A stretch of DNA of 64,000 nucleotides, from positions 152,116 to 216,115 of IMG/VR virus record IMGVR_UViG_3300025012_000027; one strand, written 5' to 3'. A model generated the notes under the pieces. That model ran no database searches, was not told the origin of the DNA, and saw only the letters and a program-made list of their open reading frames with translations. The position numbers were made by a program, and so were the translations under genes. Below are positions 1 through 64,000 of the stretch, in pieces (within the stretch, counting starts at the first letter, position 1; the number at the start of each line of letters is the position of its first letter).

Positions 1-486
1 AACCGCATTCTTAGTACAGTCTTCTTGACGCCATAGAACCGCATTGTATGCTTCAGTTAGTGTAGGAACTACAAACGACCGACAATCAAAACATGGAAAT
101 TCGTTGATCTTTTCTGGAAGATATTCTGCCAATTTTTTGTTAAAATATGCCGCGGCAAATGATGCTAGCACAGAATCTAACTTTTGAAAGCGACCGCCGA
201 ATGGATACTCGGTCATACTATCAGTAGTTGTATACCACACGAGAGTAATTTCATCCGACTGCACATAACCAACAAGTGCGCCAAAACGATCCACTAACTC
301 ACGCATAGTATCTCGCATGAGTTGGGATAGTCGCATATCAAAAGGACGCTTTAATCCCTTAGTAAAAGAGTGGAACGATTTGCCATCGAGCCGAGCAATA
401 AGTGGCTGGCCCTTGAACGCTACTCTGGAAGTAGAAGGAGATTCGTATTGTTTCATACGATCCCCAAAAGATGTCTTATCTGTCAT
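1..486 (-). CDS. thg1: tRNA(His) guanylyltransferase Thg1-like protein (3' end runs off the window)
   Basis: Manual translation MTDKTSFGDRMKQYE...IARLDGKSFHSFTKGLKRPFD...GYVQSDEITL matches Thg1 motifs (RLDGxxFH, YxQSDEI); absent from the ORF track. Confidence 0.9.
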   Translation of the reverse strand, partial: MTDKTSFGDRMKQYESPSTSRVAFKGQPLIARLDGKSFHSFTKGLKRPFDMRLSQLMRDTMRELVDRFGALVGYVQSDEITLVWYTTTDSMTEYPFGGRFQKLDSVLASFAAAYFNKKLAEYLPEKINEFPCFDCRSFVVPTLTEAYNAVLWRQEDCTKNAV

Positions 487-533
487 GCTATTGTCCTTTC
501 AAAACATTGTGTTTGACTCGCTCATCACGAGTA

Positions 534-1166
534 TTATTTGGCGACTACCTTATCATATTCAGCGATGCCCCATGCCAAAGCATAGCAACACCAAATAAAG
601 TAATGTGTATATTCTTCAGTGTCAATCTCATAGAAGTCTTCGAATGGGCGGTTACTATAAATTTCACAATCCATTGCCGATCGGTAAGCGTGTTCTTTGC
701 CGCCGTCTTCCAAGCAATCGAGTACATCATTCTCAAGAATTTTAAACGCTTTCAACTTGTCTTCTACAGAAAAATTCTCGCCATCGGCCCATTCGTTAAA
801 TTGTTCAATCAGCCGTTTCTTAAACTTCGCAACGCTCCATTCTTTGAAGCCGTCACCACGGTCAACCGCTTCTAACTTTTCACCCCAATACCCAGGGTCG
901 ATATCCAAAGTTAAATTGTTTGCCTTTGCGTAAGAGCTCATTCGATCAGTTCTGAAGAACTCGAACATATCATTGAGCCGGCGGAACACGTATGTTCCCA
1001 TATCGCCAGTATAACACAAATATCCAGGCCAGGTGATCAAGTCAAAGTGCATGCACATAGTTCCAGGACGCTTGAACCGAATGTGTCGAAACAACCCATC
1101 GTCTCGAATTACTTCGACGACATGAGTTGAAACGTCTTTGAGAAACTCTGCTTCAGTGATTGTCAT
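534..1166 (-). CDS. conserved phage hypothetical protein
   Basis: 210-aa ORF co-oriented with neighbours. Confidence 0.75.
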   Translation of the reverse strand: MTITEAEFLKDVSTHVVEVIRDDGLFRHIRFKRPGTMCMHFDLITWPGYLCYTGDMGTYVFRRLNDMFEFFRTDRMSSYAKANNLTLDIDPGYWGEKLEAVDRGDGFKEWSVAKFKKRLIEQFNEWADGENFSVEDKLKAFKILENDVLDCLEDGGKEHAYRSAMDCEIYSNRPFEDFYEIDTEEYTHYFIWCCYALAWGIAEYDKVVAK

Positions 1167-1178
1167 AATATAAATGAG

Positions 1179-1255
1179 TGGCCTGCCCGGAGGGACTCGA
1201 ACCCCCGACCCACAGATTAGAAATCTGTTGCTCTATCCGACTGAGCCACGGGCAG
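1179..1255 (-). tRNA. tRNA-Arg(TCT)
   Basis: Cloverleaf; anticodon arm ACAGA-TTTCTAA-TCTGT; encoded CCA. Confidence 0.92.
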
Positions 1256-1260
1256 GTAAA

Positions 1261-1935
1261 TTACCATAATAAATCGAAATTACCTTTTAGAACAGTGTTA
1301 CATGATGCATCCTTGTTTGTGCGGTGATCAGAAACCCTATTGTCCTGGAGCCTGTACGTGCGAATTTTATCGCCCCTCATTCCAGACCCAACTTGGTTCT
1401 TTCTATAATGTGCTAAGTCGTTATTATACACGGTTTTCGCTGATGCATCAACTCTTTTAGTAATATCTTTTAGAGCTAAGTCGTAACTAGTTATACGACT
1501 TCGAGTTTGAGCTGTTGCTACAACCCCGGTTGGAATATGCGTTAGTCGGCACGAACATTTCACTTTATTACGATTTTGCCCACCAGCGCCCGTGCCACTA
1601 TACCATTCTATCCGAAGATCCTTTTCGGGTATATTAGCAGTGGTTATCTCGACATCTTTGTCTATGATAGCAACGGTCACCGTGCTAGTGTGGACCCTAC
1701 CTTTGCGCTCTGTAGGAGGCACTCGTTGAATCCTGTGCCCACCAGCTTCATTGGCCAATCCCGAAAGATCCGAACCTTCCAGGAGAATCTCATACCCTCC
1801 TGGAAATTCATCTTCCGCTAGAATGATTCAGCCGACCCTAGCCGCGTGTTTCTTATACGCCGTAGCTAGGTCCTTAACAAACAACTTACTGTCATCCCCG
1901 CCTTCAGCGGAGCGTATCTCTATCATGCGTTTCAT
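1261..1935 (-). CDS. class I release factor-like protein (RF1-type PxT and GGQ motifs, no N-terminal domain 1) with in-frame TGA at 1828-1830
   Basis: AGGAGA SD, then MKRMIEIRSAEGGDDSKLF...HAARVG*IILAE...GGHRIQRVPPTERKGRVHTST...GAGGQNRNK, all in one frame. Confidence 0.85.
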
Positions 1936-2037
1936 ATCTTCTCCTAATGTAATCCCATACAATTCCCACATAACCTTCGATCGCTTATAAAACGTGTCGA
2001 AGATTATCCGTATCACTATAACCCGAATTTCATATTG

Positions 2038-4581
2038 TCAACCACATTTACTAGATCCGCAAGAGAGACAAATCTTACATCCTTCTTGGAATACGACTTT
2101 ATCAGAGCCACATTCCAAACATACTTCTCCTTCAACCTTTTCTCCATCCTTAATAAAAGATCCTAGGAACTTCTTAATTTGAAAGATGAAGGTTCCAACA
2201 AACGCATTATCGACACGATCAAGAACAGCGACAATATTCTTGATCAATACACCGTGACGCAACAACAACGAAATAATACGAGTAATTTTGGTGGTGTTTG
2301 CATCAGTAGCAACTTTGCTTGTCACATCAGCAATAAATGCTTCTGGGATTCCTTTATCCTTAGCAAGATTCACCAATCTATCAAACGCATCAGTAGTGGT
2401 AACAGTCTTCTCATGATGATTGGTGTGAACAAACAGTGCTTGAGGGCGAGTCTTGGTCTCATTCCAAACAACTGTCAAATACCACTTGCGCCCTTCTGCT
2501 CTCAACACCTTCATTGATGCCTCGGCTGAGTTTGGCATCTTAACAGTATCTAAAATCACCTCTTCATCATATCCGTTTGTCGTGTTTTCTTTAGATGACA
2601 ATACAGCAGTCATTGTACCCGCTCGATACGTCGTTACCCCCTTAACAACACCTGAGTGGTATGCGGACATATAGATGTTCTTAAAATCTTCGAATGCATA
2701 TTCATTAGGTACATTGATGGTCTTTGACATTGCGGCATCTACCCAATGAGCAAACCCAATCAAGTCATTCAGATGATCCTCGGCAGTCAATCCAGTCAAT
2801 GCAGTGATAGCCCAGTCAGCCCCCTCTTCCCATAACCCGCGTTCGTGCAACCATCTATATCCATAATCCTGGCACACCACTTCTTTAGTCAGCCCACGAT
2901 TCTTATCAATCTTATATGTAGTTCCGTTGAAGGAGCCTTTAAGAATCTCTTCATCGCCTTCTTTAGCAAATTTAAAGACCTCAGTTTCTTCCCAAGCACC
3001 CTCGTACCATTTTGGCACTACTGCTATCATATCATCAGGAACGCTGTTAACGATGACAGTTCGAACGTATTCAGGCATAAAGATTGGCTCCAAACCACCG
3101 GATACAACGTTCGCGCAAATCCCAGTGTTACCTGTTGGTTGAATTGACAGCAATGAACTATTGCGAATGCCGGTAGTTCGTAACTTCTCCATATAAGAAT
3201 CCGATAGGCCAATCATATTAACGAACTTACCATCGGCATGCTTGACAGGATCGCAGTAAGTAAACATGCCGCGTTCAATAGCCAAATCAATAGACGCTTC
3301 GTATGCGGATCGCGCGATTGTGCTCATGACTTGATCGCGTAGTTCGGCTGCTTGATCTGATGCGAATCTAGTTTTTAGCATGAACAATGCAGATCCCCAA
3401 CCCAAAATGCCGATGCCAATACGACGCTTGTTTCGCATAGAATCAACATATTCTGGCAATGGAGCGTCTGAGTATTCATTGACATTGTCCAAAAACCTAA
3501 CCATATATTTGGTGTATTTGGAGATCTTATCAAGATCAAATGCATTATTATCAGAAACAAATTGTGTTAGATTAAGAGATCCGAGACAGCAAACTCCTCC
3601 TGGGGCGAGTGTCTGTTCCCCGCATGGGTTTGTAGCAGCAATAGTCTCACCGTAGTAGAATGGATTGAATTCATTTGCTCGATCCAAAAACAACACGCCA
3701 GGCTCTGCTCTATTGTATGTGGATTCCATGACCAGATTCCACAGCCATTGAACTGAAATAGTTTGGTAATCGACTACTGGTAGTCCCAGTCGTTTCCAAT
3801 CTGCCAAGTTACCATTCCATTTGTCGGCGTATTCTGGATGGGTTGTATCTGGAAACACCAGTGTCCATTGATCCAGTTTTGCAATCTCGTCAGCATCTGC
3901 TTTCTTATCCATAGAATTAATAGCATCTAGCCTATCCATGAACTCAGTGGTGAAGTTTACCGAGAGATTGAATTTCGTGAGTCTACCAGCACTCTGTTTA
4001 GCAGTAATGAACTCAACGATATCCGGATGCCATACATCCAACACCCCCATCATAGCGCCCTTGCGGATCTTACCTTTTGTTTTCTTATGCTTGCTCTTTT
4101 TTCCAGATCCTGCAGTGACAATCTCAGAGGCTTTGTCATACAGTTCCATGAACTTAATCGCTCCGGGGGTCTCTACGCCAACACCATGAATGAATGTTCC
4201 ACGAGGACGAATCCAACTAAAATTCTGCCCCCACCCACCTTCAGATTTTAAGGTGAATGCTTGTTTCTTCAAATCATTGATGATATCGTCTAACGAGTCG
4301 ATATTATATGATGATCTAGGAGAAACGAAACAGTTCAATAATGTAGTACCATTCCAACTAGTTCCAGCATTTGCATATGTTCTACCACCGCAAGTTCCTT
4401 TGAAATCCGTTAATAGATCATAGAATCTAGATTCCCATGTTTCTATATCTTGGGGAGTTTTCTCAACTGATGCGATAGCTTTTGCTACCCTATGCAATGT
4501 ATCGTTTACTGAAGTATCTGTGTGATCTTTATAAGTTTGGGCCCAAACTTCTTCAGCAAACGAGTCAATAAAAGCGGTCAT
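2038..4581 (-). CDS. nrdJ: class II (B12-dependent) ribonucleotide reductase with C-terminal Zn ribbon
   Basis: TNPCGEQ active site, IQPTG motif, C-terminal CxxC...CxxCGxSKC; no beta subunit adjacent. Confidence 0.88.
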   Translation of the reverse strand: MTAFIDSFAEEVWAQTYKDHTDTSVNDTLHRVAKAIASVEKTPQDIETWESRFYDLLTDFKGTCGGRTYANAGTSWNGTTLLNCFVSPRSSYNIDSLDDIINDLKKQAFTLKSEGGWGQNFSWIRPRGTFIHGVGVETPGAIKFMELYDKASEIVTAGSGKKSKHKKTKGKIRKGAMMGVLDVWHPDIVEFITAKQSAGRLTKFNLSVNFTTEFMDRLDAINSMDKKADADEIAKLDQWTLVFPDTTHPEYADKWNGNLADWKRLGLPVVDYQTISVQWLWNLVMESTYNRAEPGVLFLDRANEFNPFYYGETIAATNPCGEQTLAPGGVCCLGSLNLTQFVSDNNAFDLDKISKYTKYMVRFLDNVNEYSDAPLPEYVDSMRNKRRIGIGILGWGSALFMLKTRFASDQAAELRDQVMSTIARSAYEASIDLAIERGMFTYCDPVKHADGKFVNMIGLSDSYMEKLRTTGIRNSSLLSIQPTGNTGICANVVSGGLEPIFMPEYVRTVIVNSVPDDMIAVVPKWYEGAWEETEVFKFAKEGDEEILKGSFNGTTYKIDKNRGLTKEVVCQDYGYRWLHERGLWEEGADWAITALTGLTAEDHLNDLIGFAHWVDAAMSKTINVPNEYAFEDFKNIYMSAYHSGVVKGVTTYRAGTMTAVLSSKENTTNGYDEEVILDTVKMPNSAEASMKVLRAEGRKWYLTVVWNETKTRPQALFVHTNHHEKTVTTTDAFDRLVNLAKDKGIPEAFIADVTSKVATDANTTKITRIISLLLRHGVLIKNIVAVLDRVDNAFVGTFIFQIKKFLGSFIKDGEKVEGEVCLECGSDKVVFQEGCKICLSCGSSKCG

Positions 4582-4663
4582 GAATTTCCTTTTTCTGTTA
4601 TACAATCATTATGAAGCACAGCAATTGCTGCTGAGCGTTTTCGTTGTTTATTTATGCCCTGAC

Positions 4664-5035
4664 CTAGGCGGTAATCTTGAACATGTCCGGTCGCTCTGAG
4701 CACCAACCGTTGCTACGTCCAAACCATCTAACATGTACGATTCCTTTAAGCGTTGCAAATTTATAGAACGTCCAAGAATGAGAATGGGTGTCATCTTGAT
4801 CGATCTCTCGAGGTTCTTTACCCACGGATTCTTCGGCAACGATGATTGGAGATCCCATTAAATCGGATAGATTTCCATGAATGAGTTCTATGTAAACTCG
4901 TTCGTCATCATCTTGATCATGATATAGTTGGTAGATTTGGTGATCCGTTGTCTTAAATCTAATTGCAGCAGCGTCGAAAGCCAGCACCGACGTCATAGTC
5001 TTTCCGACCAATTCGCTTATGGCACACAATTCCAT
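4664..5035 (-). CDS. conserved phage hypothetical protein
   Basis: 123-aa ORF with SWTFYKFAT...RWFGRSNG motif. Confidence 0.7.
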   Translation of the reverse strand: MELCAISELVGKTMTSVLAFDAAAIRFKTTDHQIYQLYHDQDDDERVYIELIHGNLSDLMGSPIIVAEESVGKEPREIDQDDTHSHSWTFYKFATLKGIVHVRWFGRSNGWCSERPDMFKITA

Positions 5036-5043
5036 AGTAACTC

Positions 5044-5526
5044 CTATGCGGCCTTTTGACCATCCAACACAAACTTCATTCTGTCTGCAGCATATGATGC
5101 CGCAAATGCCTTTGGCTTAATCATAGGAACAACGTTGCAAGTTCCTTTTATGTACCCGATCGCTTGTTGCACAACACAGTTAGATCCATGCATATCACTG
5201 GCGTTAAGATCCAAGTGAATCTCCACATGACGATCTTCTAACACATCAGCCAATTCATGGAACAGTGCGGATACTTTCACGACTTCTTGCATCAATCGCA
5301 TTGCGGGTTTACTTTTCTTCTGGTCGTAGTCTCGTTCACGTTCAACCGATCCGAAAATCTTGCAGCCATGATTTCCGTCGATATGCACGACTACGGCTAA
5401 CGTATAGTCTGCATACCAAGTTCCTGCGATGTTTAGCCGCTCACTATCAGCCCCTAGGTACACTTTAGTGCCTTCGCTTTGAGCCAATATAAATTCTTTA
5501 ACCGCCGCAATGTCTAGTTTACGCAT
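5044..5526 (-). CDS. RNase H-like YkuK family protein
   Basis: YLGADS, EIHLDLN and AASYAAD motifs. Confidence 0.8.
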   Translation of the reverse strand: MRKLDIAAVKEFILAQSEGTKVYLGADSERLNIAGTWYADYTLAVVVHIDGNHGCKIFGSVERERDYDQKKSKPAMRLMQEVVKVSALFHELADVLEDRHVEIHLDLNASDMHGSNCVVQQAIGYIKGTCNVVPMIKPKAFAASYAADRMKFVLDGQKAA

Positions 5527-5542
5527 AACAACCTTTGATGAA

Positions 5543-5619
5543 TGGCGCGCCCGGAGGGATTTGAACCCCCACCCCCTAAGTTCGAAGCCTAGGACATTAT
5601 CCAGTTGTGCTACGAGCGC
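5543..5619 (-). tRNA. tRNA-Arg(TCG)
   Basis: CTAGG-CTTCGAA-CTTAG anticodon arm; CCA. Confidence 0.9.
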
Positions 5620-5630
5620 TTTTAATTTTC

Positions 5631-6005
5631 CTATGATCTAAGCCTTGCTAAGATTTCTTCTTCCGTATAATTGGTAAGTCCATATTTGCTAGCTATAGCA
5701 ACCGCCATCCAAGTGTATGACAATTCTGGGGTTTCATAGTATTGTGCTTGTACTTTATACGCCTCAACCTCGGATCGTAGTTTATACGATTCAAAAAGCA
5801 GCTTCCACAGGCCATGAGTGGCAAACGTGCGATACCACTGCTTTACATGAGTGAGTTCGTGCTGCAGAATACCCGCATCAACATCTTTGTATCTTGGGCG
5901 AATTCTAATTATGGGGCCATTAGTTGACCCGCCTACCAATTCTTTGAGGCTGTCTGTGTAGAATACAAGCGCCGGCAAAATGCCGTATACGAACATTAGT
6001 TTCAT
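5631..6005 (-). CDS. HExxH zinc metallopeptidase-like protein
   Basis: LQHELTHVKQW motif; start moved to MKLMF after AAGGA SD because the longer ORF overlaps a tRNA. Confidence 0.65.
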   Translation of the reverse strand: MKLMFVYGILPALVFYTDSLKELVGGSTNGPIIRIRPRYKDVDAGILQHELTHVKQWYRTFATHGLWKLLFESYKLRSEVEAYKVQAQYYETPELSYTWMAVAIASKYGLTNYTEEEILARLRS

Positions 6006-6019
6006 GATATTCCTTTGGG

Positions 6020-6095
6020 TGGTGGTAATGGTAAGATTCGAACTTACGGTAGGCGCCGTATGAAGACGCTGCATTGGCCTCTTTGCTACACTACC
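6020..6095 (-). tRNA. tRNA-Met/Ile2(CAT)
   Basis: GCGTC-TTCATAC-GGCGC arm; CCA. Confidence 0.85.
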
Positions 6096-6109
6096 AATAT
6101 TTAATATCA

Positions 6110-6184
6110 ACCTCATTGCAAGTAGGAGTCGAACCTACATCGCCGCCGTGAGGCAGCATCCTATCCGTTAGAAGAGTGCGAGGT
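6110..6184 (-). ncRNA. tRNA-like element with collapsed anticodon loop (Glu-like arms, no CCA)
   Basis: D-arm TCTT-CTAACGGAT-AGGA; GCTGCC-TCAC-GGCGGC; T-arm GTAGG-TTCGACT-CCTAC. Confidence 0.55.
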
Positions 6185-6233
6185 CTTCGGGATCATGACT
6201 CCCGATTCTGGGGAAGGGTAATTACTCCTCCGT

Positions 6234-7226
6234 ACCATATTAAACCGTATTACGATCACATCCAGCTGAATTTTCGCTGATCTCATCCAGATTCATCGAG
6301 TTTCGAGTTTCGACCACACCCTGGAATCCAATACGGTTTAATATGGTGGCCGGAACCTATCCCGGCCTTAACACCCGATATTCTTTAGCGTCTCCATACG
6401 GTCTACCAGCTTTCTCGTAAAGGGCTACTGGCGGTTGTGTACTTCGTCGTCGGGACTCATAGTTTACGCTATGTTATCATCAGTTAATCCGCATAGGCAT
6501 TGCGGTGTACCATATAGAAACATACTAAAGCAGGCTTTCAACGTGTTTGGCTTCTCTGGTCTGCTTCGCCTCCAACATGGCTAATATGTTTCTATATGGT
6601 CTGTAGATGGTGTGTTGTTACACTAAATCGAACTTCAGCCTTACCGTTTCCGGGGTGCCTCTGTACTTAACCTGGTGGCTCACGTGAGATTCGTATACTC
6701 TAGAGCCTTATGCTCTATTTTCTACGTTCGATACCTTACAATGCCCTTCTACTCAGTATCTACACACTCAACGTGCCTTTGTCGAACTCTTTAAAGGATG
6801 GCTACTTCTAAGCCCACCTTCCGTCTACAAAACCATATTTTAACTGACTAATATTTCTGTATGTTGACGCATACAGGTTTCGCAGCCCGTCAAAGCCACC
6901 GAAAATCACCCGACTCGCTGGTCGAAATGACCCCCGTCAATCAGTTAAAATATGGTGGGTCTGTTTCTCAGCCAACCCGTTCAACTGTCTCTACAGTTGC
7001 TATAGCATATAGTTAAACATCTTTTCTGATGATCTGGATTGTGTCCAGGTACTATATTTTAATACTTTCGAGATCCCAGTCCCAATTGGCATATGACCTC
7101 CAACTAACCCTGTTCCTACTGATACTTCGGGACCCACGCCATGATACGCGCCTTTGCCCTTAGTAGATCTTAAACTCCCCAACGTATGCATCCTCAGTTC
7201 GTCTAATGAAAGTATTAAAATATAGT
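6234..7226 (-). repeat. array of four 16-19 bp inverted-repeat stems (AC[CT]ATAT...ATAT[GA]GT) enclosing and separating structured RNAs
   Basis: Perfect stems bounding 6234-6347, 6509-6600, 6832-6956 and 7051-7226. Confidence 0.85.
6601..6830 (-). ncRNA. ncRNA containing a 23S rRNA GTPase-associated-centre (H43/H44) mimic
   Basis: GGAAGGTGGGCTTAGAAGTAGCCATCCTTTAAAGAG...GTGTAACAACACACC, closed by GTAGACGG/CCATCTAC. Confidence 0.8.
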
Positions 7227-7283
7227 TTGTTTCTTGCTATGTGTTATTGTAACACAGTTTTAGCAAGAAACAACTAATTATTT

Positions 7284-7748
7284 TCATTGTGTATCTAAAA
7301 CAACAGTATCTCTAACATTCATCAGACACTTGCCTAGATTGTTCTGACCAACATCGTTACAAACGCCCCAAAACGTGTCGTGCCACCAATTCGTTTCTTC
7401 AATGTACTTAGTCCCAGTGGACTTCAACAATGCCATTAGAGATTCGTTTTGCTCGAACTTGGCGTATAATACTTGCTGCATCTTATCAACGCGAACATAG
7501 TTCCAATCAGACCTAAGAGTGACCAGTTGTCCAAACTTCTTTGCGGCCGGACCATCCATCGCGGTCAACATAAGCTTTTCACAGATGTCAAACGTTTTGC
7601 AAGACATATATGCACCTTCTGAGCACCGATACACTCTACCTTCGAAAGTAAAGTCTTCCAAATGGAAGTTTGATAGTGGGCGATATTTTCCAAACAACCC
7701 ATAGATATGAGTGTCAGTTTCTCGAGTGTCTACAATAGCTGGTTTCAT
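7284..7748 (-). CDS. NADAR family protein
   Basis: LSNFH, SEGAYMSCK, AKFEQN, DTFWG and GQNNLGKCLM motifs. Confidence 0.9.
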   Translation of the reverse strand: MKPAIVDTRETDTHIYGLFGKYRPLSNFHLEDFTFEGRVYRCSEGAYMSCKTFDICEKLMLTAMDGPAAKKFGQLVTLRSDWNYVRVDKMQQVLYAKFEQNESLMALLKSTGTKYIEETNWWHDTFWGVCNDVGQNNLGKCLMNVRDTVVLDTQ

Positions 7749-8086
7749 AATAAATCCGTTGTAGCGTGGCGTTTAGCTGCTTCATCTAATCTCCATTCCC
7801 AAGCAGTTACAGGGTCGCCTAATTGCCCAGTAACTCTACGCATGGCGTTCATCACAGCCGCCTGTCTAATAGTAATTTCAATTGCGCCGTTAGCAACTGC
7901 TATAGCTCTTTTTGATATAGCGATATCATAATGGCTACCACTCGTCTTTTCTGGCGATTGCCACCATTTGCGATCAACCCCTATTAGGTCAGCCATTGCA
8001 TGTAACTCTTCATCAGTATCGGCTAGCATGTGACACATCTTCATTCTACCATATGCGGCTTGCATGTTATCGACGTACACGGTCAT
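7745..8086 (-). CDS. DUF4031-like protein
   Basis: MTVYVD...CHMLAD...ELHAMA...HYDI. Confidence 0.75.
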   Translation of the reverse strand: MTVYVDNMQAAYGRMKMCHMLADTDEELHAMADLIGVDRKWWQSPEKTSGSHYDIAISKRAIAVANGAIEITIRQAAVMNAMRRVTGQLGDPVTAWEWRLDEAAKRHATTDLL

Positions 8087-8100
8087 AAAAGTCCTAATAT

Positions 8101-8174
8101 TGGTGCGACTGGAGAGAATCGAACTCTCGTAAACCGGGTAAAAGCCGGCTATTCTGACATTGAATTACAATCGC
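8101..8174 (-). tRNA. tRNA-Lys(TTT)
   Basis: GCCGG-CTTTTAC-CCGGT arm; CCA. Confidence 0.9.
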
Positions 8175-8415
8175 TATCTAATGTTAATTTGTATGTTGAA
8201 TTGAGGGTGTAAAACACGATCTCGGTGTCGGACACGTGTTCGACGGATTGGACCGTGCTAGTAGCGATCATCCGCCCTACAGCCCCGGTAACAATTGGGT
8301 TACTGTGCATAACGAACGATTCACCCGGAACCGGAAACTTGTGGTATACGCCGTATACAGTGTCTGTCCGAATAGCGGAGCCGCCGGCGATCTTAGAAAG
8401 TGTTGCAGTTTTCAT
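8149..8415 (-). CDS. hypothetical protein (3' end overlaps tRNA-Lys)
   Basis: 88-aa ORF coupled to the upstream ORF; TLNSTYKL motif. Confidence 0.65.
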   Translation of the reverse strand: MKTATLSKIAGGSAIRTDTVYGVYHKFPVPGESFVMHSNPIVTGAVGRMIATSTVQSVEHVSDTEIVFYTLNSTYKLTLDSDCNSMSE

Positions 8416-8618
8416 ACTTTATAAATCTCATCATCGTGTACATATCCAGCAACTTTCACCGTTTGATCATCAACGCAGCGCAACCCAATATGTTCGCCGT
8501 CGATATCGAAGATCTTGAATGTGTGCCCTTTATAGGCATCGTAGTAAGGGAGGTAATATGCCTCAGTCCAGACTTTGCTATAGAATTTTACGGTGTCACC
8601 AATGTTAAAGTCAAACAT
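8412..8618 (-). CDS. hypothetical protein
   Basis: 68-aa ORF after AAGGA SD and TGTTATAAT promoter. Confidence 0.65.
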   Translation of the reverse strand: MFDFNIGDTVKFYSKVWTEAYYLPYYDAYKGHTFKIFDIDGEHIGLRCVDDQTVKVAGYVHDDEIYKV

Positions 8619-8842
8619 GCTAATCCTTTGTTGATAAAGGTATTATAACACCATAAACAGATAATTCGTAAGATACTTGCTAAGTTCTTAGTTCCACATG
8701 TCAGAACCGCTCGTTACTACAATGGACCATATCAGTAGCTAGCTGCTTAGTTCCATTCCTAACGTCTCACCCCGCATTTCAAAGGGTATTATATGAGTAC
8801 CGATTCTGTGTTACCAGTGACATCATAATAGTGAGATATTCT

Positions 8843-8917
8843 TGGAGTCGCATACGGGTTCCGCCCCCGTCTGGTCAGTGTGAAGGACTGATGACCTCAC
8901 TAGAAGTCTAATGCGAC
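8843..8917 (-). tRNA. tRNA-Glu(TTC), atypical (C33, T-loop GGCGGAA)
   Basis: TCAGT-CCTTCAC-ACTGA arm; CCA. Confidence 0.8.
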
Positions 8918-8921
8918 AAAT

Positions 8922-9016
8922 ACTTTATATGAGCATACTGGATTCGAACCAGTATTAGATACCTAGTTAAAGGTTTCAGCGCACCATTGCCGTCTCACTT
9001 GACGCTCATATAAAGT
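8922..9016 (-). ncRNA. tRNA-like element inside a 13-bp terminal stem
   Basis: ACTTTATATGAGC/GCTCATATAAAGT stem; T-arm ACTGG-TTCGAAT-CCAGT; no canonical anticodon arm or CCA. Confidence 0.5.
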
Positions 9017-9218
9017 TGTTTCTGCTATGTGTCTATTGTAACCCGATTTTAGCAGGAATCAACACATTGTCGGAATTCGTATTATTCGATCATTTGATGT
9101 TGTAATTCCGACAATAATTCCGACAATTTGTCGGAATCCAAATTACTGGAATGATCTGTGTGAAGGACTCTTACCGCGTCATTACTAAAGATCACCTAGT
9201 AGCCCTGATGATCAACGT

Positions 9219-9434
9219 TTACTTTTCGGCGCTTTCTTTCCGATTGATACTGATATGCGCATCTCCTCGATACAAGATTTGATTGATGATGATGATGAAC
9301 AATAGGGAATCTGGCCCACTAGCCGGTGTTCCCTTCACCTTTTCAAATACCTCATCTCGTAGCACCAACAACGATTTAACAATCTCGTCCGAATCTCTTA
9401 GCTGCTTGTCAGTCTGTACAGTATCGACGACCAT
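9219..9434 (-). CDS. hypothetical protein
   Basis: AGGAG SD and upstream TTGACG-18-TATAAT promoter. Confidence 0.65.
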   Translation of the reverse strand: MVVDTVQTDKQLRDSDEIVKSLLVLRDEVFEKVKGTPASGPDSLLFIIIINQILYRGDAHISINRKESAEK

Positions 9435-9496
9435 AATATGCTCCTAGTAAGCCTACATTATAACACCGTTTTTTACTAATCGTCAACACAATATAA

Positions 9497-9574
9497 TGGG
9501 ATGCGAGCGGTTGGATTCGAACCAACGACCACCAGCTTATGAGACTGGTAAGCTAACCACTGCTCTACGCCGCA
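9497..9574 (-). tRNA. tRNA-Met(CAT)
   Basis: CCAGT-CTCATAA-GCTGG arm; bulged acceptor stem. Confidence 0.8.
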
Positions 9575-9579
9575 ATATC

Positions 9580-9657
9580 TGGAATACCCGGTCAGATTTG
9601 AACTGACGACCTTACTGCTTTGCAGGCAGTTGCGTTAAACCACTCCGCCACAGGTAC
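9580..9657 (-). tRNA. tRNA-Cys(GCA)
   Basis: ACTGC-CTGCAAA-GCAGT; U73; CCA. Confidence 0.92.
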
Positions 9658-9664
9658 AAAATTT

Positions 9665-9738
9665 TGGTAGCATGGAATGGAGTCGAACCAATGTAGCAGC
9701 TTTATCAGAACTGAATTCTACCGTTGAATTACCATGCT
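9665..9738 (-). tRNA. tRNA-Ile(GAT)
   Basis: CAGTT-CTGATAA-AGCTG; CCA. Confidence 0.88.
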
Positions 9739-9889
9739 ATGGTCACCAGTTTTATGTCTTAGGACTATAGGACAGAGGTTGACTTATAATTTATGGTATC
9801 AAGTACCAAACACGAGTTAGTCAACACTCGCGATTCTTTTTGAAGTCCTGCTTGTCATTATCGTGCAGGGAACGCTGACATCTTCAAAA

Positions 9890-10243
9890 CTAGTATCTAA
9901 CTACGATAACGTCCAACTCTAACTCAGTTGCTTCGTCTATCATGTTCTTAGTACCCGTACTTTTACCATCCCAGAAAGCAATTAACGTATCAGCGTAGTT
10001 TGCCATTTGTCGATTGCGTATATGTCCGGCACCTTTTCCATATCGTATCCAATCTGCCGGGAACTTTTTCACCGGTTTCTCTATCAGAACTGCCAACTTT
10101 TCACCTAATGCATCAGCCCCTTTAGCGCAGCCAGATACAACCACATCTATATATTCACCAGCAGCATAAAACTTGATGACGGTCTCTAAAACTAGATTCC
10201 AGTCATTGAAATCTCGACCACCAGCAATAATGACTTTGCTCAT
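9890..10243 (-). CDS. SLOG/YspA-like (DUF2493) protein
   Basis: VIIAGGRDF, VSGCAKGAD, AGHIRNRQMA, FWDGKSTGT; start moved downstream of tRNA-Gly. Confidence 0.85.
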   Translation of the reverse strand: MSKVIIAGGRDFNDWNLVLETVIKFYAAGEYIDVVVSGCAKGADALGEKLAVLIEKPVKKFPADWIRYGKGAGHIRNRQMANYADTLIAFWDGKSTGTKNMIDEATELELDVIVVRY

Positions 10244-10260
10244 ATGATACCTTCTAATAC

Positions 10261-10335
10261 TGGAGCGAGTAGTCGGTAATGCTCCGACTCCTGAAGTTTG
10301 GAAGACTCCCACGCATCTATAAACGCTTTACTCGC
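10261..10335 (-). tRNA. tRNA-Gly(TCC), atypical T-loop
   Basis: GGAGT-CTTCCAA-ACTTC; U73; CCA. Confidence 0.8.
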
Positions 10336-10342
10336 TAAAACC

Positions 10343-10420
10343 TGGCGACTTGTATGGGATTCGAACCCATCTATCTCCACCGTGACAGGGTGGCGTCCAC
10401 GCCTAGCAGACTCACAAGCC
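10343..10420 (-). tRNA. tRNA-Asp(GTC)
   Basis: CCACC-CTGTCAC-GGTGG; G73; CCA. Confidence 0.9.
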
Positions 10421-10679
10421 TAAATCTGTGCAACACATCAATTGGGATTCTTACCCCAGTATTTCTCGACCGTACCTTACAGGCTAGGGCCGACGCAGTT
10501 AATCACTGCAAAGATGACCGAGTGCGCGGGATCATCTACTATTTACTCTTCGAGCCTCGCTACCCAAAGTATTCATACCCCGACAGGACTTTCACCTGTA
10601 ATATACACCTGCATCTCGGTGCCTTGCTTCTGCTAAAGCCGATCAGAGGAATTGCTCCGGCTAGTGACGAGGATTCATT

Positions 10680-10751
10680 TGGTGGACCTATGGGGTATCG
10701 AGCCCCAAGCATGGCATTGCAAGTGCCTTTCCCGTCCCATACGGTAAGCCC
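10680..10751 (-). tRNA. tRNA-Ala(TGC), short D-arm
   Basis: CTTGCAA loop; G3:U70; CCA. Confidence 0.82.
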
Positions 10752-10922
10752 AAATTCGTTTTATCTGACGGTACTGATAGTATCCTTTTCCTTCGCGCTT
10801 GTGCTACTACTACTACTAGCGGGCGCAAATTCCGATTTGTCAGCTTTCATTGAAGGAGCAACCCCTCGAAAGTGTTTCTCAGTTCGGGCAATACCTTCTA
10901 ATAAAACAACTTCTTATAAATA

Positions 10923-10996
10923 TGGTCAGAGTACTAGGAATCGAACCTAGGCCACAACGCCCCAAACGTCGCATGATACCATTTCACCACACTCTG
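10923..10996 (-). tRNA. tRNA-Pro(TGG)
   Basis: CGACG-TTTGGGG-CGTTG; CCA. Confidence 0.9.
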
Positions 10997-11281
10997 ATTA
11001 ACATTATAAAACATACCCATCTAAAAACGCTGCTACTAACCCAACACCCTACACGAGCACGATGAAGTGGGTCACGTGTTATCACTGACAGATATGTTTT
11101 AAAAATGACTCCTTACACCCGCTTGTGGCGACTGTAATCTCCCGATTGAGTGTGTAAACATCACCATGTAAGGAATCTGTCTATATAAATTTTTAATGAA
11201 CCGTCAAGTGTAACTCTATCATTGCCACTTATTAACTGCTACAAATGTATTATAACACACTTTCTGCAGTCGTCAACATAT

Positions 11282-11575
11282 TTACCAATAATAATTATAG
11301 GGCTTATGGCTAACCCCGGGTGGATCAACATCTTCTATGTCTCGATGCATCACCACTTTTTCCCAAGTTCTACCAGCCCTGCGCTGCGGACGATTCATTG
11401 TAATGCGGGTCCACCAACTTGGAGTTGTCATCCAATGATCTTCCGTATCAACCTCTTTACGACGCTTTGGCTTTGTTGTTGGTAGATCAATAAGACTACC
11501 ATTCAAATAAGCCATATCGTGAGTCCAACTGTATCCAGTTAGTTTGAGTGGGCGATCTTTATAAGTTCTCGACAT
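11282..11575 (-). CDS. conserved phage hypothetical protein
   Basis: 97-aa ORF with AGGAG SD. Confidence 0.7.
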   Translation of the reverse strand: MSRTYKDRPLKLTGYSWTHDMAYLNGSLIDLPTTKPKRRKEVDTEDHWMTTPSWWTRITMNRPQRRAGRTWEKVVMHRDIEDVDPPGVSHKPYNYYW

Positions 11576-11643
11576 GTAATATACTCCTGTAATAACTACA
11601 ATCGCATATATCCTCCTAAGTTATATCAAGTATTTCGTGTTCA

Positions 11644-11760
11644 TTAACAAAACGGCAGACCTTTTCCGCAGAAAATAAGATACATAGACGAATATGCCGC
11701 TACCCATAGAACTCCGGCGAGTATAACTAGTCCGCCGACGATTTTCAGAAAAGTTCCCAT
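11644..11760 (-). CDS. small membrane peptide (38 aa)
   Basis: AGGA SD; MGTFLKIVGGLVILAGVLWVAAYSSMYLIFCGKGLPFC. Confidence 0.5.
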   Translation of the reverse strand: MGTFLKIVGGLVILAGVLWVAAYSSMYLIFCGKGLPFC

Positions 11761-11776
11761 ATGTATCCTAAGTTAT

Positions 11777-11859
11777 TGGTGGGCCGCCCGAGATTCGAAC
11801 TCGGAAAAACCTGCGGTCTAAACGCAGTAGCTGTGCCAATTTGCATATGTCAGCGGCCC
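11777..11859 (-). tRNA. tRNA-Leu(TAG), atypical
   Basis: CTGCG-TTTAGAC-CGCAG; short variable loop; CCA. Confidence 0.8.
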
Positions 11860-11866
11860 ATTAATT

Positions 11867-11953
11867 TGGTGGTTGAGGTAAGGATCGAACTTACTTGTCT
11901 GTTAAAGACCAGAGGGTTACAGCCTCCTGCCCTACCATTAGAGCATCTCAACC
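11867..11953 (-). tRNA. tRNA-Tyr(GTA)
   Basis: GGAGG-CTGTAAC-CCTCT; long variable arm; CCA. Confidence 0.9.
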
Positions 11954-11974
11954 AAATTCTAAACTATCAATTTC

Positions 11975-12058
11975 TGGTGCGCAAGGTGGGATTCGAACCC
12001 ACAAGCTGTTAAGCGTCAGATTTTAAATCTGATGTGTAGACCGTTCCACCACTTGCGC
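11975..12058 (-). tRNA. tRNA-Leu(TAA)
   Basis: TCAGA-TTTAAAA-TCTGA; variable arm; CCA. Confidence 0.92.
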
Positions 12059-12130
12059 ACATCTTCTAAGTGTCTATTATAACATAGACTTTAGCAGACT
12101 AAACGTTTTTGTAAAATATATTTTACACTT

Positions 12131-12340
12131 TCAGTATGCTTCGGCATACGCATACCACGTTCCATCGAGCAGTTGCATCGCCGACCAACCAACTCTACGA
12201 TTGCCACATGTGCATCGACGAGATTCTCCATCCCATCCACCACATTCATCTTCACAATTTTGCCCGTCGAAATCAATCAACCCACCATCCATCGAATCTT
12301 TTTTAGCTTCAATAGCCGCTTCTTCAGTTAAGAATCCCAT
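12131..12340 (-). CDS. small Cys-containing hypothetical protein
   Basis: AGGAG SD, then MGFLTEE...CEDECGGWDGESRRCTCGNRRV. Confidence 0.7.
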   Translation of the reverse strand: MGFLTEEAAIEAKKDSMDGGLIDFDGQNCEDECGGWDGESRRCTCGNRRVGWSAMQLLDGTWYAYAEAY

Positions 12341-12360
12341 AATAGATCTCCTAATAAAAA

Positions 12361-12436
12361 TGGTAGTCTGTGTAAGAATCGAACTTACGACCTTCGCTGT
12401 GTAAAAGCGTTGCTCTACCAACTGAGCTAACAGACT
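12361..12436 (-). tRNA. tRNA-Val(TAC)
   Basis: TTTACAC loop; CCA. Confidence 0.9.
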
Positions 12437-12443
12437 AAATTGT

Positions 12444-12520
12444 TGGGGCGGCCGACGGAATTCGAATCCGCACGAACAGGAATCACAATCCTGGGCTCTA
12501 CCAATTGAGCTACAGCCGCC
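12444..12520 (-). tRNA. tRNA-His(GTG) with encoded G-1
   Basis: CAGGA-TTGTGAT-TCCTG; G-1:C73. Confidence 0.92.
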
Positions 12521-12583
12521 GTAGTATAACACATATCAAATCATTCGTGTCTAGCAGTGTTTAACCACGTCTATGACAATGTA

Positions 12584-12659
12584 TGGCATCCCGGGAAGGA
12601 GTCGAACCCTCAACCTTGAGCTTTGGAGGCCCCTGCGCTGCCAATTGCGCCACCGAGAT
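12584..12659 (-). tRNA. tRNA-Trp(CCA), G27:A43 mismatch
   Basis: GGGGC-CTCCAAA-GCTCA; G73; CCA. Confidence 0.9.
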
Positions 12660-12664
12660 ATAAT

Positions 12665-12739
12665 TGGTACCCTGTGGAGGAATCGAACCACCATATAAAC
12701 TTTAGGAAAATCTTGTCCTTTCCATTGAACGAACAGGGT
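12665..12739 (-). tRNA. tRNA-Arg(CCT)
   Basis: AGATT-TTCCTAA-AGTTT; CCA. Confidence 0.85.
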
Positions 12740-12741
12740 TC

Positions 12742-12829
12742 TGGCGGATAGTATAGGATTCGAACCTATGCGCCCCTTTCGGAACGACGGTTTAGCAAAC
12801 CGTTGCCTTGACCACTCGGCCAACTATCC
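12742..12829 (-). tRNA. tRNA-Ser(GCT)
   Basis: ACGGT-TTGCTAA-ACCGT; long variable arm. Confidence 0.93.
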
Positions 12830-12836
12830 TCGTCTC

Positions 12837-12912
12837 TGGTCCCGACAGTAGAACTCGAATCTACATCTAAGGCTTCGTAGGCCATTGTTCTATCCAGTTG
12901 AACTATGTCGAG
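12837..12912 (-). tRNA. tRNA-Arg(ACG)
   Basis: CTACGAA loop; CCA. Confidence 0.88.
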
Positions 12913-12918
12913 AAATTT

Positions 12919-13013
12919 TGGCTCCCCAGAGTGGCCTCGAACCACCATATTACGCCTCGCGGCCTTTACGTCTGATTAACAGTCAGGTCTCTTACCAATT
13001 AGAGTACCGGGGA
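12919..13013 (-). tRNA. tRNA-Asn(GTT) with unusually long variable arm
   Basis: CTGTTAA loop; G73; extra GCC-GCGA-GGC hairpin. Confidence 0.85.
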
Positions 13014-13073
13014 ATAATTTGTGCAATGCTTCTCATATTGCTTGAAGGTTTCACCCAACCTCTAAGAGTGATT

Positions 13074-13149
13074 TGGTTCCTAAGACTGGACTCGAACCAG
13101 TAACACTCGATTCTTCAGACCGATGCTCTACCATTGGAGCTACTTAGGA
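13074..13149 (-). tRNA. tRNA-Phe(GAA)
   Basis: TCGGT-CTGAAGA-ATCGA; CCA. Confidence 0.9.
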
Positions 13150-13157
13150 ATATTATA

Positions 13158-13234
13158 TGGTCAGTATGGCCGGCCTCGAACCGGCATATTCTTGTTTCCA
13201 AAACAAGTCGACGTCCACTTGTCACCACATACTG
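13158..13234 (-). tRNA. tRNA-Pro(TGG), second copy
   Basis: CTTGT-TTTGGAA-ACAAG; CCA. Confidence 0.82.
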
Positions 13235-13240
13235 TTAAAC

Positions 13241-13316
13241 TGGCGCCCTTAGCAAGGATTTGAACCCGCAACCTACTCCTTACAGGGGAGTTGCACTGCC
13301 GTTGTGCTATAAGGGC
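13241..13316 (-). tRNA. tRNA-Thr(TGT), C33
   Basis: ACTCC-CCTGTAA-GGAGT; CCA. Confidence 0.8.
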
Positions 13317-13325
13317 GAAAACTTT

Positions 13326-13417
13326 TGGCGGACGCCGGAGGAGTCGAACCCCATCCCATTTCTGAGAACCTGGTTTTCAAGGCCAGTCGCAGGACCATCC
13401 CCGCTGCATCAACGTCC
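13326..13417 (-). tRNA. tRNA-Ser(TGA)
   Basis: CTTGAAA loop; long variable arm; G73. Confidence 0.88.
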
Positions 13418-13427
13418 ATAATTCTTT

Positions 13428-13505
13428 TGGTGCCCAAGGAGAGATTCGAACTCTCAGGATAATAGATTTTGAATCTACCGACTCTACCAATTTGTCTACT
13501 TGGGC
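13428..13505 (-). tRNA. tRNA-Leu(CAA), short variable loop
   Basis: GTAGA-TTCAAAA-TCTAT; A73; CCA. Confidence 0.85.
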
Positions 13506-13507
13506 TT

Positions 13508-13585
13508 TGGCAGGGGAAGTGAGATTTGAACTCACGATGACGATTTCAAAGACCGTTGCCTTAGGCCGGACTAGGCGATTCCCCA
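13508..13585 (-). tRNA. tRNA-Gln(TTG)
   Basis: ACGGT-CTTTGAA-ATCGT; CCA. Confidence 0.88.
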
Positions 13586-13772
13586 ATAAATCATATTCAA
13601 GAACCCATAGTTAATTTGGAGGTTCTTGAATATGACACCATATGTCATATGCCCTTTATCGCCCATTGGTGTAGTCTGAAGAGTACTCGACTATCTTATC
13701 ATATATTCCGCAAAATATATGAGAGGGGTCTGGCGCTATTTATATACCCCGAATCCGGACGGGGTGTAATTA

Positions 13773-14459
13773 TTAAAACAACGACAATGCTTTGTCGACT
13801 TCAATCTTAAACCATTCACCGTTGCTGCGATCAGCAACTCCAGCAAATCTACCTAACAATTCTTTCTCATGTGACCGTCTATCATGCGTCCACTTAACCG
13901 TTATAAATGTAAACGCCTGGTGCGGATCGTTTGGAATATTGTATGCCCGCAATCTCTTCTCATAGTCTATAGTCATCCCAACCTTTATCCACCCAGGGAA
14001 GGATGGGTTAACAAGTAAGTAAACAAATCCCTCCAAAAACTTTACTTGCTCACCTCTAATTCTAATCTCGTCGCCATACTTTGCACGGATAGTTGCTAAT
14101 CGATCGCTAAGCGTTGGCACGATTCTCACCGGTGCTTTCACCGGCTGAGTGATATCAACGCTCACTGTACGACCAGCTATATATTCCGCCTGCATCAATT
14201 TTAAGGCATTTAGCATATCACTCGCTTGATCTTTAGGCAAATTAAAACGTTTCTTAATCTCAGAAACACTCATCTTCCTATGTCCGTAAATGAACCATTT
14301 CTTAGCCATCCACAATCTTTCCTCAAATTCCGACGGCGATACGCGTACAGCACAGACCACACGACGTTTCTTTGGTTTTGGCAAAGATCGACCGTACTTG
14401 GTTACTATTTCAAAATTTGTCTGTAGTCCTTTAATCGTTTCAAACTTGCGAGTTTTCAT
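13773..14459 (-). CDS. T5orf172/GIY-YIG-like endonuclease-domain protein
   Basis: GFVYLL...IKVGMT...KRL...GEWF motif. Confidence 0.8.
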   Translation of the reverse strand: MKTRKFETIKGLQTNFEIVTKYGRSLPKPKKRRVVCAVRVSPSEFEERLWMAKKWFIYGHRKMSVSEIKKRFNLPKDQASDMLNALKLMQAEYIAGRTVSVDITQPVKAPVRIVPTLSDRLATIRAKYGDEIRIRGEQVKFLEGFVYLLVNPSFPGWIKVGMTIDYEKRLRAYNIPNDPHQAFTFITVKWTHDRRSHEKELLGRFAGVADRSNGEWFKIEVDKALSLF

Positions 14460-14503
14460 ATTAACTATAGTATAACACAAAATTCTTCACTAAAACAAGA
14501 AAC

Positions 14504-14541
14504 AAGAAACCCCGAAAATTTTTACATCTTCGGGGTTTCTT
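14504..14541 (-). terminator. intrinsic terminator of the putative attenuator
   Basis: AAGAAACCCCGAA...TTCGGGGTTTCTT followed by GTTTCTTGTTTT on the minus strand. Confidence 0.8.
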
Positions 14542-14579
14542 AGATAATTCTTGTTTTTATTCTTATCTAAGATCCCCGA
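14530..14579 (-). promoter_or_regulatory. antiterminator helix overlapping the leader-peptide stop codon
   Basis: TCGGGGATCTTAGATAA pairs with TTATCTAAGAAACCCCGA, mutually exclusive with the terminator. Confidence 0.75.
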
Positions 14580-14680
14580 GTCCCTGGATTCAATGTTGCG
14601 CCATCAAAGCAATATTCATGCGACCAAATCTGGCGCAGCATGGGGGTGCTAGTTGAGAGGGATAACATTTGTTTATTCAT
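14567..14680 (-). CDS. putative attenuator leader peptide (37 aa) with near-maximal codon diversity
   Basis: MNKQMLSLSTSTPMLRQIWSHEYCFDGATLNPGTRGS*; 33 distinct codons; TAAATA late-promoter core about 10 nt upstream. Confidence 0.75.
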   Translation of the reverse strand: MNKQMLSLSTSTPMLRQIWSHEYCFDGATLNPGTRGS

Positions 14681-14708
14681 TATAACACTATTTACGGTGA
14701 GATTGATT

Positions 14709-14852
14709 TTACTCTGAAAAGTTTTGTTGGGTATCAAAAAGATCGCCAGTATAAAGATCCATATCTGGATCGGTATCGAATAACGTTTCTGTCATGGCCT
14801 CGGTTAAATGATCAAATTCTGGTACGGTGTCAGAGTCTAAAATGTGAATCAT
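14709..14852 (-). CDS. small highly acidic protein (47 aa)
   Basis: MIHILDSDTVPEFDHLTEAMTETLFDTDPDMDLYTGDLFDTQQNFSE; no Lys or Arg. Confidence 0.5.
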   Translation of the reverse strand: MIHILDSDTVPEFDHLTEAMTETLFDTDPDMDLYTGDLFDTQQNFSE

Positions 14853-14909
14853 ATAGTTGCTTAAATGCTTGTTTAGTTAGAGCTATTATACATTGTGCTG
14901 GAGAGTCTG

Positions 14910-15173
14910 TCAAGTCTTTTCAGAGATATTTTGATTTAAATCGTTGGCGGTTTTATATCGGTCGTATTTTCTATTCAATAGGTTTGAGTTGGCCGTGTCT
15001 CTGACGAGCCAGTTATCCGAAGCTGACAGCGTAGTCAGCTGTTCGTCGGATGCGTTTGTATTTTTAGCTACTATAAGCGCGACTTCGGATGATACGGATC
15101 CATCATCAACCAATTCATCGAGGTGATCTTTAGTACCATATTTAGCTAGAAATTGTTTTTGGCTTGAATTCAT
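14910..15173 (-). CDS. short LRV/HEAT-like repeat protein
   Basis: N-terminus (FLAKYGTK) paralogous to the adjacent gene. Confidence 0.7.
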   Translation of the reverse strand: MNSSQKQFLAKYGTKDHLDELVDDGSVSSEVALIVAKNTNASDEQLTTLSASDNWLVRDTANSNLLNRKYDRYKTANDLNQNISEKT

Positions 15174-15922
15174 AGTTTTCTACTCGCTAGATTCTCTTTC
15201 GCGACACGTCTAACATATCCGTGTTCATCATTAGCTAGTTTATCTAGATGTTCTTTCGAGGCATTTGGGTTACTGGCTACAGATTCTCTAACATACTCGC
15301 TTTTATCAGTAACCAGCTTGTCTAGATGATCTTTAGTTGCATTTGGACTGCTGGCCACCGACATTCTAACCACTTCTTCTTCATCATTAACCAGCTTGTC
15401 TAGATGATCTTTAGTTGCATTTGGACTGCTGGCCACCGACATTCTAACCACTTCTTCTTCATCATTACCCAGCTTGTCTAGATGCTCTTTCGAGGCGTTT
15501 ACATTCTTGGCTGCGGTTGCTCTAACCACTTCTTCATCATCATTAACCAGCTTGTCTAGATGCTCTTTAGTTGCATTTGGATTCTCGGCTACCGCACGTC
15601 TAACCCCTGCATCATCATCGTTAACCAGCTTGTCTAGATGCTCTTTCGAAGCAGTTGGGTTACTGGCTACCGCACGTCTAACATGCCAGTGTTCATCATT
15701 AGCTAGTTTATCTTGATGGACTTTAGTTGCATTTGGATTCTCGGCTACAGCTTCCCTAACATACTCGCTTTTATCGTTAACCAGCTTGTCTAGATGATCT
15801 TTCGAAGCAGTTTGACTTTTAGCTACCGCACATCTAACCTTCCAGTCTTTATCGCCGACCACTGTATCTTGATGGACTTTAGTACCGTACTTGGCTAGAA
15901 AAAGGTGTTGTTTATCATTCAT
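15170..15922 (-). CDS. leucine-rich-repeat-variant (LRV/HEAT-like) 24-aa repeat protein
   Basis: About 9 tandem VRxAVAxNPNAxKxHLDKLVND repeats (72-bp DNA repeats). Confidence 0.85.
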   Translation of the reverse strand: MNDKQHLFLAKYGTKVHQDTVVGDKDWKVRCAVAKSQTASKDHLDKLVNDKSEYVREAVAENPNATKVHQDKLANDEHWHVRRAVASNPTASKEHLDKLVNDDDAGVRRAVAENPNATKEHLDKLVNDDEEVVRATAAKNVNASKEHLDKLGNDEEEVVRMSVASSPNATKDHLDKLVNDEEEVVRMSVASSPNATKDHLDKLVTDKSEYVRESVASNPNASKEHLDKLANDEHGYVRRVAKENLASRKL

Positions 15923-16163
15923 AGTTCTTTACTAACACTTTCTTGAAGCAGTCGCATTCTGGATCTAGCACGGCGATATAATGATACCCGACAGGAGGTA
16001 TTGGTAATTGCTGTACAATTACTTGGGTAGGTGGCTCTTGTGCTCTGGATATTGCGTGTCCAACCACGCCGCTAATGATCATAGAAAGCGCCCAATACTG
16101 ATGACCATGCGCATAAGATGCCGATGAACTCAGGAGAATTAACGATGTGATTAGTTTCTTCAT
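15915..16163 (-). CDS. hypothetical secreted/membrane protein
   Basis: Signal-peptide-like N-terminus. Confidence 0.6.
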   Translation of the reverse strand: MKKLITSLILLSSSASYAHGHQYWALSMIISGVVGHAISRAQEPPTQVIVQQLPIPPVGYHYIAVLDPECDCFKKVLVKNYE

Positions 16164-16175
16164 GTGCGTATTATA

Positions 16176-18044
16176 CTATGCGAATTTACCCATAGTGCTT
16201 GTAATGTATCGATTGAATGAATCATCGGTGTTTTTAACAATCGCACGGGTAGGTAAGATGTTAGTCGTTGTAGAATTGTTATTCGAAATGATGTTGGTTG
16301 TGGGAGGAGCAGTCCGCGCACCGTCTGGTTTTGATAGAGTCTTTTGATTCTGTTCAATGATGTTTAGATTGTGCTCGGCCTCTTTACCTACGTTCAAATA
16401 CTCGGTTTCTTTCTTGATACGTTCTAGTTGAGCTTGTTTTGCAACATTGTCGAGGAACGTGAAACTACCCAGCTTCTCGATAGCCCTAGCAGGTCCAGAC
16501 TCGAACTTCTGCATAGCACTCATCTTCGCCCAATTAGCATCGTCTTGTGATTCGTTTACTGTACCTTCACCCACGCCCATAGAACCTAGAGCGGTATCTA
16601 TCCCCGCCAGAGTCAGGCCAGCCGCTGCTGCTGGGATGGCCAACGACCTTGCTACAGCCAATCTTTTGCCGCCAACTTTTGCCACGGTCGACATAGCAGT
16701 CTTTCCACCAGACTTCAATGCTCCCCAGCCTTTCTTGAGTGCGTCACCGGCTTTTGCTAAACCATATCCGGCCGCTGCTCCCGTAGCTGCATCTGGAACA
16801 ATAGACTCTGTAGGTTCGGGCGGAATCTGCTCTTTAGCGCGTCCATCATCGCCCATCCCAAACAACGGAGATTTTGAAAATATCGTCTTGAGTAAATCTG
16901 TCGCCCCAGTAAGGACTCCTTTACGCATGGCCAGAGGTTGCATCGGCTGCGCCTCTGTACGCTTGGCTCGGCGCGATTCTACAGCTTCGCGAGAACGACG
17001 TTGCGGATCGCGCGATTCTGCTCGTTCATCTTCGATGTCGTTGGCGGCAGTTATCGCAGATATTTTTAGCAGGTGCGTTGATGCCTGTCGCTGAATGACC
17101 AGCATTTCATCCAAAACGGCTCGACTACTAGTAACTTCCCTGCGAATGCCTTCGAACACGTCCATGGCGCGCTTGCCAAACTCGCCAGTCGTTCTACTCG
17201 TTTTTTGCTTAGGTGCTTCTTTCGGCTGTTCCGTCTCAGATTTGTCGTCAAACATCTCGCCGACTGCAACTGACGGTATGTGTCTAGTAAACGATACGGG
17301 TTTTACATCATCAATGTCATCTGCCTGCAACTTCTTCGGACGACCACCTTTTCTTAAAGGACGAGCCGATACTGTGGGGTCGGCAGATGCACCACCAGTA
17401 AACGCCCGCAGTATTGATTTTAACGTTGTGCTAAGTTCGTTTAACTTAGTGTGCTGCGTTGCATTATCGTCATGCAGCAATTCCAAGGCCTTCGGATGCT
17501 GGGCATTTGATACTAACAAGTTAGTCCCGGCTACCTGAGTCACTAACAACGCATGCGATTTCTTTGAGTACTCAAGAATATTTGAACTAGCAATCGACTG
17601 ATCTTCTAAAATATGCCATTTTGATTCTGCTTGGTCATATTGCAACGAAACAGTTTCATCGATATTAGTAAGTAACGCAGTCTGTTTCTTTATAGCAGCG
17701 GTAGTTGGATCTTCATCACCTTCTTCTTCAGCAGGTGATAGAACATCTGCTAGAGAGTCTGTGATGATGCTAGTCATTTGACTAATACCGCGACTGATAA
17801 AGTTATTACCCAATGCTTCAAATGTCGCGCTCTGAATGTTGGTTCTAACGTTAGTGATGTTGCCCAGACGTGAAGCAACATTATCAAGCAGCTTTGCAAT
17901 TGCTTGATTCTGATCCTGCAACTTTCGAAGATCGTTTACTGATGCCCCCATCCGGGTTATGGCAGACGTATCAGGAGAATATCCCTCCTGAGCAGTCATT
18001 CTCGGTGAACCTGTATTCGTAGGTCCTATATTAGGAAGCGGCAT
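16176..18044 (-). CDS. tape measure / baseplate hub protein (gp29-like)
   Basis: 622 aa, helical and Ala/Gly-rich with an Asn/Thr-rich C-terminus; follows the hub assembly genes. Confidence 0.6.
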   Translation of the reverse strand: MPLPNIGPTNTGSPRMTAQEGYSPDTSAITRMGASVNDLRKLQDQNQAIAKLLDNVASRLGNITNVRTNIQSATFEALGNNFISRGISQMTSIITDSLADVLSPAEEEGDEDPTTAAIKKQTALLTNIDETVSLQYDQAESKWHILEDQSIASSNILEYSKKSHALLVTQVAGTNLLVSNAQHPKALELLHDDNATQHTKLNELSTTLKSILRAFTGGASADPTVSARPLRKGGRPKKLQADDIDDVKPVSFTRHIPSVAVGEMFDDKSETEQPKEAPKQKTSRTTGEFGKRAMDVFEGIRREVTSSRAVLDEMLVIQRQASTHLLKISAITAANDIEDERAESRDPQRRSREAVESRRAKRTEAQPMQPLAMRKGVLTGATDLLKTIFSKSPLFGMGDDGRAKEQIPPEPTESIVPDAATGAAAGYGLAKAGDALKKGWGALKSGGKTAMSTVAKVGGKRLAVARSLAIPAAAAGLTLAGIDTALGSMGVGEGTVNESQDDANWAKMSAMQKFESGPARAIEKLGSFTFLDNVAKQAQLERIKKETEYLNVGKEAEHNLNIIEQNQKTLSKPDGARTAPPTTNIISNNNSTTTNILPTRAIVKNTDDSFNRYITSTMGKFA

Positions 18045-18213
18045 GTTGTTTCTTCTTCTCTTGGTCGTCTTTTAACAAGGCAATGTAAATTTCTCTTTCA
18101 AAGGGTAACATCGATTCCAAAATATCTAGTGACATATTGTAATCTATCATCAATCTAAAATTTGTTCTGTAGTAGGTTTCTAAGTTTTCATGAAGCAGAA
18201 CTAAACCGAAAAA
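18031..18213 (-). CDS. small baseplate hub/tail assembly ORF, possibly entered by frameshift
   Basis: ENLETYYRTNFRLM...LESMLPFEREIYIALL resembles T4-like homologues; no ATG before that segment. Confidence 0.65.
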   Translation of the reverse strand, partial: FFGLVLLHENLETYYRTNFRLMIDYNMSLDILESMLPFEREIYIALLKDDQEKKKQHAAS

Positions 18214-18904
18214 AGCTCTGCAGGCCCACCAAGCGCCTGCTATGTTTTGTTCCGCACTTAGTGCATTCAAATTCTAGGTTGTGGACCAGTTCCGGGATGC
18301 CCGATATAAATTTGTCTATACCTGCTACTTGAGAGTCGTTTAGATTCAACAACCATTCTTTCAACTCTTCTCCAGTGTAATCTGATTTCAAATATACTTG
18401 CTTGGCATCATATAAGCAGTCAATAAGACCGTAGATCATGTTGATGCTAGTATCGTCGTCATCAACAGTCTTAAACGAGTCGTCGAATGTAGGTAGTCTG
18501 AATCGAATACCCACAGTATCGGTGATCTTCACGTCCTTTACGATTGCCGAAGTGTCAATAGTGATATCATCTAACATCAAGCGACTATTGATAACTTCAT
18601 CGCAGTTATCACACTTCAATGCGAAGTCTACTTCGGGACCAACAGACGCGATTCTAAGTTGGAGGAAGAAGTACGACACATCTGCGGTAGATAGTTTATC
18701 AAACTCAACTGATCCGTTGCTACATGTATTGATAACCGATTTGATCGTGTCATATACAATATCCAAGTCATCGCTCTGTTGAGCTAGCAGCAATGCCTTT
18801 TGCTCTTTGACCACGAATGGTCTATACTTTATTTTCGTTCCGCTAACGGGTAGCGTGCATGACAGCGTAGGGCCGGTCACATTAGGAAGAGGTGGTTTAC
18901 TCAC
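18188..18904 (-). CDS. baseplate hub assembly protein (gp26/gp51-like)
   Basis: YRPFVVKEQKALLLA, two CxxC motifs, GLQSFF C-terminus. Confidence 0.85.
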   Translation of the reverse strand: MSKPPLPNVTGPTLSCTLPVSGTKIKYRPFVVKEQKALLLAQQSDDLDIVYDTIKSVINTCSNGSVEFDKLSTADVSYFFLQLRIASVGPEVDFALKCDNCDEVINSRLMLDDITIDTSAIVKDVKITDTVGIRFRLPTFDDSFKTVDDDDTSINMIYGLIDCLYDAKQVYLKSDYTGEELKEWLLNLNDSQVAGIDKFISGIPELVHNLEFECTKCGTKHSRRLVGLQSFFRFSSAS

Positions 18905-19361
18905 GATCAGACTCCATGTTCAATTGTCTCATAGCATCCTGCAATTCAGCAGTAGTACCCACAAATACGGTGTTATTCGTAACTGTGCCATTATTTACGG
19001 CAGCTGATTTGCTTGGAGCTGCTGCATCGGCTCGTTTAATCTTGTTCACCTTGTCCTGGATGTCGATGAGCTTTACAGCAATATCAGACAAGTTACCCAA
19101 CATGCTATTCAGCACCTCAAACGATCTAGGTGATTCCTCAGCGACTGCAATGCGCTTGAGATCATCAAATGCCTCAGTACCAACCTTCAATAAATTGTAC
19201 AGTGTAGACCGTACGGATTCCGCATCAGACTCTAACGAACTATTGTTCGGCACATTGGTAATTGTCGCTAAAGATGTCCCGGTTTTGTCTATAACATCGA
19301 CGACATCGGGCGCATTAAACGTATCGCTCAACGAATCAAACACTTTGGAAGTTCTGCTCAT
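18897..19361 (-). CDS. gp16: terminase small subunit
   Basis: SPRSFEV and NNTVFVGTTAELQ motifs. Confidence 0.85.
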   Translation of the reverse strand: MSRTSKVFDSLSDTFNAPDVVDVIDKTGTSLATITNVPNNSSLESDAESVRSTLYNLLKVGTEAFDDLKRIAVAEESPRSFEVLNSMLGNLSDIAVKLIDIQDKVNKIKRADAAAPSKSAAVNNGTVTNNTVFVGTTAELQDAMRQLNMESDRE

Positions 19362-19365
19362 AATG

Positions 19366-20025
19366 TCATCCTCTTAGTATAGATTGGGCCAAAGACGTAT
19401 AGTTGTCAGCTAACGTTTTAGATCGTTGCATTGTTGAGTCTATATATGCTAACGATCGGTTGATGGTGTCGTCATACGACAATGGTTCCATTGGCGATTC
19501 TAGCTTCATGGTTTCCCATGACTCATATGCCCAGCTAACCGAGAAAGCTAGGGGGCCTGCTGCATCCGAAGACATAGACACTTCGGATACTGCCTTGGGA
19601 TATACGTTGGATAGAGAAACTATGTAACTGTCATTCTTCTGAGTATCTAACTGCATCAGTTGCATCATTGGCGCGGTATAGTCTGCTGGATATTTGAACA
19701 GACCACCTTTGTTTGATACAATAGAGTGTGACCAGTTATCGAAAAAATGCTTGATAGTCATTGCCTGATCGCTGAACATAGTCATAGACACTGTACCATA
19801 TGTTTTATCAACAACCACTTCTCTAGTTAGCCCGTTATCTTTGACAGGCACTGTTAGTAATGCAAACTCGGGTAGGTTGACCCCGACCATATAGAATGGG
19901 ATTGAGGCCATAACTTCCATGTCAACATCGAATGCCGGTGGTGGGTAAACGTGACAATAGTAGTATTGTTTTGCAATACCTTTGTCTTTTATCGCCGAAA
20001 CGAATGATGCAAACTTAGCCGACAT
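19366..20025 (-). CDS. baseplate/tail tube initiator (gp54-like)
   Basis: Tube-fold features (FFDNW, YPK, WAYESW). Confidence 0.7.
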   Translation of the reverse strand: MSAKFASFVSAIKDKGIAKQYYYCHVYPPPAFDVDMEVMASIPFYMVGVNLPEFALLTVPVKDNGLTREVVVDKTYGTVSMTMFSDQAMTIKHFFDNWSHSIVSNKGGLFKYPADYTAPMMQLMQLDTQKNDSYIVSLSNVYPKAVSEVSMSSDAAGPLAFSVSWAYESWETMKLESPMEPLSYDDTINRSLAYIDSTMQRSKTLADNYTSLAQSILRG

Positions 20026-20624
20026 TATAAGTACCTCAACGAATCTCTCCAGACCAAATTCTTGTCTATGTAGATCATAGAAGGTCCTGTGTTAAACTTC
20101 TCTACCGGTAGCATGACAGCATTGAACCATTGGTCTGCCGGGACTTGTAAGAATTGTGATTGGACATGATCCTTCCGATACTTCTTGACTGCTGAGCTGA
20201 CCCCAGCAAATCTACTGACCCCTCGAATATAGTTCCACTGAACCCTAATGCGAGTGGCTTCGTCCAACTTAGAACTGGTGGAAAAGTCTAATAAATTTTT
20301 CAGCAACACATATCTAACCTTCACTGGTAGGTAATGAAAGTTTATGCCAGTGAAGGTAGTAGCATCTTCTGAAAATGGTAGAATAAGCGGGAAAATGTCG
20401 TAGTATGGTAGCGTATCTACCCCGATAGGCTGATAGAAGAACATATACATATATCCGGGGATAATGTAGTCTTTCCGTCTCTGAGTATTCGACATCAACG
20501 ATGTCGTCGATACCTGATTCTGCAGATACTTGAGCTGGTCGGCAAACCAAGTCTGACTCCGTCGAGCATCTTGCTTGGTGTATTGCCGCTTCTTCGATAA
20601 CTGATCTAGATTTATTCTTCCCAT
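20025..20624 (-). CDS. gp2: DNA end protector protein
   Basis: LPYYDIFPL and GINFHYLP motifs. Confidence 0.88.
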   Translation of the reverse strand: MGRINLDQLSKKRQYTKQDARRSQTWFADQLKYLQNQVSTTSLMSNTQRRKDYIIPGYMYMFFYQPIGVDTLPYYDIFPLILPFSEDATTFTGINFHYLPVKVRYVLLKNLLDFSTSSKLDEATRIRVQWNYIRGVSRFAGVSSAVKKYRKDHVQSQFLQVPADQWFNAVMLPVEKFNTGPSMIYIDKNLVWRDSLRYL

Positions 20625-20643
20625 CTAGTATTTAAGGAAGAGT

Positions 20644-23115
20644 TTAACCGAAGTCTAACAAAACCTTTTCTTCAGATTCCCATCCAACCGCATCGAGAAT
20701 CGTTTGAAGGGGATTTAAAAATGCTTTATCAAACTGAGTATTGTAATCAATATATTGTTCGAGTCCGAATTCCTGTGGGAGTTTTGTCGTGTATCCAATG
20801 ACATTCTCGTATATTGGGTTTGGAACTTTCAATGCAACAAACTTGATCTTCTCACCTTCGCCGATGGGTTGATACTTATCGGTTAGGTTTAGTTTTGACA
20901 GTTGATAATTGTGCAACAGCGCAGCCCTTACGTGAATTGGACACCCCTTCTTATAGATGCTTGCTGGGTCTGAGTAAGTTGCCAGTCCATTACATCCTCG
21001 AGGGAATGAAATTGCAGTATACGGTTGTTTCATAAACTCCGTCTTAACGTTTGAAACAAATTTTTGCAACTCACTTTCGGTCGACGTAAGACACAGCTTA
21101 ACAGATCCCTTCAAGTAATCTTTCACAACTGACGGGGTCGACGATCTAACAATCTCAATACCCATAACTTTCATCTTCGGAGTATCATAATGAACCCCTT
21201 CGGAATACAGAATGTTGAATGCGTATCGTTTCTTGGCTACTTGAATGTACCCGTTACCAATACACTCCAACTTAAAGTAGATTCGACATTCATCAACGCC
21301 CATCGTTTTCGCCAGTGCTGAAAGTTTTTTGTTCAAGGTGGGTTGAACAACGTCGAAGATAATCTTTTCAATGAAGTCTACAATCTCTCGATCAGTCTTA
21401 CCTTTACAGTGTTTTTTAACAAATAAGTCAACGCTTATATAGCACGAATCGGTGTCTAAATAAAAGGCATAGTCATCTTCTTTGCCGATCAGCTTGCTAA
21501 AAATCTCGTTCACATACTCGCGAGTTTTGCGAATAAAAACTTGTCCGTTGCTCGTAATGGCTTCGGCCATTCTATAGTCATAGTATTTGAAATGGGGTAA
21601 AGCAAGGATACCATAAAATGAGTTGGCGGCGATTTTGAATGCGTTCTGTGATACATCCAATGCTCTATATTCTTGCTCAGGAGCATTTGCTATCTTCAAC
21701 TCAAGCATTCGATCTTTAGTCTTCTTACGAAGATCGAACATTCGTTTAACCAACGTTGGAATGAATCCCCATGTTTCTTTACTAGTGATCAACCCATTTG
21801 CCGATAAAATAGTCCCCTCTGAGACATTACCTATATGCTTGCCCGCCAGCATGCTGTCGATGGACATCATCTCATCCATACCCAAAATACATTCAGGCGA
21901 CGTATTAGTCTGCATCATAATACTCGGATACAAGCTCGTAGCATCGATACTGACTACCCAGCCACGTTTCCCAGGGGTTGGTGTATGTACATATGCTCCA
22001 ATGATTTTCGTACGCTCATTGGAATGTTTCTTCAAGTCTTCAACTAGGCTTTCATCTAAGAAATATGAGTAGATAATGCTTTCCCATATCCTCATGGAAG
22101 ACAGAACATCACCGTAATTCACTTTTGCGATGTATGCTATTTGCATAGCCAATCTAACCTGCAACATTTTTGTTTCTAGTTTATGCAACAACTCAACGTC
22201 AACAATGTTATATCGCACGAACATAGACCAATGCTGTTCATAGTTCTCTCTGAATGTTTCACCCGGCATTTCTAATTTGCGGTCACCCAATTCATATTCC
22301 GCAATGAAGTCTAATTTGAACGATTCTTTCTGGCCAGGATTAAACTTCTTATACAAGTCTAGATAGTCTAGATGCGAGATCCCCATGATATCATAGGTCG
22401 TATACGAATATTGCTCGGTAGTAACAGTTCTTGGCTTAACGATGCCCCATGGCGATAGCATATTAGTTAGTGCGGGCGACAACACTTGTTTCATTCGATT
22501 GACCAGGTATGGAATGTCAAATACTTCAGAGTTCCATCCACTGATTACGTCAATGCGTTTACTTTTCCAAAACAACAAGAAATCTTTAAGCATAGATTTC
22601 TCATCAGAAAATACTCTGAGGTCTACATCATACCCATCCAATTCGCCAGCATCAACCCCTTTGGTCGCCCAAGTATAATATTTCCGTTCATGATGATTCA
22701 TCATCGTAATAAGAAGGATATCTTGAAGAGCGGTTTCTGGTTTGGGGAACGCCCCATCCGTCTTCGTTTCAATATCGAAAAACCAGATTTGAGTCGTCAG
22801 ATACTGCCAGTCGATATCACCTCGATATGAATTAGCAATGTATTGACGGACTACGTTTTCACACCCAAACAGATTGAAGTTGCCGACGTCTTCATATTGA
22901 CTAATGTACCCCTTAAACTCGTCAATTGAATCGAAGTCAACTTTTTTTACAAACTGTTTTGTTGAAAAACTCTTCCACTTCGTTTCTGTTTCACTAGGCA
23001 CAAAAAGATGGGGTCTATATGGAATCTTCTTTGAAACTGCAATGCCATTTTCGTATCCTCGATACAGGATATTGTTACCACGAACTTCGACATTAGTATA
23101 GAATTTGTTGCTCAT
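20644..23115 (-). CDS. gp43: family B DNA polymerase
   Basis: FDIET exonuclease motif, DATSLYPS, KIAANSFYG, YLDTDS. Confidence 0.97.
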   Translation of the reverse strand: MSNKFYTNVEVRGNNILYRGYENGIAVSKKIPYRPHLFVPSETETKWKSFSTKQFVKKVDFDSIDEFKGYISQYEDVGNFNLFGCENVVRQYIANSYRGDIDWQYLTTQIWFFDIETKTDGAFPKPETALQDILLITMMNHHERKYYTWATKGVDAGELDGYDVDLRVFSDEKSMLKDFLLFWKSKRIDVISGWNSEVFDIPYLVNRMKQVLSPALTNMLSPWGIVKPRTVTTEQYSYTTYDIMGISHLDYLDLYKKFNPGQKESFKLDFIAEYELGDRKLEMPGETFRENYEQHWSMFVRYNIVDVELLHKLETKMLQVRLAMQIAYIAKVNYGDVLSSMRIWESIIYSYFLDESLVEDLKKHSNERTKIIGAYVHTPTPGKRGWVVSIDATSLYPSIMMQTNTSPECILGMDEMMSIDSMLAGKHIGNVSEGTILSANGLITSKETWGFIPTLVKRMFDLRKKTKDRMLELKIANAPEQEYRALDVSQNAFKIAANSFYGILALPHFKYYDYRMAEAITSNGQVFIRKTREYVNEIFSKLIGKEDDYAFYLDTDSCYISVDLFVKKHCKGKTDREIVDFIEKIIFDVVQPTLNKKLSALAKTMGVDECRIYFKLECIGNGYIQVAKKRYAFNILYSEGVHYDTPKMKVMGIEIVRSSTPSVVKDYLKGSVKLCLTSTESELQKFVSNVKTEFMKQPYTAISFPRGCNGLATYSDPASIYKKGCPIHVRAALLHNYQLSKLNLTDKYQPIGEGEKIKFVALKVPNPIYENVIGYTTKLPQEFGLEQYIDYNTQFDKAFLNPLQTILDAVGWESEEKVLLDFG

Positions 23116-23522
23116 TTATAGAAATAGTGATTTTGTATCCGTAATGTCAAGATACTTTTTGGTGTAGGTCGGAGACCAAGACTGTTGAAGTAGATAGCCC
23201 CGTTCGTAGGGTCTGTGTGTGCCCCTTGTATTATAGCACGAGCCAGTTGCTTTGTCAATGCATATGTGGTTGCATTGTTGACTGATGGCATCCAGTCTGT
23301 CCACGAAAACTGCTTCGCTTGATATACCACTTCACATATTGAGGATGGATACCTACCAGATGTTACTCGGTTTAAAACAACCCAACCAACCGCGATACGG
23401 CCGGCTAATGGTTCACCTCTTGCTTCATGATAGATTGCCTGTGACAAACATTCGAGTTCTTCATTCGCCGAAGCATTGAAAGATAGAATCCCAGCAAGAA
23501 GTATGGTAATGAATTTCTTCAT
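23112..23522 (-). CDS. cell wall hydrolase (SleB/Hydrolase_2)
   Basis: CLSQAIYHEARGE...VVLNRV...QFSW. Confidence 0.9.
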   Translation of the reverse strand: MKKFITILLAGILSFNASANEELECLSQAIYHEARGEPLAGRIAVGWVVLNRVTSGRYPSSICEVVYQAKQFSWTDWMPSVNNATTYALTKQLARAIIQGAHTDPTNGAIYFNSLGLRPTPKSILTLRIQNHYFYK

Positions 23523-23570
23523 ATGATACTCCTATATCGGGGGAGTGATCCCCCGGTTGAAACTAACGGA

Positions 23571-23987
23571 TTAGTTTAGCGCAATAAGACGAGGCTTATT
23601 TTCTTCAGGAACGATGCGTTCCAGTTCGATGGTTAGCATACCATCTTCAAACTTAGCAGATCCAACTTCTACGTCATCTTGAAGGATGAACTCTCGGTTG
23701 AATGCTCTGTTGCTAATCCCTTGGTATAGATATTGGACATCCGATACATACGCCTTGCCGCCTTTAATCACTAGTCGCTCTTGGTCAACCGTAATCTCAA
23801 TATCAGATTTAGTGAAACCAGCAATGGCAAGCACAATTTGAAATCGTGTATCGGATAGCTTAATGATGTTATGCGGCGGAAACTTATCTACGGGGGTAGA
23901 CAGTCTCTTTGCAAACTGATCTAACAATGGATCAAACCCAACAAAAAATTGACGGGTCAACGATGGATCTAACAACAAGTTTTTCAT
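23571..23987 (-). CDS. small heat-shock protein Hsp20
   Basis: FPPHNI, LAIAGF, DGMLTI; start at MKNLL after AAGGAG. Confidence 0.92.
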   Translation of the reverse strand: MKNLLLDPSLTRQFFVGFDPLLDQFAKRLSTPVDKFPPHNIIKLSDTRFQIVLAIAGFTKSDIEITVDQERLVIKGGKAYVSDVQYLYQGISNRAFNREFILQDDVEVGSAKFEDGMLTIELERIVPEENKPRLIALN

Positions 23988-24069
23988 ATTACTCCTTAAA
24001 AGCAAGTATTGTCGATGATTGAGGCTATCGACTAACCATGCGCCCAAAAAGGCACGCATTCTGACGTAT

Positions 24070-24900
24070 TTATAATTTCTTAGGCCTAGGCAAATGCTGC
24101 GAGTGAAATGCCTTCCACACATATACTGGATTGGTTAAGTGATCTAACACTAATGTCGGTCTGGGATGCAATTCAAATTCGTGCCCCCGGCCCAACAAAA
24201 CTTCACGTTCGTTACCGGCCCCTGTATGCCCCAACATAGAAGCGGCATTATATACATGCTCGTCAAAATTAAGTTCTATCACATGCCTAGCGTTAGGAAG
24301 GATTATGCCTTGATGATCGGATTCATAGTGTTTGGACGTGCTATCAACCGCCGTGAATAAAGACGCCGCATCAAAATTGGTTGATGTAGATGTAAACGCC
24401 GGAAGTTGTAGTAGTTTCTTAGCCCGCGTTGAATTCCATTCCATCCCAGCAGTTGTAGCAGGCGAAACTTGGACCCCTGTATACAATTTTGTAGCCCCCA
24501 CATATGTCTTTGGTAATAGTATACTGTCTAAATGATCTACATGACTTTTAATATGAGCCGGGACAGGGGATTCGTGCAAATGATGATGCCATAGAAAATG
24601 ATTTATGTCTTGAGATCCAGACCCGCCATAGTGATCAATCGAATGTTTCACTCGAGATGATTGCGGTACTATTTTCAAAGCAGCATGAATTCGCGCCTCT
24701 TCAGATTCGTCTTCCAGGAAATCGTTCGTTGACCCAGAATACACTTCTGTCATAAGAGATTTGTCGAGACCGCATAATAGATACAGCGGGCGGATGTCAA
24801 GATCTCGACGAAACCCTGCCAGCATGGGCATGGGTATATCAGGATTTGTTACGCTGTTTACGGCTTCGAGGAGCTTAGGATGAATATCAAACGCGTCCAT
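24070..24900 (-). CDS. ADP-ribosyltransferase-like protein (VIP2/Alt/Mod fold)
   Basis: INHFLW, LYTG, FTSTS and EREVLL motifs. Confidence 0.7.
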   Translation of the reverse strand: MDAFDIHPKLLEAVNSVTNPDIPMPMLAGFRRDLDIRPLYLLCGLDKSLMTEVYSGSTNDFLEDESEEARIHAALKIVPQSSRVKHSIDHYGGSGSQDINHFLWHHHLHESPVPAHIKSHVDHLDSILLPKTYVGATKLYTGVQVSPATTAGMEWNSTRAKKLLQLPAFTSTSTNFDAASLFTAVDSTSKHYESDHQGIILPNARHVIELNFDEHVYNAASMLGHTGAGNEREVLLGRGHEFELHPRPTLVLDHLTNPVYVWKAFHSQHLPRPKKL

Positions 24901-25316
24901 TAAAATTTTCGACCAACGTGATACTTCTCAACCAACGTCCAGTCTGGTTTCTCCTGATATGGAACTATCTTGATAGTGCTCATACTGCTCTGGTTCGCAA
25001 TCGTTTCAGGAACAACTACTGTACATAGTTTCCAGTCTGATAGAAGCGCAATGATGCGATTTCGTCTAGACACATCATCCAATGTAATATCTGATTGTTT
25101 CTGATCTAGTAAGAATAGCTCTTTAAAATGAACAATATAATATTTGTTCTTCTTATGTAGAATATGAGCCGTTTGATATAGCATCTTGGTCTTCTTACTA
25201 GCAATGCCAATACGAGTTAGAGTTTCCTTAATCTTCAAGAAGTCGTCGGGTGATCCCAACTGGATCTCGATCATCTTATCTTGAGACCAATCATATAGGA
25301 TATCATCGTTAATCAT
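24900..25316 (-). CDS. regA: translational repressor RegA
   Basis: DFLKIKETLTRIGIAS...HILHK...YIVHFKELF. Confidence 0.95.
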   Translation of the reverse strand: MINDDILYDWSQDKMIEIQLGSPDDFLKIKETLTRIGIASKKTKMLYQTAHILHKKNKYYIVHFKELFLLDQKQSDITLDDVSRRNRIIALLSDWKLCTVVVPETIANQSSMSTIKIVPYQEKPDWTLVEKYHVGRKF

Positions 25317-25705
25317 TGTTGTCCACCTTTATCAAGGATACGCCTTAGTTCTAATAGTTGCTTATCGGTGAAAAGAGGCAATACAGACATCGCTTTTGCG
25401 TCACTGTATCCATAGGCAGTTTTGATTAGTTCAATTTCGTCTGGTAACGAATCCTTCTTAACCCACTTACCGTATCTTTTCTTACGATCAATACTATTTA
25501 GTAGGTATTTGTATTGGGCTTCCTTTGACAGTTCGGGATACTTTGAGAGTGCGTGAACAATGTAGACGCAATCTACATTGAATGACAATGCCTTGTTTAT
25601 CACAAAAGCATTATATTCTTTTTCATTACCCTCTAGGATATCTTCTTTTGTTTCGCTGATCGACCGAACAAAGTCAAACGGCGATTTCTTCTTTACTGCT
25701 TCCAT
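25313..25705 (-). CDS. gp62: clamp loader small subunit
   Basis: PFDF, YNAFVINKALS, YGYS; synteny. Confidence 0.9.
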   Translation of the reverse strand: MEAVKKKSPFDFVRSISETKEDILEGNEKEYNAFVINKALSFNVDCVYIVHALSKYPELSKEAQYKYLLNSIDRKKRYGKWVKKDSLPDEIELIKTAYGYSDAKAMSVLPLFTDKQLLELRRILDKGGQQ

Positions 25706-26637
25706 TCCGCCACACTCATGATTTCAATCATGGCAGCAATGTTGTTGATTTCTTGATCAACTACGATCGCGGCAGACTTTTGATACTCTGAGAGTATCAA
25801 AATCACATCAGGAATGCTCTTGCCTTCGAATAGCACAGATACATTATCGAAGAAGTATCTGAACAGAGTAGCAGAATCCATATCGGTATTCTTGGCAATC
25901 CATTTCCTGACGTCACCGAACTTCTTTGCCTTCAACGACAGAGTTAGTTCATCATAGCTTGTAGCATCTGCAATCAACACACCCGAGTCAATACTACCAT
26001 GCACAGAATACTTCTGCAATGCATTGATCGTTCGTCGAAAGTCTGGGAAATATTTCTTTACAAGCACAACCAAAGAGTTTGGGTCGAACTCGATCTGCTC
26101 GGCTTTTAGAATGCTAGCAGATCGCTTCAACATCTGTGCCATCAAAGATTTCTTCTCAGTATCAGTGATCTTGAAGTCAATAGATGTGCATCGAGATTGA
26201 AGCGGATCAATCACTCGATTCTTGTTATTGCATGTCAAGATGAACCTAGTATTCTTACTAAATTCCTCCATAATTGCCTTCAAAGCATCCTGGCCAGCGG
26301 CCGAAATGCGGTCACATTCATCGAGTAGAACCACTTTCAAGTTCCCATCGAACGATGCCGTTGATGCAAATTGAACAACTTTATTCCGGATAGTGTCAAC
26401 GCCTGACTCATTACTGGCGTTAATGAATAGCAAGTCTGCTCCCAACTCTTCAACAATAGCTTTGCTAACAGACGTCTTTCCCACGCCTGCGCTGCCGCTG
26501 AACAAGAAGTGTGGGATCTGACCACTCTCAACAAACTTGGCTATCTCATTTTTAATAGCTGTGGGTAAAATGCAATCGTCCACGGTTGATGGACGATATC
26601 GTTCGCACCACAGAAAGTCATCACTTGGTTTTGTCAT
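25693..26637 (-). CDS. gp44: clamp loader large subunit
   Basis: ERYRP, GSAGVGKT, LDECD, SRC. Confidence 0.95.
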   Translation of the reverse strand: MTKPSDDFLWCERYRPSTVDDCILPTAIKNEIAKFVESGQIPHFLFSGSAGVGKTSVSKAIVEELGADLLFINASNESGVDTIRNKVVQFASTASFDGNLKVVLLDECDRISAAGQDALKAIMEEFSKNTRFILTCNNKNRVIDPLQSRCTSIDFKITDTEKKSLMAQMLKRSASILKAEQIEFDPNSLVVLVKKYFPDFRRTINALQKYSVHGSIDSGVLIADATSYDELTLSLKAKKFGDVRKWIAKNTDMDSATLFRYFFDNVSVLFEGKSIPDVILILSEYQKSAAIVVDQEINNIAAMIEIMSVAEWKQ

Positions 26638-26654
26638 TATATAGCTTTCAATGA

Positions 26655-27314
26655 TTACTGAAACGAACTGTCAAGCTCTCCAGTGACCAAATAAGTCTTT
26701 TTATCGCCGATGAACTTGCACACCTTTGCGCTGCTAATCATTACCTTGTATTCCTCGGGCATCATCTTCAACGAATCAACTTTGATATGCATATCGAATG
26801 TGCTATCACAATCAGTCTCAACGTCAATCGAGAATTGATTTGTGTTTGGGTTGCTCTTGTCATGCACCAATGCCACAATCTTGGTACCATCGCCTTTGAA
26901 TGTAACAAACGGAACTTTCAGAACACTAGACGCCTTAATGATCTGAGTGAGGTGTTGGGAAGTGAGAATAAACTCTGCTTCAGGAGTCGCCGAGAACTTC
27001 GGCTCTTTCTTAGGCGAGATAAGCACCTCAGCATCTGCTGGCATATAACGAATGTGATTCTTCCCATCGCTGATAGTGAGTGCACGATCAGTAAATGTCA
27101 GTTCAGGATTTTCAAAGATGCTGAGCACCCCAAGGAACTCAGAAAGATCGTAGATACCAAAGGTAACATCGAACTCTTCTTCAACTTCCGCACTAGCAAA
27201 CGCAGTTTTATTTGCAGATACGGTCATCAGTTGATTACCGGGGCGAATCAACAGGTTGGTGTTGATAGATGCGAAGTTGCGCAGAAGGTTGACCGTAGTT
27301 TTAGAGAGTTTCAT
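26655..27314 (-). CDS. gp45: sliding clamp
   Basis: MKLSKTT...NFASIN, FGIYDLSEFL. Confidence 0.93.
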   Translation of the reverse strand: MKLSKTTVNLLRNFASINTNLLIRPGNQLMTVSANKTAFASAEVEEEFDVTFGIYDLSEFLGVLSIFENPELTFTDRALTISDGKNHIRYMPADAEVLISPKKEPKFSATPEAEFILTSQHLTQIIKASSVLKVPFVTFKGDGTKIVALVHDKSNPNTNQFSIDVETDCDSTFDMHIKVDSLKMMPEEYKVMISSAKVCKFIGDKKTYLVTGELDSSFQ

Positions 27315-27322
27315 ATAGTTCC

Positions 27323-27961
27323 TTAATTATAAAAAGATTTCAATTGATCATAGATAGCATCGAACGTTAGTGCATCAGTCATAGACTCAAGCACATGTTC
27401 TAGTACCACATTGTCTTCAACAAGTTCATCGTTAAGCATCCACTGCTTTTTATATGTCCCGGTTTTGTAACCGTTATCTTGTCGTAGTTTGTTAAGAGCG
27501 TTTTTGCCCAAGTAGTATTTTAACAAATCTTTAACATCTATGTCAAGAGCAATCACTACTTGAAAGAACGCGGCTTCAAAATTTTGCTTGTCCAAACAAA
27601 GGATTACGAGTTCTTCAACCTGCTTCAGTTTCTTCTCATGTGTATTTGCATATGTATGCCGACGAGCCCATTCATGGCTGTTTGCTAGATCTAACGCAGT
27701 ACGACGATCAACCATTCGTTCAGATAAGAAAAAGTGGAAGATGTCGACCACCTCCAGCAATGCTTGCTTTTGATCTACCTTAGCATCAACGTTCTTCCAC
27801 CACTTCCACTGTAGATGATCTAGCAGCTCAGCACACTCAGTCCAAATAGCGCGCGGCCAAGGATTCTTGGCCTTGCGCCAATCAGGGTTAACCACACCGT
27901 TAAAACTCTCTTGTAATCGCATGCACTCCGCGATACCATTTACCAACTCTTGCTTTTCCAT
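27323..27961 (-). CDS. dut: dimeric dUTPase
   Basis: ECAEL...WKWWK, EVVDIFHF, KNALNKLRQDNGY. Confidence 0.9.
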   Translation of the reverse strand: MEKQELVNGIAECMRLQESFNGVVNPDWRKAKNPWPRAIWTECAELLDHLQWKWWKNVDAKVDQKQALLEVVDIFHFFLSERMVDRRTALDLANSHEWARRHTYANTHEKKLKQVEELVILCLDKQNFEAAFFQVVIALDIDVKDLLKYYLGKNALNKLRQDNGYKTGTYKKQWMLNDELVEDNVVLEHVLESMTDALTFDAIYDQLKSFYN

Positions 27962-27979
27962 TATCGTCCTTTAAACAAA

Positions 27980-28429
27980 TTAACCACCCGCTTCAAACTT
28001 GCGCCATTCGATGGCATTGCGTATTTGCCATCCACGCTCTCTAAGAGACTTTAACACCTCTTCAACATACTCAAAACAGAATATGCTATAACTTTGTCTA
28101 TCTTTAATATCTAATAAGATCGAATCTGTTTCTAACAGACGATCAAGCTCAGATTTAAGAGGAGTTTTATACTGATACTGTTCCCAATCATATTCTTGCA
28201 ATTCACTGCGAGTGAGTTGGCCGGTATAGTATTTAGACCGCAATCCTTTCATGTTCAAGTATTCTCTTTCGAGTTTGAACATGCGTAACTTGTATTCGGT
28301 TAGAATATCGAGATACTTTTGGTGCAGGTTTGCTGTACGAATACTGGATATGTCCAGCTTATCATGATCAATAACACAATCTATAGCCCAATTGGCTTTC
28401 AATTCATCTAAACGCATAATATTATTCAA
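27980..28429 (-). CDS. uvsY: recombination mediator UvsY
   Basis: LHQKYL...YYTG...RGWQIRNAIEWRKF. Confidence 0.9.
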   Translation of the reverse strand: MNNIMRLDELKANWAIDCVIDHDKLDISSIRTANLHQKYLDILTEYKLRMFKLEREYLNMKGLRSKYYTGQLTRSELQEYDWEQYQYKTPLKSELDRLLETDSILLDIKDRQSYSIFCFEYVEEVLKSLRERGWQIRNAIEWRKFEAGG

Positions 28430-28934
28430 TCACTATTGTCGGGCCTTGTACATGTGGGTTTGATGTAAATGGCTTTATACCACCATCTCGTACTGTCTTG
28501 CCGGCTTTCGCAGCCAATCGATTAGCAATAAAATGAAACTTAGCGTGCTGGGGGCTTCCTGGCAGCGTCTGGAGAACAATCTTCTTACCAGACGCTAGTT
28601 CTGCTGCCCCATCATTGTGGATTAGTTTGAGGGTTGATATAAATCCTAACTTACTTTCATTACCAGATTTACCAAACATAACTGATTGGTTGTGAATATG
28701 GTACTCTATATGACCTTCGTGATTCTGGAGCTTGATCAACCGCAGATTATTCTTATCCATGTCATCGGTATACATCACTTTAACATGTTTAGATAGGTCA
28801 GATGGCACAGAATACTTAGCCATTTGTTCGAGATCTGAATCTCTATGAACGGCTTCCTCGGAAGAGTCTAATGATTCTCGCAGTTCTGATATCTCAGCAT
28901 ACGTCCAAGCAGATTCGTTATTCGTCATATTCAT
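28422..28934 (-). CDS. hypothetical protein
   Basis: 170-aa ORF in operon. Confidence 0.65.
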   Translation of the reverse strand: MNMTNNESAWTYAEISELRESLDSSEEAVHRDSDLEQMAKYSVPSDLSKHVKVMYTDDMDKNNLRLIKLQNHEGHIEYHIHNQSVMFGKSGNESKLGFISTLKLIHNDGAAELASGKKIVLQTLPGSPQHAKFHFIANRLAAKAGKTVRDGGIKPFTSNPHVQGPTIVIE

Positions 28935-29112
28935 CGACCTCTTTGATCCAACTCTTATACTTCTCTTTAACCTTCAATGGTTTGTTGTTCGGGGAGGTTC
29001 GATCAGCAAACTCTCGACCAAACGAAGGCAACTGTCGATGTTTTTTACTGGTTACTTGACGACTGAGTTTTTGGGTAAGATCCGTCTGTGTAACGGAAAA
29101 ATGCCGAGACAT
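28918..29112 (-). CDS. hypothetical protein
   Basis: 64-aa ORF with AGGAG SD. Confidence 0.6.
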   Translation of the reverse strand: MSRHFSVTQTDLTQKLSRQVTSKKHRQLPSFGREFADRTSPNNKPLKVKEKYKSWIKEVDEYDE

Positions 29113-29148
29113 GGTATGTAGACTCCTGATATATGATAATGAATTATA

Positions 29149-29601
29149 TTACATATCTGCTTGAACGTCAAGCAAATTCTTTAAGTGGATAGTATGTACT
29201 TTTATACTAATCCACCGATTATAGTATTGATCCGGTTTGAGTAGCACGTCTTCTTCAAATTGGAATCTGGCTTCATAGTAACTTAGTTCACCCTTCGTAT
29301 AACAAAACTTGAGTATCTCGCGCTTGAACACAGCTTCACCCAGCTCTTTGACATCGCGCTGTACGTCTTCAGACGAACCGTAGTATGATTTCCAATCACT
29401 CTCTTTAGTTACCCTAACCTTTTTCTTTTTCTTTATCCCAGATTTTAAAGTGACTGTTTTCTGAGCAGCACGGGTAGAGTAAAAGTTTTTCTTGCCAATA
29501 TACATCTTACCAGATGATGTATTAGTGATCTTATATACGAACCCAATGCATGTTTCGGGTATTTCTTCAAGAGGTGAATCTAAGTATGTCCATATCGTCA
29601 T
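29149..29601 (-). CDS. GIY-YIG endonuclease
   Basis: GFVYKIT...YIGKK, YYGSS. Confidence 0.85.
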   Translation of the reverse strand: MTIWTYLDSPLEEIPETCIGFVYKITNTSSGKMYIGKKNFYSTRAAQKTVTLKSGIKKKKKVRVTKESDWKSYYGSSEDVQRDVKELGEAVFKREILKFCYTKGELSYYEARFQFEEDVLLKPDQYYNRWISIKVHTIHLKNLLDVQADM

Positions 29602-30110
29602 ACTTTATTTAGTGTGTTGACCCAATCCTTCTTCACAATGTCATTGCTGATACCACCGAGCGTCAATTGTGTACCTACAACTTTGGGCTCTAAAGATGAT
29701 TTGATATCTTCTACTTTGTCTGACGGCACATTGTACAAAAGAGTCGCATGTGCCTTAAACGGATTGAATGAATGCTTGCATCCAGCAGCGCATAAAGCAT
29801 CATGTAATTTTTGCAACTCGGGGTGTTCTAAGGTCAGAACCATAGCAGACATTCCTGGATTGTCGCTGTCGGGAAATGCTTCAACGCCTGTCACGTTTGC
29901 CTTTGTTCCAGAGATGTCATACTTTGACATCAGATCTGCCACTTGTGATTGTGGTACATGAGACCCCTTACTGTACATGAGAGTAACGTGAGGTTTCGTA
30001 TTAAGTCGACCAACATCTGATGGGACCAAATGCGTCGGCAAATCATCAACTGCTATGCTAGAGTAGTTACCTGGGTTATTATCAGACATCCAGTCATTAA
30101 ACGATTTCAT
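29598..30110 (-). CDS. acb1: anti-CBASS 2H phosphodiesterase (T4 gp57B/Acb1-like)
   Basis: Two HxT motifs, PHVTLMYS and AHATLLY. Confidence 0.8.
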   Translation of the reverse strand: MKSFNDWMSDNNPGNYSSIAVDDLPTHLVPSDVGRLNTKPHVTLMYSKGSHVPQSQVADLMSKYDISGTKANVTGVEAFPDSDNPGMSAMVLTLEHPELQKLHDALCAAGCKHSFNPFKAHATLLYNVPSDKVEDIKSSLEPKVVGTQLTLGGISNDIVKKDWVNTLNKV

Positions 30111-31144
30111 CGTATTCCTTTTGTGCATTTATCAGAAACATCACATTTAACCCATTGCGAAAACTTCATAGAAGCCGCGAGCCCCTTTTCAGAACTCTTC
30201 AGTATCAAAGACTCAATATCTTTAGCCGAGTGTCCGCGTAATATCATATCATTAACATCCTTACCCCAATGTTCATCCCACAAACATACTCGATGACCAC
30301 TGTCCGTCATCTTGCGTATGCTCTTGCACACTTCGATATTCCTGGGCTGATTATCTGGTACAAGTATTACATCTTTAAACCCATCAAGTTCAGGCACCAA
30401 TAAAGCCGCAGATCCAACAGCGATAGCATTATCGAAGAACAGAGAATCTAATGGACCTTCTAGCACAAACACCGGTTTCTTAGGATCTACCGTGTCTAAC
30501 CCAAAAACTCTAGATGCGTCATCTTGTATTTTCAAGTAAATGTATTTAGGCTCTTCTTTACCGAATGATCTAGCAGACAATCTAGTTATATTACCTTTCT
30601 TATCGAAGAACGGTATGATCAGTCTGGGGTGTTCATCGGCTGATGAGCTCAACTTCTTCCCTCTCCACTCAGACTCAAATTCTTTGAACCTAAGAACAAA
30701 GTATAGTCTGTCAAAATGCTTCCGGTCAATCTTGCGTTTTAGTAGATACTTTACTGCTGGGTGATCGTCGCCTAAATCTGATATACGCGACAAGTTTGAT
30801 AGATTTAGTCGTTTTGTTTCAACTACCGGCGTGTCAACAACCTTGAGAGCTGGCGCATCATCATGAGTTGCCTTGTACTTTTCAACAGCATACTCATCAT
30901 ACAGATACGGAGCCTGTAGTTTAAGAAAGCTCGAGAATCGCATACTAGCGCCACAGTTAAAGCATCCCATATTATAATGGCTACTTGATGGTGGTAAGTA
31001 GAAACTACCACGAGTCTTCCAATCATTCTTTTTAGAATCGCCGCAAATTGGACACCTAAACTCCCATAGATTTTGCTTTGCTTTGTGAAACCTCAACAAC
31101 CGAGGGCCCATCATATTGATGTATTTTTCTTCAAGCCACAACAT
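30107..31144 (-). CDS. gp61: DNA primase
   Basis: FRCPICGDS, CFNCG, EGPLDSLF, KDVND. Confidence 0.95.
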   Translation of the reverse strand: MLWLEEKYINMMGPRLLRFHKAKQNLWEFRCPICGDSKKNDWKTRGSFYLPPSSSHYNMGCFNCGASMRFSSFLKLQAPYLYDEYAVEKYKATHDDAPALKVVDTPVVETKRLNLSNLSRISDLGDDHPAVKYLLKRKIDRKHFDRLYFVLRFKEFESEWRGKKLSSSADEHPRLIIPFFDKKGNITRLSARSFGKEEPKYIYLKIQDDASRVFGLDTVDPKKPVFVLEGPLDSLFFDNAIAVGSAALLVPELDGFKDVILVPDNQPRNIEVCKSIRKMTDSGHRVCLWDEHWGKDVNDMILRGHSAKDIESLILKSSEKGLAASMKFSQWVKCDVSDKCTKGIR

Positions 31145-31236
31145 AATTTAATAATCTATAGTGATACACACGTCAGCAACAGTGTAGATTCAACGCCAGT
31201 TCAATTCGTTTGCGGAAGTAGTACCCACGGTACTAT

Positions 31237-31659
31237 TCAATGTAAAACGCGATCTAAGGGGGCATCTTCAGGTTGATCTAATACAACCGGATCCGTTGGA
31301 TCTATTTGAGCAAAGTATGCGGTTGAGAAGAATTCAATGAACGAACTAAACTCTTCGAATCGATCTACGAGAATTCTAGTATAAAATTTATCCATCAATT
31401 CAGCAGATGGAGCCTTGACGAATTGAAAGCATTGAGCAGACATATCAAATCGTCTATTCTTTGTATACGGACAAAACTCGTCTAGATCATCTCCATTCAA
31501 AACATATGGGAAGAACATACTGACGATTCCAGTAGGTTTGACAATGCAAATTGTTATTAGAAACTCACCTGTGTTCAACCTGTTTAGAAAAGTAGCCTCA
31601 AGGATCTTTTCCTTGATGTTAATATCGTCCACTAGGGATCTCCTTGATGCTGATGTCAA
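31237..31659 (-). CDS. hypothetical protein
   Basis: ORF downstream of uvsW; start uncertain. Confidence 0.55.
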   Translation of the reverse strand: MTSASRRSLVDDINIKEKILEATFLNRLNTGEFLITICIVKPTGIVSMFFPYVLNGDDLDEFCPYTKNRRFDMSAQCFQFVKAPSAELMDKFYTRILVDRFEEFSSFIEFFSTAYFAQIDPTDPVVLDQPEDAPLDRVLH

Positions 31660-33142
31660 ACTGCTCTTTCTTATAGATAGTTAATCGTTCAATTGCGTGC
31701 AAATACGCATAATTTTCTTTCGATTTGTATCGAAGGTCATCTACAATGTCAATCAAGGTCATGAAGTCTTTATCAGAATGCAGGCGTAATCCTCGCCCAA
31801 TAGATTGCAACACGGTTATGGAGCTTTTAGACGGAGATCCAAAGATCACGTTCTTTATGTTAGGAATGTTTACCCCAACGGCCATTGTTTGGTACGTTGC
31901 CACTATTATACAATCCTCGACGTTGGCAGTCAACCTAATGATCTCTCGCGCATCAGCACTTACATCACCTGCAACATAATATACCGGTTTATCCGATAAT
32001 GTCTTAAGACTCTCGTATAAGACCTTTGCATGAGTATCTCGATTCCGAACCAGCAACAGAGTAGTTCCAGTCAAACTCCTTGCAACATTAACTAAAAACC
32101 GATTTCGGTTATCGTTGATAATGAGCCACTTCACTTCGTCCGGATACTCTAATTTCTTAACAAACTTGGCATCCTCTTCTGGATACTTTAGTATGAGAGC
32201 CTTAATCTTCAGACTACTTACCTGACTACTATCCATCAATTCTTTTGTGGTAGTAACTCTGTAGATAGGTCCCAGGAACCCTTCTATAACTAGTTGATGT
32301 ATCTGATTGTTATCAATAGTACCGGTGGTTCCAATACGATACGTTGAATGAACACATTTCTCGAGAATACTCTGAACCACAGCACCCTTAGATGTATGTG
32401 CTTCGTCGCAAATAACACCTCGATATAATGATAATATCTTTGGACCATTAACCTTGTCATTGGCAATCTTTGTAAACGACTGCCACGTAGTAATCAACAC
32501 TCGTTTAGACAACTCTTTGTTCTGTCCAGAATACAATTTCTGACACATGGTATCGACATTGAAGTCTGATTGACTAGCATACTCTCGAAAATCTCCCATC
32601 ATTTGATTAACCAGAGACACGTTTGGAACAAGCAATAGAATTCTAGTATCGGGGTCTTCTTCAAGTATCCATCGAATGATACAGTATATGATAAGAGATT
32701 TACCAGAACTAGTAGGCGATATTAGCGTTGCTCGACGATTGATAATGCTATGATGGATAGCATCAAGTTGATAGTCTCGCGTAGTAATAGGCCCACTCTT
32801 ACTCCACAGATTCAAACTATCAACGAAGTCTTTGATATCAGTGAGGTCAACGTCAATATCTTCTTGAATGCAGCTGAATCTTTCAGTAGGGACAACTTCG
32901 ACTTCGATATCATTGTCTTTGCAGAATGTTAGAAGCCGGTTATACAACCCAATAGGCAGTAGTTTAGTTCTGATGTTGAACAGTGAGATTGTACCATCCC
33001 ACAATCTGTTCTTATACTTGGGACTGAACTGATACCCAGGCACTTTGAATGTGAAGTAGTCTTTTATGTCCGATTCAGTGCTTTGATCGGAAAAAACTTT
33101 AATGAAACTTTCGTTTACTTTGTGGACGGAAACTGTGATCAT
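31619..33142 (-). CDS. uvsW: SF2 helicase UvsW
   Basis: SPTSSGKS, DEAH, QSIGRGLR. Confidence 0.95.
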   Translation of the reverse strand: MITVSVHKVNESFIKVFSDQSTESDIKDYFTFKVPGYQFSPKYKNRLWDGTISLFNIRTKLLPIGLYNRLLTFCKDNDIEVEVVPTERFSCIQEDIDVDLTDIKDFVDSLNLWSKSGPITTRDYQLDAIHHSIINRRATLISPTSSGKSLIIYCIIRWILEEDPDTRILLLVPNVSLVNQMMGDFREYASQSDFNVDTMCQKLYSGQNKELSKRVLITTWQSFTKIANDKVNGPKILSLYRGVICDEAHTSKGAVVQSILEKCVHSTYRIGTTGTIDNNQIHQLVIEGFLGPIYRVTTTKELMDSSQVSSLKIKALILKYPEEDAKFVKKLEYPDEVKWLIINDNRNRFLVNVARSLTGTTLLLVRNRDTHAKVLYESLKTLSDKPVYYVAGDVSADAREIIRLTANVEDCIIVATYQTMAVGVNIPNIKNVIFGSPSKSSITVLQSIGRGLRLHSDKDFMTLIDIVDDLRYKSKENYAYLHAIERLTIYKKEQFDISIKEIPSGRY

Positions 33143-33642
33143 TTATCAAATTCGAATCTGGTATAGACCATAGTTAGTGAAGCCTTCACATAGTTCGTTT
33201 CTGGGTCTTGGGATGTCATCTGAAACCCACTCAGAGCAGTAGGGATGGCATCAAAGAATGTAAGGCTGCGAACTGGATTGCTCTTCGAACTCATTACAAC
33301 AACTTTAGCATCCTGTTCACCAAGTGGCTGAGCAGAGCTCTTGTTTTCAAAATTCGTATAGTCAGAATGATCGCTAGAAAAACCGATGCCATTCATCCAG
33401 TTGAACACTTCTTCATAGTTCTTCATAGTCTCATCGACCATAAAGGTAAATGTCATTGCCCCAAACATGGGCTTGTCGCCTGCAAACTTTAGATCGGTAT
33501 ATGGCGTTGATGAATAAGCAGGTTGAAGTTGTATCTCAGGCAGAACGAAATCTGTACTGAAGTATTGCACACGCGGAAACCTAGGCAGTATCAACTGATA
33601 GGAATTCGTCTGTAAAAAATTAGTGGTAGCTCCACATATCAT
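33139..33642 (-). CDS. gp3: tail completion/sheath stabiliser
   Basis: NFL, AGDK, VDETMKNY, DAIPTALS. Confidence 0.88.
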   Translation of the reverse strand: MICGATTNFLQTNSYQLILPRFPRVQYFSTDFVLPEIQLQPAYSSTPYTDLKFAGDKPMFGAMTFTFMVDETMKNYEEVFNWMNGIGFSSDHSDYTNFENKSSAQPLGEQDAKVVVMSSKSNPVRSLTFFDAIPTALSGFQMTSQDPETNYVKASLTMVYTRFEFDK

Positions 33643-33692
33643 AGTATTGTTCTCCGGGGGTATGTATGTATTTAACCCCAGAGAATCGCATG

Positions 33693-33989
33693 CTACTCGG
33701 CCATAGTAGCAAGCAAGGCGTGGATAGCGTTAATAGAAACTGCTTTATCTGCATCAGGGGCAGGCAACATACGTACCATAGATTCCATAGTAAGCAGTTC
33801 TTCGCGGGAGTCTGATCCGATTATCCCGACCAAAGCATCTCGCAGCAGTTTGATATCTTGCTCAGCTTTGCGCATAGGGTGCTTTTCACATACTTTAATA
33901 TGAGCAGTTAGAGATTCATGAGAATGGGATGGCGTGCCTTGTGGATATTCTTGTCCACAGTATACGCAGGTAATGATAGTATCTAGCAT
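33693..33989 (-). CDS. hypothetical Zn-finger protein
   Basis: CVYCG...HIKVCEKH. Confidence 0.65.
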   Translation of the reverse strand: MLDTIITCVYCGQEYPQGTPSHSHESLTAHIKVCEKHPMRKAEQDIKLLRDALVGIIGSDSREELLTMESMVRMLPAPDADKAVSINAIHALLATMAE

Positions 33990-34040
33990 ATTATAACCGA
34001 TAAAGTATAAAGTTACATTATAACACAGAACTATTATTAG

Positions 34041-35309
34041 TCAAGCAGATATATCTCGAGATTTTCTGGGAGCCATTCCAAGCAACCAAGAGGGATCTGG
34101 CGTATGCCCCGGATATACTCTATACGTTTTAATCCCGTCATTATATACGGTCACCCCAATCTGTCGCGTAGAACGCTTGACAGATTTTGCTTGAGGTTTC
34201 ATACCCAATACCCAAGAAGGATCGACCGGTTCGCCGGGACCTACATAAAAGTTTTTAGCCCCATCAGTATAGCACACGTATCCTACCCGGTTTTCTCGGA
34301 GGCCTTTCGCTCGACTGTGCTTGACAGATTCAGCATCGCTATATAACACGCCAGCAACCCAGGGATAACCAGGGGCAGATTTGAACTTTTTGTTTATGCT
34401 ACCATTGTTATACCACATCGTTCCTATATTAGCCGCGACACATAGTGGTTGATTTGATATTGCCGCGGCCCTCTTTTTCGATAAATTAAACGTAATCAAG
34501 TTTAGAGATATTATATCTGGATCATCGGCATATAACTTACCAAAGAACGTACCATCAGGTAGCGCATAGTCGGATCTATGCTTTAAGGAAGCAGATGAGT
34601 TAGCGTATCGTTTAGATTCTATCATACCGTATTCTTCTGCTGTTCGTTTTGCATGCCATCCTTCTGATATTAGAGATTTAGCAAGATCAGAGTGTTTTCG
34701 AACCCGCTTCGAGTCGACACCTTTGTATAGTGTGATTCGCCGATTGGGGTCTTTAGACGCCGACATCTTTTTACGAATCTCGTCAGTTCTAGTAGTGCCT
34801 TGCATATGCCCGACTAATTGTAGTTCATCGATAAGTGGGTCTGATGGTAGTATAAAGAACATATTACCAACGGAATCCTTATAACATCCGCGACCGGCGC
34901 GCCATATCATAAAAGATTCTTTCGATTTTGCGGCATACCTAATGTCGATGGAGTTGGGGACGGTTCTTTGATTTTTATTGTACGTGCTGGTATTTTGCAC
35001 ATGCAGCATATAATACACCGTGATACCAGGACTTGATATTTCTGGATACGCTTTCCACAATAATACATGGGCAATTATATGCTGCCTAGCCGTAAGAGCT
35101 ATCGCGTTCCACGAGTGCATACGCAAGTCTTTGTATTCAGGAAACATATCATGAGCTTTAGGGCATATATGATGTGTCTCCATATATGTCGATGTAGCGA
35201 TATTCAAGTTAGTGTGTCGACATTTTAGAATAAACTTAAAATACCGATCTAAGTAATGCTTGACGTGAGGCTTGCTTAAAAGAATCTCTAGTATAGTTTC
35301 AGGAGGCAT
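34041..35309 (-). CDS. free-standing HNH homing endonuclease with NUMOD-type repeats
   Basis: ETHHICPK...LTARQHIIAHVLL; three Y(N/T)(N/D)G...W..G repeats; own TTGACG-17-TATAAT promoter. Confidence 0.82.
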   Translation of the reverse strand: MPPETILEILLSKPHVKHYLDRYFKFILKCRHTNLNIATSTYMETHHICPKAHDMFPEYKDLRMHSWNAIALTARQHIIAHVLLWKAYPEISSPGITVYYMLHVQNTSTYNKNQRTVPNSIDIRYAAKSKESFMIWRAGRGCYKDSVGNMFFILPSDPLIDELQLVGHMQGTTRTDEIRKKMSASKDPNRRITLYKGVDSKRVRKHSDLAKSLISEGWHAKRTAEEYGMIESKRYANSSASLKHRSDYALPDGTFFGKLYADDPDIISLNLITFNLSKKRAAAISNQPLCVAANIGTMWYNNGSINKKFKSAPGYPWVAGVLYSDAESVKHSRAKGLRENRVGYVCYTDGAKNFYVGPGEPVDPSWVLGMKPQAKSVKRSTRQIGVTVYNDGIKTYRVYPGHTPDPSWLLGMAPRKSRDISA

Positions 35310-35385
35310 TGTGGTATTAATATAGTATCAAAATGATATCAATTATAAACTATCGCGCCTCTAGCGTCAAGAGTTTTCTGTCGTT

Positions 35386-35410
35386 AAAAAGGGCTCCGAA
35401 GAGCCCCTTG
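35386..35410 (-). terminator. intrinsic terminator after gp23
   Basis: GGGCTC-TTCG-GAGCCC-TTTTT. Confidence 0.85.
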
Positions 35411-35450
35411 TATATGTATTACGTGAACAAAGTCACGTAAGTCATTGAAA

Positions 35451-36758
35451 TCAAAGAATATTCTTGATCTCGATACGACGGAAAAAACTATTTGAGTTAG
35501 CAGCCAAACCATCGCTAGACACAGCAGTCGGAACTGCATATGGGTGCGCAACAATTCCGTAGCGTTGTCGAAAAGCGAGACGGGGCTGAAACGTCTGTGG
35601 GTCAACTGCGCGGAACAGTTGCAGAGGTTGGTAAGGAGCGTAGAACAAACCAGCTTGGTAAGGATTTGCACCCTTGTGACCAATAACTGCGTAGTGGGTA
35701 TTCGAACCACCATTTGCCAAGTACGGATCAACGAACACTTTAAAGCGACCGTTTAGAATACCTGCAAAAGTTGTCGATGCTTCATCAATAACTTCAGTAC
35801 CTTGGATAGCTGGATTGTAATCCAACACACCGGCCATTGCCAATGCGGAAGCCACATCGCTAGAGCAGATAATAAAGTTACCACGTCCCAGACGGGTTTG
35901 TTGTGCAATAACGTTTGCGTCACGTTCGATTTGGAAGTTCAGTCCTTTGAATTTCTCAACTGACCAACGACCACCAGCATCTTGATCCATGTCGAAGATA
36001 CCAGGAGTAACCGTTGCTTGTGCGCCGGGTTTAGCGGTCACTGCAATAGTACGAACAATTTCGCGGTTAATTTCAGCGGTAATTTCTGTAGACAGAATGT
36101 TGATCAATTCTTGTTCAGCATCCAGACCATGCAATGCTTTCAAGTCTTGAACCAACTCAACGCTGTATTCAGCCTTCAACGCACGAGTTTTAGCTTCAAC
36201 AGCTTTCTTCTCGATAGTCAATGCCATCGAACCAAACACGTTACCACCAGAAGAACCAAGTGCTTCACCAACGCTTGTGGACATTGCTGAACCATAGGTG
36301 AAAGTACCTGGGGATGCGTCATTCAACACACCTGGGTTAGTACCTGCTTGAGCGCTTGCGCCACCGCTTGTATCACCAGAGAACTGAGAGTTAGGCTCGT
36401 TGTAAAGAGCTTCTGCACCAGCTTGGTTAGTATAGCGAGCTTTCATCGCAAAGATCAAACCAGTTGGCTGTGCTAGAGGTTGCACACCGCAAACGTCATA
36501 TGCGATCAACTGAGGCATAGTACGACGAACCAAGCTGATCAGCACGGGGTCGTATTTTGCAATACCGTTGCTGTCACCATAGCTGCCAACGCTATTAACA
36601 GGAGCATCTTCGAACAATGCTGAACGAGATTCCATGTTAGCGATTTCTTGGTTTTCCAAGAGACGCGCAGTTACTTTGCGACGATATTGGTCCTTAATAG
36701 GAGCAACGCCTTCGGCATCCAGTACCGGTGCCCATTTTTCGACTAACGATTCTTTCAT
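35451..36758 (-). CDS. gp23: major capsid protein
   Basis: LLENQE, CGVQP, RALKAEYSVELVQDLKALHGLDAE. Confidence 0.97.
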   Translation of the reverse strand: MKESLVEKWAPVLDAEGVAPIKDQYRRKVTARLLENQEIANMESRSALFEDAPVNSVGSYGDSNGIAKYDPVLISLVRRTMPQLIAYDVCGVQPLAQPTGLIFAMKARYTNQAGAEALYNEPNSQFSGDTSGGASAQAGTNPGVLNDASPGTFTYGSAMSTSVGEALGSSGGNVFGSMALTIEKKAVEAKTRALKAEYSVELVQDLKALHGLDAEQELINILSTEITAEINREIVRTIAVTAKPGAQATVTPGIFDMDQDAGGRWSVEKFKGLNFQIERDANVIAQQTRLGRGNFIICSSDVASALAMAGVLDYNPAIQGTEVIDEASTTFAGILNGRFKVFVDPYLANGGSNTHYAVIGHKGANPYQAGLFYAPYQPLQLFRAVDPQTFQPRLAFRQRYGIVAHPYAVPTAVSSDGLAANSNSFFRRIEIKNIL

Positions 36759-36825
36759 TTTATTATCCTTTTAATTAATTGATTGATTTCAATCTAATAT
36801 AACTGTATTTACGTTGAATACTGTC

Positions 36826-38076
36826 TTACTGTTTCAAAGCACTAACATAAGCGCTCATCCGAGTATGTTCAACTAACGGTTCAATAGTTGAAGGGCCTTT
36901 TTCAGAGATTGGCTCTGATTTAGTTAGCGCTTCATTCAAATGCTCTTTAGCTCCGGTCTGCTTGTTTTCGAAGAATGAAGTTTTAACGATGCCAAGTTTT
37001 TTCTTAAACGTGTCTTCGTCTTCAAATTCAAAATCTTCTACCAATGTTTTAAACCGACTCGCATCTAGACTGGAAAACTCTTTCGAGGTTTCTTCAATAA
37101 TATTTGCACGTTTTGAATTGTTGAGTTCTTCCTTAATAGCCTGCAACTGAGTTGTTGCTGCTAGTAAAGAACTTTCCAGTTCTACTTTTTCATCTAGCGC
37201 TTTCTGATACAAATCTACCTTTGCTTCTGGTAGATCAATATAATGCTGTTCGCATAGAGTCTTAAGTTTGTTAATAAATGATTCAGTTAGTTCAGTCTTA
37301 ATACCTGCTTCAAGGGCAAGTTCATTCTTAGTAGTCCACTCCTCAGCCACATAGGTGAGGTATCCATCAATCTTTTCACTGGTCTCTTCTTCAAGCAACT
37401 TGACACGTTGGTCATATCGCTCTTGGAATTCTGTTGTTAGAGCTGCGGTTTTTGTCGCAAACTCTTCTTCAATAAGTTTAATAGCTGCTTTTGAGCTTTC
37501 TTCTAATTTGGTATTTACCGTAGACATATGCTGCTTTACGGTTGCTTCAAACAGTGTCTTTGCCTTCAACTTAAAGTCGTCGGAAAACTCTGATCCGAGC
37601 ATTTCTTCAAGTTTACCTGAGTCAACAGCTACTTGTTCGTCTTCTGCTTTTTTCTTGGCAGCTTCAAATCTAGCCATTGCATCTGCATCGCTTGGATCAA
37701 CATCGGTTTCATTTTGAACAGCTTGCACTGCATCAAATTGATCTTCGTGTCGATCGCCTGTCGCGTCTACTGTGTCAGCAAGTTTCTTAGCATCGTCGAA
37801 ATTCTCTTGTGCGTCTTCTTCAACAGCTTTACGCACTTGTTCCGCTTTTTTCTTAGCAGCGATCTCACGCGCATTAGCGTCGCCATCAGTGCCTTCGGCT
37901 TCTTCAGACTCGCCTTGATCAGCGGTTAATCCACCGTCAACCTCAGAAGATGAAATATTGGGGTCCATTGGATTCTCAATCTTTACCGCGGGATCTTCGT
38001 CGACGCGATCGGCCTTCTCCTTAGCCTGAGCTTTTGATTCCATTATCGCGCGGATTTGGTCTTCAAGTGATGCCAT
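36826..38076 (-). CDS. gp22: prohead scaffold protein
   Basis: Acidic coiled coil, YLTYVAEEW; synteny. Confidence 0.9.
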   Translation of the reverse strand: MASLEDQIRAIMESKAQAKEKADRVDEDPAVKIENPMDPNISSSEVDGGLTADQGESEEAEGTDGDANAREIAAKKKAEQVRKAVEEDAQENFDDAKKLADTVDATGDRHEDQFDAVQAVQNETDVDPSDADAMARFEAAKKKAEDEQVAVDSGKLEEMLGSEFSDDFKLKAKTLFEATVKQHMSTVNTKLEESSKAAIKLIEEEFATKTAALTTEFQERYDQRVKLLEEETSEKIDGYLTYVAEEWTTKNELALEAGIKTELTESFINKLKTLCEQHYIDLPEAKVDLYQKALDEKVELESSLLAATTQLQAIKEELNNSKRANIIEETSKEFSSLDASRFKTLVEDFEFEDEDTFKKKLGIVKTSFFENKQTGAKEHLNEALTKSEPISEKGPSTIEPLVEHTRMSAYVSALKQ

Positions 38077-38116
38077 AGTAGTTTTCCTTTATTCTTACTT
38101 TTATTTAAGTATTGTG

Positions 38117-38776
38117 TTATTTACGGGTGATTTGAGTTAGAAAGTTTTGGAATGCTTGTAACTTAGCTTCTTCTAACTGAACACTGGTTGCTTTTCTGAT
38201 AGCTTGCTTGGCTTCAAAGACATCCTGTGCTACAAATTTTCCGTCAACGAACAGATATTCTTTCTCTTCCATCAAATGCTCTACAAAGGCATCTCCAACG
38301 CTCGGGTCGAAAACCACATCCGCGGCCACGTGGAGCTGGAAGTCTTTGCCAACATGCGTGATGTCACCTCGTTTTGAAGTAGACCCAACACCGCGACTAG
38401 ATACGCCGATCTTCACACCATCAGATAATAGAGATTCTAGAATCTTACCTAATGGAGTCGATAAAACTTTTGCCTTACCATAATAATAGTTGCCGTCTTC
38501 TGATAACTGAGTAGTTAGAATACATGCGCGTTCTGGATCAACCTGTAATCGTCCAGGTGGATGATTCAATTCACCTAATGATCTATGAGTGTCAATGTAT
38601 TCTTTCTGATACTGCTCCACGGCAGTCTTCATTACATCTTTACCGTATATGCGTTTGTTTCTGTTAGGCGTGGTGTGCATCAGGAAATGTCCCTGAATGA
38701 ACATACGCTCTTTGCCAGACTTGGTTGACTCGGTTAGAACTTGCGCGTCTAACGTCTTATCTATAAGAAGTTTCAT
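38117..38776 (-). CDS. gp21: prohead protease
   Basis: NRNKRIY, GELNHP, GVSSRGVGS. Confidence 0.95.
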   Translation of the reverse strand: MKLLIDKTLDAQVLTESTKSGKERMFIQGHFLMHTTPNRNKRIYGKDVMKTAVEQYQKEYIDTHRSLGELNHPPGRLQVDPERACILTTQLSEDGNYYYGKAKVLSTPLGKILESLLSDGVKIGVSSRGVGSTSKRGDITHVGKDFQLHVAADVVFDPSVGDAFVEHLMEEKEYLFVDGKFVAQDVFEAKQAIRKATSVQLEEAKLQAFQNFLTQITRK

Positions 38777-39174
38777 TATGGAGTTACTCCCTGTTCTGGT
38801 CTAAACAGTGGACGATATCCTTGGACCTTAAGCAGTCTCATATAAACTGTACCTTTAGCGCTCATATTAACAACGATGTCAAACGTATTGTTCTGGTTGT
38901 CTGCTCCCCATGCGAGTTCAAAACTTTCAGTGTTTTCAAATGCATTGTTGACAACAACACTGTTTCTAACGATGCTGATTTCGCCGGTAACCGCTGTTGA
39001 AAACTCTAGACTACCGATGTTTACCGTTGGTGCCAGACCATCAAGTTCTTCGTTTGACTTGAGCAAATCGACGTCTAAGTCGATAGTGATCGCCCCAGCA
39101 CTAGCAACATCGTTGACCACTTTCACAAGCGCTTCAACGTGATTCATCTTAATTATTGTTTTACTGATTGCCAT
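38776..39174 (-). CDS. hypothetical virion protein
   Basis: ORF after TAAATA promoter in the head cluster. Confidence 0.65.
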   Translation of the reverse strand: MAISKTIIKMNHVEALVKVVNDVASAGAITIDLDVDLLKSNEELDGLAPTVNIGSLEFSTAVTGEISIVRNSVVVNNAFENTESFELAWGADNQNNTFDIVVNMSAKGTVYMRLLKVQGYRPLFRPEQGVTP

Positions 39175-39257
39175 GTATATTCCTTGAACGTATATGTGTA
39201 TTTACGTCTATAACGATTACAGTAGACCGGTTATGTGCAGCATGGTATCTACGGGAA

Positions 39258-39566
39258 TCATAGTACCCTGATAATATCGGCGAATTGATCGTATCCACTG
39301 TTCATATATGTAGAAACCGAATCTTTATCAATTGATGTCAAATTTGCCAACGAGAGTAACGTAGATTCAGATATCAACACGTTCGCCCCATCAGCTAGCG
39401 TGAATGCTATCTTCCCCATGAACTTATCACGTAACTTATATGCAACAACGTAGTCGTCCAACGAAAAAGATTCTGCCTCTAAGGATTCGCATATGCTCTT
39501 ATATCGACTCTCGGGTATCTTCTGTCCCTTGTCAAATATGATATTTGCTAGACGGCGCGAATCCAT
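39258..39566 (-). CDS. hypothetical prohead-region protein
   Basis: 102-aa ORF downstream of portal. Confidence 0.6.
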   Translation of the reverse strand: MDSRRLANIIFDKGQKIPESRYKSICESLEAESFSLDDYVVAYKLRDKFMGKIAFTLADGANVLISESTLLSLANLTSIDKDSVSTYMNSGYDQFADIIRVL

Positions 39567-39567
39567 A

Positions 39568-39723
39568 TCAGCTCTTATTGAAGTATTCTTTTGCTACTCG
39601 TTGACGCAACTCAGAAACCTTAACGGCTATCTTGCTAGCAAGAGCCTTTTCAAAAATCTTCTTTGCTTCAACGACCTCGTTCTTCATGACTCGATGCATA
39701 AACTCTAAGTTATCATTTTTCAT
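39568..39723 (-). CDS. prohead core protein (gp67-like, 51 aa)
   Basis: MKNDNLEFMHRVMKNEVVEAKKIFEKALASK...; directly after portal. Confidence 0.6.
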   Translation of the reverse strand: MKNDNLEFMHRVMKNEVVEAKKIFEKALASKIAVKVSELRQRVAKEYFNKS

Positions 39724-41215
39724 TTTCTGGACCCATCAAGTTAGGAAAAAATTGTGGAGTTTCTTTCATGGCAATAGCAATATCAGAATCAGTTTGTTCG
39801 ATCTCTTCGTCCGTTTGACGCAACACATTCTTTCGCACCCATTGAGGTGAATAGTAAAGACCGACTAAAGGCTGTATCAAGTTAACCATATTTAGCCGGT
39901 TGTTCAACAACTCAGCGTCTTTCAACTCAGCAAAGTGATTGTCTCGAATGAAGTTAAACGAGATTCTCGATGATATGAACTCCCAGTCTTCAGGAGTAAT
40001 AATGCCTTTAAGAACAAGCTGAACTCTTAATGCTTGTAGAAACAGTTCGCTGAATCGATTACGCATTCTGTCAATAAACTTGCTGAATTTAACCTCGTCG
40101 CGAGTAATCTGGTCCGTCTTTCCTAGATTGAACCCATTGTCTGGACGCAGTCTCGAAAGAGGTAGATTCAATGCACCATACAACTTGTTCAAGAAGTATG
40201 TAATGTTTTCAATCTGACCAGTGATATTTTCAGAAGGTAGAGTCGTTATCTCAGTTGATCTACCATTTGATCGACGAGGTAACCAATAATCTTCCAACAT
40301 GCTCATGTTGACACGATCATCTCTAACTTCGCCGGTTGACGAATCATACACAATCTTATTTTTATACTTTGCCATGATGCTGGTCATGTACTGATCAGCT
40401 TTTTGCTTAGGCATGTCTGCAATATCAATGTAGAATACTCGACGAGCTGGTGCTCTAGACAACGTGTATATCAGAGCAGAGTCTTCCATATAACGCAGCA
40501 TGTTGCTAGGTTTGATTGCCTTGTGCAAATGTGATATAGAATTGCCATACTCATCGACCAACCCACTGGTTGCATTGATGATGGAATCAACAGACAATTC
40601 AATGCCAGTGCTGGCAGAATTTATACCAGAATCATTATATATGTAGTATTCTTGAGTATCTACGACCAAATCAACCCCACCGGTATTGCGCTGCTTGACG
40701 ACGTCGCGTACTTTCTTGATCTTTCTAGGATCTAACGGTCGAATCTCGATAATGCCTCTATCCAATTCAGTTTCGTCAACAACGATTTGGGCAAAATATC
40801 GACCGTCAATGTACCACTGTCTGAATATGTCATGTCCTTCTCGATGAAAGTCTAACATAGTCAATACATTTTGAAACTCATCGCAAATTAATTCCTTGAT
40901 CGCTTCCGGGATATCATTTTTGTCAGACCGGACATCAATAGATACTGGCGGAGCTTCTTCTTCAATAACCACCGCTTCATCAACTATATCCGTAATAGCT
41001 TGGTCTATCTCTGCTACTTGAGCCATTGAACGATACTTATTGATCAGTTCAATTTCATTGGTTAACTTTTTGTTTAGATCAAAATAGTAACCATAAGCAG
41101 CAGCACCGGACGCAGTGACCTCGTTATTAATCGAGCCATCTCTAGTGTCCGGTGCTGTTAGAGCCGGTTCTGTGCCGGCTTTCCTAATCTCAAAACCAAA
41201 TATTTTATAGTTCAT
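39713..41215 (-). CDS. gp20: portal protein
   Basis: WYIDGR, DPRKI, RAPARRVFYID, EDYWLPRR. Confidence 0.96.
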   Translation of the reverse strand: MNYKIFGFEIRKAGTEPALTAPDTRDGSINNEVTASGAAAYGYYFDLNKKLTNEIELINKYRSMAQVAEIDQAITDIVDEAVVIEEEAPPVSIDVRSDKNDIPEAIKELICDEFQNVLTMLDFHREGHDIFRQWYIDGRYFAQIVVDETELDRGIIEIRPLDPRKIKKVRDVVKQRNTGGVDLVVDTQEYYIYNDSGINSASTGIELSVDSIINATSGLVDEYGNSISHLHKAIKPSNMLRYMEDSALIYTLSRAPARRVFYIDIADMPKQKADQYMTSIMAKYKNKIVYDSSTGEVRDDRVNMSMLEDYWLPRRSNGRSTEITTLPSENITGQIENITYFLNKLYGALNLPLSRLRPDNGFNLGKTDQITRDEVKFSKFIDRMRNRFSELFLQALRVQLVLKGIITPEDWEFISSRISFNFIRDNHFAELKDAELLNNRLNMVNLIQPLVGLYYSPQWVRKNVLRQTDEEIEQTDSDIAIAMKETPQFFPNLMGPENEK

Positions 41216-41229
41216 TATAAAGAGTAGTG

Positions 41230-41769
41230 TTAAGCGTTAACGCTTGTTTCAGTGAAGTAGTTGTATACAAAGGTTACATCAAAAGATTCAATCTGGTTGT
41301 TTTGATCCCAAGCCAAACCAATCTCACCCACGTTAATTGGCATTGCATCAACTAGCTTGATACGCTTCATTGACAGCCCATTGCGATCTAATTGATCAAC
41401 TTCCATATCTGCCTGATACAGAGCGGGTTGTAGAATACCACTATTTTCACTCAGATTGTTGATAGCATGACTCCAGCGAGACAACGTATCTCTGATAGAG
41501 AAATCTTCGTTGATTACGCGAACCGTCCAAGGAGCAAACTCGCGTTCACCCGCTACCTTAATCGCTCTGCCTTGATAGTAAACATCAATTGGAGCAAACA
41601 TAGATGCAGGCAAACTTGCCGCATTACAATGGAACTTACCTAAAAGAGTTGTTAGCGCACCTCCACCAACAATACTCGGAAAGTTTAAACTTACCTCGAA
41701 CTGGTTGGGGCGCACTCCACCGTTGATCAGACTGGATCTGAAAACGGTTAAATTGCCAAGTGAAGACAT
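41230..41769 (-). CDS. gp19: tail tube protein
   Basis: GGVRPNQFEV, AGEREFAPWTV. Confidence 0.93.
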   Translation of the reverse strand: MSSLGNLTVFRSSLINGGVRPNQFEVSLNFPSIVGGGALTTLLGKFHCNAASLPASMFAPIDVYYQGRAIKVAGEREFAPWTVRVINEDFSIRDTLSRWSHAINNLSENSGILQPALYQADMEVDQLDRNGLSMKRIKLVDAMPINVGEIGLAWDQNNQIESFDVTFVYNYFTETSVNA

Positions 41770-41816
41770 ATTATTCCTTCCGTGAATATGTTGTTACTAC
41801 TATTTAGTAGGTGTTA

Positions 41817-43727
41817 TTAGAGTTGAATCTCAGTAAACGAAGCACCAGTACGGGTCGCGATGAAGTTCAAGCTAATGAATCTAATCGAACGAACGGGTTT
41901 GATAAAGATGTTTGCTCTCAATTCACCCGCATCAATTGTATCTGGAGTATTTACCGTGCTACCCATGTCGATATAGAAATCGGTGATGCCTTGACGACCT
42001 TGGATATCGCGCAACAATGGAGTAATCATTGCTTGGAACAGTCTACGAGTTAGATCGGTATTTTGTTCGAACAAGAAGAACTTGCTAGATGCTGCAATGG
42101 ATTTTTCCAATGTAATGAACAATCTACGAACGTTGATCGCATCAAACGCGCTAGGACGACGCAGTGTTGTCTTATCGCCAAACAACACAGTACCTTCACC
42201 TGGGAAAGCAACAACTGGATTGATATTACGGCTAAACAATTCATCTCTAGCAGCTTTATCAGGATTGTATGCTAGACGAGTAACGTTCTTGATTTGTCCA
42301 CGATTCAGACCAGCTGGAGAATACCAAGTAGCAGCCACGCTGTCGGTGTATGCACACAGTCCGGCAATATCTGCATTCAGAGGAATCCAACGGTAAACGT
42401 CGTTGTATTTGTCATATTGATACTTGAATCCAGTATCAGCCACACCGTAAGAAGAATCCAAGTTAACGGAATCATACCAGTCGATAATGTCTTGCATTGA
42501 CTCAGAGGTGTTACCAATAATAGGAGCACCTGCATTGTTTGGCGAAATAAATGCCACAGCATCCATTCTATATGCAGCCACATTTTGCACCACATATCTA
42601 GACACGGTGTCAGATACTTGTCCAGTAACGATCAACGACACAGAAACAAGCTCAGTGTTCTTGAACAAGTCATATGCGAGCATGAGTTCGCCGTCGGTTG
42701 CGGAATCACCGTCGACACCGCCGATCAAAGTTCTCGACACGGGTTTTACTAATTCGACGAATGCGCCAGCAACTACTGCTTCACCAAAAGCGGTGCCGGT
42801 CAATCCAACAGCCGTTGTATCTGGATGATCCATCGACCAAACATAAGCACTGTTATTCAGGACAGTCTTGTAGTATCCAGAAGATCCATCAAATGCCAAG
42901 GCGTTGCTTGCTTTAGACACATTTGAAAACTTCTCCAATACAGAACCAGATTGCCCAGTAAATTTACCTGCGGCGTCAACGACTACCATATGTAGACCGT
43001 CGCCGGTTGCACCAACAGCAAGTGCTTGATTGCTGTCTACAGGAGCGCCATTGAACAGAGCATAGTATTCCCACTTAGTAGTACCTGATAGACCTGTAGC
43101 GGTTGCTGCGTATGTCCCGTCAACAGTAGCGTCAGTGTCCGAAGTAACAGCGGTTACTTGGAAAGCGGTCATTACAGTCGAAACAACTAAGAACACAAAA
43201 GACCCAACAGTCAACTCTTCCGTGAACAAGGTACCAGTACCCGTCAACGTGCTGCCGTCAAGACCAACTGCGATAGTACCTGTCAATGCTCGGCTATATG
43301 TAACCGCATCGGCCATCGACACTTTCAAAGAATTTCCTAGCACACCTGGATATTTTGCGGCAAACATACCAACAGCAGCTTCTCCAGCCGAATACGATGC
43401 GTTATAGACGTCTCGATTACCAATAGCAATGGCTGATCCGAGACTAACCGCATTTAGCTGTCCGGCAGTTGCTACTCGAACCATCTTCAAACTATTGGTA
43501 TAGTCTAAAAAGTTCTTAGCAGAGTAGAACGATGCATATGTGTCGTTAGTCGGTTTGTTGAATCTAGAAACGAGTTGACTCTCGTTGGACACTAAAGTGA
43601 TCTCATTAGTAGGGCCCCACACAAACTCCCCGGCAAATGCGCCAGTAGAAGTCGCTGTGGCAGTCGTACCAGTCGTCAAATCTGTTTCCTGGAAGTGCAC
43701 TTCAGGACTTAGTAAATTGGAAGCCAT
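41817..43727 (-). CDS. gp18: tail sheath protein
   Basis: WYSPAGLNRG, INVRRLF, IKPVRSIRFI. Confidence 0.96.
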   Translation of the reverse strand: MASNLLSPEVHFQETDLTTGTTATATSTGAFAGEFVWGPTNEITLVSNESQLVSRFNKPTNDTYASFYSAKNFLDYTNSLKMVRVATAGQLNAVSLGSAIAIGNRDVYNASYSAGEAAVGMFAAKYPGVLGNSLKVSMADAVTYSRALTGTIAVGLDGSTLTGTGTLFTEELTVGSFVFLVVSTVMTAFQVTAVTSDTDATVDGTYAATATGLSGTTKWEYYALFNGAPVDSNQALAVGATGDGLHMVVVDAAGKFTGQSGSVLEKFSNVSKASNALAFDGSSGYYKTVLNNSAYVWSMDHPDTTAVGLTGTAFGEAVVAGAFVELVKPVSRTLIGGVDGDSATDGELMLAYDLFKNTELVSVSLIVTGQVSDTVSRYVVQNVAAYRMDAVAFISPNNAGAPIIGNTSESMQDIIDWYDSVNLDSSYGVADTGFKYQYDKYNDVYRWIPLNADIAGLCAYTDSVAATWYSPAGLNRGQIKNVTRLAYNPDKAARDELFSRNINPVVAFPGEGTVLFGDKTTLRRPSAFDAINVRRLFITLEKSIAASSKFFLFEQNTDLTRRLFQAMITPLLRDIQGRQGITDFYIDMGSTVNTPDTIDAGELRANIFIKPVRSIRFISLNFIATRTGASFTEIQL

Positions 43728-43829
43728 ATGTTAACCTTTCTATGTTAAAGCATTCATGTTTAAAGTATTTAAGGAGAACAACATTCTACCGCAAAGTAAA
43801 TACTTGATATTGTCTATATACGGATCACC

Positions 43830-45464
43830 ATGATATTGAGATCGTTTCGCGGAAACAAAAACTTAAAGCGTGTCGGCGAACCGATAGAGTTCACAGAGTA
43901 TCAAGCGAAAGAAATCGCGAAGTGTAGTCGAGACCCCATATACTTCCTGGAAACATACGGTAAAATCGTGTCACTAGATGATGGAATAGTACCGTTCAAG
44001 TTATACGGATATCAAAAGAAAATCATTCGAGCGATCAAAGACAACCGCTTAGTATTAACTAAGATGTTCCGTCAATCTGGGAAAAGCACAACTGTCGCGG
44101 GGTTCATCGCATGGTATTGTCTATTTAATAAAAACAAAAACTCGGTGGTCATGGCGAACAAGCTAAAGACCGCCAAAGAAATTTTCTCCAGAATTCAATT
44201 CATTCTCGAAAACTGCCCGAAGTGGTTACAGCAGGGAGTCGTCGAGTGGAGCAAAACTGCCCTGTCGTTGGAGAATGGTTCAACCGTATCATGCGCGGCT
44301 ACATCCGCATCGGCGGTTCGAGGGTCTTCGGTTAACCTATTAATGCTAGATGAGTTCGCGTTCCTGACACCAAACTTAGCGGAAGAATTCGTTGCATCCG
44401 TGTTCCCAACAATTTCATCATCCGAACAATCGAAGATGATCATCGTCTCGACCCCCAAGGGGATGAACCATTACTGGAAATTGTGGGTAGAAGCAGAGCA
44501 GGGATTGAATGGGTTTGTCACGATCGAGACTCATTGGAAAGAACACCCAAGAAGAACTCAGAAATGGGCGGATGAACAACGGTCAATATTAGGCGAAATA
44601 AAATTCAACCAGGAGATCGAAGTTGCCTTCGTTGGGAGTTCTGCCACTTTGATAAACGGCGCCAAACTAAGTGCTCTCCCAACAAAAACTCCATTAGATC
44701 GACCAGACAACACCGACCAATGCATTACACAGTATGCTGCTCCTATAGAAGGGCATTCATATGTAATGACCGTCGACACATCTAGAGGAGCTGACCTAGA
44801 CTACTCGGCGTTTGCTGTCATCGATATATCAACAGTTCCATACTCATTGGCATGCACATATAGAAACAATGCTGTTAGCACATTAGTGTATCCAGAAATC
44901 GTATATAAGATGGCGTCAATATACAACCAAGCGTTCGTTCTAATCGAAACGAATGATCTAGGACAGCAAGTTGCTGACATTTTATTCTATGATCTAGAAT
45001 ATGAAAACGTGTATATGAGCCGCCAAGAAGCCATTAAAGAAGGTGGTGATGGTAAGACGAAACCTGGCTTTAGAACCAGCAAGAAAACAAAGGCTATTGG
45101 ATGTGATATGCTGAAAGGGTTGGTTGAAAATGATCAACTCGAAATTAACGATTCATACACTATATCAGAGCTAACAACATTTATACGAATAGGAGCTTCG
45201 TATAAGGCTGATGTTGGCAAACATGACGATATGGTAATGTGCTTGGTCATGTTCGGATACTTGACCAGCCAACCAGTGTTTCAAGAACTGTTTGACTTCT
45301 CGTTGAGAAATAAACTATTTGCGAGACAGATTAAAGAGGTAGATGATCAATCATTACCTCTAGGATTCTTTGAACGCGGTGAAGTTAATCAACCAGCTGC
45401 CCAGTCTGGAATTACTTTCTGGGAAGAAAATACCGACGAACTTTGGGAAGCATTATTCAGGTAA
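43830..45464 (+). CDS. gp17: terminase large subunit
   Basis: RQSGKST, LDEFAF, STPKG, HDDMVM. Confidence 0.96.
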   Translation: MILRSFRGNKNLKRVGEPIEFTEYQAKEIAKCSRDPIYFLETYGKIVSLDDGIVPFKLYGYQKKIIRAIKDNRLVLTKMFRQSGKSTTVAGFIAWYCLFNKNKNSVVMANKLKTAKEIFSRIQFILENCPKWLQQGVVEWSKTALSLENGSTVSCAATSASAVRGSSVNLLMLDEFAFLTPNLAEEFVASVFPTISSSEQSKMIIVSTPKGMNHYWKLWVEAEQGLNGFVTIETHWKEHPRRTQKWADEQRSILGEIKFNQEIEVAFVGSSATLINGAKLSALPTKTPLDRPDNTDQCITQYAAPIEGHSYVMTVDTSRGADLDYSAFAVIDISTVPYSLACTYRNNAVSTLVYPEIVYKMASIYNQAFVLIETNDLGQQVADILFYDLEYENVYMSRQEAIKEGGDGKTKPGFRTSKKTKAIGCDMLKGLVENDQLEINDSYTISELTTFIRIGASYKADVGKHDDMVMCLVMFGYLTSQPVFQELFDFSLRNKLFARQIKEVDDQSLPLGFFERGEVNQPAAQSGITFWEENTDELWEALFR

Positions 45465-45468
45465 TGCG

Positions 45469-45798
45469 TTATCTCGTATCTGCAGGCAATATCATATGCA
45501 ACCTACTCACTTCGGATGTAAGTTGTCTAACTTGCGTATTAAGCAATTGATTCTCGTGCTGTAACTCAGTCAATTGTTTGTTAAGAGACACTATCTGACC
45601 TTGCAGATGAGTTATCTCAATCATCAACTTCGTATTTTGCTCGCTCATGCGCAATACTTCAGTGTGCAGTAACTTAACCACATCACTCGAAGCGCCCGTC
45701 TCACGCCAGCCTTTTATGTATTTCTGAATGCTATATGCTACACCAAATAACCCAACGGTTACATAGCTAGCCCATTCTGCGACCTCTGAATTCTGCAT
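45469..45798 (-). CDS. TM plus coiled-coil protein (possible lysis accessory)
   Basis: N-terminal hydrophobic helix; heptad C-terminus. Confidence 0.6.
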   Translation of the reverse strand: MQNSEVAEWASYVTVGLFGVAYSIQKYIKGWRETGASSDVVKLLHTEVLRMSEQNTKLMIEITHLQGQIVSLNKQLTELQHENQLLNTQVRQLTSEVSRLHMILPADTR

Positions 45799-46252
45799 TA
45801 TAGTGTTCCTTTACCCGTAGCAGACCAGATTTGTTTGTGTATGTGTGATTTGAACATGTCGTCTACAAATAACCACACGGACGATATAATTGGTACGATT
45901 AACATATATTCTATTGGAAAAGATGTAGGAGTGTCTGATACTACAAAGCTAATAAAAATATACGACCACACCCACATACCCAACAAGTCGATACTTAAAA
46001 GAACCGACTTGGATGATCTTACAAAGCTGACGACGTGCATCGATATCCCATATACAATATATAATACCGCCCACATGGGATATGGCATCAATGCTGATAA
46101 GTAGTGATAGTTACCATCTGTTGATGAACTTTGATAAAATCCATACCCCAGAGTTAATGCCAACCAACTCAACACAATGCGCATTGATGTTATATCTTTG
46201 TATAAGAAATTTAACACCGCCTGCAAGATTCGATCAAAGAACATATGATGCA
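45798..46252 (-). CDS. multi-pass membrane protein (holin-like?)
   Basis: About four hydrophobic segments; start uncertain. Confidence 0.55.
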
Positions 46253-46321
46253 TTATTTTAATAGTTATAGTATCATATAGGTAAGATGGGCCTCTATACG
46301 TTATAGGGAGGCCCATCTTAG

Positions 46322-47059
46322 TTACGCAGTGACCGGTAATGTAGTTGTCAGATCTTCTGCACCAATTGCTAGAACCGCAGCAGTTCCTGGAGCGTCGAGT
46401 TCAACAATAGTACCAGCATTCAGAGCAATAGACTGAGCTAAAATAGCTAACGTGTCTGGTGCTGCAGGTGCGGTAAAAGTAAACACCATAGAATTGTCAA
46501 CTCCAGCCAATTCGCTGAATGTAGCGGTGACCTCTATCGCGGTGCCTAGCGTGGCTGTAAACTCGGCATCAATACCGTCACCTGTAATTACAACCGATGC
46601 TGTGCGATAACCGCTGCCAGGAGCGACTAATGTTACTGCCAATACGCCATCAGTGATAACAACAGATGCTGTAGCACCAAATCCATCACCGACAATTGCG
46701 GCTGTTGCTTCAGTGTATCCAGTACCACCATCAACTAACACAATGCTGTCGATAGGTGCGCCACCAGTTAAAACGATCGAAGGAACTCCAGTCACTGCAA
46801 GAGGCTCATCGAAATCAACATACAGAGTACCAACGGCACTAGCTGCTATAGTAGATTCCAGCCATCTAACAGCAGTTACGGCTGCTGCGCCTAACTTCCC
46901 GCTCAAATTAGCGATAGAAACCAAAGTTTCAACAATGCCGCTTGGGTGTTTATATGCCCAGCCACTTTTCGTAGCAATGGTGTTTTCTTTTTGTGCATCT
47001 GTTAGCCAGTTAGGCTTAACCGTATTAGTTGGGCTAATTCCCCAAAGTGCTTGTCCCAT
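46322..47059 (-). CDS. virion structural protein (Ig-like/decoration)
   Basis: Ala/Thr/Val-rich with GGTGY/GSGY repeats; late promoter. Confidence 0.65.
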   Translation of the reverse strand: MGQALWGISPTNTVKPNWLTDAQKENTIATKSGWAYKHPSGIVETLVSIANLSGKLGAAAVTAVRWLESTIAASAVGTLYVDFDEPLAVTGVPSIVLTGGAPIDSIVLVDGGTGYTEATAAIVGDGFGATASVVITDGVLAVTLVAPGSGYRTASVVITGDGIDAEFTATLGTAIEVTATFSELAGVDNSMVFTFTAPAAPDTLAILAQSIALNAGTIVELDAPGTAAVLAIGAEDLTTTLPVTA

Positions 47060-47105
47060 TTAAGTTCCTTTCGATGTAGACGTTCTAATTATATTTAAGC
47101 GTGTG

Positions 47106-48968
47106 CTAGTCTACCTTCCACCCACGCGCGTTTGTTTTAGCCGTTAATCGAACAATCGGATCATCATGATTCGATAATGAGCTAAGTTGATTTCGGGATA
47201 TTGATGGATTCTTCGCAACTTCTTTAGCTATAGCCACATTATCGGTACTCAACAATCTGTCGAAATGGTGATGTTTCAAAGATGTATTCCTTGATATCGT
47301 GCTCAGTGTATTTACATCTGCTGATCGAAGCAGTGAATCTATGTGCGGTTCTTCCAAATCCGTTCGTTCTGCTAACCTAGCGGTTACTTCTGGATGTTCG
47401 GATGCGGCTAATATAGATTTAGTATCATGATCAAGAGTGTCTCTTTTAGCTAGACCAACTTTTAGCGCGGTATCACCCCCAGCTCTTGCTTGAGATATCC
47501 AGTGAGATGGTGTCTTTGGATTCATCATAGAAGCTTCTCGAACGATAGATGTTGGATCTGTTTGTAGTCGTTCTCTATCATGTTCATTAATACTAGGGTG
47601 TTTGGCAGCAGCAGCCCTAACTGTTGGGTTTGGGTCTGTTGATGCTCGACTCAATACATCACTGTCAGATTTTGGGTTAAGAGCAACGCCAACTCTATCA
47701 GCACTATTGAGATTATCCCAATCGCTCGAGGATTCTCGGTGGTGAATCTTCGCCGACCAAACACGATACAAGTCGTTCCCACCCGCATGATACGTTGGTT
47801 CGGGATGAATGACGAATGTATGGTCTCTATCCAATAGATATTCATGTTCTTTGGGGTGCGAGCTCATAGGTTTAATATATGCACCATGCGGGTATCCGCC
47901 TGGGATATCAACTTTCATAACATCACGGACTCGCCTAGATACACCCGGGGTGTTTTTAGAACTACCAAACCCCTCAGCAGTTAACATATCTAAGCTAGTG
48001 CTCACGAATGAAGGCGATCTCATAATAATATGACCATCTTCATTCCGCTCTCGTATCTTATGAGGATCGGTGGAATAGTGCATACCAGAATACACGGTAA
48101 AGTCTTTGTGATGTGTTGGATGTGGAATTAGTGATATATGCTTCGAAATATTATCACCTAATTCGTCGAGAGTTTTCGCGTCTGTGAGAGCATGTTCTGG
48201 ACTTATTATACCGGCCAGGTGTGTATTCAAAGCAGTTGAGCTTTTAGAATACTTGGATACATGTTCATTTGGATAGTTTTTATAATGCTCTTCAAGTGAT
48301 ACATCTGTATTTGCCCAAGATTTATGCTCTCTCGATTTCGAGTTCATGAGCTTTTGAAGAGCTATATCATTAGTTCGTGTTCCGAGATATCTAAGACCTT
48401 CGGTTGGGTGTGCTTCAAATGACGGGCCAGCTTCATGTGTTACGATACGCAAGTTATTGAATTCCAAAGTCTTGGGCATCGCGTTAACCTCCGCTTCAGT
48501 ATAACTTGATTGATCTTGATCAGTTATTTTTGGCTTGACTACGGCATGCTTATCAAGCAAAGGTATCCATTTGTGCTTCAAGTATGATGTATTCTCAGCA
48601 GATTCTCCATATCGAGATTTTACCATCACATCTAGAATATGGTGTATTTTGTTCGCAGATGGAACACCTTTCTTCAGCAAGTCGTGAATATAGTTGTCTT
48701 CTGCGTTATGCTTTGTGCCGATTTTCAAGTAAGGCTTCACATATTTGTGCAAAGCAGCTAAGTCTTCGTGATAGTTATCTCCGTTGATAGCATACTTTAT
48801 ATTTCGATCATTGTCAGCTTTATCATCAGCATCATATTCGGAAAAAGCTTCTTGAACGATCTGTTTAGTGATGACGCTGGGAGTCTTTGGTCGGCCAATA
48901 CCGAAAAGAACAGGCGTTATCTCTGATAATCTATCGTTGATTTCGTTTGAGGGGATTGTCTTATACAT
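47106..48968 (-). CDS. Alt-like ADP-ribosyltransferase fused to C-terminal LRV repeats
   Basis: TVYSG, FVSTS, EHEYLL, then VRAAAAKHP-type repeats. Confidence 0.72.
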   Translation of the reverse strand: MYKTIPSNEINDRLSEITPVLFGIGRPKTPSVITKQIVQEAFSEYDADDKADNDRNIKYAINGDNYHEDLAALHKYVKPYLKIGTKHNAEDNYIHDLLKKGVPSANKIHHILDVMVKSRYGESAENTSYLKHKWIPLLDKHAVVKPKITDQDQSSYTEAEVNAMPKTLEFNNLRIVTHEAGPSFEAHPTEGLRYLGTRTNDIALQKLMNSKSREHKSWANTDVSLEEHYKNYPNEHVSKYSKSSTALNTHLAGIISPEHALTDAKTLDELGDNISKHISLIPHPTHHKDFTVYSGMHYSTDPHKIRERNEDGHIIMRSPSFVSTSLDMLTAEGFGSSKNTPGVSRRVRDVMKVDIPGGYPHGAYIKPMSSHPKEHEYLLDRDHTFVIHPEPTYHAGGNDLYRVWSAKIHHRESSSDWDNLNSADRVGVALNPKSDSDVLSRASTDPNPTVRAAAAKHPSINEHDRERLQTDPTSIVREASMMNPKTPSHWISQARAGGDTALKVGLAKRDTLDHDTKSILAASEHPEVTARLAERTDLEEPHIDSLLRSADVNTLSTISRNTSLKHHHFDRLLSTDNVAIAKEVAKNPSISRNQLSSLSNHDDPIVRLTAKTNARGWKVD

Positions 48969-49014
48969 AAGGAAGAGTTAAATATAACATTACGTCTATT
49001 AGTATTTAACTATC

Positions 49015-50187
49015 ATGCCATTAAACAATCTCTTCCCGATCGGATCATATTCGGAACAGTCTTTGACCGAAAACTTGATCATCGAATCAATCCGACAACA
49101 CGGACGAGAATTTTACTACATTCCTAGAACTCTTGTCGCTCCAGATGCTATTTTCGGCGAAGATAGTCTGTCTAAGTTCAAGAATAGCTATATGATCGAA
49201 GCATATATCGACAACGTTGAGGAATGGGGTGGTAGTGGAGGATTCATCAGTAAGTTTGGATATACTATCGAAGATCAAGGACAATTGACTATAGCAAGAC
49301 GTAGATGGGAACAGTTGGTCGGTAGATATGGGCAAAGTGTAATCCCAGACAGACCTGCTGAAGGAGATTTGTTATATTTTCCAATGGCCAAAAGTCTATT
49401 TGAGATAAAGTATGTGGAACATCAAAATCCGTTCTATCAACTAGGAAAACTATATGTGTTCAAACTAAAAGTAGAACTCTTCCAGTACTCATCGGAAAGA
49501 ATCGAAACAGATATAGATGAAATCAATAAGATTGCATTGGATATGACATTCGATGTATTGAATGATCCAACACAGGAAGTAGTTCCAAACATGCGAGATT
49601 TTTACTCAAACTCCGAATTGAGAACGGAATCATTAGATGTACTAGACTTCAGTGAAGATAATCCTTTTGGAGATTCTTCAACAAGTCCTTATTCAGCCCC
49701 GTTTGCGTTAGATCATATAATCATTAGTTACACACACGATTCAGCTGAGAATTTAAACTCACACACTCGTATCATGTCGTCATACTTTGATGGATTATTT
49801 GTGGGAAATGGTTATTCATCTAATATCATGAATATCATGAAATGGGGTGGAAACGGTACTTCAGCAGAATATGTATACATCGATGTATCATTATTGAAAG
49901 AAACATTCCCAGAACTACCTCAAATAGATATAGACTTTAGAGCTGATTGGGTATCAACTAGTACCACACTAAGTATCCCAGTCGTATTGAGTGTCGTAGG
50001 GTATTCTGGTGGTACTATGACACAAACAGGAACGACATATAGTATCAGTAACTCTACAGCAACTAAAAATCTGATTACCACAACTCAGTTAGTAACGGCT
50101 AATTCTATGTTAGATTCGTCTATAGGATCTAGAATAGCCGTAGGGTTAATAGATACAGTGAATGGATCAGGTAACATCATATCATAA
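49015..50187 (+). CDS. gp14: neck protein with C-terminal extension
   Basis: YYIPR, FGED, RPAEGDLLYFP, PFYQLGK, DFSEDNPFG. Confidence 0.9.
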   Translation: MPLNNLFPIGSYSEQSLTENLIIESIRQHGREFYYIPRTLVAPDAIFGEDSLSKFKNSYMIEAYIDNVEEWGGSGGFISKFGYTIEDQGQLTIARRRWEQLVGRYGQSVIPDRPAEGDLLYFPMAKSLFEIKYVEHQNPFYQLGKLYVFKLKVELFQYSSERIETDIDEINKIALDMTFDVLNDPTQEVVPNMRDFYSNSELRTESLDVLDFSEDNPFGDSSTSPYSAPFALDHIIISYTHDSAENLNSHTRIMSSYFDGLFVGNGYSSNIMNIMKWGGNGTSAEYVYIDVSLLKETFPELPQIDIDFRADWVSTSTTLSIPVVLSVVGYSGGTMTQTGTTYSISNSTATKNLITTTQLVTANSMLDSSIGSRIAVGLIDTVNGSGNIIS

Positions 50188-50189
50188 TC

Positions 50190-50507
50190 ATGACAACTGA
50201 AGAATTAGGAATCGATGCTAAACCAATAGCGAGGCTAGGTGATGATACGTTTGGAGTATGCCAAGTTCATGGTAATCAATATGGTAAGATAGTATCTTCT
50301 TCTACTAACGTATTCGTCAATGGTCGCGGTATTGCTAGACTAGGGGATGAAGTATTAGCAAACTGCGGTCATACAGGAATTATATCTTCTTCAGCCACTA
50401 TCACTTTTGTTAATGGAAAAGGTATAGCAAGAGTAGGAGATAGTGTAGAAGGGATTTACTCAGCTTCTATCATATCGGGATCGGAAGATTCATTCAATGT
50501 ATTATAA
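50190..50507 (+). CDS. PAAR spike protein (gp5.4-like)
   Basis: Three IARLGD/IARVGD repeats. Confidence 0.9.
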   Translation: MTTEELGIDAKPIARLGDDTFGVCQVHGNQYGKIVSSSTNVFVNGRGIARLGDEVLANCGHTGIISSSATITFVNGKGIARVGDSVEGIYSASIISGSEDSFNVL

Positions 50508-50519
50508 CAAGAATAAATC

Positions 50520-50800
50520 TATATCGAGTGCGCAGCACGAAGATTGCGAGAAGGAGTGAGCGTAGCGAAACGGTCTCGCCAGATAGTATTATCTAGACGT
50601 ACGGCTAGCCTTGAATACCATACTTAAAAGTGTCACTGCTACTTCGTTCGTTAAAACTTCGTTTCAGTCACTGCTACTTCGTTCGTTAAAACTTCGTTAT
50701 TGTTACTCTCGGCAGTCTTTGCTTCGCGTCGACTGCTATCTTCGTGTGCTACGCTTCGCGCACCACACTCGATACAAACTTATTTCTGTTAGAAATCTTT
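50520..50800. repeat. cluster of short inverted and direct repeats with GCGTAGC/GCTTCGC mini-hairpins
   Basis: Tandem GTCACTGCTACTTCGTTCGTTAAAACTTCGTT copies near 50632 and 50667; ATCGAGTG/CACTCGAT and CACGAAGAT/ATCTTCGTG inverted arms. Confidence 0.7.
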
Positions 50801-51328
50801 TCGTTCAAATCTTTTACTCGTGCTTTTGGAAACGGGGGAGCGAAAAACTCTTACCCTTTATGCCCGCACCATGGAAGATTATGAATTTCTTCGACGGCTC
50901 ATTATCCCTGTCACTTATAGCATTATGATCTTGTATTGGTATATCTCAACTACCAATAAGGTTCTTCCACCAGCTAGTTAGGTACTTTACAGCAAATCCA
51001 TGCCGCGAGTTGAGTCGACGTATTGTTACGAGGACGGTTTTATTCCGCCCACACAATACCCTATCCTAGCTTACCCATCATTCTCTTGCCTTTAGGGGAG
51101 TACGCTGGTCCACTTCTATGCATGCACATAAGACTTTTAAGAGAATATCTTATATGTTGTTCACACACAGTCATGAGGACGATAACGATTAGCCATCCTC
51201 ATGTCTCCCACCCCGTTTCCATCTAAATATTAATCGATTTATTAAGGGCTGTTTACAGAATCACGTTTAACCAGGTGATAAGACTGGATTCCTATACGGT
51301 ATGTATGCCGGAACAAGGCGTAAGGCAA

Positions 51329-51357
51329 AGTGTAACATATCCAAAAGTCATTGTCAA
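51329..51357 (-). promoter_or_regulatory. sigma70-type promoter pointing into the non-coding region
   Basis: TTGACA-17-TACACT with extended TG. Confidence 0.7.
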
Positions 51358-51438
51358 CACTTTTCTGAAACTATTTACAGCAATCTGCCATTTGCACTTA
51401 GCCTTAAATATCAGTAAGACATAAAGAAAAAGGTTTTC

Positions 51439-52209
51439 ATGAAGTTAGACAACATCGCTGAAGCATACAGATTGCTGTATATAACTGCAAATGCAAGTGA
51501 TTTGTATGAAGTGGTGCTGACTGAAGATCGCATAGATTATCTGAAAAGTAAGTGGCCTGCTATAAACACATCTCATGATTCGTCGGCAATACATCGTAAT
51601 CCATCCGATATAATTGATTTCCTTTCTTCAGAAGTGGATCCGCATCCCAAGAAGGCATACACCCAGTGGTTAGTTAACCGATATCATAGTGGTGGGTTTC
51701 GGCAAGAAGATGCGCCTAGAGTTAAAGAGATACTATCGACGTTTGATGTTCGTAAATCAGGTCTTCCAGAACATATGCGTGATATTGGGCAGTATCGGAA
51801 GATATCAGACGTTGCGCATGCTGTTTCGACTGCAACTACTGTTCCAGCACACCCATCAACAATGGATGATGAGCCTGGGTTCAAGAAGCATTTCGAAGAT
51901 TCTAACATTAAGATCCATGAACTATCCAATACAGAAACCAGTCAAAGATTGTTCGGGAAGCCTATGACTGAGTGGTGTACGGCATGGCATGGTAGTAGTT
52001 GCCGATTCAACGAAACTGTTCATGGTGACGAACCTGGTCCGTTGTTCGTAGTCACTCGTAAAAAAGACAATGCGGTGTTTCAATATCATCCAACGTCGGA
52101 TCAATTCATGGACGCCGACAACAACACTGTTGAGCCACATGACTTTGAGAGCATGAAAGATAGTCTGCATACTGCTTGGTCTCAAAACCCACATCTATTA
52201 TCTAAGTAA
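51439..52209 (+). CDS. hypothetical protein
   Basis: 256-aa ORF after TAAATA; TEWCTA and QFMDA motifs. Confidence 0.7.
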   Translation: MKLDNIAEAYRLLYITANASDLYEVVLTEDRIDYLKSKWPAINTSHDSSAIHRNPSDIIDFLSSEVDPHPKKAYTQWLVNRYHSGGFRQEDAPRVKEILSTFDVRKSGLPEHMRDIGQYRKISDVAHAVSTATTVPAHPSTMDDEPGFKKHFEDSNIKIHELSNTETSQRLFGKPMTEWCTAWHGSSCRFNETVHGDEPGPLFVVTRKKDNAVFQYHPTSDQFMDADNNTVEPHDFESMKDSLHTAWSQNPHLLSK

Positions 52210-52217
52210 GGATCATT

Positions 52218-53123
52218 ATGACGAATACCGTATCACAATTTTTGAAATCTATTGACGAATCCCGTAAAGTTGCGATTATTGAGCAATTATCTAAAACTGA
52301 TGTTTCTGTTGACGAGTTGCTAGAATCTGAAAACATCGAACAATTCAAGAGAGCTGACATATTAGAATATCTAGATGCTAACCGAGATAAACTGCTAGCG
52401 AGAGTGCAGTTCAATGAAAATGATCCTGTTAGAATTTCCGATGACTTTGCTCCAATGGCTGGTAAGTATGGTGTGGTTCTAGCTAGAGGCGTCGGCGGTA
52501 CTTTTAGAGTTAAATTCGATGATTCTGAATTGGACATTCCAGAACAGCATTTGATCAGAGATCCGGCTCCTGCGACAGAACCATCCTTTGAATCGCGTAT
52601 GGTGGTCCTAACTGCTGATGGAATATTGACAGAAGCCGTTGTATGTGATGCTAATTGGACCGAGAAAACCATCGCAGAAGGTATGTGTATTGATATACTC
52701 GCAGTAATGCCAACGACTCTGACAGAAGAAGATTTGGTTACGTTTAGAGATGCGGTAGATGCTGAATTGACGGAAGCTCAGTTAGCTGTAAGATCTGAGG
52801 TAATGGCAGCCGCCGCTCCATGTGTCGATCTGTTGCAGGAAATGTACGGTGATGATTGGGCAGACGTGTTGTTAGGATCAGCGACTATTCACGCATTATC
52901 AGAAGACGCCGACGATGTCAAAGTTGAAGCGGATAATACGGAACCGGTTACTTCAGATTCATCGGTGTTTAAACACGTCAATCAAGACGGTGATGAAGTG
53001 AAGATTGATTTGGTTGATGGACAGTACATCGTTACTGTTACGGCAAAAGACGGTAATGTTGTTGAGAATAAGACATTCAACGATATTAACCATGCAAACG
53101 CTCTAGCACAATCGTTCATGTAA
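52218..53123 (+). CDS. acidic hypothetical protein
   Basis: 301-aa ORF with AAGGA SD. Confidence 0.7.
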   Translation: MTNTVSQFLKSIDESRKVAIIEQLSKTDVSVDELLESENIEQFKRADILEYLDANRDKLLARVQFNENDPVRISDDFAPMAGKYGVVLARGVGGTFRVKFDDSELDIPEQHLIRDPAPATEPSFESRMVVLTADGILTEAVVCDANWTEKTIAEGMCIDILAVMPTTLTEEDLVTFRDAVDAELTEAQLAVRSEVMAAAAPCVDLLQEMYGDDWADVLLGSATIHALSEDADDVKVEADNTEPVTSDSSVFKHVNQDGDEVKIDLVDGQYIVTVTAKDGNVVENKTFNDINHANALAQSFM

Positions 53124-53455
53124 TGGCTAAGTACGCTAACATTTTTGTTGATAAAGGCGCGTCCTTTACAGAAGTTATCTATCTAGATAACGATGATGGG
53201 ACGAATTATTTGTTGACGGGATACCTTGCTACAGCCAAGGCACGTAAACACATTCAATCAACCGGATCCGTCGCTTTTACTGCTGTTGTTGATACGGTTG
53301 CTAGCACAGTAACTATTTCATTGACCAAGATACAAACGGCCGCTTTAGATCCAGTTACTTATTTGTACGATGTTATCATTTCTAATGCGACAACTGGATC
53401 GGTTATTAAAATTGTGGAGGGGGCGATGATTGTTTCGTCTACTATGTCTCTATGA
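53123..53455 (+). CDS. virion structural protein (BppU-N-like)
   Basis: DKGASF...LTGY...YLYDV...VEG pattern. Confidence 0.65.
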   Translation: MAKYANIFVDKGASFTEVIYLDNDDGTNYLLTGYLATAKARKHIQSTGSVAFTAVVDTVASTVTISLTKIQTAALDPVTYLYDVIISNATTGSVIKIVEGAMIVSSTMSL

Positions 53456-53679
53456 AAGTAACGATAAAACAACCTAGTTCTGGGATTAGCACGGTCCTAG
53501 GAATACCTGGCCCAGAGGGGCCTCCAGGCCCACCGGGGATTATGATTGTGTCGAATGCCGATGATGTAGATTCAACAACACTTGTAACTGGTTCGTTATT
53601 GATATATGATGCTATCCGTGAAAAGTGGGTTGCGGATACTTTCTTGTCAGCTCAATTTATCGAATGTGGCGAATATTAA
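53452..53679 (+). CDS. small structural protein with collagen-like stretch
   Basis: GPEGPPGPPG. Confidence 0.65.
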   Translation: MKVTIKQPSSGISTVLGIPGPEGPPGPPGIMIVSNADDVDSTTLVTGSLLIYDAIREKWVADTFLSAQFIECGEY

Positions 53680-53691
53680 TAAGGGAACGGC

Positions 53692-55683
53692 ATGAGTTCA
53701 ATCATAAGAATTAAAAGATCATCGGTTAGCGGCAATCCTGCGACGCTAGCAGCTGGAGAACTAGCATATTCAGCGTTAGCTGATAATGGAGCTAACGGCG
53801 GTGATAGACTATACGTCGGTATGGGTACCGAAACTTCAGGTAATGCTGCTAACCACGTAGTTGTCGGTGGTAAGTATTTCACTGATATGTTGGATCACGC
53901 TAGGGGCACATTGACCGCAGATTCTGCGATTATTGTAGATGCTAATAGCAAAATTAACTTAATAAATGTTGGTAACTTGACTATTACTGGAAGTAGTAAT
54001 ACGATAAGTTCAACCGATGCTAACGGTAATATCCTATTAGATCCAAATGGTTCTGGTTATGTGCAAATTGTTGGTACGAATGGTTTAATCATCCCAGTTG
54101 GAACGACGGCGCAACAAGGACCAGCTGTATCGGGTGCTATTCGATTCAATACAACGACTAGTCAGTTTGAAGGGTATGCTACATCAACCTGGCAAAGTTT
54201 GGGTGGGGTGCGATCAGTTGATGGATTGACGTATATTATCGCAGAATCGTCACCCGGCGCTTCCGATGATACATTGCACTTTTATGCTAATGGTGGCGAA
54301 GTAGCCACTCTCGATGCCACGAAATTGGCATTGTTGCAGGCAACAGCATCTACGAGCACCACCACAGGCGCATTAACAGTAGCAGGCGGTGCAGGCATAT
54401 CAGGAAATGTGTATGTTGGCGGCACTCTAAACGTCACTGGGTCGTCGGCTCTTTCATCTCTGACATTGACTACAGCCCTTGCCGTAACATCCGGCGGTAC
54501 TGGTACTGCCACTGGATCGATTACTGGTACAGGGGCTCTAGCCTTTACTGCGGGGGGCACTAACACCAACGTTACGCTAGCACCTAATGGTACGGGTACG
54601 GTTGATGTATCATCCAAGCGGATCACTAATGTTGCAGATCCTACGAGTACCCAAGATGCTGCGACAAAGGCATACGTTGATGCATCTGCTAATGGATTAG
54701 ATGTAAAGGCATCTGCTAGATTGGCGACCGATGCCGCTCTGACGGCAACATATAATAATGGCGCATCTGGCGTAGGTGCTACATTAACGAATGCTACCAC
54801 TCAAGCAGCTCTGACACTAGATGGCGTTGCTACAGTGGTCGGTGACAGAGTGTTGGTTAAAGACCAAGCATCAACATTACAAAACGGTATCTATGTAGTA
54901 ACAGACATAGGGTCTGGTGCAACGAATTGGGTATTAACTCGAACGAGCGACTTTGATAATAGCCCAGGATTGGAAGTTGGCCCAGGTGTATTTGTGTTCG
55001 TCGAAGAAGGTACATCAAATCAAGACAATGGTTATGTGGTTACCACGAATGGTACAATTACTATTGGTACGACCGGCATTGTTTGGAATCAATTCTCTGG
55101 TGCTGGTCAGATTACAGCAGGGGCTGGTTTAACGAAGAACGGTAATACGTTAGACGTCGGCGGTACAGCTAATCGGATAACGATTAATGCAGACACCGTA
55201 GATATTGCGTCAACTTATGTCGGTCAAACATCGATAACTACTATAGGCACAATTGGCACAGGTGTGTGGCAAGGTACTATTGTCGCAGGACAATATGGTG
55301 GTACGGGGGTTAACAATTCAGGCAAGACGATTACGTTGGGTGGAAATCTAACAACGTCAGGCGCATTCGCTACTACTCTAACCGTTACGGGTACAACTAA
55401 CGTCACTTTGCCAACAACCGGCACTTTGGCAACACTTGCTGGCTCTGAAGCACTTAGCAACAAGACGATAACCGCGTCATCATTCTCGGGCACGACAATC
55501 GCTGGCTCTGGACTGATAACATTTACGGATATAACCGATGCAGGTCCGCTTGGTACGGCGGCTGTAGTTTTGTCTGGTGGATTATCTGTAGCAAAGAAAA
55601 TATATGTTGGTACTGATATTGTAGGATCTGGAGCGGCAACTAGTTTGCTGGATGGTTTTAATATGGACGGTGGCACATATTGA
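53692..55683 (+). CDS. tail fibre protein
   Basis: IRIKRS...GELAY N-terminus, DAATKAYVD, GDRVLVKDQ...NGIY, DGGTY end. Confidence 0.85.
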   Translation: MSSIIRIKRSSVSGNPATLAAGELAYSALADNGANGGDRLYVGMGTETSGNAANHVVVGGKYFTDMLDHARGTLTADSAIIVDANSKINLINVGNLTITGSSNTISSTDANGNILLDPNGSGYVQIVGTNGLIIPVGTTAQQGPAVSGAIRFNTTTSQFEGYATSTWQSLGGVRSVDGLTYIIAESSPGASDDTLHFYANGGEVATLDATKLALLQATASTSTTTGALTVAGGAGISGNVYVGGTLNVTGSSALSSLTLTTALAVTSGGTGTATGSITGTGALAFTAGGTNTNVTLAPNGTGTVDVSSKRITNVADPTSTQDAATKAYVDASANGLDVKASARLATDAALTATYNNGASGVGATLTNATTQAALTLDGVATVVGDRVLVKDQASTLQNGIYVVTDIGSGATNWVLTRTSDFDNSPGLEVGPGVFVFVEEGTSNQDNGYVVTTNGTITIGTTGIVWNQFSGAGQITAGAGLTKNGNTLDVGGTANRITINADTVDIASTYVGQTSITTIGTIGTGVWQGTIVAGQYGGTGVNNSGKTITLGGNLTTSGAFATTLTVTGTTNVTLPTTGTLATLAGSEALSNKTITASSFSGTTIAGSGLITFTDITDAGPLGTAAVVLSGGLSVAKKIYVGTDIVGSGAATSLLDGFNMDGGTY

Positions 55684-55745
55684 TAAGTAAATAGTAGATA
55701 CAAGGGGAAGTCCTTACTTCCCGTCTTTCCTTTTTAGGATATGTT

Positions 55746-57101
55746 ATGTCAAATAAGATAATACTGAAGAAATCTTCAGTAGCAGCAAAAATACCGTTAG
55801 TCGCCGACCTTTCATATGGCGAACTCGCGTTAAATTATACTGACGGTAAATTATATTACAGATCATCCACGGATGAGGTACAATCTATAACAAGCGCTGG
55901 AGGCGCATCGGTGACGTTAAGTGCATCTGCCCCCATAGAACCCACCCCCGGGGCTCTTTGGTGGAATACTGAGTTTGGTACTCTTAAAATATATTATGCA
56001 GATGCAGATTCATCTCAGTGGGTCGATGCTTTCTCTACGCTATATGGATCAACTGGTGGGGGTGGTGGAGGCGGGACAGTAACATCAGTTAGTGGTACGG
56101 GGACGGTTTCTGGATTGACTCTTACAGGAACTGTAACAACGACTGGCAGCTTGACCTTAGGTGGGGCGCTTGTCGTTTCAGCCAGTGATTTTTCATCGCA
56201 GACAGCTAATACCATCCTCGCGGCACCTGATGGAGCCCCAGGTACCCCGACGTTTAGGTCGCTGGTATCCGCGGATATCCCAACACTAAACCAAAATACT
56301 ACAGGCACTTCATCAAACATTACTGGCATCGTGGCTATTGCGAATGGCGGTACTGGATCGTCAACTGCACCCGATGCATTAACTGCTCTAGGAGCATACC
56401 CAGCAACCAATCCATCTGGATATACTTCTAATACAGGTACGGTAACCTCGGTTGCAGCACTCACGTTAGGTACTACTGGTACCGATGTATCGTCATCAGT
56501 AGCTAATAGTACCACTACTCCTGTCATTACATTAAACATTCCAACAGCCTCGGCTGCTAATCGTGGTGCATTGAGTGCTGCTGATTGGACTACGTTTAAC
56601 AATAAACTATCAACTGCCGTAACTAGCGTTAGCGGTACTGGAACGGTTTCGGGATTGACTCTTACAGGCACAGTCACTTCTACGGGTAGTTTGACGTTGG
56701 GTGGATCATTAACCGCCCTAGGTACACCCACCAGCGGTGAGCTAAATGCGTGCACAGTAAACACGTTTAAAATTGGATACTTGGAAGTTCCGCAAAATAT
56801 TCAAGCCACTGCATATACTCTCGTATTAGCTGATTCTGGAAAACACGTATTCCATGCATCTGGGGCTGCAGCGGCAACATATACGATTCCAGCTAATGGA
56901 TCTGTTGCGTATCCTGTAGGAACAGCTATCTCTTTCGTTAATATGTCGACGAATAATGTAACGATTGCTATTACTACTGATACATTATACTTGATCGGTG
57001 CAGGAACGACTGGATCTCGTACTCTCGCCCAGTTTGGAAGCGCGACCGCGCTAAAAATAAGCACCACTGAGTGGGTAATTTCAGGGACGAACTTGACATA
57101 A
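55746..57101 (+). CDS. tail fibre protein
   Basis: GELALN; GTVTSV repeats. Confidence 0.82.
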   Translation: MSNKIILKKSSVAAKIPLVADLSYGELALNYTDGKLYYRSSTDEVQSITSAGGASVTLSASAPIEPTPGALWWNTEFGTLKIYYADADSSQWVDAFSTLYGSTGGGGGGGTVTSVSGTGTVSGLTLTGTVTTTGSLTLGGALVVSASDFSSQTANTILAAPDGAPGTPTFRSLVSADIPTLNQNTTGTSSNITGIVAIANGGTGSSTAPDALTALGAYPATNPSGYTSNTGTVTSVAALTLGTTGTDVSSSVANSTTTPVITLNIPTASAANRGALSAADWTTFNNKLSTAVTSVSGTGTVSGLTLTGTVTSTGSLTLGGSLTALGTPTSGELNACTVNTFKIGYLEVPQNIQATAYTLVLADSGKHVFHASGAAAATYTIPANGSVAYPVGTAISFVNMSTNNVTIAITTDTLYLIGAGTTGSRTLAQFGSATALKISTTEWVISGTNLT

Positions 57102-57103
57102 TT

Positions 57104-57775
57104 ATGAGCGGAATACAACAAATGATCATGAATTCTGGTGGGGTCGCTCCTCTGGCACCCATCGTATACTTGGTAACATTGGCTGGTTCTGGGAGCTATA
57201 CCACACCTACAGGATATTCAAAAGTAACGGTTGAGGCTATCGGCGGTGGTGGACAAGGTTTTGGTAATAATACTGCCGGTGATCGAGCAGGTGGCGGTGG
57301 TGGACCATATGCAAAATCTAATACTAATATCTCAGTTACTGGCGATACTACCGTTGTTTATTATACGGTCGGAGCACCTAACGGAGGTGCGACAACATCT
57401 CGTAGTTGGGTCAATGTAGGTACAAATGCTGCCCCGGCGTCGGCGACTCTAGGATGTTTAGCGCCTGGCGGAACTAACGCCGCTTCTGCGACTGCTGGTA
57501 CAGGATCAACCACTGGTGGGGTTGGGGCAACTCTTTATGCGGGTGGTACGGGAACGACCGGCACAAACGGTATTGGTGGTGGCGGCGCTGGCTCTAATGG
57601 ACCAGCATCTGGACAAACTGCTGGTACGTCGTCATATTCTATGGGTGGCGGTACCGGTGGTGCTAAAGCTGGCGGAACAGGCACCGCGCCTGGCGGTGCA
57701 GGTGGCGGTGCTACATCTACAGGCAGCAATCCAACAGGTGCGGCTGGAAGAATTCGCATCGTCTTTACGCCATAA
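57104..57775 (+). CDS. glycine-rich tail-associated protein
   Basis: IGGGG...PGGAGGG...GAAGRIRI. Confidence 0.78.
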   Translation: MSGIQQMIMNSGGVAPLAPIVYLVTLAGSGSYTTPTGYSKVTVEAIGGGGQGFGNNTAGDRAGGGGGPYAKSNTNISVTGDTTVVYYTVGAPNGGATTSRSWVNVGTNAAPASATLGCLAPGGTNAASATAGTGSTTGGVGATLYAGGTGTTGTNGIGGGGAGSNGPASGQTAGTSSYSMGGGTGGAKAGGTGTAPGGAGGGATSTGSNPTGAAGRIRIVFTP

Positions 57776-57796
57776 ATATAATAATAGAGGATAATA

Positions 57797-60061
57797 ATGG
57801 CTGTTTTAAATTTTCCATCATCGGGACTTGTTGCTAATGTAACAACATATTCTGCCAACGGCAAGACTTGGTTGTGGGATGGCGTATCTTGGGTAACGTC
57901 AGATAGCTTGTTGAACGCTATCACCCAGATTGATGGTACTGGGTCTGGCATTGACGCAGATATGGTCGATGGATATCACGCATCTTCTCTAGCCAAAGCC
58001 GGCATCAATGCAGACATAACCGAGATGACAGCCGTCACTGGAGGAATTTCTACTCCAGAATACATTGACTTGAACATAGTTCTGCCAACGGCTCCAAATG
58101 CAGTTGGAAGATTATATTGGGATAATGCTGATGGTAGTCAGACACTGAACATCGGTATGGCCGGCGGAAATGTTATCCAGCAGGTTGGTCAAGAAACATA
58201 TTTCAGAGTAAAGGCATCGTCAGCAATCACCAACGGACAAGTCGTGATGGTTACTGGTACGGTTGGTTTGAGTGGTTCACTGACGGGCGCACCGGCCACC
58301 GGCTTGGCATATAACACCCAGTATAAAGTTATTGGTATTGCTACTGAAGATATTTTAGTTGATACTTGGGGATATGTCACTAATTTCGGCTTGGTTAGAG
58401 GATTTGATACGACGGGTACCCCATACGGTGAAGTTTGGGCAGACGGAGACGTCCTTTACTTCAACCCAGCATATCCAGGCGGGTTAACAAAAACTATACC
58501 AGCTAAACCAAATGCTATAGTGCGACTGGCTATGGTCGTTAATACATCTGGTGCCGGTTCTGTAATGGTTCGAGTAACTATCGGGTCTGAATTCGGTGGT
58601 ATTGATACTAACGTTCAGTTTAGCACTGTTTCAGGTAACGATTTCATTGCATATAATTCAACGAACGGCAGATGGGAAAATTATTCTAGACAATCATCTC
58701 TGAATGTATTGGCTGGCGCAGTCACTTCGGCTCAGTTTTTGCGAGGCAATGGTACGAATGTATTGATGTCGGCTATCCAAGTGACAGATGTCCCGACGCT
58801 GAATCAGAATACTACGGGTAGCGCTGGATCGGTAATCAATGCAGTTACATTCAACAACGGCGGCACGGGCGATGCGTCGGGTACGACATACAATGGCTCT
58901 GCTACCAAGACGATTTCGTATAACACGATTGGAGCATATGCCGATAGTAACCCATCTGGATATACTACTAATACAGGTACTGTTACATCTGTATCATTGA
59001 CTGTCCCGACTGGACTGTCTATCGCTGGGTCACCGATAACGACTAGTGGTACTCTTGCAGTTACTTTGACGGCTGGCTATTCAATACCAACTACTGCGAG
59101 TCAAACAACCTGGGACACAGCCTACACTGATAGAAACAAGTGGGATGGCGGAGCGACTGGATTAACTGCCGCTACTGGAAGAACATCACTTGGTGGAACG
59201 ACTGTTGGTCAAAACGTTTTCACGTTGGTTAATCCATCGGCTATCACATTCCCACGATTCAATGCCGATAATACCGTATCCGCATTAGATGCAGCAACGT
59301 TCAGGACGGCGATTGGTGCTGGTACTAGTTCTACGGTTGGAACGGTCACTAGTGTTGCAGCACTCACGTTAGGTACTACTGGTACCGATGTATCGTCATC
59401 AGTAGCTAACGGTACAACTACTCCCGTAATAACATTAAACATTCCAACAGCCTCGGCTGCTAATCGCGGTGCATTAAGTGCTGCTGATTGGACTACGTTT
59501 AACAATAAACAACCCGCGGGGGCATATTTAACATCAGCTGTCACGACGATATCATTTGGCACGACCGGATTAACCCCAAGCACATCTACTTCTGGTGCAG
59601 TGACTGTTGCGGGGACACTTGCAATTGCGAATGGCGGTACTGGTGCGACCTCTGCGGAGGTGGCATTATCAAACCTAGGTGCATATGCTGCTAGTAATCC
59701 AAGTGGTTATACTAGCAACACAGGAACCGTTACTTCTATCATTGCTGGTACAGGTCTAAACGGTGGAACGATAACGACTACTGGTACTATTGATATAGCA
59801 AATACCACAGTCACCCCTGGTTCATATACCAATACGAATCTAACAGTTGATGCTCAGGGTAGGATCACTGCGGCTGCTAATGGCTCCGGTGGTGGCGCTA
59901 CAGGCGGTGGAACTGACGAGGCATTTTATGAGAATGATATGACGATCTCAACTAGCTATACATTGACCGCAGGTAAAAACGCTATGTCAGCGGGGCCTAT
60001 AAATATTAGCGATGGAGTTACGGTAACCATTCCGTCCGGAGCAGCTTGGAGTATTGTTTAA
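57797..60061 (+). CDS. long tail fibre protein
   Basis: DADMVDG, GTVTSV, TVDAQGRIT, FYEND...NAMSAGP. Confidence 0.85.
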   Translation: MAVLNFPSSGLVANVTTYSANGKTWLWDGVSWVTSDSLLNAITQIDGTGSGIDADMVDGYHASSLAKAGINADITEMTAVTGGISTPEYIDLNIVLPTAPNAVGRLYWDNADGSQTLNIGMAGGNVIQQVGQETYFRVKASSAITNGQVVMVTGTVGLSGSLTGAPATGLAYNTQYKVIGIATEDILVDTWGYVTNFGLVRGFDTTGTPYGEVWADGDVLYFNPAYPGGLTKTIPAKPNAIVRLAMVVNTSGAGSVMVRVTIGSEFGGIDTNVQFSTVSGNDFIAYNSTNGRWENYSRQSSLNVLAGAVTSAQFLRGNGTNVLMSAIQVTDVPTLNQNTTGSAGSVINAVTFNNGGTGDASGTTYNGSATKTISYNTIGAYADSNPSGYTTNTGTVTSVSLTVPTGLSIAGSPITTSGTLAVTLTAGYSIPTTASQTTWDTAYTDRNKWDGGATGLTAATGRTSLGGTTVGQNVFTLVNPSAITFPRFNADNTVSALDAATFRTAIGAGTSSTVGTVTSVAALTLGTTGTDVSSSVANGTTTPVITLNIPTASAANRGALSAADWTTFNNKQPAGAYLTSAVTTISFGTTGLTPSTSTSGAVTVAGTLAIANGGTGATSAEVALSNLGAYAASNPSGYTSNTGTVTSIIAGTGLNGGTITTTGTIDIANTTVTPGSYTNTNLTVDAQGRITAAANGSGGGATGGGTDEAFYENDMTISTSYTLTAGKNAMSAGPINISDGVTVTIPSGAAWSIV

Positions 60062-60085
60062 TATGAAATTTAATGGAGCAATGGA

Positions 60086-61216
60086 ATGCCAGTAACAATT
60101 AGTGGAAGCGGCCCCATCACGGGGTCTGATCGTGCAGAGAGTGGTGTGAATGATGACATTACCAGCCTTGGTGCCTTAGCCTCAATGAACGGTGGTCAAC
60201 TCGCTGGTCTGCGGAATCGGATTATTAATGGTGGGATGGATATTGCGCAGAGGGGGACGAGTTTTGCAGCGATTGCATCGGGTGCGTATTCGCTGGATCG
60301 GTGGCTGTTTTCAAACACATCTGCCGCCGTTGGCACAGTATCACAGCAGCCTGATGTGCCCAGCGACAACGAGTTTCAAAGCAGCCTGCGCTTTGCTGTC
60401 ACTACAGCTGACGCCAGCATTGCAGCTGGCGATGTGGCTCTAATCAATCAGTACATAGAAGGTTACAACGTTCGTGATTTGATTGGGCGCCCCCTCACGT
60501 TGTCATTCCGTGTTCGTTCCAGCAAGACAGGTGTTCACTGCGTCAGTTTTGGTAATTCAAACACAGACCGCACTTTTGTTTCTGAATACACCGTCAACGC
60601 CGTGAATACTTGGGAGACCAAGACCATTACGGTAAGCGCCGGTCTGATTACCGCAGGCACATGGAACTGGACAAACGGCCTCGGCTTACAGGTTCGTTTT
60701 GCACTGGCAGCAGGTCCCACTTTCCAAACCACCGCAGGTGCATGGCAGACAGGTAACTTCCTTGCCACTGCCAACCAAGTCAACTGCCTCGACACCGTTG
60801 GCAATATCTTCGCCATCACAGGAGTCCAACTCGAACTCGGCTCCGTAGCCACACCCTTTGAGCATCGTCCTTATGGCATGGAGCTGGCGCTGTGTCAGCG
60901 GTATTACTTGAAATCATACAACATAGATGTAGCGCCCGGGTCTGCTTTGTTAAGTGGCGTTAAATCAGGCGTGGCGGTTGATACCGAGAGAATTTTTCTT
61001 AGTATGTGCTTTCCCGTTTCAATGAGATCAACCCCCTCTATTACTCTTTATGGTGAAAATGGCGCATCTGGTGTATGGACAGCAATTGGAGGAGTAAATA
61101 CTGCCAGTGCTTCAAATGAAGGAATTTCTACATCCGGATTCTTATCTGTAACGTCAGCAGGCTTGACAAAAGGAAACGGATATTATGGGCATTTTGTAGC
61201 ATCAGCGGAGCTTTAA
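60086..61216 (+). CDS. tail fibre/receptor-binding protein
   Basis: [15 protein letters not shown]...[12 protein letters not shown]...ELALCQRYY. Confidence 0.82.
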
Positions 61217-61218
61217 TC

Positions 61219-61524
61219 ATGTATCGACTTTTACCAAATGCGTTTTACGGCCCAGCTCAATGCGTTATCCGCACCACAGACGGTGCCTGCATCCCCGCTG
61301 ACCCAGCCAACACGGACTACGCTCAGTATCTCCAATGGCTTTCCGCAGGCAACACCCCAGAGCCTGCTGACTTGCCCGATCCCAAGGCAACTATCTACAC
61401 CCAGATTGCAGCAATGGAAGCAACAGTGACCCCTCGCAGATTGCGTGAAGCATTACTCACGGGTGACACCACATTCATTGATTCTGTAGATGCACAGATC
61501 ACAACACTACGAGGAGAACTATAA
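61219..61524 (+). CDS. tail fibre assembly chaperone
   Basis: [25 protein letters not shown]. Confidence 0.8.
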
Positions 61525-62682
61525 ATGGCCGGTTCACTTAAAGTTAATTCAGTCCAGCTAGGCGACTCAGCTACAGCGACCCAAAACTTCGTATGGCAGA
61601 CTAATGTAAATGGTACGGCAAAGTTAGCACGAGGTAATGTAGGGGCAACTACTCAGGACATTCTGACGGTTGATGCTAGCGGTAATGCCGTCATGCCGCA
61701 GGGGGTTTCTGTATATTCAATGAACGGCGGTCAACTCGCTGGGCTGCGTAACCGCTTCATCAACGGTGGGATGCAAATTGCACAGAGAGGCAGCGTAGAA
61801 GTAGTAAGTAACGTTGATACCTACGGGGTGGATCGTTGGATGTGTCACCCTTCATTATTCACGACAGCTACGGGAAGTATGTTTAGTACGGCGAACTCAA
61901 GCTTTGCCTCTGGATACGGCTTCATATGGAGTGCCACAACTACTGGGTCTGGCAATGTCTATTTTACACATAGAATTGAGGCACGTAACTCGGTTTCGCT
62001 GAATAGTAAAACCATTACAATTAGCTTCAAGGTGTATCAAGATAGTGGGTCGACGACGGGTGTTAACGTTAATATCCACAGAGCTAGTGTAGCTGACTAC
62101 TTTGGTGCGCCCATACTTGTGTCTGCAGCTTCGATAGGCTCTTTACCGAGCGGGGTGTTCACGTCATTTTCGCTAACTACCACACTCGGGTCCACATCAG
62201 GGACTAATGGACTACAAATAGCGATTCAGCTAACCGGGCTGGGAGCACTTACGGCGGCGAACATAATTATAGGAGACGCTCAACTCGAAGTCGGCTCCGT
62301 AGCCACACCCTTTGAGCAGCGGCCTTATGGGATGGAGTTGGCGCTGTGTCAGAGGTATTACACGAAATCGTTCGACAGTGCACTTGGAACAGCGCCCGGT
62401 GACTTAGGCGCACTGTTCATGCAACCGAACACTAACTCAACAACAGCCTTTGATGTGACCCTATCAGTGCGCTTCCCTGTAGCAATGCGGACGGCGCCTA
62501 CGGTTACTGGTGTCAACCCAACACAAGGATGGGGTAACTCCAATTGGAGGCTGAGCAGCGATTCAGGTGACGTTACAACCGTAATTGGTGATATTTCTAC
62601 CCAAGGGATGAGGGTTCGCGCTACCGGTCTCCCCGCCCAGCAATTTGCGAGGGGTCATTACCAAGCATCAGCGGAGCTATAA
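61525..62682 (+). CDS. tail fibre/receptor-binding protein, paralogue 2
   Basis: Same conserved end motifs as 60086-61216. Confidence 0.82.
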   Translation: MAGSLKVNSVQLGDSATATQNFVWQTNVNGTAKLARGNVGATTQDILTVDASGNAVMPQGVSVYSMNGGQLAGLRNRFINGGMQIAQRGSVEVVSNVDTYGVDRWMCHPSLFTTATGSMFSTANSSFASGYGFIWSATTTGSGNVYFTHRIEARNSVSLNSKTITISFKVYQDSGSTTGVNVNIHRASVADYFGAPILVSAASIGSLPSGVFTSFSLTTTLGSTSGTNGLQIAIQLTGLGALTAANIIIGDAQLEVGSVATPFEQRPYGMELALCQRYYTKSFDSALGTAPGDLGALFMQPNTNSTTAFDVTLSVRFPVAMRTAPTVTGVNPTQGWGNSNWRLSSDSGDVTTVIGDISTQGMRVRATGLPAQQFARGHYQASAEL

Positions 62683-62691
62683 GGATTACAA

Positions 62692-63069
62692 ATGTACAAA
62701 CTCAATAAAAACTCTACCACCATCACTCGCCTGTCAGATGGCGCGAGTATCCCCGCCGACCCAGCCAACACAGACTACACTCAGTATCTCCAATGGCTCG
62801 CCGCAGGCAACACCCCAGAGCCTGCTGATCCCATCATCATTCCTATCCCTTCCTGCTCACCTCGCCAGATCAGGCAAGTGCTGACAGCAGCAGGGCTGCG
62901 CACAGCTGTAGAGTCAGCAGTAGCAGTGGGTTCACAAGACCTGAAAGATTGGTGGGAATTTTCCACCACCATCGAACGCACGCACCCCGAAGTGATCGCA
63001 ATGGGTGCAGCACTGGGGCAGACGCCGGAGCAACTGGATCAGCTGTTTACGGCTGGAGCAGCGCTGTGA
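62692..63069 (+). CDS. tail fibre assembly chaperone, paralogue 2
   Basis: [17 protein letters not shown]. Confidence 0.8.
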
Positions 63070-63088
63070 TCGATTTAAGGAACCATAA

Positions 63089-63694
63089 ATGACAACATCG
63101 ATAATCTCAGTCGATTCCACTACTTCAAAAATACAAGTAGGTGGAGTAGATTCTTTTAGCTTTACGGCAGCTGGTATACTTGGTATATCATCAGTTGATG
63201 TGTCTGATGATTTGACTACTAACGCAAGCTACTATCCAATGTGGTCCACTGGTACTACTGGTCAATCGACGATATACGTGTCGTCGACTAAATTGTTTTT
63301 CAATCCATCAACCGGTACGTTGAATGCCACTAATTTCAACTCATTGTCAGATACAGCATTTAAGAAAAATGTGGTTGATATAGGCAACGCATCTAATACT
63401 ATTAGAAAGTTGCGAGGTGTAGAGTTCCAATGGATTGATAACGGGATTAAATCTGCTGGTGTTATTGCTCAAGAGGTCGCAGACGTTTTACCACACTTGG
63501 TTTCAGAGTCAGATGGCATAAAAAGCGTAAACTATTCCGGCATAATCGCATATCTTATTGAATCAAACAAAGATCTGCAACGACGGCTAGATCTTTTAGA
63601 GAACCGTTCGCGAGAATCGTTAGTTGCGAAAATTAATGCGTTTGTTAGCTCAATTCAGACAATCTTGGTTAATTTGTATCGAGGGGCTAAGTAA
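63089..63694 (+). CDS. tail protein with S74 intramolecular chaperone domain
   Basis: SD..KKN, GVIAQEV, VNYSG, coiled coil. Confidence 0.82.
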   Translation: MTTSIISVDSTTSKIQVGGVDSFSFTAAGILGISSVDVSDDLTTNASYYPMWSTGTTGQSTIYVSSTKLFFNPSTGTLNATNFNSLSDTAFKKNVVDIGNASNTIRKLRGVEFQWIDNGIKSAGVIAQEVADVLPHLVSESDGIKSVNYSGIIAYLIESNKDLQRRLDLLENRSRESLVAKINAFVSSIQTILVNLYRGAK

Positions 63695-64000
63695 TGGCAT
63701 TCTTAAGTCCTGAAGGTGATCTAGAAAAAATCTTCGTTGATGATTTTGGAATGATCGACCAATATGCGTCTACTGGATCTTTATGGACGTGGGGTCGTAA
63801 TACCTATGGCGGACTAGGTGATAATACCATCGCTGATAAAAGCTCTCCAATACAAACTATCGCTGGAGGAACTAACTGGAAGCAGGTTGCTGGTGGCCGA
63901 TATCACACAGCCGCCATAAAAACCGATGGTACTTTATGGTCGTGGGGTCGTAATACCTATGGCGAACTAGGTGATAACACCATCGCCCATAAAAGCTCTC
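63694..64000 (+). CDS. RCC1-repeat protein (truncated by window end)
   Basis: LWTWGRNTYGGLGD...HTAAIKTDGTLWSWGRNTYGELGD. Confidence 0.85.
   Translation, partial: MAFLSPEGDLEKIFVDDFGMIDQYASTGSLWTWGRNTYGGLGDNTIADKSSPIQTIAGGTNWKQVAGGRYHTAAIKTDGTLWSWGRNTYGELGDNTIAHKSS

Follow-up and report, generated by a model that had tools for sequence, protein, structure and literature searches.

The GTPase-associated centre (GAC) of bacterial 23S rRNA (H43-H44, E. coli 1051-1108; Rfam LSU_rRNA_bacteria RF02541) is built from two hairpins and a mini-hairpin at 1082-1086. The ribosomal protein uL11 recognises the folded shape of this RNA, is the molecule known to recognise folded GAC RNA by itself, and is required for the activation of RelA. 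In E. coli 23S, the contacts between H43 and H44 are those of C1072/C1092 with C1072-G1099 and of G1071/G1091 with G1071-C1100 (PMC2952862). L11 makes contact with H43, while nearly the whole of H42, with its conserved core, is required by the L10-L12 complex (PMC1635324).

Copies of r-protein binding sites away from the ribosome are found in the autoregulatory leaders of r-proteins (L10, L1, S8, S15), which follow a logic of competition. These leaders act in cis, as the 5′ UTRs of r-protein operons in cells, and what they mimic is usually just a local motif. A further group of comparable systems, in which a ligand is mimicked and its partner titrated, comprises 6S RNA (RNA polymerase), CsrB/RsmZ (CsrA) and the phage tRNA arrays for which a counter-defence role has been proposed. 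The tRNA cluster of phage T4 also encodes small stable RNAs, species 1 and 2 (rnaC/rnaD), whose function is unknown and which to our knowledge have no resemblance to rRNA. Viruses are defined in textbooks as lacking ribosomal RNA, and we know of no precedent for a mimic of a whole rRNA domain in a virus genome.

Here we describe a GAC-like RNA element in a window of 64,000 nucleotides, the whole stretch analysed, taken from an IMG/VR virus record (IMGVR_UViG_3300025012_000027) and identical to part of a 216-kb IMG/VR contig. Like the GAC of 23S rRNA, the element has the two hairpins, the 1082-1086 mini-hairpin, the non-canonical U1060·U1078, G1093·A1098 and A1103, the tertiary triples and local matches to LSU rRNA models. 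Unlike the GAC of 23S rRNA, it is a stand-alone gene and not part of an rRNA, its H44 is split after 1089 by an extra arm and has A in place of U1101, and the conserved H42 that leads into domain II is absent, a short helix of arbitrary sequence standing in its place. An earlier note on this DNA had read from the minus strand two 23S-like blocks separated by an insert of roughly 160 nt and closed by a helix, and all of these were located at 6828-6603 (Table 1), with an insert of 163 nt. In the window copy the closing helix consists of seven Watson-Crick pairs and one C·A mismatch, and no stop-free stretch that crosses the element on the transcribed strand is longer than 29 codons.

Table 1. 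Features of the GAC-like element and its surroundings (positions in the window; numbering of equivalents after E. coli 23S rRNA)
Feature	Position	Strand	Remarks
Whole element, free-standing GAC-like RNA	6828-6603	minus	about 226 nt with closing helix; ends set by closing helix
Closing helix, 5′ strand GTAGACGG	6828-6821	minus	H42 position; pairs with 6610-6603
5′ block AGGTGGGCTTAGAAGTAGCCATCCTTTAAAGAG, 33 nt, equivalent to 1057-1089	6819-6787	minus	
H43 equivalent (1057-1081)	6819-6795	minus	E. coli 23S identity and LSU rRNA model match
H43 loop UUAGAAGU with A1067 equivalent	6811-6804	minus	
1082-1086 mini-hairpin equivalent (UUAAA)	6794-6790	minus	U1082-A1086 covaries
G1087-A1088-G1089 equivalents	6789-6787	minus	arm departs after 1089
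Extra arm, 163 nt	6786-6624	minus	U linker, basal stem, variable interior, 3′ linker UUUA
Arm basal stem UCGA/UCGA	6785-6782 / 6631-6628	minus	compensatory changes at all 4 basal pairs
Arm module AGAGGCACC-CCGGAAACGG-UAAGGCUGAAG	6662-6633	minus	flanking helix covaries
GAAA-capped small hairpin inside arm module	6653-6644	minus	
H44 equivalent (1091-1104), GTGTAACAACACAC / GUGUAACAACACAC, 14 nt	6623-6610	minus	A1095 equivalent included
Closing helix, 3′ strand CCATCTAC	6610-6603	minus	C1104 equivalent (6610) is its first base
Upstream flanking hairpin	6956-6832	minus	16-bp perfect stem; 3 nt from element; putative processing stem
Downstream flanking hairpin	6600-6509	minus	2 nt from element; putative processing stem
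NADAR-domain gene, immediately upstream of element	7284-7748	minus	E = 8e-22

The 5′ block shares 27 of 30 positions with E. coli 23S 1059-1088 and aligns locally to E. coli 23S with a score of 45 (shuffled sequences 18.6 ± 2.2). The 3′ block of the window, taken alone, shows no significant similarity to E. coli 23S (score 16 versus 17.4); it is a diverged form, with U1092-A1099, of the family consensus GCGTAAYAGCACAC, which differs from E. coli H44 GCGTAATAGCTCAC at 1-2 positions. Rfam LSU rRNA models match the window at 6773-6821 (27.5 bits, E = 1.5e-6 in a narrow search), and two other members score 28.8 bits (L041) and 31.4 bits (L008), but the model is recovered only with narrow or short-armed Rfam searches and all three scores lie below the Rfam gathering score of 50. 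An Rfam search over a wider region, at the gathering score and at E ≤ 10, gave no match at the element, and no Rfam family other than LSU rRNA matches it. By score, context and continuity the element is not an LSU rRNA, while at the sequence level it has the helices and tertiary contacts that define the GAC.

The claim that the locus holds a free-standing mimic or derivative of 23S H43-H44 was borne out by the proposed search for homologues in phage genomes, which returned at least 153 distinct elements with covariation and variable inserts, from phage contigs, named phages and some bacterial assemblies. In two Pseudomonas phages, pf16 and UNO-G1W1, blastn turned up unannotated copies within the tRNA arrays. 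When viral contigs were scanned three times with exact patterns, 30, 97 and more than 119 stretches were obtained, and an exact-pattern scan of the genomes of about 185,000 species gave 44, of which 28 are unique complete elements and about 13 are chance 18-mers in coding sequence that were set aside. Also set aside were the record of Paenibacillus phage Pd_22F and small “phage” records, which contain plain 23S. A single one of the 97 viral stretches collected with the H43-based pattern is genuine 23S, with 2356 nt aligned and an uninterrupted H44; the alignment of the other 96 to 23S extends over 30-49 nt only, and in this set the extra segment is found at the same position wherever the 3′ end is present. 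Because the members were gathered by exact sequence patterns, the conservation of each half of the core was read only from sets found via the other half.

Among the named carriers are Cronobacter GAP32, Pectobacterium CBB, Serratia BF, Yersinia fHe-Yen9-03/04 and several Erwinia jumbo phages, as well as Xanthomonas XacN1/XaC1/XbC2, Aeromonas 4_4572 and Pseudomonas pf16, UNO-G1W1, Milchi and Astolliot; in none of these named records is the element annotated as an RNA. It occurs across unrelated phage genera and in many habitats, as a stand-alone gene of about 150-450 nt with a core that is near-identical between members and an arm that differs. All members have in common features that are absent from rRNA, namely the arm after 1089 and its linkers (U on the 5′ side, UUUG or UUUA on the 3′ side), and A replaces U at 1101 in 65 of the 69 viral members. 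These shared derived features argue for one origin and not for repeated capture of host rDNA.

We examined the secondary structure using the anchored stacking of 69 unique viral elements, on which the pair counts are based. The place of H42 is taken by a 9-bp closing helix of arbitrary sequence that is paired in 56-69 of the 69 members. Each position of this helix shows all four kinds of Watson-Crick pair among the members, and beyond it pairing falls to the chance level. In some members this helix reaches up to 31 bp, and the difference between elements without an adjacent tRNA and the others was not significant (median 11.5 versus 9 bp, p = 0.07). Within H43, pair 1058-1080 is G-C in 30 members, U-A in 22, A-U in 13 and C-G in 4, while in H44, pair 1092-1099 is C-G in 56 and U-A in 13, the window belonging to the latter, and G1087-C1102 is paired in 68 of 69. 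The U1082-A1086 pair of the mini-hairpin is U-A in 49, C-G in 21 and A-U in 12 members of the unbiased viral set, and U-A in 13, C-G in 12 and A-U in 2 members of the genome set.

Furthermore, the rRNA-derived structure was scored on a tool-made alignment (A3) of 47 members drawn from both collections. We found that 94.8% of the cells are paired, compared to 69.8 ± 0.9% for shuffles (0 of 500 reaching this level) and 37-54% for slid partners, and that the covariation score, which ignores kinship, is 0.66 compared to 0.18 for shuffles and at most 0.19 for slid partners. Covariation is seen in every helix, compensatory changes are present in 19 of 24 pairs (counts that ignore phylogeny), and both H43 (99.7% paired) and H44 (100% paired) keep the pairing register of rRNA while showing such changes. 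RNAalifold, run on 12 members, arrived independently at the closing helix, at H43 and H44 and at the conserved module of the arm.

The conservation extends to the tertiary core. The triple 1072·(1092-1099) is C·(C-G) in 56 members and U·(U-A) in 12, including the window, with a single exception (n = 69), and in the first 27 elements the covariation of 1072 with 1092-1099 was significant (Fisher p value = 3e-4, kinship ignored). The second triple, G1071/G1091/C1100, is invariant, as are U1060, A1077, G1093·A1098, A1103 and G1091-C1100 within the family; U1060·U1078 is kept in most members and is occasionally U·C. G1087, A1088 and G1089 are each present in 28 of 28 members of the genome set, and A1088 is found in 82 of 87 members of the unbiased viral set and is invariant in the 5′-pattern viral set, whose pattern fixes this base. 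As the base triple 1072·(1092-1099) covaries as a unit, these data argue for a native three-dimensional fold and for selection acting on it, a reading drawn from sequence comparison.

Next to this core, the loops are less constrained. The earlier note had stated that the equivalents of A1067 and A1095 are retained, which is correct for the window, where both are present, but these bases are not invariant in the family. In the ascertainment-free viral sample, A1067 is found in 72, G1068 in 66 and A1070 in 73 of 87 members, compared to 87 of 87 for the core bases. A1095 is kept in 67 of 69 members and is C or G in a few; position 1096 is A in 55, G in 13 and U in 1, and position 1097 is C in 35, U in 29 and A in 5 (n = 69). 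The least fixed part of the core in the unbiased samples is thus the set of loop bases on its factor- and thiopeptide-facing side, and positions 1067-1070 and 1095-1097 are presumably freer than in rRNA. The pattern suggests that the fold is constrained ahead of the factor-facing surface, positions 1067-1070 being less conserved than the bases that form the fold.

What had been described as an insert is indeed an intervening segment, but it is better seen as a structured and obligatory arm with a covarying basal stem than as a passive interruption. Its length ranges from 46 to 370 nt (median 144), its sequences fall into about 125 unrelated clusters among the matches listed for the 153 elements, and no free-standing copy without an arm was found among the members collected. 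The two arm ends pair over 4.25 bp on average with their cognate partner compared to 2.79 ± 0.11 bp with mismatched partners, and 46 distinct basal stem sequences are represented; the arm ends therefore form a covarying stem, which makes the segment an arm and the whole a four-way junction. The arm exits this junction directly after A1088/G1089, and this geometry, as well as the change of U1101 to A in 65 of 69 members, is a counterpoint to the uL11-binding role proposed below.

No similarity was found between the arms and 23S (median z = 0.03, maximum 2.5), so that the arm is not a second rRNA mimic such as one of H42 or of the sarcin-ricin loop. The arm of the window is of the commonest type, shared by 34 of the 153 members among the matches listed. 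This type contains a module in which a covarying 3-bp helix (GNC/GN′Y, with the variants GGC/GCU, GUC/GAC and GAC/GUC) surrounds ACC, a small capped hairpin and UAAGG. Of two candidate identities for this module, a likeness to the specificity domain of RNase P RNA (rnpB) was rejected, as the comparison of 35 arms to E. coli rnpB gave a median z of 0.6, and a tetraloop receptor (GGUAAG/CACCC with a GNRA cap) is a speculation only, since the loop is UAAC as often as GNRA. We propose that the hypervariable arm is accessory RNA that stabilises or individualises the element.

We then consider the genomic context, in which no neighbours other than tRNAs are conserved. A tRNA on the same strand lies within 40 nt of the closing helix in 38 of 69 members of the viral set, mostly at a gap of 1-12 nt, and the tRNAs at the loci amount to 414 on the same strand versus 1 on the opposite strand. 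The element thus fills a tRNA-like slot in polycistronic arrays, from which cleavage of its neighbours would free the RNA; given that most flanks are tRNAs a few nucleotides away, the nucleases of tRNA maturation would be the general processing route. The element of CBB stands alone in an intergenic gap of 408 nt. The window has 23 tRNA genes, all on the minus strand like the element, and the window copy is atypical, the nearest tRNAs being 506 and 1271 nt away. It is flanked by two very stable hairpins with conserved termini (ACCATAT...ATATGGT), the upstream one with a fold energy of -52.6 kcal/mol (z = -6.7) and the downstream one with z = -5.9. The two bracketing stems pointed out in the earlier note do exist at both sides of the element, but they are peculiar to the source phage, most members being flanked by tRNAs instead.

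An all-against-all clustering of 1362 neighbouring ORFs revealed no family beyond 4-5 closely related loci, and neither the window nor 2.1 Mb of carrier loci encodes a homologue of uL11, uL10 or uL1. With no recurring neighbour protein and no uL11, uL10 or uL1 gene in the carrier DNA, a host partner is likely. On the same strand upstream of the window copy lie the genes of a DUF4031 protein and of a NADAR-domain protein, and NADAR homologues are also found near the element in pf16 and in two further loci (L011, L030). The idea of a conserved protein partner was set aside, as NADAR occurs at 4 loci, DUF4031 at 1, an RNaseH-like protein at 3 and DUF7448 at 1, which amounts to no general association. 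Phage bL12 genes likewise show no co-occurrence with the element, their carriers being different phages.

Taken together, the retention of H43, H44 and the tertiary core, the replacement of H42, the absence of a linked phage protein and the relaxation of the factor-facing loops make an RNA that binds uL11 off the ribosome the best-supported reading. We tentatively propose, with somewhat less than even confidence, that the element gives rise to a stable small RNA that is processed together with tRNAs and sequesters host uL11 away from the ribosome. Under this proposal, the RNA would be transcribed together with the phage tRNA genes and released by the nucleases that trim its neighbours, RNase P and the 3′ tRNA-processing enzymes in most phages and, in the source phage, probably a double-strand-specific nuclease that cuts at the flanking hairpins. 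Its core, predicted to fold like 23S H43-H44, the docking site of uL11 in the ribosome, would then bind host uL11 as a protein sponge. Binding of uL11 is suggested by the retained fold-forming nucleotides. The earlier note had proposed a decoy or scaffold for uL11/uL10, RelA or a defence factor, and of these candidate partners uL11 is favoured over uL10 by the absence of the conserved H42 core.

Ribosomes from which uL11 is withheld would be weakened in the steps that depend on it. The most plausible of these, and here we are purely inferring, would be the activation of RelA by uncharged tRNA in the stringent response. By flooding the cell with tRNAs of its own, a phage may risk setting off this response, and a uL11 sponge expressed along with the tRNAs would blunt it. 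As a counterpoint, uL11 on mature ribosomes may be hard to titrate within a short infection.

The main rival to the uL11 sponge, which we regard as possible but unlikely, is that the RNA diverts GAC-attacking enzymes, as a decoy or as a sacrificial substrate; such enzymes would be Tre23-type ADP-ribosyltransferase toxins, nucleases or other modifying enzymes. By analogy with phage tRNAs, which are thought to buffer tRNA-targeting defences, an abundant free copy would soak up an enzyme that comes from the host or from competitors, and the location of the element within tRNA arrays fits this idea; we know of no anti-phage defence aimed at the GAC. A toxin that ADP-ribosylates H44 of 23S at nucleotides 1095-1098 is documented (PMC8661411), and NADARs reverse guanine ADP-ribosylation (PMC11125620), so that the NADAR gene immediately upstream of the window copy and those of pf16, L011 and L030 speak for a decoy. 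Against this, NADAR lies near the element in only 4 of about 96 loci, all of one arm class, and neither an ADP-ribose-related protein nor any other protein family is a general neighbour. Furthermore, the constraint is strongest at the buried tertiary contacts and not at the exposed loop bases, and it is comparatively low at nucleotides 1095-1097, which the documented toxin targets.

Another reason to keep the H43-H44 tertiary core complete could be a larger assembly: joined by uL11, and possibly also by uL10-bL12, the RNA would build a stalk-base particle outside the ribosome, which would engage EF-G, EF-Tu, IF2, RF3 or RelA there and thereby reprogram translation. A1067 (72 of 87) and A1095 (67 of 69) are kept in most members, and further components of the stalk, bL12 for one, are known to be phage-encoded (PMC6375957). 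We nevertheless find this platform improbable, as the conserved H42 core needed for uL10-bL12 is absent, the factor-facing loop bases vary, the sarcin-ricin loop that makes up the other half of the factor site is missing from elements whose arms have no 23S similarity, and the phages that encode bL12 are small podophages and not carriers of the GAC-like RNA. A related and equally doubtful version is a portable piece of ribosome that, with host uL11, would engage RelA or translational GTPases off the ribosome or would replace a damaged GAC in trans. We give about as little credence to the view that the arm carries the function and that the GAC core, with or without uL11 as a chaperone, is a nuclease-resistant and well-folded chassis from which arm structures particular to each lineage are offered to partners of phage or host origin. 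In favour of this view, the arm is an obligatory part that no member found is without, it is structured with a covarying basal stem, and a module with internal covariation is common to 34 members among the matches listed. About 125 unrelated clusters and arms as short as 46 nt are, however, hard to square with a shared arm function, and the conservation of the core is far above the needs of a mere scaffold. Finally, a non-functional relic, either a decaying fragment of host 23S rDNA, the alternative by which the earlier note was to be refuted, or an assembly contaminant, has a negligible probability. Contaminants do exist, ordinary 23S sequence being present in L088 and in the record of Paenibacillus phage Pd_22F. 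In contrast, only 30-49 nt of each element are 23S-like and its flanks are tRNAs or phage genes, the members share derived features (fixed arm site, U and UUUG linkers, A1101), compensatory changes are found throughout, and the element recurs in phage genera that are unrelated to each other and in many habitats; conservation together with covariation, including that of the tertiary contacts, refutes the relic reading.

The proposed uL11 sponge shares with r-protein autoregulatory leaders the off-ribosome copy of an r-protein site and the logic of competition. It differs from them in being a viral gene that is proposed to act in trans, that lies beside tRNAs and that copies a whole tertiary domain; with no r-protein gene nearby, the element is not an r-protein leader. 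Like T4 species 1 and 2, it is a non-tRNA RNA that lies among the tRNA genes of a phage and is presumably transcribed and processed along with them, and T4-type records were absent among the matches to the core query, with no sequence relationship seen. The proposed titration by a ligand mimic places it close to 6S RNA, CsrB/RsmZ and the phage tRNA arrays with a proposed counter-defence role, and unlike 6S RNA and CsrB/RsmZ it imitates an rRNA domain and its binding is a proposal only. No description of such an RNA was found in open-access papers and bioRxiv, and one may exist elsewhere.

Collectively, these results point to selection that maintains a whole functional domain of 23S rRNA as a gene of its own across many unrelated phages, among them well-studied jumbo phages whose annotations have never included it. 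The family explains unannotated gaps in phage tRNA arrays and merits an entry in an RNA family database, and with a fixed core that bears a hypervariable arm it amounts to a natural experiment in how a GAC fold accommodates a four-way junction. If the alternative of a stalk-base particle or of a GAC acting in trans were true, the element would give a virus direct control of translation-stress signalling, and no functional gene derived from rRNA would have been known before in any virus. If the RNA binds uL11, as we tentatively propose, it would represent a new class of viral host-takeover factor, an rRNA-domain mimic that acts as an r-protein sponge, and would provide a natural tool to perturb the GAC, the stringent response and release-factor function.

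The GAC-like RNA of the window is directly adjoined by two members of a set of four long hairpins, all located on the same strand as the tRNAs, in the interval that separates the NADAR gene from tRNA-Met. Their perfect stems enclose branched interiors, and the hairpins are very stable (fold z = -4.8 to -6.7). ACCATAT...ATATGGT termini are common to three of the four, with ACTATAT in the fourth. They could serve as processing stems for RNase III, represent additional structured RNAs, or belong to a small family of repeats.

The arm is the extra segment that splits H44 of the GAC-like RNA. The LSU rRNA model aligned its first nucleotides (window 6773-6786, UUCGACAAAGG-CAC) to H44 itself (UGCGUAACAGCUCAC), and GCGAAGCAC-like strings open several arms of the family. 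This resemblance may go back to a duplication of H44 in the distant past, or may be coincidental.

In a single lineage (L040, L046, L092 and L096, among the stretches gathered in our searches), which has an arm of 171 nt, A1095 (E. coli 23S numbering) is replaced by C (GCGUCAUAGC). To our knowledge A1095 is universally conserved in rRNA, where it is a thiostrepton contact. Two contigs from actinobacterial MAGs (Propionibacterium and Mycobacterium; L146 and L109) contain the conserved arm module of the window copy together with the H44-side 3′ block, and no recognisable 5′ block was found within 900 nt. They are either members with a very long arm or diverged copies. Uninterrupted 23S sequence was found as well: the genome of Paenibacillus phage Pd_22F holds an ordinary 23S rRNA segment that continues past H44 and probably stems from the host or from faulty assembly, and plain 23S is also present in several small ‘phage’ records of the collection.

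Coordinates of features in the window and in stretches gathered in the searches (L handles)
Feature	Location	Strand	Detail
Ribonucleotide reductase large subunit	window 2038-4605	-	
DUF7448 protein	window 4664-5035	-	
RNaseH_like (PF04308) protein	window 5044-5526	-	
Long hairpins	window 6234-6347, 6509-6600, 6832-6956 (and 7051-7226)	tRNA strand	perfect 16-19-bp stems
NADAR-domain protein	window 7284-7748	-	Pfam E = 8e-22
DUF4031 protein	window 7745-8086	-	
NADAR homologue, pf16	L001:4273-4734		
UCA-anticodon tRNAs or tRNA-Sec-like genes, tmRNA-model match	L007:10177-10257; L041:6756-6842; L089:3380-3461 and 3983-4152		
YrlA-like match	L018:2270-2339		RF02553
23S segment, Pd_22F	L101:2340-2760		MZ092003.1 near 83.6-84.0 kb
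Arm module and 3′ block	L146:~5000-5084; L109:~1-51		

Downstream of the window's tRNA/ncRNA region lie the PF04308, DUF7448 and ribonucleotide reductase genes, the first of which was found again in L053 and weakly in L111. The tRNA region itself contains the NADAR and DUF4031 genes, a short distance upstream of the GAC-like RNA, and NADAR homologues occur in the tRNA regions of pf16, L011 and L030. Among the carrier phages, L089 has a short tmRNA-model match. L018 has a weak Y-RNA-like match (31.6 bits versus a gathering score of 69), which is flanked by tRNAs and closely precedes the GAC-like RNA of this phage.

The recurrence of NADAR in tRNA regions may hint at reversal of ADP-ribosylation on nucleic acids as part of a phage translation-protection kit. 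Some carriers also encode tRNAs with UCA anticodons or tRNA-Sec-like genes, and therefore stop codons may be recoded in these phages. Because loss of uL11 weakens RF1-dependent termination, such recoding could be relevant.

What the first reader, a model, noticed from the sequence alone, without database searches (positions are those of the whole stretch)
6234..7226. Cassette array of ncRNAs punctuated by ACCATAT...ATATGGT stems
Seen: about 1 kb without a credible ORF holds four perfect 16-19 bp stems. Their outer ends are shared, their inner sequences differ but stay paired, and each encloses a different 60-140 nt structured loop. Different structured RNAs lie between them. Related AU-rich stems occur at 8922-9016, about 11007-11101 and 13591-13634. 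Inference: RNase III-type processing signals that cut a polycistronic transcript into a set of small RNAs (decoys or mimics, one being the rRNA mimic).
Basis: partly seen in the sequence, partly recalled or inferred. Interest (0 to 1): 0.68.

Follow-up and report, generated by a model that had tools for sequence, protein, structure and literature searches.

The report
CCA-anchored clamp hairpins in phage tRNA array
The four long stems belong to a widespread, undescribed family of RNA hairpins in the tRNA gene arrays of freshwater T4-like phages; each starts at the ACCA end of one RNA, ends just before the next RNA, and holds a variable extra RNA in its loop, most likely so that a double-strand-specific RNase can cut the long transcript apart.

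Summary
Window 6234-7226 contains four 16-19 bp stems (loops 54, 78, 93 and 138 nt), no credible ORF, and lies inside a 23-tRNA array transcribed from the minus strand. The whole 216-kb genome has only 14 such inverted repeats.

In about 160 related phage loci the same stem (consensus CCAUAUUGAAGCACAUU and its complement) starts in the encoded discriminator-CCA end of the upstream tRNA. It ends 0-10 nt before the next tRNA.

G.U pairs outnumber A.C about 3:1 on the tRNA-sense strand, so the helix is kept at RNA level. The stem is the conserved unit. Loops run from 10 to 199 nt and are unrelated except between orthologs. Some loops are real RNAs: a conserved ~220-nt family with compensatory changes, tRNA-like bodies, and tRNA-His.

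A profile built only from relatives ranks the arms of elements C, D and B in the top 10 of 432,200 positions in this genome.

RNase III-type processing is the most economical mechanism but is untested: no RNA data exist and the phage has no RNase III gene. The decoy role proposed for the four cargos has no support here. I rate it a new variant of a known kind, of moderate to good interest.

The parts
7051..7226 (-). Element A: 19-bp perfect clamp stem (5' arm 7226-7208, 3' arm 7069-7051 as read on the minus strand) with a 138-nt cargo. The stem starts ACUAUAU, so the first C-G of CCA/UGG has covaried to U-A.
   Evidence: cargo z +0.16
6832..6956 (-). Element B: 16-bp perfect clamp stem starting ACCAUAU, with a 93-nt cargo. 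This is the only cargo that folds better than shuffles.
   Evidence: z -2.58; both arms rank 9-10 of 432,200 genome positions with the relatives-only profile
6509..6600 (-). Element C: 19-bp clamp stem (one G.U on the minus strand) with a 54-nt cargo. It is the closest match to the family consensus.
   Evidence: arms rank 1-2 genome-wide, 20.5 and 20.3 bits
6234..6347 (-). Element D: 18-bp perfect clamp stem starting ACCAUAU, with a 78-nt cargo.
   Evidence: arms rank 6-7
7227..7273 (-). Long hairpin (13 bp plus an inner 7 bp) directly after the NADAR gene. Its 3' end abuts the ACUA that starts element A.
6957..7050 (-). Spacer RNA A-B, 94 nt. It ends in a small hairpin followed directly by the ACCA of element B.
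   Evidence: z -2.95; no homolog found
6601..6831 (-). Spacer RNA B-C, 231 nt. It contains a 23S rRNA GTPase-associated-centre (H43/H44) look-alike at 6773-6821. A 7-bp terminal helix is followed by the ACCA of element C.
   Evidence: Rfam LSU match, E 7.5e-7; homologs in tRNA clusters of Pseudomonas phages pf16 and UNO-G1W1; fold
6348..6508 (-). Spacer RNA C-D, 161 nt. It ends in a 6-bp hairpin followed directly by the ACCA of element D.
   Evidence: z -1.17; no homolog found
6096..6233 (-). Spacer between element D and tRNA-Met. It is a tRNA-like remnant with a T-arm at 6122-6138 and is not called as a tRNA.
6020..6095 (-). tRNA-Met(CAU) directly downstream of the array; it encodes CCA.
13591..13635 (-). 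Family member with almost no cargo: 15-bp perfect stem, 15-nt loop, ending 5 nt before tRNA-Gln (13508-13585). It shows that the stem itself is the unit.
8922..9016 (-). 13-bp perfect stem enclosing a 69-nt tRNA-like body. A T-arm sits next to the 3' arm. This is a degenerate family member that starts ACUU.
5044..5526 (-). DUF458/YkuK RNase H1-clade nuclease-like gene embedded in the tRNA array. It is syntenic with the arrays of all relatives used here and is a candidate array-processing enzyme (inference only).
   Evidence: PMC3985635

Best explanation
The four stems are copies of a conserved RNA 'clamp' helix used in the tRNA operons of a clade of T4-like phages.

Proposed mechanism:
1. The array is transcribed from the minus strand together with the tRNAs.
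2. In the transcript, the nucleotides that follow one stable RNA, starting with its discriminator-CCA (ACCA), pair with the nucleotides just ahead of the next stable RNA. This gives a 15-20 bp, almost perfect, AU-rich duplex.
3. The duplex loops out whatever lies between, from 10 to about 200 nt.
4. The duplex acts as a processing stalk, like the stalks around 16S and 23S rRNA. A double-strand-specific endonuclease of the host (RNase III, or a Mini-III-type enzyme) cuts it.
5. The cut separates the flanking RNAs. Their short tails are then trimmed to CCA by 3' exonucleases, and 5' ends are made by RNase P. The loop RNA is released capped by a remnant of the helix.

In this window the flanking RNAs are not tRNAs but other structured RNAs, one of them a 23S GTPase-centre look-alike.

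Shown: the stems, their family, their strand, their anchoring at CCA and at the next 5' end, and the variability of the cargo.
Inferred: co-transcription, the cleavage, the enzyme, and any function of the four cargos.
For: - Four stems, far beyond chance.
- All 23 tRNAs lie on the minus strand.
- The same stem motif occurs in many relatives, where all 1,334 tRNAs are on the same strand as the stems and 97% encode CCA.
- Of 119 family-like stems, 47 start 2-5 nt inside the ARAGORN tRNA end, that is at NCCA. About 50 end between -5 and +10 nt of the next tRNA.
- Non-Watson-Crick pairs are G.U 86 against A.C 29 on the sense strand, compared with 92:64 in unrelated inverted repeats. In 84 non-redundant stems the ratio is 61:17, and most positions show several pair types.
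- A profile built from 61 relatives' stems ranks the arms of C, D and B within the top 10 of 432,200 positions in this genome.
- Loops run from 10 to 199 nt and are unrelated except between orthologs. No identical copies occur within a genome, so the elements are not recent transposon copies.
- Some cargos are genuine RNAs. A ~220-nt family has 25 of 55 pairs with compensatory change. There are also tRNA-like bodies and tRNA-His in cultured phage BUCT-ZZ01.
- Such a hairpin left on a tRNA 3' end would block 3' exonucleases, so an endonuclease that cuts duplex RNA is logically needed (inference from established tRNA 3' maturation).
- Duplex size fits RNase III substrates (PMC1540722, PMC6212723).
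Against: - There are no RNA reads for this phage or its relatives, so no RNA ends are known.
- The stems are 16-19 bp, at the short end for non-specific RNase III cutting.
- The stem sequence is conserved over about 17 nt across distant phages. That is more than RNase III is known to need and hints at a sequence-specific partner or at homogenisation of a repeat.
- The phage has no RNase III gene and its host is unknown.
- tRNAs only 5-10 nt apart in the same arrays evidently mature without such stems.
- Three of the four window cargos show no excess structure and no homologs.
Confidence: 0.5

Rival explanations
1. The helices are uncut structural clamps or insulators. They stay intact, make each inserted RNA fold on its own without disturbing neighbouring tRNAs, and protect the ends of the released RNA from exonucleases. 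Separation is done only by RNase P and single-strand nucleases outside the helix.
For: - The stem spans exactly from CCA to the next 5' end, so RNase P cleavage at the next RNA already frees one side.
- Cargo-free members exist (loops of 10-16 nt).
- Perfect helices with G.U on the sense strand fit a purely structural role.
Against: An intact hairpin that includes the CCA would leave the upstream tRNA unusable, because its CCA would be paired and extended. This cannot be the end state for the 47 stems that start at a tRNA CCA. The conserved stem sequence is also not needed for a purely structural role.
Confidence: 0.17
2. A sequence-specific nuclease, not generic RNase III, recognises the conserved ACCA/UGGU-proximal duplex. 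Candidates are a host Mini-III-type enzyme, whose preferred duplex site is ACC^U, or the DUF458/YkuK RNase H-like protein encoded inside these arrays.
For: - About 17 nt of stem sequence are conserved across phages whose neighbouring protein is only 61-79% identical.
- ACC is kept even where no tRNA precedes the stem (window elements B, C and D).
- Bacillus Mini-III prefers ACC^U in duplex RNA, and its natural 23S stalk site contains ACC (PMC4357697).
- A DUF458 gene sits in the arrays. It is found in 16 of 91 short loci picked only by the stem 15-mer.
- YkuK falls in the RNase H1 endonuclease clade (PMC3985635).
Against: - The fourth base is A, not U, so the Mini-III site is matched at only 3 of 4 positions.
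- Element A has ACUA.
- DUF458 also occurs in tRNA-array phages without these stems (DLP_6).
- No biochemical data exist for DUF458.
- ACCA may be conserved simply because it is the tRNA end.
Confidence: 0.15
3. The stems are a selfish or recombination-driven DNA repeat: terminal inverted repeats of a MITE-like element, or short homology blocks that let cargo segments be swapped between tRNA arrays. The RNA hairpin would be only a tolerated by-product.
For: - The same 15-mer arm occurs in at least 119 IMG/VR stretches, with unrelated cargo between the arms. This resembles cassette systems.
- The number of elements per array varies between relatives.
- A T5orf172/GIY-YIG-like gene sits at the head of the array, and homing endonucleases are known in the T4 tRNA region (PMC2330249).
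Against: - No target-site duplications flank the arms (flanks).
- No two copies with the same cargo occur in one genome.
- The strong G.U over A.C bias on the sense strand is not expected for a DNA-level signal.
- The arms covary rather than keeping one protein-binding sequence in the window copies.
Confidence: 0.1
4. The stems act on transcription, as terminators, attenuators or promoters that tune expression along the array.
For: Several 3' arms are followed by U-rich stretches in relatives (flanks). The hairpins sit between genes.
Against: No terminator-like or promoter-like site coincides with the four stems. The stem bases are AU-rich rather than GC-rich, loops reach 199 nt, and many stems abut the next tRNA with no U-tract.
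Confidence: 0.05

Closest known systems
RNase III processing stalks of bacterial rRNA operons (16S and 23S flanking helices, with tRNAs in the spacers)
   Same: A long-range helix forms between sequences on either side of a stable RNA inside a polycistronic stable-RNA transcript that also carries tRNAs. The helix is about two turns long and nearly perfect. Cleavage would release the enclosed RNA and its neighbours.
   Different: The helix here is shorter (15-20 bp). It starts exactly at the CCA end of the preceding RNA. It is conserved in sequence across many sites and phages. It encloses small, unrelated cargos (10-199 nt) or almost nothing. Cleavage has not been shown.
Phage T7 early-region RNase III hairpins (R1.1 type)
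   Same: Phage-encoded hairpins between genes of a polycistronic transcript, of similar size, relying on the host enzyme.
   Different: T7 sites have an internal loop, lie between mRNAs, and carry no cargo in the loop. These stems are perfect helices in a tRNA array with large loops.
Mini-III (MrnC) cleavage of the pre-23S stalk at ACC^U
   Same: Duplex RNA with ACC at the base of a stalk next to the mature end of a stable RNA (PMC4357697).
   Different: The fourth base is A. The host and its enzymes are unknown. Nothing has been tested.
Stable non-tRNA RNAs and large ornate RNAs (GOLLD, ROOL) in phage tRNA islands
   Same: Non-coding RNAs of unknown function embedded in phage tRNA arrays. A relative of this phage (L071) carries GOLLD in its array (PMC12286853).
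   Different: No sequence or structure match to any Rfam family. The defining feature here is the shared clamp helix, not the cargo.
Engineered tRNA-scaffold or clamp designs for expressing RNAs
   Same: An arbitrary RNA is held in a loop closed by a stable helix and expressed from a tRNA context, so that cellular tRNA enzymes process it.
   Different: This is natural, and the helix lies between tRNAs rather than replacing an anticodon arm. The likeness is an analogy only.

Membership tests
RNase III substrate / processing stalk | Intramolecular RNA duplex of roughly one and a half to two helical turns | tested here: met
   16-19 bp perfect stems in the window and 13-28 bp in the family. The minimal E. 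coli substrate is a 34-nt hairpin and the enzyme groove holds about 22 bp (PMC1540722, PMC6212723).
RNase III substrate / processing stalk | rnc-dependent cleavage of both strands with a 2-nt 3' overhang | not testable with these tools
   Only DNA runs hold this phage. The contigs laid on it show no RNA ends.
RNase III substrate / processing stalk | No antideterminant base pairs in the proximal and distal boxes | not tested
   The boxes are defined relative to the cleavage site, which is unknown.
Mini-III preferred site | ACCU/AGGU in duplex RNA | tested here: not met
   The stems have ACCA/UGGU (B, C, D) or ACUA/UAGU (A). Only ACC is shared with the site in PMC4357697.
tRNA | Cloverleaf recognised by ARAGORN or the Rfam tRNA model | tested here: not met
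   No tRNA call in 6096-7283 at E up to 10. Only a T-arm remnant at 6122-6138 and a tRNA-like body in 8922-9016 were seen.
Any Rfam family (GOLLD, ROOL, YrlA, ribozymes and others) | Covariance-model match | tested here: not met
   Only chance-level hits in 6090-7300. The sole real hit is the LSU fragment at 6773-6821.
Bacterial Y RNA (YrlA) with Ro/Rsr | Ro (TROVE) protein gene in the genome and a long terminal stem with a tRNA-like module | tested here: not met
   No TROVE domain in the 216-kb genome. No YrlA match.
MITE / transposon terminal inverted repeats | Target-site duplication and several near-identical copies | tested here: not met
   Flanks show no duplication. All cargos differ within a genome.
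Integron attC cassette sites | R''/R' core sites RYYYAAC and GTTRRRY at the ends of an imperfect palindrome | tested here: not met
   The ends are ACCATAT/ATATGGT. No integrase search was made.
Intrinsic terminator | GC-rich stem, short loop, U-tract | tested here: not met
   No terminator-like site coincides with the four stems.
CCA-anchored inter-tRNA clamp hairpins (the family defined here) | 5' arm matches the relatives-only profile (CCAUAUUGAAACACAU-like) | tested here: met
   The arms of C, D and B rank 1-2, 6-7 and 9-10 of 432,200 positions. A does not, because its CCA has become CUA.
CCA-anchored inter-tRNA clamp hairpins (the family defined here) | Stem starts at the CCA end of a tRNA and ends next to the 5' end of a tRNA | tested here: inconclusive
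   Met in relatives and for 13591-13635. For elements A-D the flanking RNAs are not tRNAs, though each stem is preceded by a helix plus ACCA or ACUA.

The most novel reading that the evidence does not exclude
The clamp helix is a dedicated phage platform for plugging arbitrary small RNAs into tRNA operons. A sequence-specific duplex nuclease would cut at the conserved ACCA/UGGU-proximal helix. That nuclease could be a host Mini-III-like enzyme or the array-embedded DUF458 RNase H-like protein. One cut would create the CCA end of the upstream RNA and release helix-capped cargo RNAs. Cargos such as tRNA-like bodies, together with neighbours such as the 23S GTPase-centre look-alike, would act on the host translation or defence machinery.
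Probability: 0.15. Interest if true: 0.8.

Novelty: new variant of a known kind. Interest (0 to 1): 0.6.

Why it matters
Phage tRNA arrays are usually annotated as tRNAs separated by junk. This work shows a conserved RNA helix that organises the non-tRNA parts of such arrays in many uncultured freshwater, groundwater and sediment phages and in one cultured cyanophage.

If the helix is a processing stalk, it explains how these phages mature tRNAs that are followed by long inserts. It also marks the loops and spacers as a reservoir of small phage RNAs. That reservoir includes a new ~220-nt structured family and a 23S GTPase-centre look-alike.

The work gives a simple search handle, a stem starting at CCA, for finding such RNAs. 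It also points to a natural counterpart of the RNA scaffolds used in synthetic biology. A cultured model exists: Synechococcus phage BUCT-ZZ01 on S. elongatus PCC 7942.

Tried and rejected
- Near and distant DNA searches of cultured phages with the array found only the rRNA-like spacer in pf16 and UNO-G1W1.
- The NADAR neighbour gave non-syntenic loci without tRNAs.
- blastn and nhmmer of all cargos and spacers against about 160 related loci found no homologs of the window cargos.
- The metagenome scan found no relative closer than 76% protein identity apart from the window's own contig, so the four cargos cannot be tested for covariation.
- Rfam at permissive thresholds gave nothing for the cargos.
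- Public runs are DNA only. Laying the contigs showed no variants in the stems. It showed only that 6775-6822 is also matched by many abundant contigs in these samples, apparently true 23S genes of the community.
- The genome has no phage RNase III, CCA-adding enzyme, RtcB or Ro/TROVE gene. Rnl1-like and Rnl2-like ligases are present. I considered that RNase P cuts might leave a nick that a ligase could seal into a circle, but I have no evidence and it would inactivate the tRNA.
- The promoter and terminator scan was uninformative.
- A MotA-box or late-promoter reading of the arm sequence was considered and dropped: spacing to any -10 element is not conserved, and it would explain only one arm.
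- A sarcin-ricin-loop reading of the second conserved block of the rRNA-like RNA was considered, but Rfam gives no such match.
- DUF458 has no solved relative by sequence and no functional literature.
- The high-scoring profile hit at genome position 6331 has no partner arm.

Full report
**Setting.** The window is the last 64 kb of a 216,115-bp IMG/VR virus record rated complete. It encodes a T4-type baseplate protein, a tail sheath, a family B DNA polymerase and ribonucleotide reductase. It carries 23 tRNA genes, all on the minus strand, between 1179 and 13585. The same DNA occurs in groundwater and sediment metagenomes. No RNA run holds it.

**The observation.** Searches confirm four inverted repeats:
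- D: 6234-6251/6330-6347, 18 bp.
- C: 6509-6527/6582-6600, 19 bp with one mismatch, which is a G.U on the minus strand.
- B: 6832-6847/6941-6956, 16 bp.
- A: 7051-7069/7208-7226, 19 bp.

Loops are 78, 54, 93 and 138 nt. Three stems start ACCATAT. A starts ACTATAT with the partner changed as well, so pairing rather than the letters is kept there. Beyond the seventh base the arms differ but stay complementary.

A scan of the whole genome finds only 14 perfect inverted repeats of 13 bp or more with loops of 10-260 nt, and four of the five with arms of 16 bp or more are these. From the same numbers I estimate about 0.01 such repeats by chance. The longest ORFs in the stretch (63, 51 and 49 aa) match nothing in PHROGs. 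Minus-strand RNA folds are more stable than plus-strand folds for A, B and D.

**What ACCAUAU is.** I fetched 80 viral and 79 further metagenomic loci through the DUF458 gene that lies 1 kb from the array. In these loci all 1,334 ARAGORN tRNAs lie on one strand, 97% encode CCA and 59% end ACCA.

The same loci are full of stems whose 5' arm reads (N)CCAUAUUGAAGCACAUU and whose 3' arm is its complement. Of 119 family-like stems, 47 begin 2-5 nt inside the tRNA end as ARAGORN reports it, that is at the discriminator or the CCA. About 50 end between 5 nt inside and 10 nt ahead of the next tRNA.

So ACCA is the 3' end of the preceding RNA, and UGGU is the last part of the leader, or the first bases, of the next one. 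The hairpin fills the gap between two stable RNAs and makes a junction with their acceptor stems.

**RNA or DNA.** In the family stems the non-Watson-Crick pairs are G.U or U.G 86 times and A.C or C.A 29 times when read on the tRNA strand. The ratio is 92 to 64 in the other inverted repeats of the same loci. In 84 non-redundant stems anchored at CCA the ratio is 61 to 17, and most positions show three to five different Watson-Crick pair types.

That set was selected for pairing, so the pair table alone proves little. The strand bias was not selected for, and it points to an RNA helix on the tRNA-sense strand.

**Membership of the window copies.** A position weight matrix built only from 61 stems of relatives was run over both strands of the whole genome (432,200 positions). 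The two arms of C rank first and second (20.5 and 20.3 bits), those of D sixth and seventh, and those of B ninth and tenth. A fails because its CCA has become CUA. The only other high hit, at genome position 6331, has no partner arm.

Elsewhere in the window:
- 13591-13635 is a 15-bp member with a 15-nt loop, ending 5 nt before tRNA-Gln.
- 8922-9016 is a 13-bp stem around a tRNA-like body with a T-arm.
- The hairpin near 11007-11101 is imperfect and does not begin with CCA.

**Stem against cargo.** Loops in the family run from 10 to 199 nt. All-against-all comparison of the loops groups only orthologs from closely related contigs. No genome has two copies with the same cargo. The window cargos and spacers have no homolog in about 160 loci or in cultured phages, except the rRNA-like spacer.

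Only cargo B and spacer A-B fold better than dinucleotide shuffles. The conserved unit is therefore the stem.

Some cargos are nonetheless real RNAs:
- A ~220-nt RNA closed by a 20-bp family stem recurs in at least eight loci. It has 25 of 55 predicted pairs kept through changes on both sides and no Rfam match.
- Seven of 83 cargos carry a T-arm next to the 3' arm, and some fold as cloverleaves.
- In the cultured Synechococcus phage BUCT-ZZ01, family stems fill the gap between tRNA-Lys and tRNA-Met and end 4 nt before tRNA-Ile. A non-family leader-trailer stem encloses tRNA-His.

**How widespread.** In 62 of the 91 loci fetched, a partner arm lies within 320 nt, and 55 loci carry three or more tRNAs. 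Phages DLP_6, pf16 and UNO-G1W1 have tRNA arrays but no such stems. Four searches of the paper library found no description of these hairpins. That is not proof of novelty.

**Mechanism.** A hairpin that begins at CCA would stay on the 3' end of the upstream RNA after RNase P frees the downstream one. It would also block 3' exonucleases. An endonuclease that cuts duplex RNA is therefore the simplest way to finish maturation.

The stems have the size of RNase III substrates (PMC1540722, PMC6212723). The architecture, a helix around a stable RNA set among tRNAs, is that of rRNA operon stalks. The phage has no RNase III gene of its own, so a host enzyme would act.

The roughly 17-nt sequence conservation is more than RNase III is known to need. 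Two leads follow from it:
- Bacillus Mini-III prefers ACC^U in duplex RNA, and its 23S stalk site contains ACC (PMC4357697). Here the fourth base is A.
- An RNase H1-clade protein of unknown function (DUF458/YkuK; PMC3985635) is encoded inside these arrays. It also occurs in phages without the stems.

I put the processing-stalk reading at 0.5. The rivals, scored in their own section, are an uncut structural clamp, a sequence-specific nuclease, a DNA-level repeat and a transcription signal.

**Comparison and verdict.** The element works like an rRNA processing stalk or a T7 RNase III hairpin. It differs in being anchored at a CCA end, conserved in sequence, repeated along tRNA arrays and loaded with unrelated cargos. 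It matches no Rfam family and fails the tests for tRNA, Y RNA, MITE, attC and terminator.

I rate it a new variant of a known kind. The claim that the four cargos are decoys has no support.

Noticed in passing
window 6601-6831 (-), core 6773-6821: A 231-nt RNA whose 5' part closely resembles the 23S rRNA GTPase-associated centre (H43/H44, the L11 site). Homologs sit in unannotated gaps of the tRNA clusters of Pseudomonas phages pf16 and UNO-G1W1. They share two strongly conserved blocks and a closing helix. Many abundant contigs in the metagenome runs, apparently true 23S genes, match 6775-6822 with 1-4 differences.
   Followed up: partly
window 1-486 (-), 1261-1758 (-), 7284-7748 (-), 7745-8086 (-): Translation- and RNA-related genes are interleaved with the tRNAs: a Thg1-like tRNA-His guanylyltransferase, an RF-1/PCRF-domain release-factor-like protein of only 165 aa, a NADAR protein and a DUF4031 protein.
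   Followed up: partly
window 5044-5526 (-): A DUF458/YkuK RNase H1-clade protein is embedded in the tRNA array. It is conserved in that position in more than 150 related contigs and also occurs in Vibrio, Cronobacter, Xanthomonas and roseophage genomes. Its function is unknown, and it could be an array-processing nuclease.
   Followed up: partly
window 13773-14480 (-): A protein with a T5orf172/MUG113 (GIY-YIG-like) domain lies directly upstream of the first hairpin and tRNA of the array. This recalls the SegB homing endonuclease in the T4 tRNA region.
   Followed up: no
L070 2009-2235, L052 678-902, L031 5153-5374, L117 565-786, L153 2232-2453, L125 767-993, L082 7494-7737, L074 6004-6240: A conserved ~220-nt structured RNA enclosed by a family stem and directly following a tRNA. 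It has several helices with compensatory changes and invariant single-stranded blocks. It is not in Rfam.
   Followed up: partly
L071 8631-9094 and 10993-11195: A 214-kb relative carries a GOLLD RNA (205.7 bits) with an embedded tRNA, and a group I intron, in its tRNA array.
   Followed up: no
L089 2171-2270; L222, L243, L056, L156; own genome G000 149305-149398: tRNA-His genes in this clade are repeatedly enclosed by 12-13 bp leader-trailer helices that extend the acceptor stem. In the window's own genome, a tRNA-Met lying 2.8 kb before the window start sits inside a 16-bp perfect inverted repeat.
   Followed up: partly
window 6096-6233 (-) and 13330-13417 (-): Two tRNA-like stretches are not called as tRNAs. 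One is a 138-nt segment with a perfect T-arm (6122-6138) and a broken acceptor helix. The other is an 88-nt stretch with a sub-threshold tRNA-Sec match (33.5 bits against a 47-bit cut-off).
   Followed up: no
window 6945-6956 with 7051-7062, and 6830-6843 with 7215-7228: Elements A and B share their outer 12 nt, so alternative pairings are possible. The 3' arm of A can pair with the 5' arm of B and enclose spacer A-B. The outer arms of A and B can pair and enclose both elements.
   Followed up: no
window 15170-15922 (-): A 250-aa protein made of leucine-rich-repeat-variant/HEAT repeats, with a lysine/alanine-rich histone H1-like stretch, lies just beyond the tRNA array.
   Followed up: no

Follow-up and report, generated by a model that had tools for sequence, protein, structure and literature searches.

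A putative leader-peptide attenuator with near-complete amino-acid coverage, found upstream of tRNA arrays in T4-like phages, probably senses shortage of charged tRNAs

The locus lies in a 64,000-nucleotide stretch (the window) of the IMG/VR virus record IMGVR_UViG_3300025012_000027, positions 152,116 to 216,115. An array of 23 co-oriented tRNA genes occupies positions 1179-13585 of the minus strand, tRNA-Gln being the first, and one more tRNA and a tmRNA gene lie beyond the left end of the window. Translation-related genes cluster around the array (window 1261-2016, minus strand; L279 10681-11481 and 12592-12991; loci used for comparison are denoted L plus a number): an RF-1/ArfB-like domain protein, a PCRF fragment, a Thg1-like gene and the phage tmRNA gene. 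A YkuK/DUF458 RNase-H-like gene (5044-5526, minus strand) is embedded in the array. Upstream of the array on the same strand are a T5orf172-domain gene (14459-13773; Pfam PF10544, E 3.8e-10), an intrinsic terminator and a short ORF (14680-14567). Further upstream, a perfect TTGACA-17-TATAAT promoter (14913-14885) drives a very acidic 47-aa ORF (14852-14709), which has no homologue in 5.8 billion proteins, and a 250-aa protein made of leucine-rich-repeat-variant/HEAT-like units (15170-15922, minus strand), encoded by 78-nt tandem repeats, is followed by a related 87-aa ORF. The major capsid protein of this phage is of T4 type.

The short ORF has 37 sense codons, 33 of them distinct, and 19 of the 20 amino acids, Val being absent. 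Seventeen consecutive residues are all different, all five Ser, four Leu and three Gly codons differ, and there is no run of codons for one amino acid such as is found in trp/his-type leaders. The stop codon TAG (14569-14567) lies within 14579-14563 (segment 2), which pairs with 14547-14530 (segment 3) in a 10-bp plus 6-bp helix around a small internal loop, one base off the pairing proposed in the initial annotation. The duplex energy was -22.9 kcal/mol, compared with -9.4 +/- 2.3 in 2000 dinucleotide shuffles of the upstream sequence, none of which reached it. Segment 3 overlaps the 5' arm of the terminator (14542-14493), which consists of a 17-bp stem at 14542-14503 (-24.7 kcal/mol) followed by a U-rich tract at 14502-14493 and is the strongest terminator in the first 17 kb of the window. 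Folding of the RNA at increasing lengths showed that the upstream hairpin forms before the 3' arm of the terminator has been transcribed. The two folds exclude each other only in part, since the terminator is thermodynamically favoured and the full-length minimum-energy fold keeps 7-9 bp of the upstream hairpin beside a 15-bp terminator. These results confirm what the initial annotation observed in the sequence.

The ORF is preceded by the box TAAATAGT (14694-14687), which contains a TAAATA core (14694-14689) and is followed by 6 nt before the AUG. TAAATA is depleted in the window overall (40 copies against 55.7 expected), but it is strongly biased to the coding strand and lies upstream of structural genes, supporting the suggestion of the initial annotation that it is a late-promoter core. 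The full T4 consensus TATAAATA is not enriched in the window; the shorter TAAATA is the informative core. TAAATA is also found 4-5 nt before the ATG of the gene that follows DNA polymerase (20629-20634), an arrangement conserved in L193 (12971-12976), a relative with 55% polymerase identity, which hints at leaderless late mRNAs in this phage group. An extended -10 motif, TGTTATAAT (14687-14679), overlaps the box, and its last two bases are the AT of the start codon. The motif TGTTATAMT occurs 10 times between 1008 and 50509, including 14469-14477 and 12076-12084, all on the minus strand, against 2.0 expected, and several copies sit 6-10 nt before an ATG, suggesting leaderless or nearly leaderless early transcripts. 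However, a transcript from the copy overlapping the ORF would begin at about 14672 and would lack the first AUG. No Shine-Dalgarno sequence precedes the ORF.

Considered alone, the diversity of the ORF is not beyond chance. Of the stop-free 37-codon windows in this DNA, 0.15% reach 33 distinct codons and 0.035% also reach 19 amino acids, while random-sequence models give 0.1-0.2% for both together. Shuffling the ORF's own nucleotides gave p = 0.058 for 19 or more amino-acid types. With about 212 ATG-ORFs of 30-45 codons per window, 0.2-0.4 such ORFs are expected per 64 kb. Two of the three frames have stops in the AT-rich arm, so a stop codon there is expected. DNA searches of 13700-15200 against cultured phages, in near and distant modes, gave no match. 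Protein searches with the 56-aa extended ORF gave no homologue, and an exhaustive HMMER search with the 37-aa peptide returned only two hits inflated by repeats. Searches anchored on a neighbouring 622-aa protein, the T5orf172 protein and DNA polymerase returned only the same contig or distant relatives without the element, including L193, the closest syntenic relative by DNA polymerase. A pattern scan with the palindrome arms gave chance hits only. Other assemblies of the same phage are identical across the region, so no within-lineage variation could be analyzed. We first read the locus as an ordinary extended -10 promoter, a spurious ORF and an operon-end terminator, a reading that was abandoned after the following control analysis.

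As controls for the competing hairpin, about 100 viral loci sharing only the terminator stem core were collected. Ranking them by pairing between the 5' arm of the terminator and upstream sequence placed one homologous group, here called family F, at the top. When the same 1.65 Mb of DNA was scanned for ORFs as diverse as that of the window, seven were found (0.27 per 64 kb), all from family F. Each is a 31-codon ORF holding all 20 amino acids and lies immediately upstream of a co-oriented tRNA array, with 21-23 tRNAs where the array is complete. A 17-mer from the conserved core increased family F to 12 loci, ten with all 20 amino acids and two with 18 and 19, whereas the same 17-mer in bacterial genomes gave only chance hits inside long genes, and tblastn of the family peptide against cultured phages gave nothing. 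Lost singleton residues reappear elsewhere in the peptide, for example L4H with S27L and Q10P with P12Q; in L020 the only Leu and the only Gln are lost at one position and regained at another, and Glu and Gln swap places between sub-lineages. In the family member L232 (leader at 11420-11515) Leu and Gly have been lost (18 types) and the array lacks tRNA-Gly(gcc) and tRNA-Phe, which its relatives have, so there may be co-variation between leader content and array content.

Three further routes extended the family. A pattern drawn from segment 2 plus the terminator found L238/L258 (38 codons, 20 types, 24 tRNAs), L255 (31 codons, 19 types) and L251 (31 codons, 18 types), whose peptides share little with family F beyond a short core and the C-terminus. 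A covariance model, R1, built from 13 family members with the antiterminator as its structure and without the window, singled out L058 among the terminator controls (42 codons, 20 types, with an ATAAATA box 8 nt before the AUG). The third route used the gene embedded in the window array, which is 57-63% identical to a gene inside the family arrays and has 4049 homologues at E <= 1e-10, making it a useful marker for such arrays. Of six homologues examined, five yielded DNA and four of those arrays could be evaluated (L286, L291, L288 and L290). All four have an R1 hit 80-100 nt before the first tRNA and a leader with 19-20 types, and, as in the window, their first tRNA is tRNA-Gln. Relatives carrying the leader also encode curli-secretion-like genes (CsgG, CsgF, curlin repeat) and a CHASE2-guanylate cyclase next to the array (L290 12615-15550; L286 15693-20483; L292 2378-7258).

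In total, at least seven diverged lineages of uncultivated T4-like phages carry the arrangement: the 12 loci of family F, L238/L258, L255, L251, L058, L288, L286/L287/L291 and L290. Each has an ORF of 31-42 codons with 18-20 amino-acid types and a stop codon in segment 2, with a promoter box abutting the AUG. Wherever sequence extends beyond the terminator (that of L251 and L058 ends at the element), the terminator lies about 10-200 nt before the first tRNA of an array of about 20-32 tRNAs. Conservation in relatives, judged against shuffled controls, had been named in advance by the initial annotation as a test of its proposal. Six lineages found by RNA motif or by the embedded protein, and not by composition, gave a combined Fisher p of 1e-10 with an empirical null and 3e-6 with the strictest null, in which their own nucleotides were shuffled. 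Among terminators sharing the stem, a short ORF ends just before 11 of 12 that are followed by arrays, compared with 21 of 65 others, and the mean segment 2:3 duplex is -16.2 against -6.7 kcal/mol, although some array-linked leaders in other phages are not diverse (L043, L047, L054). On the model-fitted alignment the antiterminator is 84% paired, against 23-49% when the partners are slid, with modest covariation. The terminator stems carry compensatory changes, which were read directly from the sequences, no terminator-structure covariance model having been built.

The leader of the window shares several features with this family. R1 gave a single, full-length hit in the window, at 14581-14499 (34.9 bits, E about 3e-6). 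This score lies in the upper tail of generic terminators with the same stem, which mostly score 12-31 bits, and two controls scored higher: L058, with its 20-type leader ending in segment 2, and L047, which precedes five tRNAs with an unremarkable 14-type ORF. The family criterion of a -10-like box ending 5-8 nt before the AUG is fulfilled, and the spacing of TAAATAGT, 6 nt and ATG is the same as in L251. In L238 and L288 the equivalent box is part of a full TTGACA-17-TATA(G/A)T promoter whose seventh downstream base is the A of the AUG, which would give a leaderless mRNA. The window leader begins M-N-K, as in family F and L251, and its codons 21-28 (14620-14597, HEYCFDGA) resemble the conserved family core PEYRTFSDNGSWA. 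Segment 3 ends in AAACCCC as in every family member. Segments 2 and 3 keep the GGGG:CCCC pairs, but the rest of both arms differs from the family's GGGGUUUGUGU:ACACAAACCCC while remaining complementary. The phages are themselves related, since besides the embedded gene, genes at 23.5-27.3 kb of the window have homologues upstream of the L251 and L255 leaders.

On the other hand, the window departs from the family in the distance between terminator and array, which is 908 nt. A 0.9-kb gene with its own promoter lies in between, namely the T5orf172 gene with its extended -10 promoter (14477-14469), together with a sigma70-like site and a full T4-type late promoter box TATAAATA (13744-13737) located 150 nt before the first tRNA. 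The T5orf172 gene is probably an insertion, although this is inferred. Several relatives also have a sigma70-type promoter between the terminator and the first tRNA (L288 5428-5526; L255 about 10560-10640; L290 about 6390-6470), so that their arrays have one attenuated and one unattenuated entry point and the switch would govern only transcripts from the upstream promoter. It is possible that in the window the ORF is a chance frame in an ordinary intergenic spacer between tandem promoters and the terminator that closes the upstream operon, or that the element is a decayed remnant uncoupled from the array. The ORF's statistics taken alone, the lack of protein homologues and the promoters of the array itself agree with this view. 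We consider it unlikely, since the segment 2:3 pairing is far beyond chance and has been maintained while both arms changed, the model hit, promoter box, M-N-K start and core remnant tie the element to a family under selection, and it still has 19 of 20 amino acids.

Not every part of the initial proposal held. The emphasis on codon diversity was not supported, since given the peptide, synonymous-codon diversity is not consistently high across the family (p from 0.008 to 0.79). Tuning of leader codons to array anticodons is weak in family F (p 0.01-0.13) and absent in the window (p = 0.78). In the window the array lacks Ala, Gly and Glu tRNAs, although the leader has those codons, and the leader lacks Val, although the array has tRNA-Val. 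The conserved trait is amino-acid coverage rather than codon coverage.

Two other explanations were considered for the family as a whole. The short ORF could encode a micro-protein with a function of its own, for example one acting on the translation apparatus, the terminator simply ending its small transcription unit and the position before the array being a matter of genome organisation. A conserved core (E-Y-R-T-F-S-D-N-G-S-W) and C-terminus (G-V-C-V) in many members, and the integrity of the ORF across lineages, favour this. However, outside the core the peptides are barely alignable (17-35% identity to the window) while composition is conserved, which is unusual for a folded or binding peptide; the core and C-terminus are also invariant at the nucleotide level, third positions included, and coincide with RNA helices, and the stop codon always falls in the antiterminator arm. 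Alternatively, the element could be a non-coding RNA or a protein- or RNA-responsive riboregulator (a small RNA or a factor-dependent attenuator) in which the reading frame is incidental. This would agree with the absence of a Shine-Dalgarno sequence, with the strong nucleotide-level conservation of an internal hairpin (UAUCGC...GCGAUA) with an A-rich loop, and with the promoter and terminator defining an RNA of about 170-190 nt. It does not explain why the frame stays open for 31-42 codons in every lineage, why the AUG sits at a fixed distance from the promoter box or why amino-acid coverage is conserved. Moreover, the ORF body of the window has no significant structure (z = -0.21) and no Rfam family reaches its threshold. 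Both explanations appear improbable.

The reading we favour, with reasonable but not strong confidence, is that positions 14694-14493 (minus strand) are a ribosome-mediated transcription attenuator, a diverged member, partly uncoupled from its array by an insertion, of a conserved, so far undescribed family heading the tRNA arrays of uncultivated T4-like phages. In this view, the promoter box abutting the AUG produces a leaderless or nearly leaderless RNA whose 37-codon leader is translated. A freely translating ribosome would reach the stop codon and cover segment 2 while the polymerase makes segments 3 and 4, so that segment 3 pairs with segment 4, the terminator forms and transcription ends before the downstream genes. 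If the ribosome stalls at any codon because any aminoacyl-tRNA is scarce, segment 2 would stay free to pair with segment 3, and transcription would run on into the T5orf172 gene and the tRNA array. The result would be feedback between the cell's total charged-tRNA supply and phage tRNA synthesis. Our analysis establishes the sequence elements and their statistical support, their conservation and position before arrays in relatives, and selection for amino-acid coverage in the family; that the ORF is translated (from a leaderless start that has not been demonstrated), that translation controls termination, the direction of the switch, the physiological signal and any link to anticodon nucleases are inferred, not shown. 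The interpretation given in the initial annotation, a translated leader ending in an antiterminator arm ahead of the array and sensing shortage of many tRNAs, is thus partly supported, its core idea holding at the family level. A ribosome-mediated attenuator that reports overall translation capacity, such as ribosome availability, host shut-off or translation inhibitors, rather than individual amino acids or tRNAs, is also conceivable, since the geometry responds to any slowing of the lead ribosome, known general sensors such as the whiB7 uORF respond to many stresses and codon-anticodon tuning is weak. We regard this as very unlikely, because such a sensor would not need conserved coverage of all amino acids and the link to tRNA arrays is specific.

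Full-text literature searches found no description of a leader peptide before phage tRNA genes. The nearest precedent in logic is the whiB7 uORF of mycobacteria, whose efficient translation lets an intrinsic terminator form while stalling gives an antiterminator and readthrough (PMC10274678). That uORF is long and diverse, containing in M. smegmatis every amino acid except Cys, and its composition dictates which starvations are sensed, a single Trp codon being sufficient, which answers the objection that a single codon cannot give a signal. It is a cellular actinobacterial system, enriched in Ala, that controls a transcription factor, whereas the phage leaders are much more compact (31-42 codons for 18-20 amino acids), apparently leaderless and precede tRNA genes; no whiB7 leader sequence was compared, only the logic being shared. 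The classical attenuators of amino-acid operons (trp, his, leu, thr, ilv, pheA) likewise have a short leader ORF, a stop codon next to or inside the antiterminator arm, mutually exclusive antiterminator and terminator helices (partially so in the final fold of the window) and a terminator just before the regulated genes. They differ in having runs of one or a few regulatory codons and a Shine-Dalgarno sequence and in regulating biosynthesis of the sensed amino acid, whereas here there is about one codon of each amino acid, no Shine-Dalgarno sequence, and the regulated genes are tRNAs. A protector helix between segments 1 and 2 was predicted by RNAalifold for family F, but shuffle tests were mostly non-significant and no significant helix of this kind exists in the window (p = 0.88), which leaves its existence in the family undecided. 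The Rfam His and Thr leader models gave only sub-threshold matches (27.7 against 49 bits and 25 against 55 bits), in which the alignment covers only the terminator and the opposite strand also matches. T-box riboswitches also report tRNA charging through a terminator/antiterminator switch and control genes of the translation apparatus, but they bind one specific uncharged tRNA directly and have no ORF, while the phage element would read all tRNAs indirectly, through a ribosome; no T-box hit was found at E up to 10 in the window region or E up to 0.5 in the family loci.

A bolder reading, which we consider about as likely as not, is that a widespread clade of aquatic and groundwater T4-like phages runs a feedback circuit on its tRNA arrays, in which a compact leaderless leader with about one codon per amino acid measures the charged-tRNA supply for all 20 amino acids at once and opens transcription of the array whenever any one runs short, including when host defences cleave tRNAs. 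This would be the first leader-peptide attenuator known to control tRNA genes, and the first in a phage built for total amino-acid coverage. The more than 4000 homologues of the array-embedded gene in public data suggest that many more arrays exist in which the element could be sought. Why phages carry large tRNA arrays and how they control them is an open question, which has gained weight now that phage tRNAs are known to counter tRNA-cleaving defences. A conserved leader that samples every amino acid directly before the arrays would be a regulatory principle for these arrays, a compact natural sensor of overall tRNA charging, and a case of selection acting on the composition of a peptide rather than on its sequence.

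What the first reader, a model, noticed from the sequence alone, without database searches (positions are those of the whole stretch)
18031..18240. Probable programmed frameshift between hub-assembly gene and the ORF preceding the tape measure gene
Seen: the gp26/gp51-like gene ends AGC TTT TTT CGG TTT AGT TCT GCT TCA TGA. The +1 frame at the T6C run (18206-18215) continues FGLVLLHENLETYYRTNFRLM..., and that conserved-looking segment lies upstream of the first in-frame ATG. Known: tail assembly chaperones upstream of tape measure genes commonly use frameshifts (lambda G/GT -1, Mu -2). Inference: a +1 (or -2) slip of tRNA-Phe from TTT to TTC with a slow CGG codon in the A site gives a G/GT-like pair in a T4-like phage.
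Basis: partly seen in the sequence, partly recalled or inferred. Interest (0 to 1): 0.6.

Follow-up and report, generated by a model that had tools for sequence, protein, structure and literature searches.

The report
Plus-one frameshift in tail chaperone gene
A T4-like phage's tail assembly chaperone gene (gp26/gp51 family) needs a shift into the +1 reading frame at a conserved run of six U's to make its long form, whereas most relatives use a -1 shift at the same run; the chaperone frameshift is already known, but this direction may be new.

Summary
On the minus strand a 238-aa gp26-like gene (18904-18188, PF12322) ends AGC TTT TTT CGG ... TGA. The +1 frame from the T6 run (18214-18209) encodes 59 more residues, ending at 18031, just before a 622-aa putative tape measure gene.

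The extension is homologous to the C-terminal part of T4 gp51. A read-through product aligns end to end with T4 gp51 and with PHROG 150.

Of 105 distinct related loci, 102 need a -1 shift. All 102 have a T-run of at least 6 placed as U_UUU_UUY, with a stop within 9 nt. The window belongs to a separate clade: 59 protein clusters, 12 checked at DNA level. All 12 have C-TTTTTT-CGN in frame, a 5-8 codon tail and the extension in +1. There is no conserved start codon, and gene callers usually leave the stretch empty.

The "slow CGG" detail is not supported, because relatives use CGA, CGC or CGT and the phage carries its own tRNA-Arg genes.

T4-like chaperones (gp26/gp51) and their poly-T -1 sites were described in 2022. 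The +1 (or -2) clade appears to be a new variant. Nothing here is shown experimentally.

The parts
18188..18904 (-). Short form (TAC-N): gp26-like baseplate hub / tail assembly chaperone ORF, 238 aa, with a GTG start overlapping the end of the terS-like gene
   Evidence: PF12322 T4_baseplate E 6.6e-54. phrog_150 positions 3-234 of 282. 59 homologous clusters of 237-241 aa. The model's N-terminal 90 residues match HK97 tail assembly chaperone 2ob9 at Z 6.8.
18207..18215 (-). Shift motif C-TTTTTT-CG (T6 = 18214-18209). In frame 0 it reads TTT TTT CGG; in the +1 frame it reads GCT TTT TTC GGT.
   Evidence: Sequence. The motif is invariant in 12 of 12 DNA-level members of the clade. All 59 protein clusters end FFR plus a variable tail.
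18188..18208 (-). Frame-0 tail of the short form: CGG TTT AGT TCT GCT TCA TGA (R-F-S-S-A-S-stop). Only the Arg is conserved among relatives.
18031..18210 (-). +1-frame extension (59 codons plus stop) that becomes the C-terminal domain of the long form (TAC-NC, the gp51-specific segment). It is predicted to form three helices after a flexible linker.
   Evidence: phrog_634 E 9.7e-18 and phrog_150 positions 230-281. The read-through product P0001 matches phrog_150 6-281 in one stretch and T4 gp51 residues 5-249 without a gap at the junction. AF2 model with pLDDT 86.8.
18201..18203 (-). TAG that closes the -1 frame four codons after the start of the T6 run, so a -1 slip would be abortive here
   Evidence: Read. 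The same holds in relatives.
16176..18044 (-). 622-aa ORF directly downstream, its start overlapping the end of the extension by 14 nt: putative tape measure protein (gp29 analogue). Its identity is inferred, not shown.
   Evidence: Position and size. No Pfam, PHROG or tblastn match. Weak language-model lead to PF25671 T4_Tape_measure, score 0.90. A long ORF sits at the same place in all relatives.
18897..20025 (-). Conserved upstream context: tail-tube-like gene (19366-20025) and terS-like gene (18897-19361)
   Evidence: phrog_45 and phrog_445. The same order, Phage_TTP_2 - about 150-aa ORF - PF12322 gene - gap - long ORF, occurs in relatives.

Best explanation
The 238-aa gene encodes the short form (TAC-N) of a T4-type tail assembly chaperone, the counterpart of T4 gp26. 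A minority of ribosomes translating it change to the +1 frame at UUU UUU CGG (18214-18206). They go on for 59 codons and make a 290-aa long form (TAC-NC). This is the counterpart of T4 gp51, which T4 encodes as a separate gene.

The most likely event is a P-site slip of peptidyl-tRNA-Phe from the second UUU to the overlapping UUC while the Arg CGN codon waits in the A site, followed by decoding of the +1-frame GNN codon (product ...S-F-F-G-L-V-L-L-H). A -2 slip on the same run (product with one extra Phe) is the next most likely.

By analogy with lambda G/GT, the shared N-terminal domain would coat the tape measure protein encoded just downstream. The rare helical C-terminal domain would then recruit tube or hub components.

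Shown here:
- the sequence anatomy;
- homology of both parts to T4 gp51;
- conservation of motif, offset and synteny;
- absence of a conserved start codon.

Inferred:
- that the shift happens at all;
- its direction and efficiency;
- the chaperone role.
For: 1. The extension is the missing C-terminus of the family. ORF1 covers phrog_150 positions 3-234 and the +1 ORF covers 230-281. T4 gp26 covers 14-235 and T4 gp51 covers 13-280, plus phrog_634. The read-through product P0001 matches phrog_150 6-281 in one stretch (E 1.4e-66) and aligns to T4 gp51 5-249 across the junction without a gap.

2. Survey of 105 distinct loci. 102 have offset -1, and every one has a T-run of at least 6 starting at the third base of the preceding codon (always NNT), with a frame-0 stop within 9 nt. 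92 of 102 have no start codon upstream in the second frame. 28 have a stop 0-1 codon before the run.

3. The window's clade. 59 protein clusters of 47-69% identity all end FFR plus a variable tail, and none is fused. 12 of 12 DNA sequences have NNC TTT TTT CGN, a short tail and the conserved extension in +1. The clade is monophyletic with SH-aLRT 100.

4. No conserved independent start exists. Gene callers left the roughly 140-nt stretch empty in 9 of 10 relatives.

5. The flanking C's fit a +1 slip. The 3' C creates UUC. The 5' C avoids a U_UUU_UUU -1 heptamer that would lead into a closed frame.

6. T6+ runs are about 3-fold depleted in this genome's coding strands. Other T6 runs near gene ends open no alternative frame.

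7. The AF2 model of P0001 has pLDDT 86.8. The junction lies in a low-confidence linker (residues 233-238) between a confident N-domain and a three-helix C-domain. The top structural matches to residues 7-97 are 3fgx, HK97 tail assembly chaperone 2ob9 (Z 6.8) and 3klu.

8. Literature. gp26/gp51 were identified as the chaperones of T4-like phages, with poly-T -1 sites in some (Vladimirov et al. 2022, as cited in PMC10885494 and PMC12846349). The +1 frame can be reached by +1 or -2 shifts, and phage Mu uses -2 (PMC5009743).
Against:
- No conserved RNA structure follows the site, and no SD-like element sits at the 3-nt spacing known for RF2.
- The A-site Arg codon is not a consistently rare one (CGA, CGC, CGT and CGG are all used), and the phage encodes tRNA-Arg(UCG) and tRNA-Arg(ACG). 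The pause that a +1 slip normally needs is therefore unexplained.
- The review PMC5009743 notes that UUU_U is a much poorer +1 site than CUU_U in E. coli RF2 contexts.
- Invariance of the Arg could have another cause.
- Three clade members have an ATG six codons after the run, and one gene caller used it.
- In some distant lineages a TGATG or TAATG overlap could allow separate translation of the small ORF.
- The tape measure identity of the downstream gene is only inferred.
Confidence: 0.7

Rival explanations
1. The recoding is ribosomal but is a -2 slip, not +1. With UUU UUU in the P and A sites, the A-site tRNA-Phe re-pairs two bases back on the U-run. UUC is then read as a third Phe, giving ...S-F-F-F-G-L-V. 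(This is included in the 0.7 above as the second option; the figure here is its share.)
For: The U6 run allows perfect A-site re-pairing at -2. -2 shifts occur in phage Mu's tail chaperone gene and in arteriviruses (PMC5009743), and on U6A heptamers depending on spacing (PMC3458567 abstract). The clade keeps the purine-rich GAGGG/GTGGG element about 10 nt upstream of the run. In the -1 relatives this element shows codon bias towards an SD-like sequence. An upstream SD at that spacing is known to favour backward slips, not forward ones. A switch from -1 to -2 would need no new signal.
Against: P-site re-pairing at -2 (on GCU or ACU) is poor. The invariant C after the run is needed by the +1 model and not by the -2 model. 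The +1 product keeps the same spacing between FF and the L-H-[DE] motif as the -1 relatives and T4 gp51, while the -2 product adds a residue.
Confidence: 0.22
2. Transcriptional slippage. RNA polymerase occasionally drops one U on the T6 tract, giving an mRNA in which the two ORFs are in frame. In the -1 relatives it would add one U.
For: One homopolymer serving both offset classes is what a polymerase-slippage mechanism would tolerate. 39 of 102 -1 loci have T7 or T8 runs. The title of Vladimirov et al. [quoted passage not shown]
Against: The run is exactly six, flanked by C on both sides, in 12 of 12 clade members. Selection for slippage should favour longer runs, and known bacterial cases use about 8-9 (own knowledge). 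In the -1 class the strict phase of the run (always X_XXY_YYZ, 102 of 102) and the nearby stop are ribosomal features that polymerase slippage does not need.
Confidence: 0.12
3. There is no fusion. The downstream frame is translated on its own as a small 'gp51' protein, as GenBank annotates it in cyanophages. Translation would start from a non-canonical or internal start codon, or by reinitiation after the gp26-like stop.
For: Public records annotate separate small ORFs. Some lineages have TGATG or TAATG overlaps with an ATG 3-4 codons after the run, and Vibrio phage YC has no T-run at all. Three members of the window's clade have an ATG six codons after the run.
Against: The window has no ATG, GTG or TTG between the run and the conserved L-H-E-N-L-E-x-Y-Y segment. 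Its first ATG lies 21 codons in, and its only upstream TTG is not conserved and lacks an SD. Annotated cyanophage starts cut off about 20 conserved residues. 28 -1 loci have a stop directly before the run. In T4 the same segment is covalently part of gp51. An independent start would not explain the invariant, phase-locked T-run.
Confidence: 0.1
4. Artefact or decay: a homopolymer sequencing error or a recent frameshift mutation split an originally single gp51-like gene.
For: Homopolymer runs are error-prone, and the two frames join into a full-length family member.
Against: Twelve independent assemblies from different samples, diverged to 47-69% protein identity, share the same offset, run length and tail. 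No fused member of the clade was found among 59 clusters. The frame-0 tail always ends at a stop within 5-8 codons.
Confidence: 0.02

Closest known systems
T4 gp26 and gp51 (PF12322; identified as the tail assembly chaperones of T4-like phages by Vladimirov, Gautam and Davidson, Virology 2022; known here only through citing papers PMC10885494 and PMC12846349)
   Same: The family is the same. ORF1 matches PF12322 and phrog_150 as gp26 does. ORF1 plus the extension is collinear with gp51 over its whole length. The short/long pair has the same logic.
   Different: T4 encodes the two forms as two separate, divergently transcribed genes and needs no recoding. The window has one gene plus a +1-frame extension.
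-1 frameshift loci of T4-like cyanophages and other aquatic myoviruses (e.g. S-RSM4 g26/g51, S-CAM1, HTVC008M, nt-1, Cr30, ACP17)
   Same: The two protein parts, the Phe-Phe junction encoded by a T-run and the position near hub and tape measure genes are all the same.
   Different: There the run is phased U_UUU_UUY, frame 0 stops within 9 nt and the extension is in the -1 frame (102 of 102 loci). In the window the run is phased UUU_UUU, it is flanked by C's, frame 0 runs on for 7 codons and the extension is in +1.
Lambda G/GT and the conserved tail chaperone frameshift of long-tailed phages (Levin 1993; Xu, Hendrix and Duda 2004, as summarised in PMC5009743)
   Same: Two products share an N-terminus, the long one is made by a rare shift near the 3' end, and the gene lies just before the tape measure gene. 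The N-terminal fold resembles HK97 chaperone 2ob9.
   Different: There is no detectable sequence similarity to lambda G. The N-domain is larger (about 230 aa with two Cys pairs). The shift is into +1 rather than -1. Function and product ratio are untested.
Phage Mu tail chaperone (-2) and Listeria phage PSA, A118 and A500 tail and capsid genes (+1 at CCC_UGA or CCC_UCC) (PMC5009743)
   Same: These are phage structural or assembly genes in which the +1 frame is reached by recoding. They show that direction can differ between related phages.
   Different: The shift sites differ (a G-run in Mu, from my own memory; a Pro codon next to a stop or a pseudoknot in PSA). Here the site is a U6 run followed by a sense Arg codon, with no detectable structure.
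Yeast Ty1 CUU_AGG_C and bacterial RF2 CUU_UGA_C +1 sites
   Same: The proposed logic is the same: a P-site tRNA that can re-pair one base forward, an Arg or stop codon waiting in the A site, and a G-starting +1 codon.
   Different: The A-site codon here is not demonstrably rare. There is no SD at 3 nt. The resemblance is a lead drawn from the sequence, not a tested membership.

Membership tests
T4 gp26/gp51 family (Pfam PF12322 T4_baseplate; PHROG 150 / 634) | PF12322 domain above the curated cut-off | tested here: met
   183.3 bits against a cut-off of 24.5, residues 13-233; confirmed on the genome.
T4 gp26/gp51 family (Pfam PF12322 T4_baseplate; PHROG 150 / 634) | gp51-type C-terminal segment contiguous with the PF12322 domain | tested here: met
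   Met only through the +1 frame. phrog_634 E 9.7e-18 for the small ORF. The read-through product covers phrog_150 6-281 of 282 and T4 gp51 5-249.
Frameshifting tail assembly chaperone (lambda G/GT paradigm) | Gene lies immediately upstream of the tape measure gene | tested here: inconclusive
   A 622-aa ORF follows with a 14-nt overlap, and a long ORF follows in all relatives. Its tape measure identity rests on position, size and a weak atlas lead. There is no Pfam, PHROG or BLAST match.
Frameshifting tail assembly chaperone (lambda G/GT paradigm) | Second ORF overlaps the 3' end of the first, lacks its own start, and is conserved together with a slippery sequence among relatives | tested here: met
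Frameshifting tail assembly chaperone (lambda G/GT paradigm) | Canonical -1 heptamer X_XXY_YYZ leading into the extension | tested here: not met
   In the window the run is in phase 0, the -1 frame closes after 4 codons and the extension is in +1. The feature is met in 102 of 102 -1-class relatives.
Frameshifting tail assembly chaperone (lambda G/GT paradigm) | Fold like solved tail assembly chaperones | tested here: inconclusive
   The VIA-align wide search's three best rows for residues 7-97 are 3fgx (Z 7.0), HK97 chaperone 2ob9 (Z 6.8, rmsd 3.8, 80 aa) and 3klu YqbN (Z 6.5). From my memory, 3fgx and 3klu were also classed as chaperones. Z values under 8 are in the tool's grey zone, and Foldseek found nothing.
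Frameshifting tail assembly chaperone (lambda G/GT paradigm) | Both products are made at a fixed ratio, both are needed for tail assembly, and both are absent from virions | not testable with these tools
   Needs proteomics and genetics.
+1 ribosomal frameshift sites of the Ty1 / RF2 type | P-site codon whose tRNA can re-pair in the +1 frame | tested here: met
   UUU to UUC for tRNA-Phe(GAA). The C after the run is invariant in 12 of 12 sequences. The phage itself encodes tRNA-Phe(GAA).
+1 ribosomal frameshift sites of the Ty1 / RF2 type | Slowly decoded A-site codon (rare sense codon or stop) | tested here: inconclusive
   The codon is always Arg CGN (59 of 59 clusters), but all four CGN are used. 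CGG is among the rarest Arg codons in the window (3.0 per 1000) while CGA is not (9.4 per 1000). The phage encodes tRNA-Arg UCG, ACG, CCU and UCU. The host is unknown.
+1 ribosomal frameshift sites of the Ty1 / RF2 type | Stimulator: SD-like sequence 3 nt upstream (RF2) or a downstream structure | tested here: not met
   There is no SD-like sequence next to the run; the nearest purine-rich element is about 10 nt upstream. RNAalifold finds no conserved pairs in 100 nt downstream. The single-sequence fold has z = -0.62.
Programmed transcriptional slippage | Long homopolymer (about 8-9 or more in bacteria; own knowledge) | tested here: not met
   The run is exactly T6, bounded by C on both sides, in 12 of 12 clade members.

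The most novel reading that the evidence does not exclude
A whole clade of large T4-like phages (at least 59 protein clusters) has switched its tail chaperone recoding from the ancestral -1 shift to a +1 (or -2) shift on the same U6 tract. It uses a minimal, structure-free cassette, C-UUU-UUU-CGN, whose flanking bases are invariant. This would be a natural matched pair of -1 and +1 sites in orthologous genes. It would also be the first +1-frame case in the T4-type chaperone family, if the 2022 paper, which I could not read, does not already report it.
Probability: 0.45. Interest if true: 0.7.

Novelty: new variant of a known kind. Interest (0 to 1): 0.5.

Why it matters
1. Annotation. In this clade the long chaperone form is missed entirely, because gene callers leave about 140 nt empty. 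In hundreds of public cyanophage and vibriophage records 'gp51' is annotated as a truncated stand-alone ORF, without any joined (slippage) coding feature in the records inspected.

2. Recoding biology. Orthologous genes use the same U-run for opposite directions of shift, and T4 has resolved the pair into two genes. Together these give a natural series for asking what sets direction and efficiency. The invariant C-U6-CG motif, which has no RNA structure, is a compact candidate +1 signal that is easy to test in reporters.

3. Phage assembly. It supports the view that T4-type contractile tails use a G/GT-like short/long chaperone pair.

Tried and rejected
- Nucleotide search of the phage collection with the 5-kb region found no match.
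- tblastn of the 622-aa downstream protein found no match. BLASTP against T4 gp29 gave nothing significant. The tape measure identity therefore stays inferred.
No reads were laid, so I could not check T-run length in raw DNA or look for RNA indels.
- The single-sequence RNA fold around the site gave z = -0.62, with an 8-bp hairpin that encloses the run but is not conserved in relatives. RNAalifold on 9 clade members predicted no pairs. The idea of a downstream stimulatory structure was dropped.
- Foldseek against the PDB gave no match at E <= 0.001.
- The PDB sequence search with the read-through product gave nothing.
- Complex prediction of the 622-aa protein with the gp26-like protein returned 'no answer' (score 0.00). 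This is not evidence either way.
- Other T6 runs near 3' ends of genes in the window (35451-36758 and 39713-41215, minus strand) open no alternative frame.
- The Vladimirov 2022 paper is not held. Searches for gp26/gp51 frameshift literature returned only unrelated phages that share the gene numbers.
- The four-letter reading CGGT=G was used only to write the +1 product for searches and a fold. It is not a claim about the genetic code.
Full report
**What is in the sequence.** All genes around the finding lie on the minus strand. Reading 5' to 3' on that strand they are:
- a family-B DNA polymerase (23115-20644);
- a gp2-like DNA end protector (20624-20025);
- a tail-tube-like gene (20025-19366);
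- a terS-like gene (19361-18897);
- a 238-aa ORF (18904-18188);
- an overlapping 79-codon open frame (18270-18031);
- a 622-aa ORF (18044-16176).

The T6 run is 18214-18209. The overlapping frame is +1 relative to the 238-aa ORF. From the run it reads AFFGLVLLHENLETYYRTNFRLM..., and its first ATG (18150-18148) lies 21 codons after the run. The only start-like codon upstream is a TTG at 18270, two codons after a TAG and without a Shine-Dalgarno sequence. The -1 frame closes after four codons. The window is the last 64 kb of a complete 216-kb IMG/VR virus record.

**What the two frames encode.**
- The 238-aa ORF is a member of PF12322 (T4_baseplate, E 6.6e-54) and covers positions 3-234 of the 282-position PHROG 150.
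- The small frame matches PHROG 634 ('baseplate hub assembly catalyst', E 9.7e-18) and positions 230-281 of PHROG 150. It is therefore the missing C-terminal end of longer family members.
- T4 shows both forms. gp26 (208 aa) is the PF12322 domain alone. gp51 (249 aa) is the same domain plus a C-terminal part that matches PHROG 634.
- Reading the window through the site with one forward step gives a 290-aa product, P0001. It matches PHROG 150 from 6 to 281 in a single stretch (E 1.4e-66). It also aligns to T4 gp51 residues 5-249 with no gap at the junction.

**Relatives: one run, two offsets.** tblastn finds the first ORF in 610-644 phage records and the extension in 528, mostly T4-like cyanophages plus Vibrio, Pelagibacter, Caulobacter, Rhizobium, Stenotrophomonas and other phages. 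The extension match straddles the features annotated 'gp26' and 'gp51'. I collected 105 distinct loci from IMG/VR, metagenomes and isolates and measured them.

In 102 loci the extension is in the -1 frame. For these:
- all 102 have a T-run of 6-8 that starts at the third base of the preceding codon (AGT 63, AAT 19, GAT 13, TCT 5, CGT 1, GGT 1; never another third base), which is the classical U_UUU_UUY heptamer;
- frame 0 stops within 9 nt of the run;
- 92 have no start codon upstream in the second frame, and 28 have a stop directly before the run.

In S-RSM4 the annotated g51 starts 21 codons after the point where homology begins.

**The window's clade.** The remaining three loci, the window among them, need +1. 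A protein search then showed this group to be large. There are 59 clusters of 237-241 aa at 47-69% identity. All end FFR plus a variable tail of five to eight residues, and none is fused. DNA was obtained for twelve members in all. Every one reads NNC TTT TTT CGN, has a short tail before its stop, and carries the conserved extension in +1. Synteny is constant (tube-like gene, terS-like gene, PF12322 gene, then a long ORF), and gene callers left the 140-nt stretch empty in 9 of 10 relatives. The clade is monophyletic (SH-aLRT 100). With T4 as outgroup it sits among -1 lineages, which fits a single switch from -1 to +1. The root rests on long branches, so this is not secure.

**How it most likely works.** The shift must occur at or within a codon of the run. 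The residues after FF follow the family pattern (x-[LI]-x-[LF] then H-[DE]) only in the +1 frame, and the spacing then equals that of the -1 relatives and of gp51. The run is the only slippery element.

I favour a P-site slip of tRNA-Phe from UUU to UUC with Arg CGN in the A site, followed by decoding of a GNN codon. This model explains two invariant features:
- the C after the run, which creates UUC;
- the C before it, which avoids a U_UUU_UUU heptamer that would send ribosomes into a closed -1 frame.

The frame-0 Arg is the only conserved residue of an otherwise free tail, which points to a nucleotide-level or decoding-level role. The codon is CGA in 7 members, CGC in 3, CGT in 1 and CGG only in the window. 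The phage also carries tRNA-Arg(UCG, ACG, CCU, UCU) and tRNA-Phe(GAA) among 23 tRNA genes in the window.

No conserved RNA structure follows the site. A -2 slip on the same run is a serious alternative. It needs no new signal. It would also fit the purine-rich element about 10 nt upstream, which in the -1 class is biased towards SD-like codons: GAG 50 to GAA 29 at that Glu, against 548 to 1765 elsewhere in the same genes. The review PMC5009743 documents -2 shifts in phage Mu and notes cases where related genes use either direction.

Homopolymer runs are about three-fold depleted in this genome's coding strands. Retention of this one is therefore meaningful.

**Structure.** An AlphaFold2 model of the read-through product was built on an alignment of N-terminal and C-terminal homologues, and has mean pLDDT 86.8 and pTM 0.74. 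The N-domain (to residue 232) is confident. Residues 233-238, just after the junction, form a low-confidence linker. Residues 241-289 form three helices.

An exhaustive structural comparison puts three small prophage or phage proteins on top for residues 7-97. Among them is the HK97 tail assembly chaperone 2ob9 (Z 6.8, rmsd 3.8 A, 80 residues). These Z values are in the tool's grey zone, so I count this as consistent rather than proving. BFVD matches are gp26/gp51-type hub proteins of many myoviruses.

[quoted passage not shown] According to them, some such phages carry one short gene and one longer fused gene instead of a frameshift (PMC10885494). They also say poly-T sequences are -1 frameshift signals in the short-form genes of T4-like phages (PMC12846349). 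I could not read the paper itself.

The general finding is therefore not new: gp26/gp51 as a G/GT-like pair, with -1 at a T-run in many relatives. I found no mention anywhere in the held literature of the +1-frame clade with its invariant C-U6-CG motif. None of the public records I inspected annotates a joined coding feature.

**Rivals and limits.**
- Transcriptional slippage would tolerate both offsets. It fits poorly with a run fixed at six and with the strict phasing in the -1 class.
- Independent translation of the small frame is possible in some distant lineages that have TGATG or TAATG overlaps, and perhaps in three clade members with an ATG six codons in. The window has no usable start before the conserved segment.
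- Sequencing error is excluded by twelve independent assemblies.
- Nothing here shows that the long form is made, at what level, or that either form binds the downstream protein. That protein's tape measure identity is itself inferred from position, size and a weak language-model lead.

Noticed in passing
window 1179-13585 (minus strand): An array of 23 tRNA genes, including four tRNA-Arg (UCU, UCG, CCU, ACG), tRNA-Phe(GAA) and three tRNA-Met. ARAGORN also calls a permuted tmRNA-like gene just outside the window, at genome 150291-150690.
   Followed up: partly
-1-class loci, e.g. L011:2484-2507, L012:2484-2507; window 18224-18229: About 9-10 nt upstream of the slippery heptamer, the conserved Glu-Gly codons are biased towards SD-like GAGGR. 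GAG to GAA is 50:29 at this Glu against 548:1765 elsewhere in the same genes, and GGA/GGG are enriched. This resembles the upstream SD stimulator of E. coli dnaX. It is confounded by amino-acid conservation and shared ancestry.
   Followed up: partly
L011 (S-RSM4) 2501-2698; L012 (S-CAM1) 2501-2683; L140 (HTVC008M); L139 (nt-1): Public records annotate 'gp51 / baseplate hub assembly catalyst' as a stand-alone ORF starting at an internal ATG, or do not annotate it at all. This cuts off about 20 conserved residues that begin at the T-run. No inspected record carries a joined (slippage) coding feature.
   Followed up: yes
L031 (Stenotrophomonas BUCT608), L032 (Caulobacter Cr30), L033 (Rhizobium RHph_I34), L035 (Vibrio phage YC): Some lineages combine the T-run with a TGATG overlap that places an ATG 3-4 codons after it. 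RHph_I34 has T_TTT_TTG. The Ackermannviridae phage YC has no T-run at all, only a TAATG overlap. The small domain may be made separately there by coupled reinitiation, which would be a third solution beside frameshifting and T4's two genes.
   Followed up: partly
whole genome G000; window genes 35451-36758 and 39713-41215 (minus strand): T6+ and A6+ runs are 2- to 4-fold depleted in coding strands relative to codon-shuffled genes. Several of the surviving T6 runs sit within 50 nt of gene ends, but the two checked open no alternative frame.
   Followed up: partly
window 15170-15922 and 14910-15173 (minus strand): Two adjacent ORFs made of repeats of about 28-30 residues (...HLDKLVNDxxxxVRxAVAxNPNATKE...). 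By eye these are HEAT- or LRV-like repeats. No tool was run on them.
   Followed up: no
window 13773-14480, 23112-23522, 23571-24122 (minus strand): By eye only: an ORF with a GIY-YIG/T5orf172-like C-terminal motif, a secreted SleB-like cell-wall hydrolase, and a small heat-shock (Hsp20-like) protein next to the DNA polymerase gene. None was checked with tools.
   Followed up: no
window 18897-19361 (minus strand): A terS-like gene (phrog_445, weak PF11053) sits between the tube-like gene and the chaperone gene. The same order is kept in all clade members, which is an unusual place for a small terminase gene in a T4-like phage.
   Followed up: no
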